This document shows positions 1 through 41,344 of a stretch of DNA of 41,344 nucleotides, one piece after another (position 1 is the first letter of the stretch; each line of letters opens with the position of its first letter). Source of the stretch: a virus; IMG/VR virus record IMGVR_UViG_3300022538_000145, positions 1 through 41,344 of that record. One strand, 5' to 3'. The notes beneath the pieces are model-generated. The model was given only the letters and a program-made list of their open reading frames with translations, was not told where the DNA came from and did not search any database. Both the position numbers and the translations under genes were made by a program.

Positions 1-141
1 GCCAGTTCATAGATATAATACTTATAGTCTTTTAGTAACTCTGGATGCTGGTAGGCCCCTTCTTGATAAGCAATCGGGGCTGCCATCTCCGGATTCTTGG
101 CTACCCATTTCTGATATTCCTCTTTGTTCTTGCCATAGAGA
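1..141. repeat. Terminal direct repeat copy 1 (identical to 41204..41344). Read as the assembly overlap of a circular or circularly permuted genome.
   Basis: The string gccagttcatagatataatac...ttcttgccatagaga occurs at both window ends, 141/141 identical by eye. It lies inside an open reading frame. Confidence 0.95.
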
Positions 142-1490
142 TACCTGAAGTTCTCCCTCATCCGGCGATTATTCTCATTGATGGAATTTATCATATCCTC
201 GCTAAACAGTTTCTCAAGAGGATCCCTGTCTGCCTTGTTCTCGGGTATCTCAGCGAAGATAATCTCCGGCATGACTGAGAGCATGAAGTTCTCGCCTTGC
301 TCCCACAGCGTCCGGGACTGGAAAGCAGTCCAATCCCAAAAGTCCTTCGCTATATTCTGCTGGGGCTCCTTAGTGAACTGCTTGGTAGCGGCATTAAAAG
401 CGCCGATGTAATCACCCCTGGCATTATAGGCGGCCTGATTCTCAATATCGATGGTGAGCATCTGCCGGATACCGTCAACCTCGACAACAATTCTCTGCCG
501 GCTGAATATCTCATTTATCTCTACCGGCTCAAAGCCCATGAGTTCTAGCAGCCGCCTCTTTTCTGGAGTGCCACCGCCGGTCTGCATCGTCTCCATGAAG
601 AGAGCGAAGTCACTATCAACTAGCCCACCTAGTTCCTCAGCGTTAGCGAAGTCCGGGAAGACGTCGGTTATAAGCGTATTAACCCGGGCCTCTTGGTCGA
701 TAAAATCCAATGTCTGAAGGATATGCTCTTCAGTAACACCAAATAGCCTGAGAATGTCCTCTGCCTCTTGTGGGTCCACCCTGGCTTTTAGTTCCTCGAC
801 AAAGCCGGCGTAATCAGTGGCCATTCTATTCCGGAGCTGCTCAACAACTACCCCGGGTATTTCATCGAGTGAATATCCGTAGCTATTGGCCGGGTCGAAC
901 ATGGAAGGGTAGACACTGCGAAGGTGTTTTACCAGTTGTTCATCCGGCCTGACCTTTTCAGCCTCGGCCTCCGGCGTCGGCAACAGGAAGAAAGACGGCT
1001 CACCCTGAGCCATAGGTGTCACCTTTACGACACTGCCCTCCGGCACGTCAAAACCCAGCCACCTGGCCTGTTCCCAGCTTAGATACTGCTCGTATGGTAT
1101 CTGCCACGTCACTCTACGCTCTTCAGGTGGCAGACGCATTTGCGCCAGTTGTACCTCACCAACGAACCTGTTAGACGGAAGCCCATAAAGTCTCGCCAAG
1201 TCTGTTACGTCTGGTGCCGGAGTTACCGCCTCAAGCTGAACAAGGTCTAGCTGGTCAAAGGTAGGCTGCTCCGCCCGAGCCCGAGCTTGCGCCTCAGCAA
1301 AAGCCTCATCGAACTCGAAGAATTCCCTTGAGGTTATTAGCGGACTAATCGGCTCTTCCTCTTCGACTTCAACCTCTTCCTCTTCAAGGTCCGGAGTAGG
1401 TGGCTGATTGCTCTGTGCAATCCAATCACGCTCACCAGTGGCCGGGTTGATACGCCAATATCCTGTTTTTAATTGGTTACCAGTTACCAT
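1..1490 (-). CDS. Giant virion-associated protein, N-terminal part. The ORF leaves the left edge and continues in frame at 41203 -> 34885, about 2602 aa in total.
   Basis: ATG at 1490..1488 is preceded by AAAGGTGA. Hand translation of the whole minus frame 1490->1 has no stop (MVTGNQLKTGYWRINPATGERDW ... KNKEEYQKWVAKNPE) and reads directly into MAAPIAYQEG, the start of track ORF 34885..41289. Position 1490 and position 86 (=41289) are in the same frame mod 3. Confidence 0.85.
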   Translation of the reverse strand, partial: MVTGNQLKTGYWRINPATGERDWIAQSNQPPTPDLEEEEVEVEEEEPISPLITSREFFEFDEAFAEAQARARAEQPTFDQLDLVQLEAVTPAPDVTDLARLYGLPSNRFVGEVQLAQMRLPPEERRVTWQIPYEQYLSWEQARWLGFDVPEGSVVKVTPMAQGEPSFFLLPTPEAEAEKVRPDEQLVKHLRSVYPSMFDPANSYGYSLDEIPGVVVEQLRNRMATDYAGFVEELKARVDPQEAEDILRLFGVTEEHILQTLDFIDQEARVNTLITDVFPDFANAEELGGLVDSDFALFMETMQTGGGTPEKRRLLELMGFEPVEINEIFSRQRIVVEVDGIRQMLTIDIENQAAYNARGDYIGAFNAATKQFTKEPQQNIAKDFWDWTAFQSRTLWEQGENFMLSVMPEIIFAEIPENKADRDPLEKLFSEDMINSINENNRRMRENFRYLYGKNKEEYQKWVAKNPEMAAPIAYQEGAYQHPELLKDYKYYIYEL

Positions 1491-1493
1491 CTA

Positions 1494-1628
1494 TCACCTT
1501 TGAGGTCTTATAATCCACCACGCTACCATTAGTCTAGTTCTAAATGGTAACTTGGCAATATCTTCATAAAAACTTTTCCAATTTCTCCGGGTGAGTTGCC
1601 TTAACTTTTTTGAAATCCTGCCGTTCAT
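1494..1628 (-). CDS. Small protein (44 aa) with a basic N-terminus and a hydrophobic helix. Not in the track because it is under 60 aa.
   Basis: Hand-translated as MNGRISKKLRQLTRRNWKSFYEDIAKLPFRTRLMVAWWIIRPQR. A GGGGG SD lies 7 nt upstream. Its TGA is followed by TAG and then the ATG of the giant gene. Confidence 0.45.
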   Translation of the reverse strand: MNGRISKKLRQLTRRNWKSFYEDIAKLPFRTRLMVAWWIIRPQR

Positions 1629-1662
1629 TGTCTACCCCCGGGTCCGGCGTTATAGTAATATA

Positions 1663-1833
1663 CTATGATGCTGGGATCGGTCGTTGTGGAGTCAACTGCC
1701 GGCGCTGGCTGGCCGCTTTGCGTAATTGCTGAAGGCCGGGAGCGAAGTTGCCGCCACCGCCGCCGGCGGCCTGCGGTTTCATGGCCTCTTCAACACGCCT
1801 GTCAAATTCCTGATGAGTCAGTTTACCTGCCAT
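1663..1833 (-). CDS. Small protein (56 aa) with a Gly-rich centre.
   Basis: Hand-translated as MAGKLTHQEFDRRVEEAMKPQAAGGGGGNFAPGLQQLRKAASQRRQLTPQRPIPAS. Its ATG overlaps the portal TAA (TAATG). Confidence 0.45.
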   Translation of the reverse strand: MAGKLTHQEFDRRVEEAMKPQAAGGGGGNFAPGLQQLRKAASQRRQLTPQRPIPAS

Positions 1834-3623
1834 TATCTCTCTTCTCCCCTGCTTTTGCGGACTATCTCTTCACGGCGTTCCCCTCGCCTATCGGATTCCT
1901 CGGGGCTAATCATAGACTCATCCCCGGCTGGCTGACCGCCGCCACCGCCGCTTTGTTTATCAAGCAATGGGACCATCGGCTTGATTGATGCCCTACCCCC
2001 CGGGCGCCCTGGAGCCAAGCCCATATTGCCACCCCCGGCCCTATCACGGAGTACCATTTCAAGCTGTTGCAGAGTCATTTCAGCCAGAAGAGCAGAACCG
2101 GGATTAGTTTTGCTGTCTTCAATCTGCTGGTGACCAACTATGTAGAGCGTCTGAGCGATATCTCCGTCCTCGACTTTCTCCGCCTTGCCTTCAGCTATCA
2201 GCGCATCAGGGTTGTCTACTCTGAGCGTCTTTTCAAAAACATAGTGCTTCGGCAGTCCTAAAGCCAACTGTTGCTGGCTGATAGCCGTATTTGCGATATC
2301 CTGCTCAGGGGAAGTAGAATGGAACTCATACTTCGTACCGAACTTCTTATCGATATCGCTGGTAGAGTATTCTCTCTCGAATCCCTCTTCACCTAACTCG
2401 ACCGTGTAACCGCCCTGTATATACTGCTTCTTTATCATCTGAGAAGCGGCCCGGAAAAATAGAGCGATAGCATTTAACCTCGGGATGAATATTGCATCCT
2501 TAGAGGCGGTCAGCTTGGAGATAGCTACAGCACTCAACGGGAAGCTGAGGTTGCCAAAGTCGATGTTTGGCAAACCACCACGCTGCAGGGCGCCGACGAG
2601 CATATTGTAGAATAGCCTGGTAGCGTTCTTAACATCGTTAATCTGTATTATCTTGAAGCCACCACCACTATCAACTGGTATTATTTTCCGGAGTCCGCCA
2701 AAGTTCTTCGGTGGTGTGGCCTCAGAACCTTCATCGCTTTCATACTCGTAGGAACCCTCGAAGGTCATAGCGGTTAGAGTCTGGAAGATGGAGGCTGCCC
2801 GGTTAAGTTCCGGTATCAACCCCCGATTGTTTTCAAATATGCTTTCGCCTTCGTACTGGATGTTGTTAGAGTCCATCGAACTCGAAAGACCGGCACCGGA
2901 CTTCATGTAAATCAAAGGTGGGTACCCCAACCCATGATTTATTACTCTTTCAGGAAACTTACTCGGGTCATTTGTTTCACTGCCACCCTTGTATAATCGT
3001 GATGCTATATATATCTCATTAACGTCCTCATTCCAGAATTCAACAATCACGGAGTACCTGCTACGGACGACTATACCGTAGTCTCTTTCAATCTGAGCCT
3101 TCGACCGGGTAGTGGCGTAAGCACCCCATATCAGGCCAGCCGTATCAGTTTCGTAAGTGAAGTACCGTGTATCCATTGGGGAAATATCCGGGAGAAATTT
3201 GTCGCCATCTTCCCTCATCAGGACCCGGGCAGCGATGGAACCCCTGAGTAGTATCTGCTCGATGAGAAATCCGTAGAGTGAAACAGCGAAGGCGTTGGCC
3301 ACCATCAGGTCATTGACATAATAGATATCATGGTAGAAATTCTCAAGCGTGGTAGTCTCTTTATCGGAAAGGTTTTTGCCGAAGACGATACGCTGCATAT
3401 TGGCGCCGTTCATTATAGCGGCACTGCGTCCCAGGAAGACTTTGGCCTCGTTCATGGTGACGTTGATAACGTCCGGAGTAGGTCCGCTATTGTCAAGGTT
3501 CCGCATTACATAAGGGTCGAGAATGGCGAGTTTGCGGTCTTCATCCATGCGCTTGAACAATGCGGACATTTCCCACCATTTATCGTAGTGAAGCTGATAG
3601 TTCTGCGTATAAATAGAAGCCAT
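1833..3623 (-). CDS. Portal protein (call by synteny).
   Basis: 596-aa ORF immediately downstream of terL in the same operon. Size and position are typical of a portal, and the C-terminal tail is Gly-rich and charged. No motif-level confirmation was possible by eye. Confidence 0.7.
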   Translation of the reverse strand: MASIYTQNYQLHYDKWWEMSALFKRMDEDRKLAILDPYVMRNLDNSGPTPDVINVTMNEAKVFLGRSAAIMNGANMQRIVFGKNLSDKETTTLENFYHDIYYVNDLMVANAFAVSLYGFLIEQILLRGSIAARVLMREDGDKFLPDISPMDTRYFTYETDTAGLIWGAYATTRSKAQIERDYGIVVRSRYSVIVEFWNEDVNEIYIASRLYKGGSETNDPSKFPERVINHGLGYPPLIYMKSGAGLSSSMDSNNIQYEGESIFENNRGLIPELNRAASIFQTLTAMTFEGSYEYESDEGSEATPPKNFGGLRKIIPVDSGGGFKIIQINDVKNATRLFYNMLVGALQRGGLPNIDFGNLSFPLSAVAISKLTASKDAIFIPRLNAIALFFRAASQMIKKQYIQGGYTVELGEEGFEREYSTSDIDKKFGTKYEFHSTSPEQDIANTAISQQQLALGLPKHYVFEKTLRVDNPDALIAEGKAEKVEDGDIAQTLYIVGHQQIEDSKTNPGSALLAEMTLQQLEMVLRDRAGGGNMGLAPGRPGGRASIKPMVPLLDKQSGGGGGQPAGDESMISPEESDRRGERREEIVRKSRGEER

Positions 3624-3653
3624 AATCGTACTCCTTATACCAAGTCCTGCGGC

Positions 3654-5093
3654 TTAATACCTGACTGCATCACCACTGCCACCGCCCTTTTTCGTGCTTC
3701 TTGTCATCATAACGGCATCGCCAACGTCCGGAGATTTGCTGCCCCTGGCTTTCGCATCCTCTTTGCTTTCAATCTGCAGCAAGCCTCGAGGCGTATAGGT
3801 GTACCGGATATCCGATAGCTGAGCCTTCAGTTTGTCATCATCCGGGAGATCCAGTTCACCATCTGCCAATTCCCTCGAGAAGTTCCACCAGTCCTCAGCC
3901 CGGCGATTGAGGAATCTTTCCTTATCGAGTGGTGCCTTGCCGGAATCATATTCAATAATTTTGTATTCTGTGCCGATTTCCCTCTTGAGAATATCATAGA
4001 CACCGGCACCGAGGCCAACCACATCGATATAAGTCCTGACCGGTTTGTTTTCCCTTATCAATCTGGCAGTCCGACCAGCAGTATAATTGGATTCCTGATG
4101 CCCCCAAGTTACTTTATCAAGGGTTTTCTTTCCCTGGCTAATAGCGAAGCAGCACTCATCATCGCCGTACCGGGCCACATCGAGGGCGGCCACCTTCATC
4201 GACTTCTCGTATTCCTTGCGCTCTATCTCCCGGGACATGGCGAATTCGATATCCGATAGCCGTATAAGGTTATTGACGCCGGCGTCCGGAAAGTCACCGA
4301 GGATAAAGACGACGTAGAGGTAAGAGCCCTTGCCCCAATTCTTATAGCGCTCTGCGACTTTCGCCGGGCTCATAAGTTGAGGGTAGGGGAGTTCTTGGCC
4401 GGCCCACTTCTTTTCCCAATCACCGTTCTCAATATCTTCCTGGGTGATACCGAAAGAAGCAAGGTTTGGTGAATCAAACGCCGTGATATGGAACTTTTTG
4501 TAGAGATCCGAGTTGAAGGTATCCCGAAAGGCACCAACTGACTGAGTAGGATTGGAGAGCAGCAACTCATGGGTATTACCGGTAGATAGCGGATTCTCGA
4601 TAGCGCCGAAGATATCATTGGTCAGGCCGGCAGCGTCATCGCCAATCACCAGCACGTTTACATTATGATAGCCAAGCATACGCTCCGGTTCATCGGTAGC
4701 GAATCCTACGGCAAAGTGGTCTTCCGACATCTCAAGGGCTTTCCGGGTGAGGTTTCCCTCGAGCGGGAATTTGGCATTTGCGACAGCAATGCGGATCTCA
4801 CGCCAGAGGACATCCTCGACCTGCCGGTTTGTCGGCGCCGTCGTGATAACAGTGGCCGGTGGAAAGTTATACAGGAAGGCGAGTGCAACCCGGGCGGCTG
4901 CGTAGCTCTTGCCGATGGCTTCACAGCTTCTTACCGTAGTCCTTGGGTAATAGAAAGTGGACTGAGCGATGGCAATCTGCATGGGCCAGAGGCTACCGCC
5001 GAGGACTGTCTCAATCCACCAGTCCGGGTATATCCTGGCCTTATGCCGGATTTTCTCATTCATTTCGGGTGTCGGCATTAAGTTAGTTGTCAT
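3654..5093 (-). CDS. terL: Terminase large subunit.
   Basis: Motifs seen:
- Walker A-like SCEAIGKS.
- Walker B-like NVLVIGDDAAG.
- Nuclease-domain acidic motifs VAALDVARYGDD, YIDVVGLGAGV and SPDVGDAVMM.
I moved the start from the track's 5249 to ATG 5093 (MTTNLMPTPEMNEK). This ATG overlaps the TGA of the upstream ORF as ATGA. Confidence 0.85.
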   Translation of the reverse strand: MTTNLMPTPEMNEKIRHKARIYPDWWIETVLGGSLWPMQIAIAQSTFYYPRTTVRSCEAIGKSYAAARVALAFLYNFPPATVITTAPTNRQVEDVLWREIRIAVANAKFPLEGNLTRKALEMSEDHFAVGFATDEPERMLGYHNVNVLVIGDDAAGLTNDIFGAIENPLSTGNTHELLLSNPTQSVGAFRDTFNSDLYKKFHITAFDSPNLASFGITQEDIENGDWEKKWAGQELPYPQLMSPAKVAERYKNWGKGSYLYVVFILGDFPDAGVNNLIRLSDIEFAMSREIERKEYEKSMKVAALDVARYGDDECCFAISQGKKTLDKVTWGHQESNYTAGRTARLIRENKPVRTYIDVVGLGAGVYDILKREIGTEYKIIEYDSGKAPLDKERFLNRRAEDWWNFSRELADGELDLPDDDKLKAQLSDIRYTYTPRGLLQIESKEDAKARGSKSPDVGDAVMMTRSTKKGGGSGDAVRY

Positions 5094-5341
5094 GGTCTGT
5101 AAGCCTGATCCCACTCTGGATAATAACCGGAGCCTGTTGGAGCTGCCGGTGAGTGTTCGGACTTCCCCTTCAGGAATTTCCAGCCCATCTTCCAGTTGAC
5201 CGGAGAAATAACAGGCGGAGCTAAAATCATACAGCCGGGCGCCGGGCAATAACAGCGATACTCTACTTCCTTTTCCGAACGCATAGGCTGTAGCTCCTCG
5301 AATTTACCATGATCAGGACATTCGTATTCGTATATTGGCAT
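5090..5341 (-). CDS. FmdB-family-like zinc-ribbon protein, sitting in the position usually held by a small terminase.
   Basis: The N-terminus MPIYEYECPDHGKFE matches the MPxYEYxC signature of the CxxC_CxxC_SSSS/FmdB zinc ribbon. A second Cys cluster is CYCPAPGC. The gene is translationally coupled (ATGA) to terL. Confidence 0.6.
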   Translation of the reverse strand: MPIYEYECPDHGKFEELQPMRSEKEVEYRCYCPAPGCMILAPPVISPVNWKMGWKFLKGKSEHSPAAPTGSGYYPEWDQAYRP

Positions 5342-5536
5342 TTAACCTCTCATATCGAGGATACCCTCACGAATCAGCCATGCCAGTGCAAAAGCAAGGG
5401 CAATACCCATGACAATCGCTGTGAAGATAACGTCGGCCAGATATTTCAAAAATTTCAGAAACCACACGGCGACCTCTTCTGCCAGGCAAAGTAGCCGCCG
5501 ACCCGGACGGCCCAATACATCAGTGTCCGCTTCCAC
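5342..5536 (-). CDS. Small membrane protein; start uncertain.
   Basis: Hydrophobic stretch VIFTAIVMGIALAFALAWLI. Its stop abuts the next ATG (TAAATG). The 5' end overlaps the DUF1353 ORF, so GTG 5467 is an alternative start. Confidence 0.45.
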   Translation of the reverse strand: MEADTDVLGRPGRRLLCLAEEVAVWFLKFLKYLADVIFTAIVMGIALAFALAWLIREGILDMRG

Positions 5537-5853
5537 TTCACCACACCGAGGTCCTTCATTCCATCGAGGAATATAAGGTCGGCAATTTTGCGTGTCTGCA
5601 TTATTTGTGGCGTCTGGTAGATGTAATCGTGAATAACGGACGCCTTAGTGTACTTACCCAACTTCGGGATAATTAACCGGGCAAACCGGGGAATCGATGC
5701 AAAGTCGGTGGCAAACCCCACAGGGACATGAAACGGAATAGTTCCCCTTTTCCAAGCGTAGGTGAACTCCCTCGCTACCTTAAACGTCTTGCCGGACGGC
5801 ATTACCTCGACGACGAGCGGCGTCAGAAAACTGTTCCTCTCCCTCTTTTTCAT
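5455..5853 (-). CDS. DUF1353-like protein.
   Basis: Motifs VPVGFATDFASIPRF, SVIHDYIY and KIADLIF resemble DUF1353. I set the start to ATG 5853 (MKKRERN) with a GAAGGAG SD; the track ORF starts at 5889. Confidence 0.55.
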   Translation of the reverse strand: MKKRERNSFLTPLVVEVMPSGKTFKVAREFTYAWKRGTIPFHVPVGFATDFASIPRFARLIIPKLGKYTKASVIHDYIYQTPQIMQTRKIADLIFLDGMKDLGVVKWKRTLMYWAVRVGGYFAWQKRSPCGF

Positions 5854-6112
5854 GTAAAACTCCTTCGCATCGTAGAACGGCGGTTGCATTCCACCTATCC
5901 CCCAGCCTCAATATGTGAAAATTATAAGCTGAATTGAAAAAATATTAGCCTCATTTCGGCAATCTTTGCTTGTTTTATAAGTGGGAATATTGAAAATTGT
6001 TCACGGCCCCCAACCATACTCTCCCGGGTCGTTACTTTAAGCACCCCCCCTCCCGGGTGAATATAACATGATGGGTCAACATAGTACTATGCCGCAACGC
6101 CTGGCGCTGGGG

Positions 6113-6190
6113 TCATTCCCTTAAAAGCGCAAAGCCACCGGCGATAATTGCCATCAATGCCAGGACACAAACTATCAGCTCCGTCATCAT
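6113..6190 (-). CDS. Possible 25-aa hydrophobic peptide.
   Basis: Hand-translated as MMTELIVCVLALMAIIAGGFALLRE. A purine-rich stretch GGGAAAGGAAAGGGAAAGG lies directly upstream. It is very short, so weakly supported. Confidence 0.25.
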   Translation of the reverse strand: MMTELIVCVLALMAIIAGGFALLRE

Positions 6191-6270
6191 CCTTTCCCTT
6201 TCCTTTCCCTGATAAGACAGCCGGCAACCGGGGCCGGGAGGTGGTGGGGTTAGCCTCTGCTATACTATGA

Positions 6271-6290
6271 TATGATATGCTATGATATGC
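6271..6290. repeat. Perfect tandem 10-bp repeat, tatgatatgc x2, with a partial copy upstream.
   Basis: The sequence reads ctatgatatgatatgctatgatatgc. Confidence 0.9.
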
Positions 6291-6295
6291 TCTGC

Positions 6296-6374
6296 GGATT
6301 AATGTTAGCAGAAACTCACAAGCAGTGGGATTAATGTTAGCAGAAACTCACAAGCAGTGGGATTAATGTTAGCA
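6296..6374. repeat. 32-bp direct repeat ggattaatgttagcagaaactcacaagcagtg, 2 perfect copies plus a 15-bp third copy. No spacers. A 10-bp palindrome atgttaacat lies at 6387-6396.
   Basis: Copies are at 6296-6327, 6328-6359 and 6360-6374. They lie in the largest non-coding region (5890-6401), just downstream of the HNH gene. Confidence 0.9.
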
Positions 6375-6401
6375 TTAACTCTCCAAATGTTAACATAAAC
6401 G

Positions 6402-6686
6402 TTATGGTGACTTGCCAGCATTGCATGGATTACAAAGCGTTTGAAGGTTATCGAAGTCATCAGTTCCGCCCCGGTAGACGGATAGGATATGATCCACTGT
6501 TAGATGCTCAGGGCTGCCACACTGTTGACACTGGAAGTGATCCCGGCTGAACACTGCCAGCCGGACCTCTGGCTGATGAGTATAGTTGCGAGCTAAGCCA
6601 CGTCTCTTGATGTAAGAGATTCGCTTCTCTAACTGTGGTGACCAAGGCAGCTTCCTTAATTCATGTAGTGTTTGGGCCTGTTTCAT
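6402..6686 (-). CDS. HNH endonuclease (terminase-associated type, by position).
   Basis: CQQCG...HLTVDHILSVYRGGTDDFDNLQTLCNPCNAGK is a classical HNH core with flanking Cys pairs. Confidence 0.85.
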   Translation of the reverse strand: MKQAQTLHELRKLPWSPQLEKRISYIKRRGLARNYTHQPEVRLAVFSRDHFQCQQCGSPEHLTVDHILSVYRGGTDDFDNLQTLCNPCNAGKSP

Positions 6687-7116
6687 CTGGCTTTACCTCA
6701 GGTCCCGGAGCCGGGTTATCGCCGGCCGGTCCCGGGTTGTCGGCCTGATATTTCTGCGCTATCTCTAACACCTCGGCAAGTATCGGCCGGGGCTTGGCGT
6801 CCAGGTTATCGGCGCTCTTCGCCAGCTCACCATAAGTCATTATCCCCCCGGAGTGTTCGACCTTCTGCCTTGCCTTGCCTATAGCGTGGTCAATGACGAA
6901 CTCACAAGCACGCTGTAAGCTGCTCTTCAGTGTCTTCCGGCCCTTCTTCTGGTCAAGATGATCCTGAAGCATACGAGCTGCTACCTTTGCGCCCTGGCTT
7001 AACACCTCTTGAACATCAGCCTGATAATATGCCTTAGAGCGCCGGCCTCGGGATTGCTTCACGTCTGAGGATTCACCATCTCGGGCGATTATGCTGTCTT
7101 CCATCTCTTGTGTCAT
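6661..7116 (-). CDS. Hypothetical protein; possible small terminase subunit (weak).
   Basis: First ORF of the leftward late unit, overlapping the HNH gene. It has a basic N-terminus. The segment ACEFVIDHAIGKARQKVE is reminiscent of a segment I associate with small terminases, from memory only. Confidence 0.3.
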   Translation of the reverse strand: MTQEMEDSIIARDGESSDVKQSRGRRSKAYYQADVQEVLSQGAKVAARMLQDHLDQKKGRKTLKSSLQRACEFVIDHAIGKARQKVEHSGGIMTYGELAKSADNLDAKPRPILAEVLEIAQKYQADNPGPAGDNPAPGPEVKPDETGPNTT

Positions 7117-7221
7117 GCTGGTCAGCCTCGTTGAAATGGGGTATTAGATGTTGATTGTGGATTGTTAGAGTGAGCCTAGATATAGATAAGCCAGTATTTA
7201 AACCGAGCATTGAATTGCTGT

Positions 7222-7255
7222 GGCCCGGGACGGTTGCCGAAGCCGACGCCGGGCC
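7222..7255. other. GC-rich stem-loop in the divergent control region.
   Basis: GGCCCGG (7222-7228) pairs with CCGGGCC (7249-7255) around a 20-nt loop. There is no U-tract on either strand. Confidence 0.4.
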
Positions 7256-7320
7256 TGCTTAAAAGGAGGTAAACAATGGCCGGGCGTCTGGTTTTGGGGT
7301 CAGTCGTCCGGCTGATGTCA

Positions 7321-7350
7321 ATAGTAAAACAGATACGGATTGTTTGTCAA
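7321..7350 (-). promoter_or_regulatory. Candidate sigma70-type promoter for the leftward late unit.
   Basis: The minus strand reads TTGACA (7350-7345), then 18 nt, then TACTAT (7326-7321). It begins TTGACAAACA like the promoter at 10205. A second TTGACA lies at 7321-7316. Confidence 0.3.
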
Positions 7351-7488
7351 GTGGTGAGTTACAGACGCAGGGTTAGCTTTGAAGTTGCGTCGATTATTGA
7401 TACCGGGATTATGGAGCTGTGGACCCGGCCATTAGACCAAGCACGAAATAAAGTTATAGCCTCGAGCCGGTGTCAGGCGTGGGGCTAC

Positions 7489-7517
7489 TTGACAGGGTGT
7501 ATCATCTATGATACGGT
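7489..7517 (+). promoter_or_regulatory. Extended -10 sigma70-type promoter of the rightward unit, with an embedded operator.
   Basis: TTGACA (7489-7494), then 17 nt, then TACGGT (7512-7517), with TG at 7509-7510. An inverted repeat GTATCAtctaTGATAC (7499-7514) overlaps the spacer and -10. Confidence 0.6.
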
Positions 7518-7557
7518 AGGGGTACTTGAATACAACTCGAGCGTGAAGGGGGAAACA

Positions 7558-8256
7558 ATGAAACTCACAGGCTACCAGCTACCACCAACGTACAGACTCA
7601 GCACACACAGAGGCGCCGGCTGCGCCGGCGACCCACCAGGACACCCACGTTATTTTGTCCGCTCTGTTTATACTCAACACGGAAACAGCCCACCGAGTAG
7701 GAACGGAAAGCCAGCGCCACACTATGAGCTTAACGGGCGCTATTACTCCGATCTTGAAGGCGTTGATAAACTCTTTAAGCCCCTGCCCCTAGACAGTGAG
7801 CGTGTCCAGTTGTGGATAGCTGACACATTCCGCCATCATCATAGCTGCTATCAGGTCCCGGACGGCGCCGGCTCATGGCACGACAACCTCATTATATACC
7901 CGGTGCCAAGCTACAAGTTAAAGACTTTCCATGACGATGAGCGTTTCAGTGAGGAATGGCGCACCAAAGAGAAGGCAGCCATCGAACAGGCCAACGCCGA
8001 GATAGAGGCATACGCCGCCGATGTTGCAACACCAGATAACCACGCTGCTACTATCATTATCAGGCGCTACTACCCGGAGTTTAACCCGGCACCCGAGTTA
8101 ATAGACAACCCACCGGAGGGAGTAACTAACTGGTGGGAACGACTGGCCGAGAAGCCCACGCCTGAGACGTGCCCGGGTGAGGACTGGCAGAAACACCCGG
8201 TTAATGGCTTATGGTGTCAAGTCTGCGGCTGGCATGAGCAGACGCCAGAGAACTAG
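7558..8256 (+). CDS. Hypothetical protein (232 aa), first gene of the rightward unit.
   Basis: ATG 7558 has a GAAGGGGGAAACA SD and lies downstream of the 7489 promoter. The track ORF extends to 7276 in the same frame. The C-terminus carries CPGEDW...CQVCGWH. Confidence 0.55.
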   Translation: MKLTGYQLPPTYRLSTHRGAGCAGDPPGHPRYFVRSVYTQHGNSPPSRNGKPAPHYELNGRYYSDLEGVDKLFKPLPLDSERVQLWIADTFRHHHSCYQVPDGAGSWHDNLIIYPVPSYKLKTFHDDERFSEEWRTKEKAAIEQANAEIEAYAADVATPDNHAATIIIRRYYPEFNPAPELIDNPPEGVTNWWERLAEKPTPETCPGEDWQKHPVNGLWCQVCGWHEQTPEN

Positions 8257-8269
8257 CACAACGAACAGA

Positions 8270-8292
8270 GCCCCGGCGCTCATGGCCGGGGC
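8270..8292 (+). other. Intercistronic GC-rich hairpin.
   Basis: GCCCCGGC pairs with GCCGGGGC (8-bp stem, 7-nt loop). No U-tract follows. Confidence 0.5.
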
Positions 8293-8318
8293 CGGGGGTA
8301 GACGAGGAGAAAAGGAAA

Positions 8319-9209
8319 ATGCCGAAGATTACCTACGAGACCAAGAAGTTCTCACCTGATACCCTATCCACCATCACAACTGCCGAGGGTATCATCAGAG
8401 AGTATCAGGCACAGGGCTTCAGCCTTACGCTGAGGCAACTATACTATCAGTTCGTGGCGCGAGGGCTGATAGCCAACACCGAGCGCGACTACAAGCGCAT
8501 CGGGAATATTGTAAGCGATGCTCGGAGGGCAGGCTTGATTGATTGGGAAGCCATTGAAGACCGCACCCGATTCTTACGGAGGCTGAGTGCATGGAATCAC
8601 CCGAAGGACATCCTTGAGAGTGCAAGGGATAGCTACCGCCGCGACCTCTGGGAAACCCAGGGTCTGAGGTATGAGGTCTGGATTGAGAAGGATGCTCTGG
8701 TCGGTGTGATTGAGCCTATCTGCAAGGAACTACACGTCCCATTCTTCAGTTGCCGAGGCTATGTCTCGGACTCAGAGATGTGGTCAGCTGGCATAAGAGT
8801 GCAGGGGCACAACAGGGCAGGGCAGAACGTCATCATCCTACACTTGGGTGACCATGACCCCTCAGGCATTGACATGACTAGGGACATCAGGACGAGGATT
8901 GAACTGTTCTCAGAACTCGGTGACTTTGAACTGAAGCGCATCGCCCTCACTATGGAGCAGATTGAGGAGCAGTCACCACCCCCGAACCCAGCCAAGGTGA
9001 CCGACTCAAGATACGAGAGCTACGCCTCCGAGTACGGCGATGAGAGCTGGGAACTTGATGCTCTGGAGCCCCGCTTCATCTCCGACCTTATTCAGAATGC
9101 AGTGTTTGAGGAGCGGGACATTGGCCTCTGGCAGGAGGCGGTGGATGAGATGGATACCGAGCGCAACCAGATTCAGGACATCATTGACCGCTGGGATGAG
9201 TTATTTTAG
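8319..9209 (+). CDS. Spo11 / topoisomerase VI subunit A-like protein (short 'Mini-A'-like form: winged-helix Tyr motif plus Toprim).
   Basis: Three motifs support the call:
- LTLRQLYYQFV, with R39, Y42 and Y43, matches the RxxYY catalytic-Tyr motif.
- VWIEKDAL carries the Toprim Glu (E123).
- LGDHDPSGIDM carries the Toprim DxD followed by P-x-G, as in Topo VI-A (D178, D180).
The SD is GGAGAAAAGG. Confidence 0.7.
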   Translation: MPKITYETKKFSPDTLSTITTAEGIIREYQAQGFSLTLRQLYYQFVARGLIANTERDYKRIGNIVSDARRAGLIDWEAIEDRTRFLRRLSAWNHPKDILESARDSYRRDLWETQGLRYEVWIEKDALVGVIEPICKELHVPFFSCRGYVSDSEMWSAGIRVQGHNRAGQNVIILHLGDHDPSGIDMTRDIRTRIELFSELGDFELKRIALTMEQIEEQSPPPNPAKVTDSRYESYASEYGDESWELDALEPRFISDLIQNAVFEERDIGLWQEAVDEMDTERNQIQDIIDRWDELF

Positions 9210-9323
9210 CCAAGTAATAAGCTCAAGCAGAGCAGACGCCCGGGGATAGTGAAGCGAATAGTTCGAGGGTGCTTTATCGGGCAGTGAGCAGCACACTATA
9301 TCCGGGCAAAGGGGGTAAAGCCT

Positions 9324-9449
9324 ATGCCAAGTGAAGAACAAATAGAACTCCGAGCAATAGTAATCCAGCTTATGAGAGAAGCCGGCATCATCAAGGTGGA
9401 CGATGCCATCACCCCGGAGCTGGAAAAAGAAATAAAAGGAGAAGGGTAA
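9324..9449 (+). CDS. Small acidic protein (41 aa).
   Basis: Hand-translated as MPSEEQIELRAIVIQLMREAGIIKVDDAITPELEKEIKGEG. It has a GGGGG SD, and its TAA abuts the next ATG. Confidence 0.45.
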   Translation: MPSEEQIELRAIVIQLMREAGIIKVDDAITPELEKEIKGEG

Positions 9450-9872
9450 ATGAAACTATTTAAGAGAAAGCCAAAGCCACTAGGTGTTAAGCTAGACGCT
9501 GGTTCCGCCGCTGGTACTGAGCCGGAACTGAAGTTGGTTGACTTGTGCAAGCTCGAGCTACAGCACTCGATGAAGATCCGGTTTGACCCTCACCCGAGCG
9601 ACTATGAGTACCGCTATAACTTCACTTACACTCCATCGTACAGGTATGGTGTCCGCAGCTATACCAGCAAGCCGGTTGAGGAAGTCGGCTTGACAGTGTG
9701 TGACCTCGAAGCCCGGGTGATGATTGAGAAAGGCGACATTATACTGAAGTTCAGGTATTGCCCTACCCTCAGACGGCTGGCCGGTATGATGGCCGAGGTC
9801 CAATGGCAAATCGAGGGTATACTCAAGGATTATCAGCGCTTCGAGAAATTCTCCAAACTCGAGAAGAAATAA
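9450..9872 (+). CDS. Hypothetical protein.
   Basis: 140-aa ORF with an AAAGGAGAAGGG SD. No motif recognised. Confidence 0.6.
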   Translation: MKLFKRKPKPLGVKLDAGSAAGTEPELKLVDLCKLELQHSMKIRFDPHPSDYEYRYNFTYTPSYRYGVRSYTSKPVEEVGLTVCDLEARVMIEKGDIILKFRYCPTLRRLAGMMAEVQWQIEGILKDYQRFEKFSKLEKK

Positions 9873-9902
9873 GATAAATCTCAAGACAGGGGGTGAATAG
9901 TA

Positions 9903-10118
9903 ATGACAGTCACCTGGGAATCAGTCGAGTCGACAAATATAGATATGATAGGCTATGATGAAGACAACTCACAGCTTCACGTCAAGTTCCGCTCCGGGGC
10001 TGAGTACGTCTACAATGAAGTTCCACCAGCCGTTTATCAAGAGTTCCTGGACTCCGACAGCAAGGGAAAGTTCCTGAACGAGCGTATCAAGGGCCGGTAC
10101 AACTACGCCAGGGTATAA
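9903..10118 (+). CDS. KTSC domain protein.
   Basis: IDMIGYDEDNSQLHVKFRSGAEYVYNEVPPAVYQEFLDSDSKGKFLNERIKGRYNY matches the KTSC pattern. The SD is GGGGGTGA. Confidence 0.8.
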   Translation: MTVTWESVESTNIDMIGYDEDNSQLHVKFRSGAEYVYNEVPPAVYQEFLDSDSKGKFLNERIKGRYNYARV

Positions 10119-10150
10119 CACACGCACTACGATTGAAATCTGACAGAGTA

Positions 10151-10198
10151 AGGGGCTAGGTGAATAGGATACGACCTCTGTATCCACGCCTAGCCCCT
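10151..10198 (+). terminator. Long hairpin after the KTSC gene; possible terminator or attenuator with a weak U-tract.
   Basis: The outer stem pairs AGGGGCTAGGTG with CGCCTAGCCCCT. The inner stem pairs GGATAC with GTATCC (10167-10172 and 10180-10185). It is followed by CTCTAATT. Confidence 0.45.
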
Positions 10199-10204
10199 CT
10201 CTAA

Positions 10205-10233
10205 TTGACAAACAGCACCGATAGTGATACACT
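10205..10233 (+). promoter_or_regulatory. Extended -10 sigma70-type promoter feeding a leaderless ORF.
   Basis: TTGACA (10205-10210), then 17 nt, then TACACT (10228-10233), with TG at 10225-10226. The ATG at 10240 lies only 6 nt after the -10. Confidence 0.6.
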
Positions 10234-10239
10234 AATAGT

Positions 10240-10371
10240 ATGATACATATACATAAATGCAAACGGTGTGGTCACGAATGGGCTAGTAAGAACCAGCATC
10301 CTTTAAGGTGTGGCAAATGTAAAACGCCCTACTGGGACAAAGAACGGAGAGCTAAGTCATGCCCAAGTTAG
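10240..10371 (+). CDS. Zinc-ribbon protein (43 aa), apparently leaderless.
   Basis: Hand-translated as MIHIHKCKRCGHEWASKNQHPLRCGKCKTPYWDKERRAKSCPS, with a CxxC-x15-CxxC pattern. It overlaps the next gene by 13 nt. Confidence 0.5.
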   Translation: MIHIHKCKRCGHEWASKNQHPLRCGKCKTPYWDKERRAKSCPS

Positions 10372-10910
10372 GCGAAATTATAAGGGCAAGGGAATTCGGT
10401 ATAACAGGCGGCGAAGGTTCGCGGCAGTTAATATGGCACGCTTGCGAAATATGCGGCAAGGAACGCTGGGTAGTAATATTAAGAGGCAAGCCCCGGAATA
10501 ATAAGTGCCGTAATTGTGACCATAGAATTGGCGCAACAAACTCTAATTGGAAAGGCGGAAGATATAAGACGCCTCAAGGGTATATTTTGGTTTGGCTGCA
10601 CCCCGACGACTTCTTTTACACGATGGTAGATTTTAGGGGCTATGTTATGGAGCACCGCCTCGTTATGGCGCAAAAGTTAGGACGTTGCCTTCAACCCTGG
10701 GAGTTGGTTCACCACAAAGGAATACGTTATCCGGGGATTGATAATAGGTCGGATAACCTTGAAGATAATCTGGAACTCACGATTAAGGGAAGCCACTCAA
10801 GGGAACACAGCAAAGGCTATCGGGACGGCTACAAGAAAGGTTTAACTGACGGTAGATTGAAGCAAATAAAGGAACTCCGACAGAAGATAGCTTTATTGGA
10901 GTCTAGTTAG
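10359..10910 (+). CDS. HNH homing-type endonuclease.
   Basis: GYVMEHRLVMAQKLGRCLQPWELVHHKG...NRSDNLEDNLEL...SHSREH is a typical free-standing phage HNH. The N-terminus carries CEICG...CRNC. The SD is GGAGA. Confidence 0.85.
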   Translation: MPKLGEIIRAREFGITGGEGSRQLIWHACEICGKERWVVILRGKPRNNKCRNCDHRIGATNSNWKGGRYKTPQGYILVWLHPDDFFYTMVDFRGYVMEHRLVMAQKLGRCLQPWELVHHKGIRYPGIDNRSDNLEDNLELTIKGSHSREHSKGYRDGYKKGLTDGRLKQIKELRQKIALLESS

Positions 10911-10919
10911 CAAAGGCTT

Positions 10920-11354
10920 TTATCTCCTCAGATTTCTGGTGTATTGCTTGTAGCTGGTAATCTTCCTGCTATTCCCCGATACATAACCCAGAGCATTTTG
11001 TATCCTATGGAAGACGTCTTGCCGCCCCAAGTTTAGACACTGTGCAATATGTTCTGTCACAAAAATCTCATCGTCAGGCTCGAAGGCATAAAGGAATTCC
11101 ATCATCAGGCCATCGACACCGGCTGCCTGGATACGAATGTCTAACTCGGCGGCTATCCTGGCCGAGACCTCGAAAGAAGCGGCTGCCTTAATCGGCGCCT
11201 TGCTTATGGCCGGGTCTGTGTAGCCTGTCTCTCTAGTTGAACGAGGATAGACACCGCTCCGGAGCAGGGACAGGTGAGGCATGAGCCACTTAATCTGAGG
11301 CTTAGAATACCTGGCCTCTACTGCTCCCGGACTATACCAGTCTTTCTTTTTCAT
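10920..11354 (-). CDS. Hypothetical protein with a C-terminal HTH resembling sigma70 region 4; possible late-gene regulator.
   Basis: It is the last gene of the early unit. The segment HIAQCLNLGRQDVFHRIQNALGYVSG looks like an HTH. The functional call is speculative. Confidence 0.3.
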   Translation of the reverse strand: MKKKDWYSPGAVEARYSKPQIKWLMPHLSLLRSGVYPRSTRETGYTDPAISKAPIKAAASFEVSARIAAELDIRIQAAGVDGLMMEFLYAFEPDDEIFVTEHIAQCLNLGRQDVFHRIQNALGYVSGNSRKITSYKQYTRNLRR

Positions 11355-12127
11355 GCTATCATTTCACCCTGCCTTTTATCTCTACGTTTGGCATCTCGGC
11401 TTATCCACCAGAGCCAATATTCATCAGGGTTTGAAAATGGTAATGGCGTTCCACGTTCTATACGTTTATAGAAATATCTCACGGCGGCAAGATACCACGC
11501 TTTTGCTAATTTAGGGAAGCGGATAAGTTGCATCGCAGTTAATTTTCTTGATAGGAACGGGCATAGAACACACCCTATCCTTTCAAAACCTTCTGCGTAG
11601 AGAGAGCAAACTTTAATGTTGTGGATGCCGATATATTCCCACACTTCCCCGCCTGACCAATGTAATATGGGCATTACCCAAACACTCGCACTATCTTTAT
11701 GTTTGGGGGTTTCAAAGCATTTATACAATTTCCTTGTGGTGCTTTCGGCGTGCCGCATACCCAAAATCTTCACTCTGGCATTGCCACCCGCCTCTTTAAT
11801 CAGACGGCAACACCATCGCCTTCTACGAGTAGGCAAACCATTAGTTAAAACCTTCTTGAAAAATCCCCTAGCATGATAATCCCACTGAACATCGGGGTGA
11901 TACTGCTTTATGAAATCGTGTATCTCTTTGGGGTCTATCGGGCTGACGCAGTAATGCCAGTCGGCTTTAACTCCTGCCTGTTGAGTAAGATGCTTGATTA
12001 CACAACTATCCTTACCACCGCTAAACGCACCATAGTAACCATCGGGCGGTTCGCACGCCTTCAACAGGGCGATGGCCGTCTCCACCTTGTTCAGCCCTGT
12101 CAACATATCAACTTGGAAGATACTCAT
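11351..12127 (-). CDS. PAPS reductase / PP-loop ATPase family protein (DndC/CysH-like fold).
   Basis: The PP-loop is GAFSGGKDSCV. Further matches are RRRRWCCRLIKE, ILGMRHAESTTR, PILHWSGGEVWEYI and ERIGCVLCPF. Confidence 0.8.
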   Translation of the reverse strand: MSIFQVDMLTGLNKVETAIALLKACEPPDGYYGAFSGGKDSCVIKHLTQQAGVKADWHYCVSPIDPKEIHDFIKQYHPDVQWDYHARGFFKKVLTNGLPTRRRRWCCRLIKEAGGNARVKILGMRHAESTTRKLYKCFETPKHKDSASVWVMPILHWSGGEVWEYIGIHNIKVCSLYAEGFERIGCVLCPFLSRKLTAMQLIRFPKLAKAWYLAAVRYFYKRIERGTPLPFSNPDEYWLWWISRDAKRRDKRQGEMIA

Positions 12128-12366
12128 GCTACCCTCTTCGGTCTAGGGTGAGGCTTCAGTTGCATTTCTCTGGCTATCTTTCTCAGCCTGATATACTCAC
12201 GATCTCTGTCACTAATCAGGATTAGTTTGTATTCAAAGGGTGGCCAGTCCTGCCATACAGGTTGAGGCTCGTCAAACGTCTCCATGCCGAGCCTCTTCAG
12301 GGCTTCCAAGACCGCCAGCTTTGATTCTGTTTGCAGGCAGCACCATGCCGGGAGTGATTGTCTCAT
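12124..12366 (-). CDS. Hypothetical protein.
   Basis: 80-aa ORF with an ATGA-type overlap onto the downstream gene. The SD is weak. Confidence 0.5.
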   Translation of the reverse strand: MRQSLPAWCCLQTESKLAVLEALKRLGMETFDEPQPVWQDWPPFEYKLILISDRDREYIRLRKIAREMQLKPHPRPKRVA

Positions 12367-12377
12367 TGAAAACTCGC

Positions 12378-12719
12378 TTATGGTTTATCGCCAGGTTTCC
12401 AGAGATTCTCCGTTATAAGTGTCTTCGTGGCTTTCGTGTGTACTACAATCACAGCGTAGACGCAACCGCAGTCCATACATATATCGGTATTCAACTGGAT
12501 AGAAGGAACCTCGGTGCCGATAGGAAGTGTTGGTTCCAAAGAGCGATCAACAAAAGTTCTGCTGCCTTGTTGGAAGGTGGCTATCATCCCCGGCTTTCCT
12601 GTTCCAGCCTTTACAGCCTTCTCGCACATCTTCTCGAAGTGCCTCTTCTTAGACTTGCATATCGGGCAGTGCGGATAAGTGTAAACCATATTGCCGTCTT
12701 TATCCTGTTGCTTGATCAT
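12378..12719 (-). CDS. Hypothetical Cys-rich protein.
   Basis: The Cys clusters CPIC...C and CMDCGC suggest zinc binding. Confidence 0.55.
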   Translation of the reverse strand: MIKQQDKDGNMVYTYPHCPICKSKKRHFEKMCEKAVKAGTGKPGMIATFQQGSRTFVDRSLEPTLPIGTEVPSIQLNTDICMDCGCVYAVIVVHTKATKTLITENLWKPGDKP

Positions 12720-12990
12720 CTTTATCCCTCATCATATTGTCCCATTTACTCTTGTCGAAATCACTACCACCAGCACCGAAGTCATGGTCAATAGGCAAGT
12801 CCTTCCTCTGTCTGATACCCTCTACCATACTTGCCATAGCCTTGTCCTTCCTGATGTAGTCTAAGTCCTGAATAAACGCTTCAGCACCCATTACGAACTC
12901 GATAGGTGGCATTGACCCGACCTTTAGATTTACGACTACCTCTTTCCGCTTGTGAAGATAAGTCAAATTGTAAAATATTCCTACTGGCAT
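12700..12990 (-). CDS. Hypothetical protein.
   Basis: 96-aa ORF with a strong SD, GAGGGAGGT. Confidence 0.6.
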   Translation of the reverse strand: MPVGIFYNLTYLHKRKEVVVNLKVGSMPPIEFVMGAEAFIQDLDYIRKDKAMASMVEGIRQRKDLPIDHDFGAGGSDFDKSKWDNMMRDKDDQATG

Positions 12991-12991
12991 A

Positions 12992-13165
12992 TCAACCTCC
13001 CTCTACTTTGACAGCTACATTATCCACAATGGCATATCCTGATGGCGGTGGTTGGCACTGGTGACACAGCCAGCGCTTCTTACCTATTTAATAATCCCCG
13101 GGCCAGTACCAGTCACCGCCACAGATACGGCAGGGATGGTCAGGCTTGTTAGGTTGCTCAGGCAC
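12992..13165 (-). pseudogene. Zinc-ribbon ORF interrupted by an in-frame TAA at 13090..13088. It is a nonsense allele, a readthrough candidate or a sequencing error.
   Basis: Hand translation gives GTG(13165) PEQPNKPDHPCRICGGDWYWPGDY-TAA-IGKKRWLCHQCQPPPSGYAIVDNVAVKVEGG-TGA. The two halves of a CxxC...CxxC ribbon lie on either side of the stop. A GGAG SD sits 7 nt upstream of the GTG. Confidence 0.5.
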
Positions 13166-13940
13166 TTGGCATCTCCTGTCTCATATTACCCTGCTTGTCA
13201 AGTAACTCAGGGTAGTCGCTAATCTCACAGGTATTCAAGTTGTTTTTAAGAAAGACTGGTATTCCTGCTTTGTCGCAAGCGGTTACTATTTCAACTACCC
13301 ATTCATACTTCGGAATGATTGTCGGCTTGGTCTGTGCGCCGATGATTACCCAATCTAATGCTCCTATACTTAAATCCGTTACACCTGCTGGCTGTAATAG
13401 TGGCTCAAATGATATAAACTTACTTTTTGCTTCAATCCTGTATAAATGATGAATTGCTTCCCTATAAGCTATACCATCGGTAGCCGTAACTCCCACCCAG
13501 CAGTTATCGGGGAACGGCGACCACTTGATAAGGTTCTGCGGTTGCTTGGTGAGGAGATAGAAGCGGTGTTCTGGCCACGCCTTAATATAGTTCAATACCT
13601 GCTTGGTCCAATCTTCGGGGATTCCGATACCGAACAGGTCGGACATATCACATACAAAGATGCCTTTTTCTTTACCAGCTATAACATCGGGTTTTAATTC
13701 CTTTAACCTTTCAGGCCAGAAGCGAGGATAGAAGGGGTTAGGATGCCCTTCATTCCAATGTTCGGGAAGTATGTTATCAGGCAAGTTGGTATTCGCTAGA
13801 TACCTTGACCTCAATCGCCCATTCGCCAGCTTCCTCGCATAGCAGTATTCACAGCCATTGAGACAGCCGGTGATAGGATTCCAAATATACCCCTGTTTGC
13901 CATCGGGATTCTTTGCCCATTCAATTTTTGTTTTGTTCAT
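13158..13940 (-). CDS. Gp37/Gp68 family protein (DUF5131).
   Basis: The N-terminus KIEWAKNPDGKQGYIWNPITGCLNGCEYCYARKLA matches the family signature. The Cys spacing is CX3CX2C. The SD is GGAGTGA. Confidence 0.75.
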   Translation of the reverse strand: MNKTKIEWAKNPDGKQGYIWNPITGCLNGCEYCYARKLANGRLRSRYLANTNLPDNILPEHWNEGHPNPFYPRFWPERLKELKPDVIAGKEKGIFVCDMSDLFGIGIPEDWTKQVLNYIKAWPEHRFYLLTKQPQNLIKWSPFPDNCWVGVTATDGIAYREAIHHLYRIEAKSKFISFEPLLQPAGVTDLSIGALDWVIIGAQTKPTIIPKYEWVVEIVTACDKAGIPVFLKNNLNTCEISDYPELLDKQGNMRQEMPSA

Positions 13941-13943
13941 CTT

Positions 13944-14108
13944 TCACTCCATCCCCGGTTCGGGATCTTCGGCTGTGTTACGCTTGACTGTCTCGTTATG
14001 ATAAGCCTCTCGAAGCATAGTCATCAAAACATTCAACCAGAACTCTAAGCACTCCCTCTTCTTTAGAGCCCACTCGATATGCAACTCTAAACTATGTAGT
14101 TCAGTCAT
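13944..14108 (-). CDS. Small protein (54 aa); not in the track.
   Basis: Hand-translated as MTELHSLELHIEWALKKRECLEFWLNVLMTMLREAYHNETVKRNTAEDPEPGME. Its ATG overlaps the upstream TGA (ATGA), and the ORF exactly fills the gap. Confidence 0.5.
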   Translation of the reverse strand: MTELHSLELHIEWALKKRECLEFWLNVLMTMLREAYHNETVKRNTAEDPEPGME

Positions 14109-14296
14109 CCCTTCTCCTTATTGGTGGTGGCTAACTTCCTTTTTGCCGTGTAAGTCATCTTATCCTTGGGGCAGGTTACACTCATTCCAGTTACAGGGAA
14201 TCCGTTCTTATCGAAGTGCATACCCCAACTCACTAATTCCAGGGCAGGCTCACAAGTTGGTAAATCCTCACAAGTAGCACAGGGGAACTTCATCAT
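14105..14296 (-). CDS. Cys-rich small protein.
   Basis: The 63-aa product starts MMKFPCATCEDLPTCEP and later has a further Cys in VTCPKD. It overlaps both neighbouring genes by 4 nt. Confidence 0.55.
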   Translation of the reverse strand: MMKFPCATCEDLPTCEPALELVSWGMHFDKNGFPVTGMSVTCPKDKMTYTAKRKLATTNKEKG

Positions 14297-15123
14297 TCTT
14301 CCTTCTCCTTGCTGGTGCAGGTGGCTTTGTAATCATAGTCTTTTGGGGGTATCTCAAGCATCATACTTTTTTCCTTCATATAGAACTGAACCCATTGAAT
14401 GTCTCTTGCCTCTATCCTTGCATCACACAGGGCTACGGCTGCTTCGTTGACACTCAACCCGAACTCTGCCTTCTCATCAGCACATAACTTGTCCATTATT
14501 GAGGCGGTCAAGGCATCTTGGGCTTCACGGTTAAGTTGGTTATAGTGATTATCAAAAGTATCCTCAATTCCGTGTTCCCTGACATTACACCAAGTTGTAT
14601 CATTGCCCTTATACATATCAACAAACTTCTCACGATGGTAATTAATTAAATCTTCCTTTGTCAGCAACCTTGACTGGTCGAGCTTGGGTTCAAATGGCCG
14701 AACCTGGTCACAAGTAGGACATCGTAGTTTATTTCTGAGTATTAACATGCCACAGTGCTGACAAGGAATAAAGTCGGGCTTGAGTTCAAATAGCTGGCAG
14801 ATTTTAGAGGGGAAATCTTCCGTTAGCACCTTTACATCAACAGGTTTCGTAAAAGGTTCGGGTGCAAATTCTGTACTGCATAAGTATTGACGGATTTCTA
14901 ATACTATCTCTTTTACTCTCTCAATCTTATCCTGTTTAGGCTTGGGTTCAATCATTGTTGCATGACCATCCATCGGCATATCAGAGGGTTCGGGCTTATA
15001 CATCGCCTTATAATAAGATATAAGCGCTGGATTATTGGCTTGCTTGGATAACAGCTTGCGTCTTTCTTTTACAGGAAGCGCAAAAAATTCTTTCCTATTT
15101 AGTCGGTCTTTTCCCATCTTCAA
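14293..15123 (-). CDS. Hypothetical protein with an internal zinc ribbon.
   Basis: 276 aa. The ribbon is CQHCGMLILRNKLRCPTC. Confidence 0.6.
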   Translation of the reverse strand: MKMGKDRLNRKEFFALPVKERRKLLSKQANNPALISYYKAMYKPEPSDMPMDGHATMIEPKPKQDKIERVKEIVLEIRQYLCSTEFAPEPFTKPVDVKVLTEDFPSKICQLFELKPDFIPCQHCGMLILRNKLRCPTCDQVRPFEPKLDQSRLLTKEDLINYHREKFVDMYKGNDTTWCNVREHGIEDTFDNHYNQLNREAQDALTASIMDKLCADEKAEFGLSVNEAAVALCDARIEARDIQWVQFYMKEKSMMLEIPPKDYDYKATCTSKEKEE

Positions 15124-15141
15124 ACTCCTTTACTATCTGGT

Positions 15142-15624
15142 CTAGTGTTTATCCTTGGTGGCTACGAGGGCTATCTTATGTATTATATCTTTGGGCGGTG
15201 CCACTATCGGTATGCCGACTGACTGTGCGGTTTTTATTACATCTACGCCCATAGCTTCAGGGCAGTAAGTAATCTTCAATCCGTTTTCGTGAACCAACGT
15301 ACTTACCAGAGATATTAGTGCCTTGTTTACTTTCGGTTGCCAATACAATAGACATCGGGCTTGGCGTTGCGACCAATGGGGGTTTCTCTCTATCATTCTT
15401 TCGGCGTGTTCATTGAGGTTGAAGGATACGCACACGAGCCGTAGTTCCCCCGTGTCTTTTAGCCAATCTTCTATATACTCTACCTGGGGTGGGCAGATAG
15501 GCTTCTTGCCGAAATTAGGGCAACCCTTTGGGTGGTCAGGGTAAGGCAGAACGCACCACTTTCTAGCCTCGTAATCAACCACCAATTTATCAGTAACATC
15601 CTCAATTATCATTATCCACACCAT
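15142..15624 (-). CDS. Cys-rich putative metal-binding protein, possibly DUF2284-like.
   Basis: The motif CVLPYPDHPKGCPNFGKKPICPP resembles, from memory, the GCPNYGK..CPP signature. ATG 15612 is an alternative start that overlaps the upstream TAA. Confidence 0.35.
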   Translation of the reverse strand: MVWIMIIEDVTDKLVVDYEARKWCVLPYPDHPKGCPNFGKKPICPPQVEYIEDWLKDTGELRLVCVSFNLNEHAERMIERNPHWSQRQARCLLYWQPKVNKALISLVSTLVHENGLKITYCPEAMGVDVIKTAQSVGIPIVAPPKDIIHKIALVATKDKH

Positions 15625-15920
15625 TGCTTTACGGCATTGTCGCCATCGTATTCGTGCAACATATTCTTATCAAGAAACGGCAGGGCTTTGGAACACCAAC
15701 CGTTCTGCATATTACAAGGACACTCTTTGACATTACAGCCAAATCTATACAGTTTGGTTTTCCTGTCGTATGCAAGCAAAATCATCAAATCTTCGGACGG
15801 AATATGAGTTGCCCCGCTTTCCCGCAGGCGTATATCTTCTCTGCACTTGCCACAATAGGCTTGAAATTCCCGCCCGCACCTTTCACATACGCCCATTCTT
15901 AAAATCCTCCAATATTTCAT
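15612..15920 (-). CDS. Cys-rich small protein.
   Basis: 102 aa, with the clusters CERCG...CGKC and CNVKECPC. Confidence 0.55.
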   Translation of the reverse strand: MKYWRILRMGVCERCGREFQAYCGKCREDIRLRESGATHIPSEDLMILLAYDRKTKLYRFGCNVKECPCNMQNGWCSKALPFLDKNMLHEYDGDNAVKQWCG

Positions 15921-15986
15921 TCACTGTTTTAGTCTCAAGGACTCCATTCCTCACCGAGTATGTATTTTGCAATCCAACGAACAATC

Positions 15987-16313
15987 CTATTGATAAGGCT
16001 GCCCATCTTTCCACTCCTCAATTATTTCCTTTATCTCTTTAGTCTCTTCATAGCCTGTGCCTTTGCAGGTGGGGCAATCTATGATTTCTGTATAAATATC
16101 GCCTACCGCGTCACGCCCATTTTCCTTTGAAACTTTTTTGTCACCCTTACACTCTGGGCAAACTCCACCTCCACGACTTATTGCGAGGGAGAGGATTTGG
16201 TCGGCTATATTACGAGTTTCTTGCATTGTCGGCACTGCACTCTTGATTGTAATCTTGGGGATATTCCAATAGAGAACGTCTGCTACTTGCTCTCTTATAT
16301 CCTGTTCAGCCAT
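15987..16313 (-). CDS. Small protein with two DnaJ-type CxxCxG zinc knuckles.
   Basis: The knuckles are CPECKGDKK and CPTCKGTGY. Confidence 0.55.
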   Translation of the reverse strand: MAEQDIREQVADVLYWNIPKITIKSAVPTMQETRNIADQILSLAISRGGGVCPECKGDKKVSKENGRDAVGDIYTEIIDCPTCKGTGYEETKEIKEIIEEWKDGQPYQ

Positions 16314-16531
16314 TATGAGCCTCCCCTCAACTTCTTATCCAGTTCTATCTTTCTGTCAAGGCAACCTTTACACCAGCCCACATCTATAAGGCAAGGTTGC
16401 CCACAAGCCCCGCATTCACTGCAATCATCTGGCAAGTATCCTCCACCGCTACCTCCACGAGATGGTGACATCTGCAAGCACATATATTCTGCCCGTTCGT
16501 CTTTGGTAAGGTTATTCCAATTTGGTGCCAT
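16313..16531 (-). CDS. Cys-rich small protein.
   Basis: 72 aa, with the cluster CSECGACGQPC...WCKGC. Confidence 0.55.
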   Translation of the reverse strand: MAPNWNNLTKDERAEYMCLQMSPSRGGSGGGYLPDDCSECGACGQPCLIDVGWCKGCLDRKIELDKKLRGGS

Positions 16532-16553
16532 TACTTACCTCCTGCCAGTTGAA

Positions 16554-16709
16554 TTACTCATCTTTCTTATATAAATCATATTGCCCTTCTTCCGCATCGC
16601 TATCATCTGACTTTCGTGTATAGTAGCCGATGTCTTTAAGCCTTCTGTTAAAAGCCTCAATGTCTTCAGGGAATAAACTTAAAAAATAAATCTCGCCTAA
16701 ATACATCAT
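16554..16709 (-). CDS. Small acidic protein (51 aa).
   Basis: I moved the start to ATG 16709 (MMYLGEIYF), which overlaps the upstream TGA as ATGA. The track start is 16784. Confidence 0.45.
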   Translation of the reverse strand: MMYLGEIYFLSLFPEDIEAFNRRLKDIGYYTRKSDDSDAEEGQYDLYKKDE

Positions 16710-17059
16710 TTCTCTCCTGCCAGTTGATTGAGGTTTTCCGATTGGGCTATTACAGTAGTGATAATATCTTGGACTTCTTCCCATTCAGTATCCCCAAATG
16801 CCTGTTGCATAATAAAGAATATCCTGCTGTCTCTACACTCGTCAAAGTGCTTGGCAACATTGCGGGCAAAATCTAATAAAGTCTGATAATCTTTCACCAC
16901 CATCTTCAATGTTTCCCGAAAGGTTGCCCGTGCTATAACTCTGTCCCATTCTGTAACCTCGTAGTCTGTATGTTTGTATAAATCCTTCTCAACCTTGTAC
17001 CGTTCTATTTGTATCTGTTCATCCGTAAGTATCTGCGGTTTAGTCAGTTGGTTTTTCAT
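16706..17059 (-). CDS. Hypothetical protein.
   Basis: 117-aa ORF with a 4-nt overlap onto the upstream gene. Confidence 0.6.
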   Translation of the reverse strand: MKNQLTKPQILTDEQIQIERYKVEKDLYKHTDYEVTEWDRVIARATFRETLKMVVKDYQTLLDFARNVAKHFDECRDSRIFFIMQQAFGDTEWEEVQDIITTVIAQSENLNQLAGEK

Positions 17060-17445
17060 TCTCTCTTCAGTACCTCCATCAGTTCATCTACTCCCCTGAC
17101 AATGGCATACCGGCAGTTGAACTTGCTAGCCTTCTTTTCAAACTCAAGCTGGACTGGGGCTTGCTTCCCCTTGCTACTCTTACACTCAATATAGGTAACA
17201 AAGACAACCGGAACCACCGGTCCCTTCTGTTTGCCCATATACTCAAGGTGTACCTCACCAGCTTGGTAGACAACGAAGTCTGCGGTCCCTGCCTCAGCCC
17301 CCTTTATCCGGCGTCTGCTACCACCACGAACCTCAATGAAGTCGCCGGCATTGAGGCGATTAAACATCAACTTACCTTGATTGGCAGCATACTGAAGATA
17401 GTCCTCAACGCCCTTCTTGACTTCAGCTTCGCTTAGGTTAATCAT
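17056..17445 (-). CDS. VRR-NUC domain nuclease.
   Basis: GTADFVVY ... VTYIECKSSKGKQAPVQLEF ... AIVRGVDEL fits the PD-(D/E)xK core D...ExK of VRR-NUC. Confidence 0.65.
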   Translation of the reverse strand: MINLSEAEVKKGVEDYLQYAANQGKLMFNRLNAGDFIEVRGGSRRRIKGAEAGTADFVVYQAGEVHLEYMGKQKGPVVPVVFVTYIECKSSKGKQAPVQLEFEKKASKFNCRYAIVRGVDELMEVLKRE

Positions 17446-17566
17446 TTTTTCTCCTGAAATGAAGTGCTACAAATATCCACAAGCCTATGTATAGCGTATT
17501 ATTCAGCCAAGCAATACCAAAAACCCACTCGGGCATCCCCTTCGTCAACCTGAAATTCCAACTCAT
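17438..17566 (-). CDS. Small membrane protein (42 aa); not in the track.
   Basis: Hand-translated as MSWNFRLTKGMPEWVFGIAWLNNTLYIGLWIFVALHFRRKND. It has an ATGA overlap with the upstream gene, and its 3' end overlaps the next start. Confidence 0.45.
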   Translation of the reverse strand: MSWNFRLTKGMPEWVFGIAWLNNTLYIGLWIFVALHFRRKND

Positions 17567-18366
17567 TCTTTCCTCCACGTTCGGTATTCCGGGGCCTCAA
17601 TGGTAACGTGCCAACTGGCTGTGAATCTCAGGAGCCGGCTGCCTATCCTGTGCTCATCATCACCGGGCAAGTTCTTCAGTTCTTTATTAGTAGTAACTAC
17701 CAATGGTAAATCGTTCACGCTCCGGTGGTCGATAATCATCATCAGCTTCTCCATCGCCCAGGGAGTAGGGACCTGAGCCCCGATATCATCGAGGACAAGG
17801 AGATCTACATTCATAATGAAGTTCAGCTTCAGGTCATAGGAATCCTCACCCTCTTTGCTATAACCCCGGCGCAGCTCATCGAGCATCATAGGGACCAGAA
17901 TGTACCGGGCCGGCTTACCTCGTTCTAACCAGCGCCGGCAGATGGCGACGGCCAGGTGACTCTTACCACGATCCGCCCTGCTTAGTAGTGATAGCCACCG
18001 GGTATCATCCTTCTCTTCAGCCAAAGCAAGAGCCGCATCCTTCGCTTCCTTCAGGCTGGGCCATCGCTTATCAACCTGGAAGTTCTCAAACGTCCACTTG
18101 GTAGTACCGGCTGGGAGTTCACACATCTTGATGAGCAAATCCCTTCGCTGCTTTAGTACCATATCCTTCATGCAGCCACAGGTGATAACCTGAGAGTAGT
18201 CTACCCGGCCATTCTCTACCGGGTGTACGACACCAGCTCCATGACAGATAAGGCAGTCGCTCTCTAATTCCTCTTCAGTCGATGGGTCCGGTTGTACTTG
18301 CTTTGAGGGCCTCGGTTGAGGTATCTCCAACTTTTCTAGTCCGCCCTCGCCTCGATTGCTCGTCAA
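17563..18366 (-). CDS. DnaC/IstB-like AAA+ helicase loader with an N-terminal zinc finger.
   Basis: Walker A-like RADRGKSHLAVAI and Walker B LLVLDDIG. The N-terminus carries CLICHGAG...CGC. The start is TTG, preceded by GAGGGGGTG 7 nt upstream. Confidence 0.7.
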   Translation of the reverse strand: MTSNRGEGGLEKLEIPQPRPSKQVQPDPSTEEELESDCLICHGAGVVHPVENGRVDYSQVITCGCMKDMVLKQRRDLLIKMCELPAGTTKWTFENFQVDKRWPSLKEAKDAALALAEEKDDTRWLSLLSRADRGKSHLAVAICRRWLERGKPARYILVPMMLDELRRGYSKEGEDSYDLKLNFIMNVDLLVLDDIGAQVPTPWAMEKLMMIIDHRSVNDLPLVVTTNKELKNLPGDDEHRIGSRLLRFTASWHVTIEAPEYRTWRKE

Positions 18367-19000
18367 GTGGATTCACCCCCTCAACTTTCCAGTCTTCCAG
18401 AATCTTCGCAATATAACTTATTGGTGCTCGAGCCTTATTCTTGACAGCCTCATCGGTGGCCTTCTCAACCCAGCCGTCCGGATAGTTATCGGCAAAATCT
18501 TTCAGGCGCATCAGGTCATTCGTAGTGAGCATACGCCGGGCCACTTCCTCGTAATACTTTATCATGCCGGCTACTTTCAGGTCGTCGGTTTCAGTAATCT
18601 CATTATTGGAGACAGCCGATAGAGGTAGGCTACCACCGGGGCGCTGAGGCAATTCAACCTTTCTCCTGGCATAAAGGGCAACGTGCTCATCAACGAAGTG
18701 CTGCACCCATATAATCTTCTTCCCCCACATTCCCTTATCTATCATATCGAGTGAGGCAAATGTTTCAAGTATCTGTTTTGCCTTCTCTTCCTTGACAAGA
18801 GTATATGTTAGCAGAAACAGCCAGCTACCCTCATCACTGTAGTCAAAAACGTGGCCTTCGGTCTTGCCTAGAATCTCTAGCATCTTGAACCAGAAAGCGT
18901 AGCCTTCATTCCCATACTGCGCTTCTACTATGGCAAGCGTCTTACTGTGATTGCAGTAGTGAGGGAAGTAATCGACTGTCTGCTTCTTTGGCCTAGCCAT
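18275..19000 (-). CDS. Replication initiation protein: DUF4373 (Lin1244-like) N-terminal domain plus a DnaD-like C-terminal domain.
   Basis: The N-terminal part is TVDYFPHYCNHSKTLAIVEAQYGNEGYAFWFKMLEIL. The C-terminal part is ISYIAKILEDWKVEGV. Confidence 0.75.
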   Translation of the reverse strand: MARPKKQTVDYFPHYCNHSKTLAIVEAQYGNEGYAFWFKMLEILGKTEGHVFDYSDEGSWLFLLTYTLVKEEKAKQILETFASLDMIDKGMWGKKIIWVQHFVDEHVALYARRKVELPQRPGGSLPLSAVSNNEITETDDLKVAGMIKYYEEVARRMLTTNDLMRLKDFADNYPDGWVEKATDEAVKNKARAPISYIAKILEDWKVEGVNPLDEQSRRGRTRKVGDTSTEALKASTTGPID

Positions 19001-19427
19001 TGAGAGCCCTCATATCTAAATACATTTGTGCTAGTTGTTCCCACCGGTATTGCTTATGTGCAAGGTGATACATATTAGAAAACTCACCCTTCGGCCAGTC
19101 TCCTATGATAATTAACTTGCCACCTTTACCCCGGATAAAGCCGGCCTCAAGGTGTGAATCCCGGCCGCTCGGTAGTACCAAGAGACAGCAGTTCGCCCAC
19201 ATAAGTCCGTCGAAGTCTATCTTGAAAGCCTTGCTTGAGTCCTCGAGTTCTAATGCGGTAATGCCATCATCGTCAGGAGTAGCTACGTCCTGCCACATAA
19301 ATATATGTTGCTTGTCGCCCTCTTCAGCGAAACAGTATACCTCTTGTTCAGCTATATTACGGAGTTGCCTCGCCAAGTCCTCGACTAACTGCCTATTCTT
19401 CCAGCTTGAAGCTATGTAGATTTTCAT
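18993..19427 (-). CDS. Nucleoside 2-deoxyribosyltransferase / DNPH1-like fold protein.
   Basis: MKIYIASSW at the N-terminus and VLPSGRDSHLEAGFIRGKGGKLIII match the pattern of that fold. The SD is GAGAGGA. Confidence 0.5.
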   Translation of the reverse strand: MKIYIASSWKNRQLVEDLARQLRNIAEQEVYCFAEEGDKQHIFMWQDVATPDDDGITALELEDSSKAFKIDFDGLMWANCCLLVLPSGRDSHLEAGFIRGKGGKLIIIGDWPKGEFSNMYHLAHKQYRWEQLAQMYLDMRALNG

Positions 19428-19445
19428 TGCTTATCCTCTCACCAC

Positions 19446-19468
19446 CGGGCAGGACCGGCTCCTGCCCG
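19446..19468 (-). other. Intercistronic GC-rich hairpin.
   Basis: CGGGCAGG pairs with CCTGCCCG (8-bp stem, 7-nt loop). It lies between the RecT-like and deoxyribosyltransferase-like genes. No U-tract follows. Confidence 0.5.
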
Positions 19469-19487
19469 ACAGTCAGGGTATAAACTG

Positions 19488-20615
19488 CTACTGCTCTTTC
19501 TCAAAATAATCTTTCAACTCATCGAACTGCCACTGGTGCAGTTCACTCAGCTTCCGGATATTCCAGCCCTTTTCCTTGAGACAGTATTGGCTCATTTCAG
19601 GAAGTCCCCAGCCCTTAATCGCCATCTGTTCGTAGATATACTTGAGCTGCTCGGCCTCAATGACAGTCTCATCCTTCTCGGCTGGCGGTGTAGGTTCAGG
19701 CTCGGGCTCAGTTTCCGGCTCCAATTCTGCCTGTTTCTTGCCTTTGGACTTCGGCTTCGGCTTCTCTTCCTCGATGACTGTGCCTTCGCCCTCGATTATC
19801 TCACCGGTTATCTGGTCAACATTCGGCACTTCAGCGTAGGCAGCGTCGATAACCTCGACTTGTGGTATGGGCTTACCAGGTAGCCGGTCCATTGCCTGAC
19901 GTTCTGATCGGATATTGGCCATATTCCGCTTCGTATTACCTTTGTCCATACCATAGGGATTCTCGTCTTTAGAGTATAGACCGAAGCCGATAGCCAGGTT
20001 ACCACCTTCCCCCTGAAGCTTAGTGACTGAAATGACATTTGCTTTGGCTTCATCGCTATCCTTGCCGAACTGCCTTTCAATTTCTTTCTCAGTGGCAGCT
20101 CGAGGGGTATCCTCAAGGAAAGAGAATTCACCTTTCAAATTGTGTGCCATCTTCCGGCTTGCCGGAATACCCACTACCATGACGTGCTTGCCTTTGAAGG
20201 GTATAAGGTAGACTTCCTTTGCCAGTGGGTGAAGCCCGAAGTCACGACAGAATATGGCGGTCCTGATAATCTCATTATCCGGCACATCAGGGTAAACCAG
20301 CTTCAGAATGTGCATGGCCTGTGGCTGAGTGAGTTGCCCCTGTCTTGGTATTGTGGCTAGTGCTGTTGAAGCACCCTGTCCTGTCTTCTTTTCCAATTCC
20401 ATTTCCCTCCTTATCTTAGATTCGTAGTCTTCTCTTGGCGGTTTGTATTCCCTTGCTATACCCTTATGCACCTGACCAGAGCAAGCAACGTAAGTACGAC
20501 CATCGAAAGTGTCTAAGTAAAGTGAGAGTTGCCTCCCACACTCAGCACAGACATTGTTCTGGCGTATCTTCTTCAGGTTCTCGTTGCTCTGGTCTTCAGG
20601 GTAATAGTGCATCAT
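19488..20615 (-). CDS. RecT-family-like single-strand annealing protein with an N-terminal zinc ribbon and an acidic, Pro-rich linker.
   Basis: The core FCRDFGLHPLAKEVYLIPFKGKHVMVVGIPASRKMAH ... NMANIRSERQAMDRL resembles RecT motifs. Confidence 0.55.
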   Translation of the reverse strand: MMHYYPEDQSNENLKKIRQNNVCAECGRQLSLYLDTFDGRTYVACSGQVHKGIAREYKPPREDYESKIRREMELEKKTGQGASTALATIPRQGQLTQPQAMHILKLVYPDVPDNEIIRTAIFCRDFGLHPLAKEVYLIPFKGKHVMVVGIPASRKMAHNLKGEFSFLEDTPRAATEKEIERQFGKDSDEAKANVISVTKLQGEGGNLAIGFGLYSKDENPYGMDKGNTKRNMANIRSERQAMDRLPGKPIPQVEVIDAAYAEVPNVDQITGEIIEGEGTVIEEEKPKPKSKGKKQAELEPETEPEPEPTPPAEKDETVIEAEQLKYIYEQMAIKGWGLPEMSQYCLKEKGWNIRKLSELHQWQFDELKDYFEKEQ

Positions 20616-21052
20616 TCCACCTTTAGAAGTTCAGTTGCTATGGTCGCCTGTGGCTCTTCAGTGATGGTGACAAATGAGGGTCGTGTTTCAGAAGCCGTCT
20701 TTACGATTTGCTCAAAGGCCGAGCCATCAAGTTTGAGTGCTATCTTGTGTTCCAGAGCCCACGCAAAAGCATCTTTGCTATCGTAGTTGAGGACTGACCT
20801 GACTCGGATACCGACACCCTGGGCTACCTGTTTCTCACCGGTGTCTGAGTAGAATTGGAGAGCCATTTTCCTGAGCTCATCTTCGGCTTCACCTACATCA
20901 CTATTTGCTTGGGCTACCTCCGAAAAGAAGTCAGTGTGCTCTCCTATGAACGCATCATACATTGACTTCCTTTCATCGGATAGTAACCGGGACTTCTCTC
21001 TCGCCTCCACCACCGCATTGATTAGTCTATTGAGTTCATTCGGCTCTGTCAT
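20612..21052 (-). CDS. Hypothetical coiled-coil protein. Its architecture is reminiscent of Mu Gam-like proteins, but this is unverified.
   Basis: 146 aa, directly upstream of the annealase gene. The SD is AAGGGGGGGT. Confidence 0.4.
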   Translation of the reverse strand: MTEPNELNRLINAVVEAREKSRLLSDERKSMYDAFIGEHTDFFSEVAQANSDVGEAEDELRKMALQFYSDTGEKQVAQGVGIRVRSVLNYDSKDAFAWALEHKIALKLDGSAFEQIVKTASETRPSFVTITEEPQATIATELLKVE

Positions 21053-21078
21053 ATTGTTTACCCCCCCTTTATTTTAGT

Positions 21079-21120
21079 GGGCCGGCCGTTGTATATGAGG
21101 CCCTACCCTCTGACCGGCCC
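21079..21120 (-). other. Nested GC-rich stem-loop in an intergenic gap.
   Basis: GGGCCGG (21079-21085) pairs with CCGGCCC (21114-21120). An inner pair is GAGG/CCTC (21097-21100 with 21107-21110). Confidence 0.4.
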
Positions 21121-21134
21121 GAAAGCAAATGATA

Positions 21135-21437
21135 TCAGTCCTCGTCGATGGTCTTGATGGATACCCGGCTGCCCTCGCTGGTTTCAAAGGCTACTGACTT
21201 GGCTTTGGTAGTCTCCCTTGAGATAATGAAGCGGCCTATCCGGTACGGCGGCACTTCATTCAGGGCGTTAATCGCTTCCTTTGCCTTCTTGTCGGTAGCC
21301 CGGTACTCTTTAGCCTGTGCCTTGCGTAACTGGCGGTCTTCCAAGAGCGCTTCGAGGTCAGGATTGGTCACTATCTTGTCTTCCAGTCCAATCTGTGGTT
21401 TAGTCTTAGTTGGCAAGATACCTCCTTCCTTTATCAA
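21135..21437 (-). CDS. Hypothetical protein.
   Basis: 100-aa ORF with a 4-nt overlap onto the upstream gene. Confidence 0.55.
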   Translation of the reverse strand: MIKEGGILPTKTKPQIGLEDKIVTNPDLEALLEDRQLRKAQAKEYRATDKKAKEAINALNEVPPYRIGRFIISRETTKAKSVAFETSEGSRVSIKTIDED

Positions 21438-21703
21438 TGTGCAATATCAAGCATAGCCAATTTCTCAGCATGGTCTTTGAAGCTCCGCTCAGCCAAGTTC
21501 TTGACTATTACTATAAGTTCTTCCCTAGTATAATCCTCGATAGGCTTTCCGTCATAATACCATCGAGGGATAGCTTCGGGTTGCTTCCATCTTGGTTTGT
21601 CCAAGCACTCTACAATAACTCGGGTACACCCACACTCAGCCACCAAATCCCCCCCGCTATACCTTAGTTTAATAGGCGAACCACACTTTTGACAGATTGG
21701 CAT
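21434..21703 (-). CDS. Small zinc-ribbon protein.
   Basis: The N-terminus reads MPICQKCGSPIKLRYSGGDLVAECGC. Confidence 0.55.
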   Translation of the reverse strand: MPICQKCGSPIKLRYSGGDLVAECGCTRVIVECLDKPRWKQPEAIPRWYYDGKPIEDYTREELIVIVKNLAERSFKDHAEKLAMLDIAH

Positions 21704-21712
21704 ATTCCTTAC

Positions 21713-21991
21713 CTACACGAATTTCTTGACCTTCAGGACTATCTTATCGAGCAGACGCTTGATACCCTTGCTACGGCCATCCTGCGGCTTCTCAGTACGC
21801 AGCTTAGCATCGACGAAGACAGCAGGAAACGCCCGGAGTGCCCTCATCTGGAATACTTCATTGGCAGGGACGATGCCCCCCTTAATCCGGGCCCAGCCGG
21901 TGCGGTTTTTGTACCCGAGCAGCAGTGACATTTCTGTATCATTGAGTCCTCGGGCTACCTGTATTTTCTTGACCTCTTCTAAAATATCCAC
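21713..21991 (-). CDS. Cro/Xre-like HTH regulator, first gene of the early unit, apparently leaderless (GTG start).
   Basis: ARGLNDTEMSLLLGYKNRTGWARIKGG looks like an HTH. GTG 21991 lies 6 nt after the -10 of the promoter at 21998-22027. Confidence 0.5.
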   Translation of the reverse strand: MDILEEVKKIQVARGLNDTEMSLLLGYKNRTGWARIKGGIVPANEVFQMRALRAFPAVFVDAKLRTEKPQDGRSKGIKRLLDKIVLKVKKFV

Positions 21992-21997
21992 GTTAAG

Positions 21998-22027
21998 AGT
22001 GTATCACTCCTGATACTCGATTGTCAA
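21998..22027 (-). promoter_or_regulatory. Extended -10 sigma70-type early promoter with an embedded operator.
   Basis: The minus strand reads TTGACA (22027-22022), then 18 nt, then TACACT (22003-21998), with TG at 22006-22005. The inverted repeat GTATCActccTGATAC (22001-22016) overlaps the spacer and -10. Confidence 0.6.
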
Positions 22028-22075
22028 TACTTTTTAACATTTATTTCACATCTATGATACACCATAAACAAAGAA

Positions 22076-22103
22076 AACGGCCCCTTTGTTTTGAGGGGCC
22101 GTT
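22076..22103 (-). terminator. Rho-independent terminator of the late unit.
   Basis: A perfect 10-bp stem pairs AACGGCCCCT with AGGGGCCGTT around an 8-nt loop. On the minus strand it is followed by TTTCTTTGTTTAT. Confidence 0.75.
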
Positions 22104-22187
22104 AATGTTATAGATGATAGATTGTACTTATGAAGGGAGAACGCTGTCAGAATCAAGCCTCAGCAAGTCTGGTAAGGGTAAGAAAGG

Positions 22188-22439
22188 CTATCCTCGGTGG
22201 AGAAAGTAGTCTATAGCACCCATGACGAGGCCACCGAATACGGCACCAGCTCCACCGGTAATGCCTGCTTCCTTCCGGGTCCGGTTCTCTACCTTCTTTA
22301 ATCTCTTGTCGTGAATGGGGCAGACCTTTGACATATCGTATTGCTGTCTAGCTATGAACTTTATTAACTCTGTTTGATTATCACCTAATTCGTTAAGCTT
22401 TTGCTCGAAGTCCATATCGTTAAGCATATTACTAGACAT
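22188..22439 (-). CDS. Small protein with a single C-terminal transmembrane helix; holin-like by position.
   Basis: I moved the start to ATG 22439 (MSSNMLNDM) with an AAAGGAGAAG SD. The C-terminus is ITGGAGAVFGGLVMGAIDYFL. It is the last gene before the terminator. Confidence 0.35.
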   Translation of the reverse strand: MSSNMLNDMDFEQKLNELGDNQTELIKFIARQQYDMSKVCPIHDKRLKKVENRTRKEAGITGGAGAVFGGLVMGAIDYFLHRG

Positions 22440-22440
22440 A

Positions 22441-22641
22441 TTAACTTCTCCTTTGAATGATACTTTTCTTCTGGTTGCAGTTAGCACATAAAACCTGATA
22501 ACCGCTTGGGTAATTATGTTTTCTAAGCCACCAAACTAAGTTCGAAGCTTCCTTTTTATTTTTTCTGAGTGCACCGCCACCGCCGTTGATATGGTCCATA
22601 CAAAGCACGTCAATATCATCTATGCCACATCTTACACAAAT
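22441..22641 (-). CDS. Small HNH endonuclease-like ORF with no ATG/GTG/TTG start upstream of its Cys motif. It either uses an ATT start or is decaying.
   Basis: Hand translation gives (ATT)CVRCGIDDIDVLCMDHINGGGGALRKNKKEASNLVWWLRKHNYPSGYQVLCANCNQKKSIIQRRS. A GGGAG lies 7 nt upstream of the ATT. The frame is closed by a TAA at 22659-22657. Confidence 0.5.
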   Translation of the reverse strand: MCVRCGIDDIDVLCMDHINGGGGALRKNKKEASNLVWWLRKHNYPSGYQVLCANCNQKKSIIQRRS

Positions 22642-22689
22642 AGGCTTACTCCCGCTTTATTGATATATTATTTAAGGGTACTCCTTTAG

Positions 22690-23655
22690 TTATATATCCC
22701 AGCCAGCGTCAGCAAATGTAGCTCTAGTCTTCATCTGAGCTGTGGTTTTGCCGGTCCCACCGCCAGGGCTATTAGCCTCACTGGAACTTTCTGTATCCCA
22801 AAAGCAGTCAGTTACATTGCCAGTATTTGACCTGAGAAAACCGCCCTCGTTTGGTGGAGAACTGCCGGAAGCGGTAACTGTGCCAGTCGAGTAGCAGTTA
22901 TCCATCGTGCCATCGTTGCTCTCAGCGAAACCACCTACCCAATATGCTGCGACATTCCCTCTGGCGTAGCAGTCTCGTGTAATCGTAGTCACGGATACAG
23001 ATACCTGGCTACCGATGCAACCGCCGGCCCTATCAAACGTATCTGTTCCACCGGTAACATTTCCGGTAGCCCAACTCTGAGTCATAAAGCAACCCTGGAC
23101 GGCTACCAATCCCCCAGCGTAAGAGCCTGTGCTGCTAACTGTGCAACTGGATGAACACTGATGAATATATCCGCCCAAGTCAGGGTCACTAGCATAGGAT
23201 TGGTTGTCAACTACAAGACCAGCGGCTCCATACGAACCAGTCCCAGTGATACTCCCCGAACTGTGGACATTCACTATATTAGGAACATTACCGTTAACTC
23301 CACCATAGTTGTTATCGCAGAGGGCAGCCACATCTTTTCCAGTTATATCCACATCGGCAAGGGTAAGATTTCTAACAGAAACGTCAGTGACAGTACCACT
23401 TATCTCATCAAAAAGCCCACCATCTTTAGTAGATTTGTTAATGAACAAGCCGGTAATCGTGTATCCCTTGCCATCAAGTCTCCCTTCAAAGGAACTTATC
23501 GGAACAAATCCCTCGCCACTATTCCAGCCGGAAGTAGCAGACGCATCAATGTCTCCACTTAGCTCATAGTAAGCCGTTAGGTCATCTTCAATAGCCTGAA
23601 GGTCGTCAACGTCTGATATGATGTAGGGATCACCTGATGTTCCGCTTCCTGTCAT
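22690..23655 (-). CDS. GLUG-motif repeat protein; likely tail fibre or adhesin.
   Basis: The N-terminus reads GSGTSGDPYIISDVDDLQAI. GG(L/F)-type GLUG repeats occur repeatedly (GGLFDEISG, AAGLVVDN, AGGLVAVQG, VGGFAESNDG, EGGFLRSNTG). The C-terminus reads CFWDTESS...GGGTGKTTAQMKT. Confidence 0.7.
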   Translation of the reverse strand: MTGSGTSGDPYIISDVDDLQAIEDDLTAYYELSGDIDASATSGWNSGEGFVPISSFEGRLDGKGYTITGLFINKSTKDGGLFDEISGTVTDVSVRNLTLADVDITGKDVAALCDNNYGGVNGNVPNIVNVHSSGSITGTGSYGAAGLVVDNQSYASDPDLGGYIHQCSSSCTVSSTGSYAGGLVAVQGCFMTQSWATGNVTGGTDTFDRAGGCIGSQVSVSVTTITRDCYARGNVAAYWVGGFAESNDGTMDNCYSTGTVTASGSSPPNEGGFLRSNTGNVTDCFWDTESSSEANSPGGGTGKTTAQMKTRATFADAGWDI

Positions 23656-23663
23656 TTTTCCTC

Positions 23664-24026
23664 TTATGAAGCTGGCGGTATATCTAATAGGTAAGGATAG
23701 CCTTCATTTAGACTACAAATGCACCAGACACCACCACAAACAACGGCACTCAAGGTACGCTCATTGCCATCCTCATCCCCATAATAGAGCTCTTCATCGT
23801 GAACCTTCGTATCGCCAAAAGCTCTACTCTCACCAGTAAGCGTTCCTTCTTTCCTCCGCTCAGCTCCGTCATCATCCACCCAATAGAGGTAAGTTCCCTT
23901 AACCTTGAAGTTCCAGCCTGTAGGAGTCTCACCGGTAGTATCGCCGGTTATCAACTGCTCGGCTGAGTCGTCGTGTGCCAGGAAACTGACTTGCTCACCC
24001 TTTACCTTGAGAGCCCGGACTGTCAT
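23664..24026 (-). CDS. Hypothetical virion-module protein.
   Basis: 120-aa ORF that shares one base with the upstream stop codon. Confidence 0.5.
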   Translation of the reverse strand: MTVRALKVKGEQVSFLAHDDSAEQLITGDTTGETPTGWNFKVKGTYLYWVDDDGAERRKEGTLTGESRAFGDTKVHDEELYYGDEDGNERTLSAVVCGGVWCICSLNEGYPYLLDIPPAS

Positions 24027-25870
24027 TAAGCCGCCTCAGAGGGTATCAGTAGTTGCTGTGAAATAGTAGCTTTCCGGAAGTAGGCGTCTTCGTAGAGAGC
24101 TAAGAGGATATCGTTGAGGTCATCGATATCCACCTTGCCCTCGAGGATATCGAGTATCTGCTCTATCCACGAATAAGCATTATCGATGAGTGGTAGGAGA
24201 TTTTCCACCGTTAGGCGTTGCTCACTTCCTGTCTCGGGCCCATATCCTGTAAGGCTACCTATGCCAAGAGGGGGCCGGCCAAAGCCCAGGTTCATTGAGA
24301 ACTGGCCTGGCTTGTAGAATATAGTAATGAAGCCGATATTACCGGCCCGGCTGTCGCCGGCTCGGGCATCGACGAAGTTTACGTAGTCATACTCTTCCTG
24401 TGCAAAGTTCACAAAGGGAACTACTGCAGACCCTTTGCTGGCCACCATCTGAGATTTAGACAGGAAGGCGGTAGCCAGGTTCGTACACTGTGCATCACTG
24501 GTGGCTCGGACGTAAAAAGTCTTTATCTCCCTCATATCGGTCAGGTCAGCACTATCATCCTTTGCGAAGCCGGTAAAGCTGTCCGAATGAGAAGGATGGT
24601 TCTTGACTGTAATATAGTTCGGGGATACTATCCTTCTGCGGAAGCGCTTGCTGAAGAAGTTGTGAAAGTCTCGGCCCTGTTCCAAGCTGTAGCTATAGTC
24701 AAAAGTAGTACCTGATGTAGTGGGAACGAAGATGTGAATCAGGCCATCACTTCCGGCCCGGGCAACGCAGTCTGAGTACCGCAGGACTTCTTTTACCTTC
24801 TGCAGTCTGTTATCATTCAGATTAATCCTGATACTGTCTGCCGGGATGAAGGAATCTAGCAGGTCATCCTCACTATCGAAGACAAGACCGTAAGGTGGGT
24901 AGTTATTCCAAACTGTTAAAGGAGTCGCACTGTAGGTATATCGGTAGACGGCATCATAGCTACCCTCATCCGTCCAATCACCCTGATAAATATGAGATAG
25001 GTGCTCTGAAGCTAATACACTACTGGAATTATAGGCAACATCCACATAATTAGAGGCATCACCGTCCTGGAATTGAGCGACGATTCTTACCTCACCGCTT
25101 TCCCTATAAACAGGAGAGTCGATTGTGACCTCAACCCAGGCATAATCTTCTGTCAGGCTGTTAGCATCACCCCATTCCTTTAATGCCAGTAAGTCTCCGC
25201 CCACCAGTGGATCATCAGGGTCAACAGTATAAAAGCCGATTTTTACCGGACCGCTCGGAGTACCAACCTTCTTTAGCTTTAAGGCCAGCTTGGTTACAGT
25301 ACGATCAGTTATCGTCAGCCTTTGGCCAGCGAAATAACGAAGCCCCTCACGCAAAGACATATCACTATCTGACGTAGCCTGTTCAACGGTACTCTCCGAG
25401 TCTGGGTTAGTCAGGCTGATAATCTCAATGAGCCAGTCTTTAATCGTTCTGGAATCACCGCTCTCAACAGTGTAGGAAGCCTCAGCCGTATGCTTCCCCA
25501 TGCGGTCAAAGATACCCTCGAGTTCCAGACCACATTCCAGCCGATCCCGGTAAGAATCCCTGTCCTGGCCTACTACCCAAAGGGGAGCTGTCGGCATCCA
25601 TTCGGCGCCGGCCTTAGTAATCAGGCCGTAACTCATAACGACCTTGAAGCCATCGAGGTCTATGCTATGCAGTGCCTTATCAGTGTCGTCCAGCATCAAA
25701 GCAACCTTATGGCTGAAGGGCTGCCTGGAATGGGTTATCTGCTTTATCTTAGTAGTCGTGTAGGTGTAGGTAGTGCTGCCATAGGTGAGAACACACCGGA
25801 TAAGCAGATTCTTGGCTGGTATAGAACTGGCTCTCTGGCCGATTAAAAGTGATGGAGATATGTCTAGCAT
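24026..25870 (-). CDS. Large structural protein of the tail or baseplate region; function unknown.
   Basis: 614-aa ORF inside the tail gene block, with an ATGA-type overlap upstream. Confidence 0.45.
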   Translation of the reverse strand: MLDISPSLLIGQRASSIPAKNLLIRCVLTYGSTTYTYTTTKIKQITHSRQPFSHKVALMLDDTDKALHSIDLDGFKVVMSYGLITKAGAEWMPTAPLWVVGQDRDSYRDRLECGLELEGIFDRMGKHTAEASYTVESGDSRTIKDWLIEIISLTNPDSESTVEQATSDSDMSLREGLRYFAGQRLTITDRTVTKLALKLKKVGTPSGPVKIGFYTVDPDDPLVGGDLLALKEWGDANSLTEDYAWVEVTIDSPVYRESGEVRIVAQFQDGDASNYVDVAYNSSSVLASEHLSHIYQGDWTDEGSYDAVYRYTYSATPLTVWNNYPPYGLVFDSEDDLLDSFIPADSIRINLNDNRLQKVKEVLRYSDCVARAGSDGLIHIFVPTTSGTTFDYSYSLEQGRDFHNFFSKRFRRRIVSPNYITVKNHPSHSDSFTGFAKDDSADLTDMREIKTFYVRATSDAQCTNLATAFLSKSQMVASKGSAVVPFVNFAQEEYDYVNFVDARAGDSRAGNIGFITIFYKPGQFSMNLGFGRPPLGIGSLTGYGPETGSEQRLTVENLLPLIDNAYSWIEQILDILEGKVDIDDLNDILLALYEDAYFRKATISQQLLIPSEAA

Positions 25871-26178
25871 TACTCGTTAATTCCTTTTCTGACTTTGAAG
25901 TGTCCATGAGCAAAGGTGTGGTAGGAACCATCCAGGATATCGCACTCTACCTGATAGTTGCCCACTTCAACGCTGGTGGTGGTGGTGTAGAAGTGCTCGT
26001 AGATGCCAGTAGCAGTCTTCGTCATGCCCACTTCGTCAATTACTACTGTACCGATAGGGTCCTTTATGCTGATAGACACGCTCGTAGCATCGACGAGAGC
26101 TTGGTCATCATCGTAGACGTAAACTATTGTACGAATCGTCCCCTTTCTTATGAACTCCGAAACAACAAGTATAGCCAT
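25870..26178 (-). CDS. Hypothetical structural-module protein.
   Basis: 102 aa, beta-rich in composition. The SD is AGGAGG. Confidence 0.5.
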   Translation of the reverse strand: MAILVVSEFIRKGTIRTIVYVYDDDQALVDATSVSISIKDPIGTVVIDEVGMTKTATGIYEHFYTTTTSVEVGNYQVECDILDGSYHTFAHGHFKVRKGINE

Positions 26179-26181
26179 TTG

Positions 26182-26379
26182 CTATCCTCCTGTAGTTTTG
26201 ATATTTGTCCGGCGTTTCTGAGCGGTAATCACGTTGGCCCGGCGGTTTTGACCGGTAATAACCCTGCTTACCCGGTAGCCAGCCGTGATGACATAGGCTC
26301 TCACGTTGCGACCGAACGCTGGCCAGGTATCCCATAGGGACCACTTCTGGTCATAGTACATCTGATCGAAGAGTGGCAT
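26182..26379 (-). CDS. Small basic protein with tandem 10-aa repeats.
   Basis: The repeats are RAYVITAGYR, VSRVITGQNR, RANVITAQKR and a degenerate RTNIKTTGG. The SD is GCGAGG. The ORF fills the gap between its neighbours. Confidence 0.45.
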   Translation of the reverse strand: MPLFDQMYYDQKWSLWDTWPAFGRNVRAYVITAGYRVSRVITGQNRRANVITAQKRRTNIKTTGG

Positions 26380-26400
26380 TAGTGCAACCTCGCTTCTCGC

Positions 26401-26850
26401 TTACTTCTCTTCAGGGCGTGACTCTGCTGACTTTTCTGCTGGCGGAGCATCCTTTCCCTCTTTGCTTTCCTTCTTTCCGCCTGATTCATGTGGCTTGATA
26501 AATCCTTCCTTGATGAATTCATTTACAATACTCCCATTCACCCTGAATATCCGGGGGCAGATTTGATATCCTTCCCTGTCAACAACCTCGAGCTTTCTCT
26601 TCAGCCAATCATAGACGCCCTCACCGATTACTATCTCATCCTTGCCTTCGGCTTCGTCGATAGCGTCGGCTAATCTACCACCCTGAATAGAGTCGTCCAT
26701 CGTCTTCAACTCTACGATATTGAGGATAGCCAGAAAGACGTGACGGGTTTCCGTTGACAGTTCACCGGCGAGTGAAATGGGAATCTTGAGAAGATCCTTT
26801 TTGTTTCTGGACATTACTCCCTTATTCTGATAGTGATAATTCTTTGCCAT
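26401..26850 (-). CDS. Hypothetical protein.
   Basis: 149-aa ORF with a Lys/Glu-rich C-terminal tail. Confidence 0.55.
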   Translation of the reverse strand: MAKNYHYQNKGVMSRNKKDLLKIPISLAGELSTETRHVFLAILNIVELKTMDDSIQGGRLADAIDEAEGKDEIVIGEGVYDWLKRKLEVVDREGYQICPRIFRVNGSIVNEFIKEGFIKPHESGGKKESKEGKDAPPAEKSAESRPEEK

Positions 26851-26882
26851 TAAACTCTCCTATTATTTATTACCAGGCCGAC

Positions 26883-27179
26883 TTATTCCGGCTCCGGTTC
26901 CAGTGCTTGAGTTGCATTACCATCAGCATCAAGCAGCGAATCTTCCGGTGCTATTTCCTCATGAGCCTCGGCTTGCTTTATGCCTTCCTCTAGGAAGTCC
27001 TTGACAATGTTCTGGACTTCTTGATTCCGCTCAAGGGGCAGACCCTTCCTTTGCAAATCTCCATGCTCACAGGCCATTCCGTAGTGGATGCTCACATCTT
27101 CAATGTGATAATTGGTATCACCCTCCTCAAAGTGGATAATTGCCTTGACCTCAATCGGGTTCTTGATTTTCTTTGGCAT
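26883..27179 (-). CDS. Hypothetical acidic protein.
   Basis: 98-aa ORF with an AAAGGAGGGA SD. Confidence 0.55.
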   Translation of the reverse strand: MPKKIKNPIEVKAIIHFEEGDTNYHIEDVSIHYGMACEHGDLQRKGLPLERNQEVQNIVKDFLEEGIKQAEAHEEIAPEDSLLDADGNATQALEPEPE

Positions 27180-27203
27180 AGCATCCCTCCTTTTTGTAAT
27201 ATT

Positions 27204-30059
27204 TTATGCCAATCTAGCCAATCTAAAATCCATTAAATTTATTGTAAGGTCATTAGTTCCATCGCTTTGATGAGTAAACCAAATTCTGTCAGCAACGGAA
27301 ATAGCAACGTGGGCACCTCCTGATATTGAACCAACATCATTATTGGCAAATTTCCTCTTAGATGCCCCTTTAGTTATGATAGTGGTATTTACCATTGGGC
27401 AGAACAGGACTATTGAGCCAGCTCCACCGCCTTCTGATACCGAGCTATTCCAAGATATATCATACTCTCCAGTCGTGCCAGTACCAGCTAATAGGTAGTC
27501 GCCCATCTCGAAATCAGAAGCTCCAGCATCAGCGTTCCAAGTATCCGTAAAGTAAAAAGTATCATCGTCAACTCTGGTAATTTGGTGTATACCATTATAG
27601 TTATTGGGAGCGGTAGTTCCTCGGATTGTTATGATGTCATTTGTTACCAATCCATGACCAACACAAGTAGCTAGGATTGTACCAGCCACCGTCCCCGAAT
27701 AGTCGGCATAGGCTGTGATTGCCCCTGTAATACCGGCAACAAAAGAGAAGTCCTGAACGTCACCTGTGCTGAATCCAGTGAAAGCATGAGGCGTATCGGC
27801 CGTTTCTATAGTGGCTGTCTGGTTTGAAACGACAATCATTTCCCCGGTGTCAGCATCAAATACAGCAAGTTGCTTATCGTTGCCTTCATCATCGGTGAAG
27901 TAAGGATTGTTGGGAGTATCATTCTTTACCCAAAACTGCCCTTCACCAGCTACGTCAGCAGGAGCAGAGGCTTGTTCTCTTAACTTCAAAGTAATTGTGG
28001 CTACGTTGAGATCTGTCCATAAAGCCCCAGCACCAGAGAGGCTTAAAGCCTCATTCAGTCCAGCATTGTCAGCGATAAACCATTTCAGTATCCCTTCATA
28101 GGTAGCATTTGTGGGGTCGGCAATCAGGACACGCATGATGCCATATTCAGTCGTGGCTCCGGTTGATGTTCTCCCTGCACACTCCCAGATGGCAGCCTCA
28201 TCGTTGATTGCTGGCGACGCCGAAATGTGTTCTGTCCTAAGTTTGGCTCCCGGCACACCACCGCTGGTTGAGCGAATAAAAATGCCACCACTTCCTGCGG
28301 TAGTAGCGAAAACAATCGAGGCGGCACCCATATCAAATGTTCCAACAACGGTCGGTGAGGTTATTGTAACACCATTAATAGTTCCACCATTGATATCGAA
28401 GTTGCTACCCTCAATCTCATGTGCAGCACCAGTCAGTTTACCAGCAAGGGTAAGTGTGCCATAGAGAGTAACATTACCACTGGTATCTACTTTCAGCCTA
28501 TCTCCAGAAGCACCAGTGTTAGTCGTTTTCAGAAAAAAGTCTTTAGTTGCTGGATACCAAAGAACAGCGTTACCTACGCCATCTTCAACTTGTAAACCGC
28601 AGCTTACAACAGTTTCAGTTACACTACCAACTGCTAAACCTCGGCTTATAACAAGGTAAGTTCCATCATCCGCCAGAGTTGTGTCATTCTGAAAGATAAT
28701 ATCGTAGGTGAAAGGAGCAAGACCGCCACCCATATTCAGACCGGCAATCTCAATGGCAGCATCCATCGTCCGACCATTACCACCTACTGCCTCATTCCTT
28801 ATCAGTAAACCAATATCCTCAGTGGTTATAGTCTCATCGCTTCTAGTCTGCATATTGAGCAGTATGCCGTAGAGATTGGCAGCGTTCAGACCTGACCCCT
28901 GACTAATCTGGACTGTAAGACCCCTCACATCACCTGAGACTGTTGCTCCGCCGGCTGAGTAGTCAGCGTGGATTAAAGCTCCCTCGAGTTGGGCTGCATA
29001 TTTACCAGCTCCGCTTTTAGCCTCAAGGTAAGCACCCCTGACGTTAGCCCCTGCACTCGTAGCATTGCCAGTTACCCTAGACCGAATACCAGTTAGGTCT
29101 CCACTGATAACTCTAGAACCTAGCGTAATCCAGATGGAGTTGGTAGCCATTGTCTCAAGCGGAGTGTTGATGTAGATAGCCTGCTCATTAGTATTGAGAA
29201 TATCTGTTCCGCTTATCCGAATATGATAGTTCGCAGCAGCCGAAGGAGTCATATCAAGTGTTCCATCAAGGAAGGTAGTGCCAGTAACCTCAAGGTCGCC
29301 AGTAACCATCAAATCATCTTCTGAATTAAGGGAGTGCTGGGTAGTCTGAGCATCGCCAACCCTGATATAATCCCCCGAGACTCCAAGCAGTGTAGTCTTC
29401 GTTGCATCGTTAGAAATGTCCAGGACTTTTACGCCAGCGATGTAAATATCGACGGACCGCCCTGAAGCAGCCATAATAGCCGTATCTCCGGTCGAACCAT
29501 CAGCCCACAAGACCATCTGAGAGTGACCGCCCTTGTTCACATACATAGCGATATCGCCAGAGGCAGTCACATTCGCAATCATTAAGGAGTCAGCAGCTAT
29601 AGCCTGAGTTACAGGAGTGCCAACGAGAACACCAGCCAAAACGGTATTAGCACCTAGTATTGTGCTCCGATTGAGCATTGTAATATCACTATCCGTCCCC
29701 AGATGGACGTGCTTATCGTCAGCCAGTAATACCTCACCACCGATAACCGTTGCTTCAATGGTATTGACGGCTGTATTCAAGTCGGTCACGGACTTCGCCG
29801 TTATATTCAGGGCAATGTAAGCCTTATTCGGATGAGCAGCCGCAGACGTGCTCTGCTGGGCCCTCACGACCGTCAAGGTATCAGTAGACCGGTTGGTAAC
29901 CGATACTATCTCATCCTCAACCGTCAGGTGGAAAGGGTAGGTTGAAGGTAAGTTAGCACCTTCGCCAGCCGTTACTGTGAACGTGGTCGTGCTGTCATTG
30001 ACGGCAGCCGCCAGTTTGCTAAAAGCCCTGTTCTTCGGGACTAAAAATGTAGTAGCCAT
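27204..30059 (-). CDS. Tailspike or tail fibre protein (beta-helix-like repeats).
   Basis: 951 aa, rich in Gly, Thr, Ala and Asn, with repetitive strands such as VLAGVLVG and IAMYVNKGG. The N-terminal module is shared with the 30194..31033 product. The SD is AAGGGAG. Confidence 0.6.
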   Translation of the reverse strand: MATTFLVPKNRAFSKLAAAVNDSTTTFTVTAGEGANLPSTYPFHLTVEDEIVSVTNRSTDTLTVVRAQQSTSAAAHPNKAYIALNITAKSVTDLNTAVNTIEATVIGGEVLLADDKHVHLGTDSDITMLNRSTILGANTVLAGVLVGTPVTQAIAADSLMIANVTASGDIAMYVNKGGHSQMVLWADGSTGDTAIMAASGRSVDIYIAGVKVLDISNDATKTTLLGVSGDYIRVGDAQTTQHSLNSEDDLMVTGDLEVTGTTFLDGTLDMTPSAAANYHIRISGTDILNTNEQAIYINTPLETMATNSIWITLGSRVISGDLTGIRSRVTGNATSAGANVRGAYLEAKSGAGKYAAQLEGALIHADYSAGGATVSGDVRGLTVQISQGSGLNAANLYGILLNMQTRSDETITTEDIGLLIRNEAVGGNGRTMDAAIEIAGLNMGGGLAPFTYDIIFQNDTTLADDGTYLVISRGLAVGSVTETVVSCGLQVEDGVGNAVLWYPATKDFFLKTTNTGASGDRLKVDTSGNVTLYGTLTLAGKLTGAAHEIEGSNFDINGGTINGVTITSPTVVGTFDMGAASIVFATTAGSGGIFIRSTSGGVPGAKLRTEHISASPAINDEAAIWECAGRTSTGATTEYGIMRVLIADPTNATYEGILKWFIADNAGLNEALSLSGAGALWTDLNVATITLKLREQASAPADVAGEGQFWVKNDTPNNPYFTDDEGNDKQLAVFDADTGEMIVVSNQTATIETADTPHAFTGFSTGDVQDFSFVAGITGAITAYADYSGTVAGTILATCVGHGLVTNDIITIRGTTAPNNYNGIHQITRVDDDTFYFTDTWNADAGASDFEMGDYLLAGTGTTGEYDISWNSSVSEGGGAGSIVLFCPMVNTTIITKGASKRKFANNDVGSISGGAHVAISVADRIWFTHQSDGTNDLTINLMDFRLARLA

Positions 30060-30193
30060 AGTTCTTCTCCCTTAACCAAAGAGCAAATCACTCGGCTTCT
30101 TTCGCCATCTGTTCCATTTGAGAGGGTGTCTTATATTTCGGAAGAGGAAATAAATACTCCAACCAAGTTTTCTCATCTAAGGGATACCTCTCC

Positions 30194-31033
30194 TTAATCT
30201 TTGGTCAATGCCTCGTAATTGTCTTCCAGAGTATTATGCTTGAGTGCTAACTGATAAAGACTAAGTTGCTCTCTTCCCCAAGTTACCATTCGAGGACCGA
30301 CATTGACGCCGCCCACATTGAGAGCGTTGAGCTGCTCCCGGCCCTTGTTCATTGCGGCTACGGCAGCTACTCCCTGAATCAATACTGTATCGTGGATTGC
30401 TTCCAGGGTCGAAGTGTTATCTGTTAGAGTATGTTTCTTCCGGCAGTACAGGTGGACAGGCTCACCATCGCTGGGCAGGATATTGATAACCAGCGTCATT
30501 GTCTTGGCAAATACAGTGGCGTTCCGGAACTGCTTGATGTTCCGGCCTACCCGATATTCCACCGGCTTGTTTCTCCGGAGTTCCAGCAGGCCGCTTATGT
30601 TGGTTATATCAATCTCTTTTGAGTTAGAGGTCGTAACAATCGTAAGACCAACATCTTTGCCTACAGTATGGATAGCGGCAGTGGTTTCCAGTTGGGCCCG
30701 GGTTACAGTAAAGTTGTCCGCAGATGCCAGGGCAGTTACAGACAGTACCTCACTATCAATCGTGATAAAGAATGGATAATCAGTCGGGAAGTCATCGTCT
30801 GAAGCTGCCACCAGTGTAGTAGCTGAGGCGGATAGCTCCGTAGCCACTGTGCTGAGAGCATCGAAGGCAGTAACCTTAGCCTCGTATGGCATCTTCAGTT
30901 CGATTTCATCCAGCTTTATCCGGATGAGGCGGTCGAGTTCATCGTCTTCCCACTCCAGATCAACGCCTTCCACGAATTCATCACGCAGAATATCACGCAC
31001 AGAATCCCTTATGTCGGATAATTTTCTTCCCAT
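30194..31033 (-). CDS. Structural protein sharing an N-proximal module with the tailspike; possibly an adaptor or tail protein.
   Basis: FPTDYPFFITIDSEVLSVT...FTVTRAQLETTAAIH aligns with LPSTYPFHLTVEDEIVSVT...LTVVRAQQSTSAAAH in the 951-aa protein. Confidence 0.5.
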   Translation of the reverse strand: MGRKLSDIRDSVRDILRDEFVEGVDLEWEDDELDRLIRIKLDEIELKMPYEAKVTAFDALSTVATELSASATTLVAASDDDFPTDYPFFITIDSEVLSVTALASADNFTVTRAQLETTAAIHTVGKDVGLTIVTTSNSKEIDITNISGLLELRRNKPVEYRVGRNIKQFRNATVFAKTMTLVINILPSDGEPVHLYCRKKHTLTDNTSTLEAIHDTVLIQGVAAVAAMNKGREQLNALNVGGVNVGPRMVTWGREQLSLYQLALKHNTLEDNYEALTKD

Positions 31034-31043
31034 GTTCAGCTCC

Positions 31044-31424
31044 TTACGGTGTTCGGTTAAAGCCCCTCACCTCGATTGACCTGTCTGCGCTCTGATTCGC
31101 CCCAGCTTTAATCCGGATAAACTGGTAACCGCCGATCCAGAATGTCACCGACTTAGCCGTTGTGCCGGCAGATGTAGCGTGAAGGAAAGAACCGGTTGCA
31201 TCAGCATCGAGAGTGTGGACAGGGACCGGTACTTCGTCTACGCCTTCACCTTCCTGGACAACAGGGTTGATGGTGGCACTGGTCAGAGCAGGAAGCCGAA
31301 CAGTCAGGAACTCGTAGTTCTCTTTCAAGTCAACAAGCTCTGAATACTGGTCAACGTCATCCCCTGTGAATTCGGTATCCCGGTCAATATCGATGAGTGC
31401 TGTCTTCCAAGCAGATACTTTCAT
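31044..31424 (-). CDS. Hypothetical structural-module protein.
   Basis: 126-aa ORF with a GGAGGT SD. Confidence 0.5.
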   Translation of the reverse strand: MKVSAWKTALIDIDRDTEFTGDDVDQYSELVDLKENYEFLTVRLPALTSATINPVVQEGEGVDEVPVPVHTLDADATGSFLHATSAGTTAKSVTFWIGGYQFIRIKAGANQSADRSIEVRGFNRTP

Positions 31425-31439
31425 AATAACCTCCGGTGT

Positions 31440-31619
31440 TTAGTTACCTCTCGGTATCTTCCGCCCCCAGGCTGACTCAGCCATACCATAAGCCTGCCCT
31501 GATGCCTCTTTGGGAGTCTTGCCTTCACTGTGGATGAGGAAGTCTATAGTACGGCTTATTTTACCTCGGACGGTTTCGAGTGAGTCATCTTTTCTGATTG
31601 AGTCTACTGCTAGAGGCAT
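31440..31619 (-). CDS. Small protein (59 aa); not in the track.
   Basis: Hand-translated as MPLAVDSIRKDDSLETVRGKISRTIDFLIHSEGKTPKEASGQAYGMAESAWGRKIPRGN. A GGAGGT SD lies 5 nt upstream. Confidence 0.5.
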   Translation of the reverse strand: MPLAVDSIRKDDSLETVRGKISRTIDFLIHSEGKTPKEASGQAYGMAESAWGRKIPRGN

Positions 31620-31631
31620 TACTTACCTCCA

Positions 31632-32057
31632 TCATTCCCGATATTTTTTGCTGTGCCTCTTACCCACACCACTTGTTTCTTTGTGGATACTCGCACATTT
31701 GGTGCAGAAGTATTCGCCCGGGCCGGGAACCCGAACTTCCCCAGGAGCCGGTTTATTTTCGGGCGGCGGAGTCGGCTCTTTCTTGAGCTGCCCTTCAGGG
31801 TCAGGGTTTACTTCAGGCTTGGTTTCACTACCAATGATAGGTGCGGCTTCCATTCTGGCCAGTTCCTCAGCCGGCGGCGGTGGTAATTCCCTGGCACCCA
31901 CAACTAGGCCATGCCCACACTGACGGCAAAAGTCAGTCCAGATGAGTTTCCCATTGGTATCTTTGCCCTTCTCGGTGGCCTTTGGTGTCGCCTCTCTGAG
32001 GTCAAAATTACAGGCTGGGCATTTATCTACAGGCCATGCTAATTTTAGCTCTTCCAT
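31632..32057 (-). CDS. Zinc-ribbon protein with a Pro-rich linker, located in the structural block.
   Basis: I set the start to ATG 32057 (MEELKLAWPVDKCPACNF) with an AAGGAGAG SD. Further Cys pairs are CRQC and FCTKC. The track ORF extends to 32186 in the same frame. Confidence 0.5.
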   Translation of the reverse strand: MEELKLAWPVDKCPACNFDLREATPKATEKGKDTNGKLIWTDFCRQCGHGLVVGARELPPPPAEELARMEAAPIIGSETKPEVNPDPEGQLKKEPTPPPENKPAPGEVRVPGPGEYFCTKCASIHKETSGVGKRHSKKYRE

Positions 32058-32125
32058 TAAACTCTCCTTGTTAATAGGGGGGGGGAGCGAATCCCCCTCC
32101 CCAGAATACTTATGAGCCATCCCCC

Positions 32126-32935
32126 TTACGGATGAGCTATTTGTAGGAATAAGAACGGAGCAGCCTGAGTTCCCCCAGCTCCCCAACTTACTGTGTAACC
32201 GACAATCTGGTCAGAGATATTCAGGTCAACAGTGTCCGGGTGTTGGACAGAACCATCGTGCCTAGAAACTGCCTGATGATAACCAGCAGTGCCAAGAGTT
32301 GACTGCGGAGCTACCCAACTAAGTCCCCAAGTCTGAACCCAGAGGTATTGACTCCCTGCGGTATAACAAGTCGGAATACCGAGCTTAGTCATCCAAGCAG
32401 CGGTAGAGTCAAACACATCTCTCCAGGGGTTTGCCGATGCTTCTGCGTTATCGGATGTAGTTAAGGCTGCCGGGATAGGAGCATCAAGTTCAACTGTCGT
32501 AGTGCCGCCGCCGGCAGCGACAGCAGTATTGGAAACAATGCCCCTTGTAAAGTATGTGTTGCCATCTGCTGTGAACACTACCACCTGACCACCCTTCAGG
32601 TAGTCTTTAGCTACTACACCACCGGCAGCAATGCCATCGCTACTTCCTACTGTCAGGACTATTGAAGTGGCGTAAATGGCAGCATCGGCACCTATACTCT
32701 GATAGCTAACTTCCTGCTTATAGGTCTTACAAACGAGCTTCGAGCCAGTGCAAGCACCAGAAGCATAGGCATAGTAGAACGCTTTGCCGTTCATGGTATA
32801 AGCACAACCGATGTCATACTGCTGAGCGGCATCCGGTTTGCTCAAATCAGGAATAGCGGTGTTAGGGTAGGTAGGACTTGGTGGTAGCCATATCGTCCCA
32901 CCATTTTCGAGTTGAATATTTTGCTGTATGTTCAT
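32126..32935 (-). CDS. Virion protein immediately downstream of the major capsid gene; possibly a decoration or auxiliary capsid protein.
   Basis: 269 aa with a strong GGGAGGAAGG SD. The call rests on position only. Confidence 0.4.
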   Translation of the reverse strand: MNIQQNIQLENGGTIWLPPSPTYPNTAIPDLSKPDAAQQYDIGCAYTMNGKAFYYAYASGACTGSKLVCKTYKQEVSYQSIGADAAIYATSIVLTVGSSDGIAAGGVVAKDYLKGGQVVVFTADGNTYFTRGIVSNTAVAAGGGTTTVELDAPIPAALTTSDNAEASANPWRDVFDSTAAWMTKLGIPTCYTAGSQYLWVQTWGLSWVAPQSTLGTAGYHQAVSRHDGSVQHPDTVDLNISDQIVGYTVSWGAGGTQAAPFLFLQIAHP

Positions 32936-32950
32936 TAAATCCTTCCTCCC

Positions 32951-34093
32951 TTATCCAGCCGTAGGTGCAGCGTTGGTAATGTCGGTGATTCGACCTAAGC
33001 CCCATTTGCTTCCAACGATGAGGTTGGTGTAGGAAGCAAGGCGCATCGCCCTACCGATATAGCCTTCGAGTTTGTCGAAGTATTCCAGATTGAAGAACTC
33101 TCCGTCTGTCTCGGTCTTACCAAACGCTACTTTGACACCAGGATCAATCTCGCCCAGGGTTGTCATCCCGAGCTTGACTGCGAAGATGGAGTACATTTTG
33201 GTTCCGGAAGTGTAAGGTGCTCTGGCGTCTCCGGAAGTTGTGCCCTGACCTGTGTTGACCTGTTCTGCCACCATAAAGTCGGAACGGATTATGGGCTTGT
33301 TGTCAAACATGAGTGTCCGTCCGCCAGCCTCATTTGTGGCGTAGCCAATCAGACCCAGGGCGCCGGCTGTATCAGCTTTCAGAGCAGCGATACCGAGTTC
33401 CCGGTATACCCGGTCAATCTGACGAGCAAGTGCAAAGGGCATCAGCCAGTAGTCGAAGCCATGCCTCAGTTCGTCGCTGATGATTCGCATATTTTCGAGT
33501 GATAGAGCCCCTTCACCCTCGTCGATATCCCAGGCTTGACCCCATTGGGTAGCTGCCCAAGCGTGAAGACCATCCATTGACAGGCCGGTGCCGTCGTAGG
33601 TGAAGTCGTCATAGATAATCTTCGAGCCGAGCTTCTTGGTCAAATCCCTCATGTTGCCCTCGAGCATCAATCTCTCGTAGTCGTTGACGGTCTGCCAGAT
33701 GGCGTTATCGTATTTATCCAGCTTCGTCATTATGTAGGCTATACGGAGAACTGCTGTCTGAGCATCGAAGGTAGCGCCCTCGCTGAATACTGTCGCTCCG
33801 CCCTGACCGATATCGGCAACGCTATCCTCAAGGTTCGTTGCTTCACGAAGCCATCGGATATATTCGCCGGTGTGGTTGGCCTGGACAAAGCCGATGATAT
33901 CAACGGGGTTGCCACGCTTCGCATTGTCGTCCACGACGCCAGGGATAAGCGTCGGGGTCGTTGCCTTCAGCACTTCAGCCAGGTTATTCCAGTAACCACC
34001 TGACAGAAGGCCCATCGCAAGCAAAATAGGCATAGCAAAGATGAATTGGGTAATGCCCCATGCTTGCCTGCATAAAGTTCTTGCTTTCCGCAT
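32951..34093 (-). CDS. Major capsid protein (HK97-fold-like).
   Basis: It follows the scaffold-like gene. The segments GALSLENMRIISDELRHGFDYWLMPFALARQI and MFDNKPIIRSDFM resemble HK97-family capsid patterns. A GGAGGG SD lies 8 nt upstream of ATG 34093. Confidence 0.7.
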   Translation of the reverse strand: MRKARTLCRQAWGITQFIFAMPILLAMGLLSGGYWNNLAEVLKATTPTLIPGVVDDNAKRGNPVDIIGFVQANHTGEYIRWLREATNLEDSVADIGQGGATVFSEGATFDAQTAVLRIAYIMTKLDKYDNAIWQTVNDYERLMLEGNMRDLTKKLGSKIIYDDFTYDGTGLSMDGLHAWAATQWGQAWDIDEGEGALSLENMRIISDELRHGFDYWLMPFALARQIDRVYRELGIAALKADTAGALGLIGYATNEAGGRTLMFDNKPIIRSDFMVAEQVNTGQGTTSGDARAPYTSGTKMYSIFAVKLGMTTLGEIDPGVKVAFGKTETDGEFFNLEYFDKLEGYIGRAMRLASYTNLIVGSKWGLGRITDITNAAPTAG

Positions 34094-34110
34094 TGGGTAT
34101 TCCCTCCAGT

Positions 34111-34830
34111 TTATTTAGCTCCGGCTTTCGCCTTCGCCTTTTCGAGCATACTCTCTGATACGCTCTTGGAATCTCCCCCAGCAGATTTCGTAGAAGCAGG
34201 TTGTGTGGTCAGGCCCGGTGGTTTACCGGTAACAGGATCAATCTCCGGCGCAGCCTGAGCTTTAAGTAGTGTAGCTGCACTAGCCAGTCGCTTCTCATCG
34301 CCATCTGGAACAAGCTCTTCCAGTTTTGCTTTATCAACGCCTGCGTTCATAGCTGCCACTTGGATATTAAGAGAAGTCGTGGCTTTGGTGAGTGCGTCTT
34401 GCCCAACTTTAAGGGTATCAGCCGTCTTCTTTTGTTCGGCTTCAATGCCTTTCTGCCTTATTTCCTCTCTGGCTTGCGCTTGTTTGACTCTTAGCGATGT
34501 CAGGGCTTCTGGATTGTCCTTGTTTGCCGCAGCTTCAGCTTCGTTTTGGGCTCTGGTAATCTCGGTCATCTGAGTAGTGAGGGTAGTTACATGGTCGGTT
34601 ACCGTCTGGACCTCAGTTTTAAGAAGTTTGTTCTCCGCCTCGGCTGCTTCAGCCCGGGTCTTCTGCTCCCGGCCATCCGCCGAAAGAGCATCCTCCACCA
34701 GCTTTTTAGTTTCTGCTCCTGTATACTGCTTGCCTTCCTCAATGCCTGAAGTTAGCTTTTCAAGAGCAGAAGGTTGGCTCAAGTTTTCGGTCGAGCCTTT
34801 GTCCTGTTCATTTCCAGCTCCGTCCAACAT
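34111..34830 (-). CDS. Scaffolding protein (coiled coil rich in Ala, Glu, Lys and Gln).
   Basis: 239 aa of low-complexity helical sequence, located directly upstream of the capsid gene. The SD is AAGGGGAGG. Confidence 0.55.
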   Translation of the reverse strand: MLDGAGNEQDKGSTENLSQPSALEKLTSGIEEGKQYTGAETKKLVEDALSADGREQKTRAEAAEAENKLLKTEVQTVTDHVTTLTTQMTEITRAQNEAEAAANKDNPEALTSLRVKQAQAREEIRQKGIEAEQKKTADTLKVGQDALTKATTSLNIQVAAMNAGVDKAKLEELVPDGDEKRLASAATLLKAQAAPEIDPVTGKPPGLTTQPASTKSAGGDSKSVSESMLEKAKAKAGAK

Positions 34831-34853
34831 TATGAGTTTCCTCCCCTTGTTAG

Positions 34854-34881
34854 AGTATATACTACCTTAACAATAAGTCAA
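34854..34881 (-). promoter_or_regulatory. Candidate internal sigma70 promoter for the scaffold and capsid genes.
   Basis: The minus strand reads TTGACT (34881-34876), then 16 nt, then TATACT (34859-34854). It lies in the 54-nt gap after the giant gene. Confidence 0.4.
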
Positions 34882-34884
34882 GGC

Positions 34885-37800
34885 TTACTCCCTTAATGCC
34901 TTCAATCGCTCTTCGATTGCACCGCCTCTTTCGGCCCACTCTTCTATAAAGCGCTCATAGGCAGTCAAGTTCTCACGCCTGACCTTCTCAGAGACCGGCG
35001 TGTAGTCGAACTTCAATACCAGCCAGGCGTCGAGTGCCGGGTTAGCCATCCTGAAGTCGTCCTTTGCCTTCAGATGAGGTTGTGCCAGATAGTCCAGATA
35101 AAGGTTGAAGACTTCCCGGCTGGGTACTTTGCTGAAATCCTTTTTCTCATTGCCAAACTGATCCCGGTAGACGTCCCGGTAGAACTCGATATTCTCAATA
35201 AGGAACCAGTCATCGGCATACCACAGGTCAGTACCGGTATCCAGCTTCCAGTTATCCGGCTTGCCCTCACCGATGATTGTATAGTAGCCAACGTAGGCTT
35301 CGATATATTGCTCCGGAACGAACTTGCCATACGCATTTCTCCGGAGCTCGGCCAGGCCGAAGGCGGTATATTTTCCCTCATTATCAAATCGCATGGAGTT
35401 TCTTTCTCGTTCCCTTTCGTCCTCATCAACGATATAGTGCTCAGATTCATTATCGGCAAGGCCCTCAAGTCTATCGAAGTCAGCTTTATTCTCATCGTAG
35501 ATATTGTCGTATTGCACCGCCGGCACGTCTTCAGGCTTGGGTATATCGATGCCGCCAACGTCGTGCATGGCTGTAGCGAATTCAGGATTATCAATCAGGA
35601 AGCGCTCCTGACGCATACCTTTGGCTTCCAGTTCGTTATAGGCGACAAAGTTCTCAATCTGGTCTTCCGGGAATGTCTCACCGGTCAGCTTGTTTTTCAT
35701 CTGATAGGCTTGGCGGCGGCGCCGGTCCATGCGGTATTCCGGATTGGCAGCCAGATAAGCAACTCTGGCCTCGGAGTCATCGCCATCGATAGCGTTGTAC
35801 TCATTGTCCTGAGTACGCCACCGGACGGTTATCCTGAGTGCTGGAACATTCCAAGTACTTCCATCATCGGTCAGTAGGCCACCGTCTAAGGCTTTATCGA
35901 ATACGTCCTGATGGTCCACCATCCATATCTTTGCCTCAGCACTTTGAGGTTCTACAGTGCCTAACAGCCGGCCTCTCTCAGCCCACAAATCGGCTTCCGT
36001 ATCGGTGAAGCCAGCCTTATAAGCCTCGACTTTCTCAAGGTCATCGAAGTATTCGCTATCAGGAAACTCCTTGAGAAACGCTGCCCGGCGCTTGTCCATA
36101 TCATCGATGTAAGTCTCCGGAGAATTCTTATCGCCCAGCTCATTCCAGTATGCATCCTCTTTGACGTTCTTGGACTGCAGCCGTATCGCCGGCTCCACCC
36201 ACTCGTCGTAATGGCCACGCTCTTCCTCAGTGGCCAGGCCGCCCCGGTCCTTCAGCATACTTTCCTCAAGTGCCTTTTCATAGGCTTTCGGGTTCTCAAA
36301 TGCCCATTCCTTTACCAGAGGACTGCCGCCACTATACTCGCTTACCAGTCGGCCACGTTCTACCCACGCCTCTATCTGAACATCATCGAAGCCGGCAGAT
36401 AGCGCCTCAGTCCTCATTTCATCATCGAAGAATTCACTGTCCGGGAATTCTTTATAGAAGGCAGTACGCCGGTCATCCTCATCTTCGATATACTCCGGCG
36501 AGTCCTTATCCAGCAACGTCTTGTAATACTCCCTTTCAGCCCGGTTCTTGACCTTCAGTTCGTAGTATCGCTCCGGCTGAGGGGGTTTATTCAGGGCATC
36601 GGCACCCATCTTCAGTGCCTCATCCTGATACCATTTAAGCAACTCCGGGTCCCGAGCCAGCACTATCATTGCCTCAGCACTCATGGCGCCGAACTCCTGG
36701 ACCGCCGCTTCCCTTTCAAAGTAGTTATCTGCAGACGCTTCAGACGGCAATATCATCGTGGGTAGTCCGTTATCCGGAATGTCAAGGATTTTCTGTAGCG
36801 TCAGGAATTCTTCATAAGCAGCCTTGCTCATTAGTTCAGCCTGTCCCCATATAGCCAACTGTGCGTTTTCGCTCGGGTGACTACGCAGATAATCAAGGCG
36901 AGGATTGATACCAATCTCAGCCTCATGCTTTTCAAGGAACTCGGCCTTCAGATCCTCATCAGTAATAGAGTGATATTCCATAAGCAAAGAGAATTGCTGC
37001 TGAGAGATATTGCCTAGATAGACTTTATTATGTCTCTCGTCAGCATCCCATTCCTTCAGCTTTTCCTCGTCACCGGTGGCTACAAGCGCTTCCCTTTCAC
37101 GCCACATCTGGTAATACTGAGCGAAGGTAGTACCCTTAGCCGCATCAGCGTTTACCTTAAAGAGTTTCTCATTCGGTAAGATACTCTGTCTCTCTTTGAT
37201 AGCCCGGGCCTCAGCGATTGCCCGGATATATTCCGGGAAGCCCTTAGTTGCTGTCTTAGTTGCCGGGTCAACGCCCTTGAACTGCGATGCCGTATCCGCC
37301 CAAAAGTCCTCGGTAGTATAGTATGGTGTGCGTACTCCGTAAGGAAGACTGTCAGTGTACTTCGGCAAGCCCAGCTTAGGAAAGTTATCCACCCAATCGC
37401 CGGTGTAAGTCTGGACGCCGGCGCCAACTATAGCCGGTATAGCTACCTCTAAAGCGGTAACCGGGTCGTCCCTGTACGCTTCGTAGATATCCCAAACAGC
37501 AAACGGAGCTATACGTTCCGCCCACTGTTCCTTATTCTTTACGTCAACCTCTTCACCCACAAAGTTCCTGCCCTTCCAGAAATCAAGCAGTAAAGACATT
37601 AGCGGAGCCGCCTTGCCCCTGAGTAGGTTCTGGATGAGGTCAAGGGGATCGGGCTTATACTCGGCACCAGTCACACTTGAGACGCCTGTGCCGGTAATAG
37701 CCCGGGTAAAGAAGACGAGGAACTGCCGGAAGCCACCCCAGGGGTCCACTCTGGTCTTGCCAATCCTGATTGACATATACTCAGCGCTTCTCGGGTCCCT

Positions 37801-40800
37801 TTCTACTTCCCACCAGCCGGCCATAGCACCCATTAGAACAATTCCGCCAAGCGTACTGACGAATAGCGCAGCGTTCTTCCATGCCTCAGTTCTTACCCGG
37901 GGATTGGCATTTAGCAAGTCAGTTATGGAAAGTATCCTACCTATTGCCATCCGGGGAGCGAAGAACATGGCGCTTAATGCCGGCGCAGCTATCTGGTATT
38001 TACCTAGGGAGCCTCGAGCTGTGAAGTTGGCAAGGCTCTTAGAGAAGGCAATCATTTCTTGCTTTATATCAAAAGCCTGACCCGGCTTCAACGTCTTTTT
38101 ACCGGAAGCGTACTGTGCACTGAGCTTGAGCATAGCCTTATAGTAGTTCTTGAATATCAGCCAGTTATGCTCATTAGTGCCAGTTTCAAAGGCTCTTTGA
38201 GATACCCTGACATGAGGTAACCAAGCCGTAAATCTCGGCAGTATTCGCTCAACACCCTTTGCATAACCGAATTCCTCAGTACCTCGCCACTGCCCGGTTC
38301 CCTTCTGTATAATGAGTGGCCGGAGAAAGTCGCCGCCAGCCTCTTCACATACCTCATAAAACTGGTAAAGCGGATCTTGAGTAATTCTCGACCATGAAGC
38401 CTCAGCCGACTTCTGACTCCATATCGCCTTCCATGCCTCGACGTTGGCCAGGGCAAAGGATATCGGATGGCTGACAATAAGCGGTGCTTGCTGTCTCCAA
38501 AACGAGAAGTCGAATGATGCCTTGTTAGCTCTAAGGAAGTTACCGATATCTACCGGTGCCATCCCCAGTTCTTTAAGAGCCCTGATAACTATATCCGTAG
38601 CAGGAGTCGGCCAGAGTGGGAGTTCCTTAATAGCATTATCAATCGGAACTTCGTACTTTGCCACTGGTGGCAGTGGATAAGCCCTATCCCGGGCCTCCAT
38701 TCTCTTTAGCTGGAACTCGTCGAATGTAATCTTACCCTCGGCTAACTGCTGACTCAGATCTAATTCTGATATAGCAAAGGCCAGATCGCCCTCAGTCCTC
38801 AAATCCTGGACAACCGGTATCTCAAACGCAGGCTCCATCATAGTTCTGTAGCCGAAAGGTATGCCGGATAGTGTTCTCAGGTACTCGGCCATGTCAGCAT
38901 CGATCGGCACATAATCCCGGCCTATCTCATGGAAGACGCCCTCGACTACTTCCTCTATTGTCCGGCCCTCTTTTGAAATCGTATCAAGTGCTTTCATCAC
39001 CTGCGGCTGCTCACCAAAGACGTAGTTCAGTCTATCCCAGGCGGAACCGCCTTCAGGGAATAGAATACTGCCGGGGCCTTTCTTACGAGGTATGGCCCGG
39101 GCATGGCGTATCAGCTTTCCGGCCTCATCTCTCTGAGGTAAAGCGTTGACCAGAGCGGTATAGGTGGCCGCCATTTCAAAGGGATAATCCCTCATCTTTT
39201 CGGCCACCTGTTGAAAAAGTACATTCCGCATCTGGTCGGAAAGGTCATCGAGGTAGTCAGTTTCGACAACTGGCAATTTACCGGAGAGAGTTTCTTTAAT
39301 CGCTTGCTTTATGGCCTCTTCAGCCGGCATACCCTCTTGAATCATAAGTTCCTGGGCCCGGGCCTTCAGATTCTCGGCTTGGCCTGTCTTCGTCTCACGC
39401 CTTAACTCTTCAGTCAGCGCCCAGGCGTCGATCGCTTTGGCTCCCATCACATAATTACCAAAGACCTCTAAGGTTCTAGTACGCTGAGCCGGTGTCAGCA
39501 TCCTTTCACCAGTGGGAGATAGAACGATATCCTTTGGCTTTATCTCAGGTACAGACCTGGATATCTCTGCTGCCGAAACCTTTACAGCCTTTATCTTTCT
39601 CTTTGCCTCACGAATACGCATGACTCGCTCGGCAATCTCATCAGGACTGAGCCCGAATTCTTTGGTCAAATCATCGAGGGCTTCATCTTTTGGAACTTTG
39701 TTATATTCAGGCACTCCCTTCTGAGCGTACTTGGCAAAACTATGGTCAGGATATAACTGCTCAGCCTGCTTAACAGTAAAGTATTCAGGGAAGGTCTGCT
39801 CCCTCAATGAGATAAAGAAATCAAGCCCAACCTTTTTACCGGCAATCTGTATTCTTTTTCGGGCAACCGGGTCAGTCGCCAAGAATTCCCTTAGCCCTGC
39901 AACCTCCGCCTCAGCCTCATAAGCCGCAGCCGCTTGCTCATATTCCTTGAGCTTTAGCTGGTCTTCCATCGATATCTGAGTAATCCTGCCTCTTCCGGGT
40001 GGCCGGACTACTCTCTCTTCGCCAAACATACCACGCTGAACACCAGCTTCGGGCATACCGGGTTCGGCAAATAACGCCCTCTTCTCTGCCAGCTTTCGCT
40101 CCGCTTCGGCAACGGACTGAGCGTAGAAGGTGGTCCCTGTCACCGGGTCGGTGAACTGCATCCCCAAACCTTCCTGAATTCCGTCATACCGAATCCCTAC
40201 TTCTTTGGCTATCTGTGCGCCAGTCTCGGTGATGGGGGCTACTGGCTCAACCTTTAATGCTTGGTATTCCTCCTTTAGTATTCTCGTTTGCTCTTTAATA
40301 TTTAACGGAAAACCAGTACCTTTTAACGACTCTTTATGTGAGGCTAGTCCTGCCTTAACATACTCGGCTTCACTAGCTTTACTTACGTCTATACCATATT
40401 TGATTTGAGCCCTGCCCTCGATAGTTGGTTCGCCTCTTAATGCTGCTATTTTCTGGTCAACTTCAAATATCTCCGCAGAAACATCCTGACCCCTGCGTTC
40501 CCTCACCAGTAGCGCTTTTCGCTTTTTCGCAAGTTCGGCTTCTGACTCTTCAGGAACTAACCTGAGAGAACCTCTCTCGTCCCTGACCACCTTCTTCAGT
40601 TGCTCAAACCAGTTACCCTTTTCGTCCTTCAGCCAGCCCCGGGCTTTCTTCTGGATTTCACTTAGCCCTGATTGCTCAAGAGGACTGACCATACGGACCG
40701 ATACGCCGGCAGCAAGACCCGATGGCAGCAGGGTAGCCACCGCCGTCTTGACCGCTATATCGGGTAGGTTATCTAATATGCTTCTATTCTCATCGTAGAA

Positions 40801-41344
40801 GCCTACAGCCACGTTGCTGACGACTTCCTGTGCTACCTCAGTGGCTACCTCGGAAAACTGGACAATAGTAAAGTTACGCCCAAACTTGAGAATAGTCTCT
40901 GCCAGTGTCTTCTTGCTCAACTCTGAGATAGCCCTACGCTTGAACTGGCCAAATAGCAATGGGCTTATCTGTCTCAGTAGCGGTATCCTGCCGGCACTTT
41001 CAAGCAGGCCCATGATGGCTCCGGATATCGCCGCCAGTTCAGCAGCTTTATCTTCGGGAGCCCCAGCGTTTACCAGATCCTCATAGACTGCCTGGCCCTC
41101 GACCGGCGCCATAATAGCCGCCGTACCCAACATCATCGGCAGACCAACACCGCCGGTAGCTACCGCCATAGCGGAAGCCGTGATAATAAACGGCATAATA
41201 TTTGCCAGTTCATAGATATAATACTTATAGTCTTTTAGTAACTCTGGATGCTGGTAGGCCCCTTCTTGATAAGCAATCGGGGCTGCCATCTCCGGATTCT
41301 TGGCTACCCATTTCTGATATTCCTCTTTGTTCTTGCCATAGAGA
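34885..41344 (-). CDS. Giant virion-associated protein, main and C-terminal part. The frame stays open to the right window edge and continues at 1490..1.
   Basis: The track ORF 34885..41289 is 2134 aa, and the frame stays open upstream to 41344. Hydrophobic segments lie at about 41101-41202 (IMPFIITASAMAVATGGVGLPMMLGTAAIMAPV) and about 37810-37872 (AALFVSTLGGIVLMGAMAGWW). A tandem ~105-aa duplication lies at 35865-36575. Confidence 0.85.
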   Translation of the reverse strand, partial: LYGKNKEEYQKWVAKNPEMAAPIAYQEGAYQHPELLKDYKYYIYELANIMPFIITASAMAVATGGVGLPMMLGTAAIMAPVEGQAVYEDLVNAGAPEDKAAELAAISGAIMGLLESAGRIPLLRQISPLLFGQFKRRAISELSKKTLAETILKFGRNFTIVQFSEVATEVAQEVVSNVAVGFYDENRSILDNLPDIAVKTAVATLLPSGLAAGVSVRMVSPLEQSGLSEIQKKARGWLKDEKGNWFEQLKKVVRDERGSLRLVPEESEAELAKKRKALLVRERRGQDVSAEIFEVDQKIAALRGEPTIEGRAQIKYGIDVSKASEAEYVKAGLASHKESLKGTGFPLNIKEQTRILKEEYQALKVEPVAPITETGAQIAKEVGIRYDGIQEGLGMQFTDPVTGTTFYAQSVAEAERKLAEKRALFAEPGMPEAGVQRGMFGEERVVRPPGRGRITQISMEDQLKLKEYEQAAAAYEAEAEVAGLREFLATDPVARKRIQIAGKKVGLDFFISLREQTFPEYFTVKQAEQLYPDHSFAKYAQKGVPEYNKVPKDEALDDLTKEFGLSPDEIAERVMRIREAKRKIKAVKVSAAEISRSVPEIKPKDIVLSPTGERMLTPAQRTRTLEVFGNYVMGAKAIDAWALTEELRRETKTGQAENLKARAQELMIQEGMPAEEAIKQAIKETLSGKLPVVETDYLDDLSDQMRNVLFQQVAEKMRDYPFEMAATYTALVNALPQRDEAGKLIRHARAIPRKKGPGSILFPEGGSAWDRLNYVFGEQPQVMKALDTISKEGRTIEEVVEGVFHEIGRDYVPIDADMAEYLRTLSGIPFGYRTMMEPAFEIPVVQDLRTEGDLAFAISELDLSQQLAEGKITFDEFQLKRMEARDRAYPLPPVAKYEVPIDNAIKELPLWPTPATDIVIRALKELGMAPVDIGNFLRANKASFDFSFWRQQAPLIVSHPISFALANVEAWKAIWSQKSAEASWSRITQDPLYQFYEVCEEAGGDFLRPLIIQKGTGQWRGTEEFGYAKGVERILPRFTAWLPHVRVSQRAFETGTNEHNWLIFKNYYKAMLKLSAQYASGKKTLKPGQAFDIKQEMIAFSKSLANFTARGSLGKYQIAAPALSAMFFAPRMAIGRILSITDLLNANPRVRTEAWKNAALFVSTLGGIVLMGAMAGWWEVERDPRSAEYMSIRIGKTRVDPWGGFRQFLVFFTRAITGTGVSSVTGAEYKPDPLDLIQNLLRGKAAPLMSLLLDFWKGRNFVGEEVDVKNKEQWAERIAPFAVWDIYEAYRDDPVTALEVAIPAIVGAGVQTYTGDWVDNFPKLGLPKYTDSLPYGVRTPYYTTEDFWADTASQFKGVDPATKTATKGFPEYIRAIAEARAIKERQSILPNEKLFKVNADAAKGTTFAQYYQMWREREALVATGDEEKLKEWDADERHNKVYLGNISQQQFSLLMEYHSITDEDLKAEFLEKHEAEIGINPRLDYLRSHPSENAQLAIWGQAELMSKAAYEEFLTLQKILDIPDNGLPTMILPSEASADNYFEREAAVQEFGAMSAEAMIVLARDPELLKWYQDEALKMGADALNKPPQPERYYELKVKNRAEREYYKTLLDKDSPEYIEDEDDRRTAFYKEFPDSEFFDDEMRTEALSAGFDDVQIEAWVERGRLVSEYSGGSPLVKEWAFENPKAYEKALEESMLKDRGGLATEEERGHYDEWVEPAIRLQSKNVKEDAYWNELGDKNSPETYIDDMDKRRAAFLKEFPDSEYFDDLEKVEAYKAGFTDTEADLWAERGRLLGTVEPQSAEAKIWMVDHQDVFDKALDGGLLTDDGSTWNVPALRITVRWRTQDNEYNAIDGDDSEARVAYLAANPEYRMDRRRRQAYQMKNKLTGETFPEDQIENFVAYNELEAKGMRQERFLIDNPEFATAMHDVGGIDIPKPEDVPAVQYDNIYDENKADFDRLEGLADNESEHYIVDEDERERERNSMRFDNEGKYTAFGLAELRRNAYGKFVPEQYIEAYVGYYTIIGEGKPDNWKLDTGTDLWYADDWFLIENIEFYRDVYRDQFGNEKKDFSKVPSREVFNLYLDYLAQPHLKAKDDFRMANPALDAWLVLKFDYTPVSEKVRRENLTAYERFIEEWAERGGAIEERLKALRE
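41204..41344. repeat. Terminal direct repeat copy 2 (identical to 1..141).
   Basis: See copy 1. Confidence 0.95.

Follow-up and report, generated by a model that had tools for sequence, protein, structure and literature searches.

Topo Mini-A is a subfamily of type IIB topoisomerases (Takahashi, Da Cunha, Krupovic, Mayer, Forterre and Gadelle 2020, NAR Genomics and Bioinformatics; PMC7671362). Its members were defined as virus-encoded proteins of ∼300 aa that carry an RxxYY motif, a Toprim glutamate followed by DxDxxG, and a WELDAL T2BI box, with no B subunit, and it is the WELDAL box that sets them apart from Topo VI and Topo VIII (PMC7671362). The family is already known, having been named in 2019/2020 and labelled 'DNA topoisomerase' in PHROGs and in many GenBank phage records; no biochemical activity of any Mini-A is reported in the literature searched, which extends to 2026. 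Topo VIII, a plasmid-borne type IIB enzyme, is likewise a mobile-element-borne branch of the superfamily; its 5Y-CAP domain is without the N-terminal half, the part that contacts Top6B in Topo VI, and absence of this half belongs to the definition of Mini-A as well (PMC7671362). Its Bergerat-fold B moiety and its RVELNAM T2BI box, however, are both absent from the phage and the Mini-A protein described here. JetD and MksG, of the Wadjet/MksBEFG systems, have a Topo VI-A-like Toprim domain in common with Mini-A, which shows weak DUF2399 similarity; they act with SMC-like partners in plasmid defence, whereas Mini-A is found in phage genomes without such partners.

A Topo Mini-A gene in a complete phage genome

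The window, that is, the whole 41,344-nt stretch of DNA analysed, holds the entire 41.2-kb genome of a phage, and the 141-bp direct repeat at its termini is exact. Its genes include terminase-like, tail and HNH genes and those for a DnaD-like initiator, a DnaC-like helicase loader and RecT. The contig has been binned as Dehalococcoidia. The product of ORF 8319-9209 (Table 1) matches the hypothetical protein E3J60_01240 of NCBI with 100% identity, and phrog_6247 'DNA topoisomerase' over its full length (PHROGs, E = 2.4e-113). Thousands of homologues show that this frame is not open by chance: at least 8000 in a 5.8-billion-protein set, with 8538 clusters at 50% identity given by an exhaustive HMMER scan at E ≤ 1e-3, 1394 of them at E ≤ 1e-30. 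Homologues turned up in 84 records of cultured phages and 45 of plasmids; identity to those of Pseudomonas, Listeria, Salmonella, Xylella and Pseudanabaena phages is 45–55%. The closest cultured-phage copy is 54.5% identical and the closest metagenomic copy 75%. An earlier suggestion that the gene is under repressor-controlled expression is unsupported, as no repressor or HTH was found next to it and a promoter and terminator scan of its surroundings for regulated expression gave matches at chance level.

Three motifs picked out in a sequence-only reading of the window (LTLRQLYYQFV, VWIEKDAL and GDHDPSGIDM) are present in the order claimed. Its mention of possible Mini-A membership is borne out by the combination of WELDAL, RxxYY, E and DxDxxG, by the match to deposited archaeal genes that the authors of the family themselves annotated 'Topo Mini-A' (LC711082/LC711084; E = 9e-22, 89% coverage, 30% identity) and by a Topo VI-A-like model. 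The arginine and (Y/F)Y of the 5Y-CAP are found as R39-Q-L-Y42-Y43, the Toprim residues as E123 and D178-H-D180-P-S-G183, and the T2BI box as WELDAL preceded by S243, which fits the xWELDAL definition. This box had been missed in the earlier reading. The protein has the ∼300 aa of the family and not the ∼400 aa of Top6A; against the 369–389 aa of the solved archaeal Top6A proteins it is shorter, as had been said, but to call it far shorter was a modest overstatement. It is encoded by a phage genome with terminase-like and tail genes, and no Bergerat/GHKL B subunit lies alongside. The ORF product is a verified, regular member of Topo Mini-A: it agrees with the described family in length, motifs, exact WELDAL box, lack of a B subunit and viral origin, differs from it in nothing essential, and is nothing new in kind.

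Table 1. Coordinates of the Mini-A gene and its features in the window (residue numbers refer to the 296-aa product)
Feature	Position	Strand	Basis or remark
Shine-Dalgarno-like GAGGAG	8304..8309	+	9 nt 5' of ATG; sequence inspection
Topo Mini-A coding sequence, 296 aa	8319..9209	+	ATG to TAG, stop included
Segment, residues 13-93	8355..8597	+	AF2 helices 13-31, 38-47, 55-70 and short strands
LTLRQLYYQFV, residues 36-46	8424..8456		
RQLYY motif, R39 and predicted catalytic Y43	8433..8447	+	Homologue conservation; hhalign to Top6A/Spo11
Toprim domain, residues 114-218	8658..8972	+	AF2 secondary structure
VWIEKDAL, residues 120-127	8676..8699		
Toprim glutamate E123 in VWIEKDAL	8685..8687	+	E123 and K124 both 151/151
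GDHDPSGIDM, residues 177-186	8847..8876		
DHDPSG, predicted metal-binding D178 and D180, plus G183	8850..8867	+	Each 151/151
PPPNPAKxTDSR motif, residues 220-231	8976..9011	+	K226 148/151, D229 147/151, R231 149/151
WELDAL T2BI box, residues 244-249	9048..9065	+	Exact match; 134-148/151 per position
C-terminal helical extension, residues 251-296	9069..9206	+	AF2 helices 251-263, 268-290, 292-295

Conservation was counted over 151 diverse homologues with 41–61% identity. R39 and Y43 are each kept in 148 of these, and the catalytic residues, for which the sequence-only reading had allowed a lack of conservation, are as a set invariant or nearly so. Of the YY pair that it had proposed to replace in a Y42F/Y43F mutant, Y43 stands as the predicted nucleophile but Y42 does not, position 42 being Y, F or H. 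RQLYY and the catalytic columns (R39, Y43, E123, D178 and D180) are all retained in archaeal and Streptomyces plasmid copies with as little as 28–29% identity, and K226 and D229 of the PPPNPAKxTDSR motif are also invariant in the distant archaeal and Streptomyces copies. The C-terminal extension shows little sequence conservation and falls in variable alignment columns. Two homologues (P0140 and P0182) carry LAGLIDADG/Hint inteins directly before the Toprim glutamate motif.

Predicted fold and similarity to Topo VI-A and Spo11

An AF2 model built from a diverse alignment (pLDDT 96.5, pTM 0.88) supports a predicted two-domain fold of the Topo VI-A type, consisting of 5Y-CAP and Toprim. The modelled Toprim domain runs in the order β116-122, α125-137, β142-144, α151-166, β170-176, α181-197 and β203-209. 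With this model, Foldseek matched the two chains of 1D3Y, M. jannaschii Topo VI-A, at E = 1.1e-5 (1d3y_B) and E = 5.3e-5 (1d3y_A), with a probability of 1.00 and ∼310 aligned columns that cover both domains. These chains were the sole PDB matches at E ≤ 1e-3; below them came weak matches to RecR, a small Toprim protein, T6 topo II and T7 primase. The structure search thus returned Topo VI-A and not the unrelated fold that the sequence-only reading had held out as grounds for rejection. Superposition of the model on 1D3Y is poor (TM 0.38, rmsd 18.5 Å), and therefore the domain arrangement either differs from that of 1D3Y or is mispredicted. A first AF2 model from close homologues only (pLDDT 83) gave generic Rossmann-like matches in Foldseek and no Topo VI-A, a would-be false negative that the diverse-alignment model remedied. 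A fold search of BFVD gave weak matches to the Toprim domain of DnaG primase and returned no full-length Mini-A models.

Sequence-profile links between Mini-A and Top6A are weak. The 296-aa product had no Pfam match even at E ≤ 10 and did not reach the curated thresholds of TP6A_N (PF04406) or TOP6A-Spo11_Toprim (PF21180); NCBIfam and PDB-sequence searches were also empty, the Mini-A consensus sequence had no Pfam match, and the Mini-A family HMMs A1 and A2 did not find Top6A among PDB sequences. When 113 homologues were compared with Pfam, the most recurrent families, all below threshold, were TP6A_N (13 homologues, best E = 0.0024) and DUF2399 (13 homologues), with TOP6A-Spo11_Toprim in 2. 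We take DUF2399 to be the C-terminal Toprim domain of JetD. Alignment of the Mini-A and Top6A profiles by hhalign gave P = 0.011 (0.0024 with a widened profile) at an HH probability of 4–12%, over 186–187 collinear columns with all four motifs in register. Block-shuffled templates scored equally, so that it is local blocks around the motifs that make up the score, and since the shuffling preserves these blocks the null is uninformative. Against single Top6A or Spo11 sequences, hhalign aligned the right tyrosine motif with negligible probability, and when a Sulfolobus-type fragment was used to broaden the Top6A profile, 3 short proteins and no more came back.

In these alignments, RQLYY of Mini-A falls on STLRE(L/M)YY of Top6A and TVRDIFY of Spo11, and DHDPSG on DGDPWS of Top6A. 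Mini-A has in common with Topo VI-A (M. jannaschii 1D3Y) and Spo11 the 5Y-CAP and Toprim domains and a collinear R..YY, E, (K/R)G and DxDPxG, whereas it is 70–90 aa shorter than Topo VI-A, has no GHKL/transducer partner and carries WELDAL in place of the Topo VI T2BI sequence. As to the N-terminal half of the 5Y-CAP, the protein starts ∼38 residues before the catalytic motif, in a comparison where the Top6A sequences are partial. The earlier description of a stand-alone Topo VI-A/Spo11-like protein is supported by the motifs, the conserved catalytic set and the Topo VI-A-like model.

Gene context and search for a B subunit

No GHKL/HATPase or Topo VI-B was detected by Pfam and/or PHROGs in the ORFs of at least 239 aa in the window, and a motif heuristic found no Bergerat N and G1 boxes in it. 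The claim that no B subunit is encoded therefore holds for the complete genome as judged by these two scans. A type IIB holoenzyme is an A2B2 assembly whose GHKL ATPase/transducer subunit serves ATP-dependent strand passage, and because the genome has no B subunit, Mini-A should not, as far as function goes, be called topoisomerase VI or a type II topoisomerase. Strand passage by Mini-A without an ATPase gate is implausible.

Nor did a conserved partner, a 'Mini-B', emerge when 1508 neighbour ORFs from 69–72 Mini-A loci were clustered by blastp and the clusters merged with HMMs, the commonest neighbour family being present in 11 of 69. Mini-A usually sits among phage replication and recombination genes. 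Its neighbours across loci include helicases, a likely DNA polymerase, ligase, Sak4, a Cas4-type exonuclease, recombinases and regulators. DNA-hypermodification genes occur beside Mini-A too sporadically to point to an association, as in Pam3 and Queuovirinae, with a PAPS-reductase-like neighbour in ∼6 loci.

Proposed activity and alternatives

We favour, with moderate confidence, the reading that Mini-A is an Mg-dependent, ATP-independent enzyme of the phage replication/recombination module that breaks and rejoins DNA by means of Tyr43. It would consist of the latter half of a 5Y-CAP winged helix (R39 and Y43) fused to a Toprim domain (E123, D178 and D180), with the WELDAL T2BI box closing the set, and would presumably be a homodimer as in Topo VI-A and Spo11. 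The Toprim acidic triad would hold Mg2+, and Tyr43 would attack the DNA backbone to give a resealable 5'-phosphotyrosyl protein-DNA intermediate, so that the enzyme would perform ATP-independent breakage and rejoining and not act as a strand-passage topoisomerase. Its biological role we infer from a loose gene context. Because a DnaD-like initiator, a DnaC-like loader and RecT are already encoded by the phage, the most likely job here would be to cut phage DNA in a controlled way, by nicks or double-strand breaks, while it is circularised or replicating, and these breaks may start rolling-circle or recombination-dependent replication or serve to relax or resolve replication intermediates. In small replicons with no other Rep, the same chemistry may act as the replication initiator.

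A further-reaching version, which we put forward only tentatively, would make Mini-A a self-sufficient ATP-independent tyrosine transesterase, a 'Spo11 without partners', whose protein-linked nicks or double-strand breaks start replication of the rolling-circle or recombination-dependent kind and which is the sole initiator in small replicons such as skuldviruses, an 8.8-kb archaeal element and a P. durus episome. Since archaeal Top6A cleaves only with Top6B and ATP, self-sufficiency is not guaranteed in either version. Mouse SPO11 is reported to make covalent double-strand breaks without partners (PMC11922746), and for MksG, whose Toprim domain is Topo VI-A-like, DNA cleavage by the isolated protein has been shown to need no ATP (PMC10123090); both cases speak for the favoured reading, in that a stand-alone A-type subunit can cleave.

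Mini-A might instead be primarily a replication initiator, a site-specific nickase for rolling-circle replication that stays 5'-linked in the manner of an HUH Rep. Asgard skuldviruses have Mini-A but no other replication gene, and an initiator role has been proposed there (bioRxiv 10.1101/2021.07.29.453957). In LC711082, the 8.8-kb archaeal element, Mini-A is the sole gene annotated as a DNA enzyme, and the inovirus-like 15-kb P. durus episome encodes a 52%-identical Mini-A with no Rep homologue and no HUH-motif ORF, while the one phage that has a Zot gene in common with this episome has Rep and no Mini-A. However, these small-replicon cases are anecdotal, the absence of Rep being judged from annotation, from BLAST and from a rough scan for motifs, and most Mini-A phages have a primase, polymerase or helicase of their own. 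As the phage itself encodes a replication initiator of the DnaD type and a helicase loader of the DnaC type, we consider this role unlikely.

The shared Toprim domain raises a hydrolytic nuclease of the JetD/MksG type, metal-dependent and with no covalent tyrosine intermediate, which might for example degrade host or competing DNA. MksG is a cation-dependent, ATP-independent nuclease with a Topo VI-A-like Toprim (PMC10123090), DUF2399 was as frequent as TP6A_N among the sub-threshold matches of the 113 homologues, and UniRef gives the name 'DUF2399 domain-containing' to one homologue. MksG, however, has no tyrosine candidate in its 5Y-CAP-equivalent domain, whereas R39 and Y43 are kept in nearly all Mini-A homologues and are placed by hhalign on the catalytic tyrosine motif of Top6A and Spo11. 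The best 50 Foldseek matches contain Topo VI-A and neither JetD nor MksG, PADLOC found no defence-system match, and no SMC, Mks or Jet partner genes are present in the window. Hydrolysis of this kind is accordingly improbable as the function of Mini-A.

Top6A requires Top6B, and Mini-A could by the same token be the A subunit of a true type IIB topoisomerase, with strand passage driven by a recruited partner, either a 'Mini-B' that has escaped recognition or an ATPase of the host. The authors who described Mini-A left open the possibility of such a partner (PMC7671362), and four ORFs of the window have no detectable family (1833-3623, 24026-25870, 32951-34093 and 34885-41289). With neither a GHKL domain nor its motif in the complete genome and no conserved neighbour in 69 loci, we regard this as very unlikely. 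That Mini-A is a non-catalytic DNA-binding or regulatory protein retaining a topoisomerase-like fold, as the lack of any reported activity and the 'DNA binding protein' labels of the homologue in Microbacterium and Curtobacterium phage records might suggest, is scarcely credible when thousands of divergent lineages keep the metal-binding triad without change and the nucleophile motif almost without change, and when inteins are found at the active-site glutamate of two homologues.

The Mini-A family is very abundant and has the full Spo11/Topo VI-A catalytic set but no ATPase partner. Dozens of cultured phages that are open to genetics carry it, and these are better suited to experiments than the uncultured phage studied here. 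If Mini-A were a self-sufficient transesterase, it would represent a new class of replication or recombination initiator and a candidate stand-alone ancestor of Topo VI-A and Spo11; that it may resemble the ancestral form of type IIB topoisomerases is discussed by the authors of the family (PMC7671362). Knowledge of its function would bear on how phages begin or resolve replication and on where the enzyme that makes meiotic breaks came from.

The gene and its family

The 296-aa ORF described in the sequence-only reading was confirmed on the sequence and is a real gene, with GAGGAG lying 9 nt 5' of its ATG. The three motifs named in that reading were all located, LTLRQLYYQFV at residues 36-46, VWIEKDAL at 120-127 and GDHDPSGIDM at 177-186; a fourth, WELDAL (residues 244-249), had been overlooked. 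Takahashi et al. define Mini-A as type IIB topoisomerase A-subunit homologues of ~300 aa that carry a catalytic RxxY/FY motif, have E and DxDxxG in the Toprim domain, and are diagnosed by xWELDAL, a T2BI box near the C-terminus; such proteins have lost the N-terminal half of their 5Y-CAP, have no Bergerat-fold partner and are encoded by viruses or proviruses (PMC7671362). The window protein shows the length, the catalytic motif, the Toprim residues, the T2BI box, the lack of a Bergerat-fold partner and the viral setting. Its alignment with the 'Topo Mini-A' genes of two 8.8-kb archaeal elements covers 89% of its length (E=9e-22). The window protein is a regular Topo Mini-A member, and the original finding is correct, yet nothing new in kind.

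The family is large. A word-indexed protein search gave at least 8000 homologues of the window protein, and an exhaustive HMMER search of 1.84 billion cluster representatives gave 8538 at E<=1e-3 and 1394 at E<=1e-30. The PHROGs family phrog_6247 ('DNA topoisomerase') matches it full-length (E=2.4e-113), while the single protein had no match in Pfam, NCBIfam or PDB sequences. By tblastn, 84 cultured-phage records carry Mini-A at 45-55% identity, many labelled 'DNA topoisomerase' or 'DNA topoisomerase VI'; carriers include Pseudanabaena phage Pam3, Pseudomonas phages NP1, PaMx25 and JG012, Xylella phage Salvo, Listeria phage LWP01, Salmonella phage 118970_sal1, and phages of Brevundimonas, Microbacterium and Cellulophaga. 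An NCBI entry identical to the window protein is a hypothetical protein under 'MAG: Dehalococcoidia bacterium', a label that is probably either a binning artefact or a pointer to the host.

Mini-A was described in 2020 as virus- or provirus-associated (PMC7671362). Distant copies beyond viruses were seen in 45 plasmid records, 36 of them from Streptomyces, where identity is 28-30% and every catalytic residue is kept. The Streptomyces copies often lie near the end of linear plasmids, in several at 2-17 kb; on one 33.5-kb linear plasmid (NZ_CP101652.1) the gene, at 31012-31869 of that record, is 1.6 kb from the end, with an ATP-dependent DNA ligase nearby. Any connection of the ends of linear replicons with a 5'-tyrosyl-linking enzyme is speculative.

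Topo VI-A-like fold and conserved residues

At the sequence level, support for a relationship to Topo VI-A was consistent, if weak. When 113 diverse Mini-A members were scanned one by one against Pfam, every recurring match was below threshold. TP6A_N (best E=0.0024) and DUF2399 (best E=0.0029), the JetD C-terminal Toprim domain, were jointly the most recurrent, each in 13 members, followed by DUF7281 (4/113) and Toprim_2, TOP6A-Spo11_Toprim and POTRA_2 (2/113 each). Genuine Top6A sequences were recovered from PDB sequences with yeast Spo11 as query, and a profile was built from 120 archaeal Top6A proteins with PF04406, PF20768 and PF21180. Alignment of the Mini-A profile to this Top6A profile with hhalign gave 186 collinear columns (score 26, P=0.011), pairing LTLRQLYY with STLREmYY, VWIEKDAL with AIETGGM, CRGY with LKGQ and GDHDPSG with TDGDPWS. 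Widening the Top6A profile with Spo11 and Sulfolobus-type fragments raised the score to 31.9 (P=0.0024); a reversed template reached 12.6. Block-shuffling the template left the score as high as before, thus it is carried by the motif blocks and not by overall collinearity.

The decisive evidence for a Topo VI-A-like fold came from predicted structure. A model built from close homologues only (pLDDT 83.2) gave no Topo VI-A in the fold search. The model from a diverse alignment (pLDDT 96.5, pTM 0.88), compared with 350,542 PDB chains, had only two matches at E<=1e-3, both chains of 1D3Y, the A subunit of topoisomerase VI from M. jannaschii (E=1.1e-5 and 5.3e-5, probability 1.00), in an alignment of ~310 columns spanning both domains. 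Next, below significance, came other Toprim proteins: RecR, a small Toprim protein, T6 topo II and T7 primase. Superposition on 1D3Y reached a TM of no more than 0.38 (rmsd 18.5 A), which means that the two domains are either oriented to each other differently than in 1D3Y or placed unreliably by the prediction. The order of elements in the model (beta116-122, alpha, beta142-144, alpha, beta170-176, alpha, beta203-209) fits the Toprim topology, with E123 at the C-terminal end of strand 1 and D178xD180 at that of strand 3.

Conservation was assessed in an alignment of the window protein and 150 representatives at 41-61% identity (n=151). E123, K124, G147, D178, D180 and G183 are present in all 151, R39 and Y43 in 148 each, and the WELDAL positions in 134-148. 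Position 42 varies (Y 127, F 13, H 8); therefore Y43 is the predicted nucleophile, like the second tyrosine of the Top6A/Spo11 motif. A further segment, PPPNPAKxTDSR (residues 220-231), is conserved nearly to the catalytic level, and two of its residues, K226 and D229, do not vary even in the archaeal and Streptomyces copies; the segment is absent from the motifs discussed for Mini-A in the passages of PMC7671362 consulted. In an alignment of eight sequences (the window phage, four cultured phages, a Paenibacillus episome, an archaeal Mini-A at 28% and a Streptomyces linear-plasmid copy at 29%), R39, Y43, E123, K124, D178, D180, G183, K226, D229, E245, A248 and L249 are invariant.

Some homologues are enlarged. 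P0140 (677 aa) and P0182 (712 aa) have an insertion exactly between '...RVEC' and 'WVEKDA', directly before the Toprim motif. P0182 matches LAGLIDADG_3 at the Pfam threshold, with weaker Hint and intein-splicing matches. Both inserts are likely LAGLIDADG/Hint inteins adjoining the Toprim glutamate, a position as expected for an indispensable catalytic site. The available excerpts of published Mini-A descriptions make no mention of intein-bearing members. P0245 (457 aa) has an N-terminal DUF1643 (E=7.6e-23) fused to a complete Mini-A, and other homologues have C-terminal extensions of 100-160 aa, some, such as P0146, rich in zinc-ribbon-like CxxC.

Phage genome and gene neighbourhood

The window is a phage, and its exact direct terminal repeat shows the genome to be complete, circular or terminally redundant, with 41,203 unique bp. 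Its genes include terminase-like, DUF1353/tail-chaperone, tail-fibre, two HNH, KTSC, PAPS-reductase-like, DUF5131, DnaD-like initiator, DnaC-like loader and RecT genes. The claimed lack of a B subunit held: none of the ORFs of at least 239 aa matches any GHKL/HATPase family or Topo VI-B, and a heuristic search of the window for Bergerat motifs was negative. Four large ORFs have no family match, and the structural module is largely uncharted.

Features of the window
Feature	Position	Strand	Remarks
Terminal repeat	1-141 and 41204-41344		141 bp, direct
Large ORF	1833-3623		no family
Hairpin	8269-8293		9-bp GC-rich stem, AGCCCCGGC-GCTCATG-GCCGGGGCC
Mini-A ORF	8319-9209	+	296 aa, ATG to TAG
Site equivalent to P0140/P0182 insertions	~8675-8680		~residues 119/121
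PPPNPAKxTDSR	8976-9011		
PAPS-reductase-like gene	11351-12127	-	phrog_424
DUF5131 gene	13158-13940	-	weak radical-SAM match
Large ORF	24026-25870		no family
Large ORF	32951-34093		no family
Giant ORF	34885-41289	-	2134 aa, no PHROGs or Pfam match

The suggestion that Mini-A expression is repressor-controlled found no support, since no regulator was detected adjoining the gene, and a window scan for sigma-70-like promoters and for terminators gave matches around it only at the chance level. The + strand shows no T-run at the hairpin, which sits between the ribosome-binding site of Mini-A and the ORF upstream; this structure may serve in RNA processing or stability, or be there by chance.

Eighty Mini-A loci were gathered from IMG/VR, and 1508 ORFs were called in 85 loci; neighbours were clustered by blastp, then merged by HMM. 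The most frequent neighbour family, an HTH regulator at position -1 or -2, occurs in only 11/69 loci, and the second, a SNF2-type helicase, in 10/69. By type, the neighbours that recur are helicases, a serine recombinase, an integrase, a VRR-NUC-like endonuclease, an HD hydrolase, a PAPS-reductase-like protein and, judged by eye, a DNA polymerase family of 629 aa. In cultured phages, Mini-A lies near genes for ligase, Sak4, Cas4-type exonuclease, helicase, primase and DNA polymerase. The genes close to Mini-A in the window do not recur beside it in other loci of the set; the sole recurring window gene is DUF5131, ~4 kb away, with relatives in two other loci. Given such neighbours and no fixed partner, Mini-A is an autonomous gene of the early replication/recombination module.

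The PAPS-reductase-like and DUF5131 genes lie 2-4 kb from the window Mini-A, PAPS-reductase-like genes lie within 6 kb of Mini-A in five other loci, and several Mini-A phages (Pam3, Queuovirinae, Salvo) have DNA-hypermodification genes. A link with modified DNA, though sporadic, is possible.

The Paenibacillus durus circular 'plasmid' NZ_CP009289.1 (15,151 bp) carries a 52% identical Mini-A at 9144-10037 (-) and looks like a filamentous-phage episome. It encodes a Zot-type ATPase, many small hydrophobic ORFs and a 519-aa protein whose N-terminus resembles a signal peptide and whose linkers are rich in Pro/Thr. The annotated genes all lie on the same strand, and neither a Rep homologue nor an ORF with an HUH motif was recognised in the element. 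Its Zot is shared by just one phage, Moorella phage MCACPph1, which has Rep and no Mini-A. The episome gives limited independent support to Mini-A as a replication initiator in small replicons.

Proposed activity and role

The literature up to mid-2026 yielded no published Mini-A activity; a December 2024 review calls its role unexplored (PMC11894792), and the one proposal found for its function is that it initiates rolling-circle replication in Asgard skuldviruses. For experiments, the uncultured window phage has no advantage over the 84 cultured-phage records with the gene. A stand-alone activity is made plausible by two published results, among them ATP-free DNA cleavage by MksG, which has a Topo VI-A-like Toprim (PMC10123090). 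The 5Y-CAP-equivalent domain of MksG lacks the tyrosine (PMC10123090), whereas Mini-A conserves it, which favours transesterification over simple hydrolysis.

Mini-A would be a homodimer that depends on Mg2+ and uses Tyr43 to attack DNA, forming a resealable 5'-phosphotyrosyl intermediate, and it would carry out ATP-independent breakage and rejoining rather than strand passage. Judged from gene context, the nicks or breaks may feed rolling-circle or recombination-dependent replication, or replication intermediates may be relaxed or resolved; such a role is favoured by the phage having its own DnaD/DnaC-type initiation proteins and RecT.

Follow-up and report, generated by a model that had tools for sequence, protein, structure and literature searches.

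Collapsing the terminal overlap of the window, by which we mean the whole 41,344-bp stretch of viral DNA analyzed here, reveals a single minus-strand gene of 2,602 codons (7,809 nt) that takes up 19.0% of the genome and encodes a 296-kDa protein. We propose, with a probability of about 60%, that this giant is encapsidated and ejected, i.e. that it is a multi-module protein of the internal virion ("pilot" or ejection) type, encoded by a phage that is probably short-tailed. Its location in the virion is predicted from sequence comparisons.

The termini of the window share an exact 141-bp overlap (bases 1-141 are repeated at 41204..41344), which marks a circular or terminally redundant assembly. 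The giant gene is callable only once this overlap has been collapsed into a 41,203-bp circle, on which the intact frame runs on the minus strand from an ATG at 1490-1488, across the junction without any stop, to the stop codon at 34885-34887. Its 5′ part (amino acids 1 to ~497) occupies 1..1490 and its 3′ part (amino acids ~497-2602) occupies 34885..41203, which joins base 1 on the circle. The sequence-only reading had proposed one gene of about 2602 codons wrapping the junction, split as 468 + 2,134 residues, and was right on both counts; the read-through text that it quoted falls within the duplicated 141-bp stretch. The start codon is the first ATG past an in-frame stop and is preceded by a GGTGA motif. 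A separate JGI contig of 27.7 kb, Ga0247426_1000458, shows 100% identity across 21,770 bp, crosses the junction without a gap and carries an identical 2,602-aa gene call. In addition, about 20 homologues of 2,143-3,011 aa have the N-terminus MVxxxxxKTGYWRxNP in common, and conservation of the N-terminus in 21 homologues supports the chosen ATG. Because an independent contig spans the junction with the same call and the homologues retain the N-terminus, we conclude that the giant gene is real and consists of one open reading frame.

The protein is a mosaic in which a conserved N-terminal frame and an acidic, all-α C-terminal frame flank a central CA-CB core, all modules being encoded by the minus strand. 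The N-terminal stretch (aa 1-114; 1149..1490) becomes variable and acidic (pI 4.05) after its first ~30 conserved residues, and the EEEEVEVEEEE run reported earlier lies at aa 35-45. It is followed by the N1 domain (aa 115-380; 351..1148), found in 21 of 21 family members and modelled as α/β at pLDDT 70-83, the best-modelled part outside the solenoid, which we consider a candidate capsid-incorporation domain. The N2 region comprises a first part (aa 381 to ~497; 1..350) and a helical, Ala/Gly-rich second part (aa ~497-720; 40534..41203) that is swapped for unrelated sequence in relatives P0014, P0020 and P0021. A basic variable linker (aa 721-875; 40069..40533; pI 8.7) of low occupancy in the family alignment leads to the CA module (aa 876-1344; 38662..40068), whose first ~170 residues (876-1045) are also found linked to an LPD38 cassette in P0176. 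The basic CB module (aa 1345-1840; 37174..38661; pI 9.1) is the superfamily core and contains the near-invariant residues D1395, S1397, R1400, Q1401, R1458, E1473, N1507, D1650, W1652, G1654 and G1757. The giant is largely α-helical, and the two membrane-span-like segments noticed from the sequence alone were located and proved conserved. The first (aa 496-521, LANIMPFIITASAMAVATGGVGLPMM; 41131..41208) is conserved family-wide with ~1% charged residues. The second, within CB (aa 1607-1630, AALFVSTLGGIVLMGAMAGWW; 37804..37875), is retained not only in the family but also in 230 distant relatives, and is followed by a DPRS...R-G-TR-DPWGG motif.

The C-terminal ~760 aa are very acidic. They include the all-α C1 module (aa 1841-2160; 36214..37173; acidic, pLDDT ~80) and the acidic C2 module (aa 2281-2602; 34888..35853), where conservation within the family is highest, with a mean identity per 40-aa block of up to 77%. 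Residues ~1814-2474 are modelled as all-α at pLDDT ~80, in a solenoid-like helical array and not as a single long coiled coil. The earlier description of this region as repeated helical modules holds for its helical character and for one clear case, a helical unit of ~107 aa that is duplicated in tandem (aa ~2045-2150 and ~2171-2278; 35860..36561) and scores 241 against a shuffled maximum of 60; no other clear repeat was found, and the second copy is absent from most relatives.

Searches with the giant protein against Pfam, PHROG, NCBIfam and PDB sequences returned no match, and Foldseek searches with tiled AlphaFold models gave nothing significant, although the latter result carries little weight for CB and N2 because both were modelled at pLDDT below 50. 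The best BFVD structural matches are polyvalent, LPD or MuF-C proteins, with borderline scores only. As the sequence-only reading had stated, no lysozyme, peptidase, polymerase or ART domain is detectable, nor did these searches find a tape-measure, helicase or methylase domain, an LPD or other catalogued polyvalent-protein domain, or a processing metallopeptidase in the giant itself. The suspicion that the family is uncharacterized was well founded: as judged from sequence, the core belongs to a very large family without any database description. Taken by itself, the CB module occurs in ~10,000 metagenomic cluster representatives, while it is present in only 1 of 50,697 deposited phage genomes, that of an uncultured phage.

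The gene order of the window is consistent with expression of the giant among the head genes. On the minus strand, the large terminase gene (3654..5249; 531 aa if the first start codon is used, 479 aa in the gene call of the JGI contig) is followed by a 596-aa portal candidate (1833..3623), two small ORFs within 1494..1833 that encode 56 aa (1663-1833) and 44 aa (1494-1628), the giant, a 239-aa ORF (34111..34830) and the 380-aa major capsid protein (MCP; 32951..34093). The portal candidate, which lies directly upstream of the giant, has no database match; its homologues are the gene that precedes the stand-alone CA-CB proteins and 41 ORFs in related viral loci. The 239-aa ORF, also without a database match, is a scaffold by position only, and the MCP matches phrog_212 (3e-5), its syntenic counterpart in L016 matching Pfam Phage_capsid_4. 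The stop codon of the 44-aa ORF lies 3 nt ahead of the ATG of the giant, which is translationally coupled to the head genes. The same succession of terminase, portal homologue, small ORF(s), giant, ~240-aa ORF and MCP recurs in contigs from three kinds of relatives (close, LPD38-type and stand-alone). Among the 27 IMG/VR loci with a module ORF of at least 1,800 aa, a portal homologue lies at most 750 bp upstream in 25, and the portal-giant order is reversed in 0 of 80 loci, so that the placement between portal and scaffold/MCP proposed earlier is a conserved trait.

This is exactly the slot of MuF/SPP1-gp7-type proteins, and the giant could be a head component that is not ejected: a minor head protein of this type, an internal core or scaffold, or a size-determining protein, built into the procapsid beside the portal, then retained or degraded, with no role at the host envelope. 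Its long acidic α-solenoid, which might be structural or DNA-organizing, and the missing lytic domain would suit such a protein. We nevertheless regard this explanation as unlikely, since no MuF (Phage_Mu_F) domain is found at E<0.1, and the TM-like helices and invariant polar residues of CB are hard to fit to a passive scaffold.

In agreement with the sequence-only reading, no tape-measure, tail-tube or sheath match was found in the genome. The N-terminus of a 951-aa tail fibre weakly resembles those of the Bcep22-like phages DC1 and BcepIL02, a group classed as podoviruses in the literature. Together these two observations make a short tail probable, though not certain, since many structural ORFs are unannotated. 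A tape measure of a long-tailed phage, encoded in an unusual gene order, would explain the great length of the protein, its mostly helical character and its hydrophobic segments rich in Gly and Ala, and BFVD does list tape-measure proteins at E 0.07-0.7. However, this explanation was already disfavoured and we give it hardly any credence: the giant has no tape-measure match in Pfam or PHROG, its gene lies between portal and MCP and not among tail genes in 25 of 27 loci, relatives of only 1,000-1,300 aa fill the same head slot, and its C-terminus is an array and not one long coiled coil. A 144-aa ORF that matches a PHROG labelled "tail assembly chaperone" was considered as a tape-measure partner and rejected, being a DUF1353 protein encoded upstream of the terminase gene, ~4 kb away, from a family widespread in phages of many kinds.

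Comparison of the relatives links the giant to proteins encoded in internal-virion-protein slots. Relatives P0017 to P0019 retain the N- and C-terminal frames and carry an LPD38 polyvalent-protein cassette (Pfam, 2e-42) in place of CA-CB. This cassette has a homologue in gp40 of pelagiphage HTVC204P, which occupies the T7-gp16 slot, flanked by tail tubular A/B and an "internal virion protein" on one side and the tail fibre on the other. A further match is gp20 of Bacillus phage Page, encoded by the last of that phage's structural genes. Because CA-CB and the LPD38 cassette have no detectable homology, their functional equivalence is suggested by position. In the distant relative P0022, CB forms the C-terminus of a protein whose N-terminus matches the T7 gp16 transglycosylase (2e-10) and phrog_342 (6e-11), labelled "internal virion protein with endolysin domain", and which is the last gene of its structural operon. 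Both the occurrence of cassette homologues in these slots and the junction of CB to a gp16-type N-terminus lend indirect support to the ejected-internal-protein interpretation. Effector-type domains are found as well, namely a SAM methyltransferase in P0002, a close relative sharing 73% identity with the query, as well as GGDEF, ART-PolyVal and GNAT domains in others. As far as these comparisons go, the central cassette is exchangeable among related phages and effector domains are occasionally appended, much like in polyvalent proteins of the Aravind type. Cassette exchange with ejection-slot modules and fusion to a gp16-type N-terminus point to a role at entry, and added methyltransferase or ART domains make sense only if the protein reaches the host, which further argues against a head component that is not ejected.

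The same relatives raise the possibility of an anti-defence polyvalent effector carrier as conceived by Iyer et al. (2017), packaged and injected to neutralize restriction or other defences, for instance as an acidic DNA mimic or DNA-coating protein, without serving as a DNA conduit. The effector-type domains listed above, the strongly acidic C-terminus, rapid module shuffling as expected in an arms race, the polyvalent proteins among the top, albeit borderline, BFVD matches and the essential 2,198-aa polyvalent protein of PTXU04 would all agree with it. We consider it rather improbable as the main function, given that the query has no known polyvalent-protein domain or processing peptidase and that CA-CB, conserved over ~10,000 clusters with its hydrophobic helix, better fits a basic entry function than counter-defence, which would evolve fast; this reading overlaps with ejection, and both could hold together. 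One relative (L007) is encoded by a small integrated element with an integrase and a primase-helicase but without head genes, which speaks against ejection. It would rather suit a late protein that is not part of the virion and whose gene just happens to lie in the head operon, for instance a cytoplasmic or membrane enzyme acting in assembly or in takeover of the host, as would the enzyme-like pattern of invariant polar residues in CB. Such a protein is very improbable, since strict adjacency to the portal across a very large superfamily, translational coupling to head genes and homology to structural-slot proteins would all be unexpected, and an outlay of 19% of a 41-kb genome points to an essential role in the virion.

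If the giant is indeed an ejected internal protein, it would be produced along with the head proteins and would enter the procapsid close to or at the portal. Incorporation into the capsid and packing there could depend on the conserved N1 domain together with the highly conserved acidic frame at the C-terminus. At infection, it would be pushed out via the portal and tail channel. After unfolding and refolding, the conserved hydrophobic helices at aa 496-521 and 1607-1630 may insert into the host envelope, as for T7 gp16, and CB, in which Asp, Ser, Arg, Gln, Glu and Asn residues are invariant, could supply an envelope-acting or DNA-entry activity. The "pilot" protein hypothesis of the sequence-only reading is partly supported, by the position of the gene and by the cassette and P0022 ties to internal-virion slots. 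The accompanying idea that it fuses functions split over several proteins in T7-like and P22-like phages amounts to analogy and not homology, because no module resembles T7 gp14, gp15 or gp16 and no ejection protein was matched.

Direct comparison of the query modules with T7 gp13-16, HTVC204P gp40/41, Page gp20 and the phi24B giant detected no similarity, and neither Foldseek against PDB nor PDB-sequence searches returned an ejection protein; P22 proteins were not compared directly. The position of the gene is also unlike that of the ejection genes of T7, P22 and phi24B. MuF proteins and SPP1 gp7, head components often bearing C-terminal effector domains, share the slot right after the portal and ahead of scaffold and MCP, but the query is 5-8 times larger and is devoid of their characteristic domain. 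The T7-type proteins gp14/gp15/gp16, which short-tailed phages need to bridge the envelope (PMC8954989), resemble the giant in being α-helical with conserved TM-like segments, T7 gp16 having two putative TM regions (PMC8954989). In T7, however, three proteins are encoded after the tail tubular genes, whereas the query is a single 2,602-aa polypeptide encoded between portal and scaffold. HTVC204P gp40 is homologous to the alternative LPD38 cassette and not to query modules, and the link to gp16 passes through the transglycosylase N-terminus of P0022, which the query does not have. Phage polyvalent proteins such as phi24B gp47 and PTXU04 gp25 (Iyer, Burroughs, Anand, de Souza and Aravind 2017, PMC5512222) are also giant and modular; their genes accompany those of the virion, and packaging and injection are predicted for them. 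Relatives with the query frames carry the phage-specific LPD38 and, at their ends, enzymatic domains, but no relationship between LPD38 and the CA-CB core is detectable. The phi24B protein gp47 (2,811 aa) carries LPD5, LPD1, LPD38 and MuF-C domains; it is plentiful in virions but does not show up in the cryo-EM map, and its gene is located at the distal end of the late region instead of beside the portal. The DarB-like giants of Bcep22-like podophages, although encoded at the end of the morphogenesis module and without a tblastn match to the query at E≤1e-3, likewise devote about a fifth of the genome to one protein. In JC1, mass spectrometry of virions identified this protein, gp69, which has 4,515 aa and accounts for 22% of the genome (PMC9144972). 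JC1 gp69 and phi24B gp47 are precedents for virion proteins of giant size. The window and JC1 share a PAPS-reductase-like gene in addition to the tail-fibre resemblance to DC1 and BcepIL02.

Direct comparison of the window ends revealed that bases 1-141 are an exact copy of bases 41204-41344. This 141-bp terminal overlap is the usual remnant of assembling a circular or terminally redundant genome, and the true sequence is a 41,203-bp circle. ORFs were re-called on the collapsed circle, whose minus strand carries a single ORF of 2,602 codons (7,809 nt, 19.0% of the genome), in agreement with the junction-wrapping product of ~2602 aa and ~19% of the genome announced by the sequence-only reading. 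The ORF begins at ATG 1490, the first start codon past an in-frame stop and preceded within a few bases by a GGTGA motif, and ends at a stop codon at 34885-34887; the predicted protein has a mass of 295.8 kDa and a pI of 4.84. One ORF does cross the junction as had been read by hand, but the peptide into which the read-through had been followed, MAAPIAYQEG, lies inside the duplicated 141 bp, which is why the overlap must be collapsed before reading across it. The 27.7-kb JGI contig Ga0247426_1000458 is 100% identical over 21,770 bp, gapless across the junction, and bears an identical 2,602-aa gene call. Approximately 20 homologues of 2,143-3,011 aa, most of them from contigs of ~40-42 kb, begin with a common MVxxxxxKTGYWRxNP motif, and the start codon is thereby confirmed. 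The junction-spanning contig, the homologues and their common N-terminus together establish the giant as a genuine gene and no assembly artefact. In ORF lists drawn from the linear window, this largest gene appears only as a 2,134-aa ORF, its 5′ part running off the end and going unlisted; in practical terms, terminal overlaps of circular contigs should be collapsed before gene calling, lest the largest gene be split in two.

The family had been suspected to be uncharacterised, and the giant indeed had no match in Pfam (E<0.1) or PHROGs and none above cutoff in NCBIfam, while PDB sequences returned nothing by phmmer, with the family HMM or with an HMM of 39 distant relatives. Module borders were taken from the family alignment and BLAST mapping. 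The acidic run that had been noticed near the N-terminus maps to aa 35-45. It is followed by N1 (aa 115-380), which is present in every family member, by N2 (aa 381-720), which is helical and Ala/Gly-rich, and by a variable linker (aa 721-875). The centre consists of CA (aa 876-1344) and CB (aa 1345-1840), and the C-terminal part of C1 (aa 1841-2160), a duplicated unit specific to this protein (aa 2161-2280) and C2 (aa 2281-2602), the most conserved part. The two hydrophobic segments seen earlier lie in N2 (aa 496-521) and CB (aa 1607-1630), and both are conserved. The C-terminal region is helical, as had been proposed, but of the repeated modules read there only one clear tandem duplication was recovered (aa ~2045-2150 versus ~2171-2278; score of 241 against a shuffled maximum of 60).

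AlphaFold2 models of two 1,200-aa tiles, built from 21-sequence alignments, reached mean pLDDT values of 59 and 64 and are mostly helical. In these models N1 forms a small alpha/beta domain (pLDDT 70-83), and an all-alpha array (pLDDT ~80) extends over aa ~1814-2474; CB and N2 stay below 50. Foldseek searches of the PDB with both tiles, in which CB and N2 are poorly modelled, returned nothing at E≤1e-3, only generic solenoids and TM bundles at E≥0.05. The top four BFVD matches comprise three proteins labelled polyvalent or LPD and one labelled MuF-C; at E values of 1e-3 to 2.5e-2 and TM scores below 0.1 these matches are borderline, and may be taken as a hint only.

Along the minus strand, the order of genes is a DUF1353 gene, a Zn-ribbon gene, terL, a 596-aa portal candidate, two ORFs of 56 and 44 aa, the giant, a 239-aa ORF and a 380-aa major capsid protein (MCP) gene, followed by a run of mostly unannotated structural ORFs. 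TerL matches phrog_5902 (6e-23) and 545 phage terminases by tblastn, and the MCP matches phrog_212. The portal candidate has no database match and is homologous to the gene in the same position of distant relatives (9e-10 and 5e-6). The start of TerL (window 3654-5249, minus strand) is ambiguous: the longest ORF has 531 aa from a TTG codon, the JGI call on the identical contig has 479 aa, and TerL of relatives has ~478-496 aa. Its best relative belongs to the archaeal virus vir525, near whose terL no equivalent of the giant was found. Among the structural ORFs, a 951-aa protein (window 27204-30059, minus strand) matches the tail-fibre N-termini of Burkholderia phages DC1 and BcepIL02 and Sinorhizobium phage PBC5 (E ~6e-5 to 3e-4); these matches are confined to its first ~100 aa, the remaining ~850 aa having none.

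Whether the portal-giant-scaffold order is conserved, as the sequence-only reading had asked, was examined through portal and MCP homologues in 80 IMG/VR loci encoding CB. In 25 of the 27 that have a module ORF of at least 1,800 aa and enough flanking sequence, a portal homologue lies within 750 bp upstream; wherever an MCP homologue is detectable in the CB loci it is downstream, and none of the 80 has the reverse order. The giant is also translationally coupled to head genes. This organization bears on two alternatives. That the giant is a tail tape measure is a weak proposition: it has no tape-measure match in Pfam or PHROGs, its gene sits in the head module in these 25 of 27 loci, shorter relatives fill the same slot, and tail tube or sheath families match none of the 20 structural-region ORFs, most of which are without any match. 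A PHROG 'tail assembly chaperone' that could have been taken in its favour turned out to be the DUF1353 gene upstream of terL, far from the giant. The DUF1353 protein (144 aa, window 5455-5889, minus strand; Pfam 2e-28), encoded upstream of the Zn-ribbon gene and terL, belongs to a family to which PHROGs and many GenBank records give this label; the family occurs in phages of many kinds, the copy in the window lies at a distance from the tail genes, and the label looks unreliable. A non-ejected, MuF-like head component is possible, and the gene does lie directly downstream of the portal gene, as for MuF and SPP1 gp7; unlike these, the giant has no Phage_Mu_F domain (PF04233) at E<0.1, and its BFVD match to MuF-C is borderline (3e-3, TM<0.1). 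We infer the tail morphology of the window phage, many of whose structural ORFs are unannotated.

Elsewhere in the window, a 296-aa protein (8319-9209, plus strand) matches phrog_6247 'DNA topoisomerase' over its full length (2e-113), with no Pfam match at E≤0.01; phages of 41 kb seldom carry a small topoisomerase-like gene. A PAPS-reductase-domain protein (11351-12127, minus strand; Pfam 4e-22), a type also encoded by Bcep22-like podophages, and a DUF5131 protein (13158-13940, minus strand; 6e-39, plus a weak radical-SAM signal) may work as a pair in modifying DNA or nucleotides. A replication/recombination module (17563-20615, minus strand) encodes a DnaC-like helicase loader (2e-37), a DnaD-like initiator (4e-24) and a RecT/Bet-like annealing protein (2.5e-6), and neither a DNA polymerase nor an integrase was seen among the window ORFs scanned.

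The centre of the giant defines a very large family. An exhaustive search with the CB profile retrieved 9,981 cluster representatives at E≤1e-3, including 3,737 at E≤1e-30, which puts the CA-CB superfamily at ~10,000 clusters at the 50% identity level. The commonest architecture among 169 proteins is CA-CB alone (57 proteins, ~1,000-1,300 aa), followed by CA-CB-C1-C2 (25) and N1-N2-CA-CB-C1-C2 (22). Stand-alone CA-CB proteins fill the same slot as the giant, the order being terL, portal, a 284-aa gene (or two genes of 108 and 409 aa), CA-CB, a gene of ~190-250 aa and MCP; at one such locus (L016), the MCP matches Pfam Phage_capsid_4. N1 could be a fused version of this 284/409-aa gene, but the two share only a ~28-residue motif (E of 8e-4 in a 13-sequence database). 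No PHROG covers the stand-alone proteins, and Pfam scans of 39 plus 4 distant module-bearing proteins detected almost no known domains, single members of the 39 matching HHH, GNAT or ART-PolyVal. Across 230 diverse sequences, CB keeps its hydrophobic helix (aa 1607-1630; mean Kyte-Doolittle value of 1.36, 6% charged) and ten near-invariant residues, D1395, S1397, R1400, Q1401, R1458, E1473, N1507, D1650, W1652 and G1654; such polar conservation points to catalysis or to a site under tight constraint.

Among 50,697 deposited phage genomes, a single one, the uncultured MW202497, showed a weak match, in a 1,582-aa protein encoded after capsid and 'stabilization' genes and before an amidase gene; tblastn of this protein and of another intermediate relative (P0107) against deposited phages provided no bridge to cultured ones. 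A link to a known ejection protein comes from the distant relative P0022, which is encoded by the last gene of a structural operon and in which CB forms the C-terminus: at its N-terminal end it is similar to the T7 gp16 transglycosylase (2e-10) and to a PHROG named 'internal virion protein with endolysin domain' (phrog_342, 6e-11). With 1,783 aa, P0022 (locus L003) carries a GGDEF domain (4e-10) in addition to CB and its SLT transglycosylase of the gp16 type. A diguanylate-cyclase-like domain is curious in a presumed internal virion protein, and an Acb2/Tad1-like anti-defence gene lies nearby.

N1, N2, the first part of CA, CA-CB, LPD38, C1 and C2 combine in many different ways among relatives. 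Five of these (P0017-P0021) retain the N1 and C1-C2 frame with CA-CB replaced; in P0017-19, which also retain N2, the replacement cassette contains the Pfam domain LPD38, 'large polyvalent protein associated domain 38' (2e-42). In P0176, the first 170 aa of CA (53% identity) are joined to an LPD38 cassette. The closest distinct relative, P0002 (3,011 aa, 73% identity; IMGVR_UViG_3300033064_003586, locus L023), carries at its C-terminus an additional SAM-dependent methyltransferase (Methyltransf_11, 5.5e-23), absent from the giant. The CA-CB and LPD38 cassettes look like alternatives within the same frame. That CA-CB might be a diverged LPD38 was not demonstrable by hhalign against the LPD38-type cassette (probabilities of 2.7% with the family/shallow profile and 0.4% with the deep CA-CB profile). 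The LPD38 cassette also matches giant proteins of cultured phages. In pelagiphage HTVC204P, the gene of the homologue gp40 follows those of tail tubular A/B and an 'internal virion protein' and directly precedes that of the tail fibre, which is the T7 gp16 slot; in Bacillus phage Page, the homologue gp20 is the last structural gene before the holin.

A scan of one genome per prokaryotic species identified nine loci, all in MAGs. Bins of Dehalococcoidia and Dehalococcoidales contain the closest of them (51%, 47% and 35% identity), which places the lineage of the giant in Chloroflexota. One of the nine, L007 (positions 3800-19600 of the 84-kb Dehalococcoidia MAG contig DUEE01000026.1), is a small integrated element located between TyrRS and FAD-synthetase genes. 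Besides a 2,207-aa giant it encodes a primase-helicase and a tyrosine integrase but lacks head genes, and might represent either the remnant of a prophage or something satellite-like. Its giant has CA, CB, C1 and C2 in common with ours and an unrelated N-terminal ~730 aa; this difference may be a sign that attachment to a given capsid depends on the N module.

The best-supported interpretation of these sequence data is that the giant would be packaged in the capsid and ejected at infection, much as the sequence-only reading had proposed. Its strict portal-adjacent position in the head operon, its translational coupling to head genes, the exchange of its cassettes with modules from ejection-protein slots and the fusion of CB to a gp16-type N-terminus in P0022 all argue for an ejected protein. 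So do the effector-type additions of relatives, the conserved TM-like helices of this otherwise helical protein, which recall T7 gp16 (PMC8954989), and the precedent of virion-borne giants such as JC1 gp69, which takes up about a fifth of a podophage genome (PMC9144972). A purely anti-defence carrier is also possible, and overlaps with the ejected-protein interpretation. Which module anchors, inserts or catalyses we can only infer. A wider interpretation, tentative and given a probability of roughly 0.3, is that CA-CB is the hallmark of a large class of internal virion proteins, undescribed so far and encoded beside the portal, the giants being one-chain ejectosomes and L007-type copies riding helper capsids. 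A single polypeptide would then provide the capsid anchoring, membrane insertion and catalytic step of a podovirus ejectosome, with a fixed N/C frame around an exchangeable central cassette (CA-CB or LPD38). The module would be carried by uncultured phages of Dehalococcoidia and other poorly cultivated phyla, and integrase-primase elements like L007 may keep their own copy, with a different N-terminus, for the capsid of a helper phage.

Short-tailed phages must build an envelope-crossing channel from proteins stored in the capsid. To our knowledge, the few understood systems (T7, P22/Sf6 and N4) each divide the task among several proteins, and the phages concerned are all cultured phages of Proteobacteria. 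The family described here is very large, has essentially no cultured representatives and occupies a fixed place in the head operon; its giant form may unite ejectosome roles in a single 296-kDa polypeptide whose cassettes are swappable. Annotation could accordingly be extended to a huge body of viral 'dark matter' genes in metagenomes, one module alone covering ~10,000 clusters, and the LPD38 domain of polyvalent proteins gains a functional context. Dehalococcoidia have unusual cell envelopes, and the invariant D, S, R, Q, E and N residues and the conserved hydrophobic helix of CB provide a target for studying phage entry into such hosts.

The idea of a giant packaged protein is already established, and by function the giant is closest to polyvalent proteins and podovirus ejection proteins. 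Polyvalent proteins combine at least two functionally different repertoire domains (LPDs, MPTase, ART-PolyVal, MuF, methylase, SNF2, etc.) per polypeptide (Iyer et al. 2017). Like them, the giant adjoins portal-terminase packaging and head genes and has a mosaic architecture with modules swapped between orthologues; unlike them, it has no recognised repertoire domain, with no match to LPD38 (PF18857) at E<0.1, whereas relatives have LPD38 (P0017-19, P0176), a methyltransferase (P0002) or ART-PolyVal (1/39). With T7 gp14, gp15 and gp16 it shares a mostly helical predicted structure (AlphaFold2) and membrane-span-like segments, but it matches no PHROG, phrog_342 included; against T7 gp13-16, its module HMMs gave only E>0.09 in an 8-sequence database and BLASTP gave nothing. 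Direct comparison with HTVC204P gp40/41, Page gp20 and the phi24B giant was equally negative. The T7 ejection genes follow the tail tubular (adaptor/nozzle) genes and precede the tail fibre, whereas the giant lies between portal and scaffold/MCP, a position that also differs from those of the phi24B and Bcep22-type giants. DarB-like antirestriction proteins have helicase and methyltransferase domains, neither of which was found by Pfam in the giant. By sequence, then, the giant falls outside the LPD38, MuF, gp14/15/16, DarB and tape-measure families alike. What appears to be undescribed so far is the CA-CB superfamily, its fixed portal-adjacent slot and its frame-plus-cassette organization.
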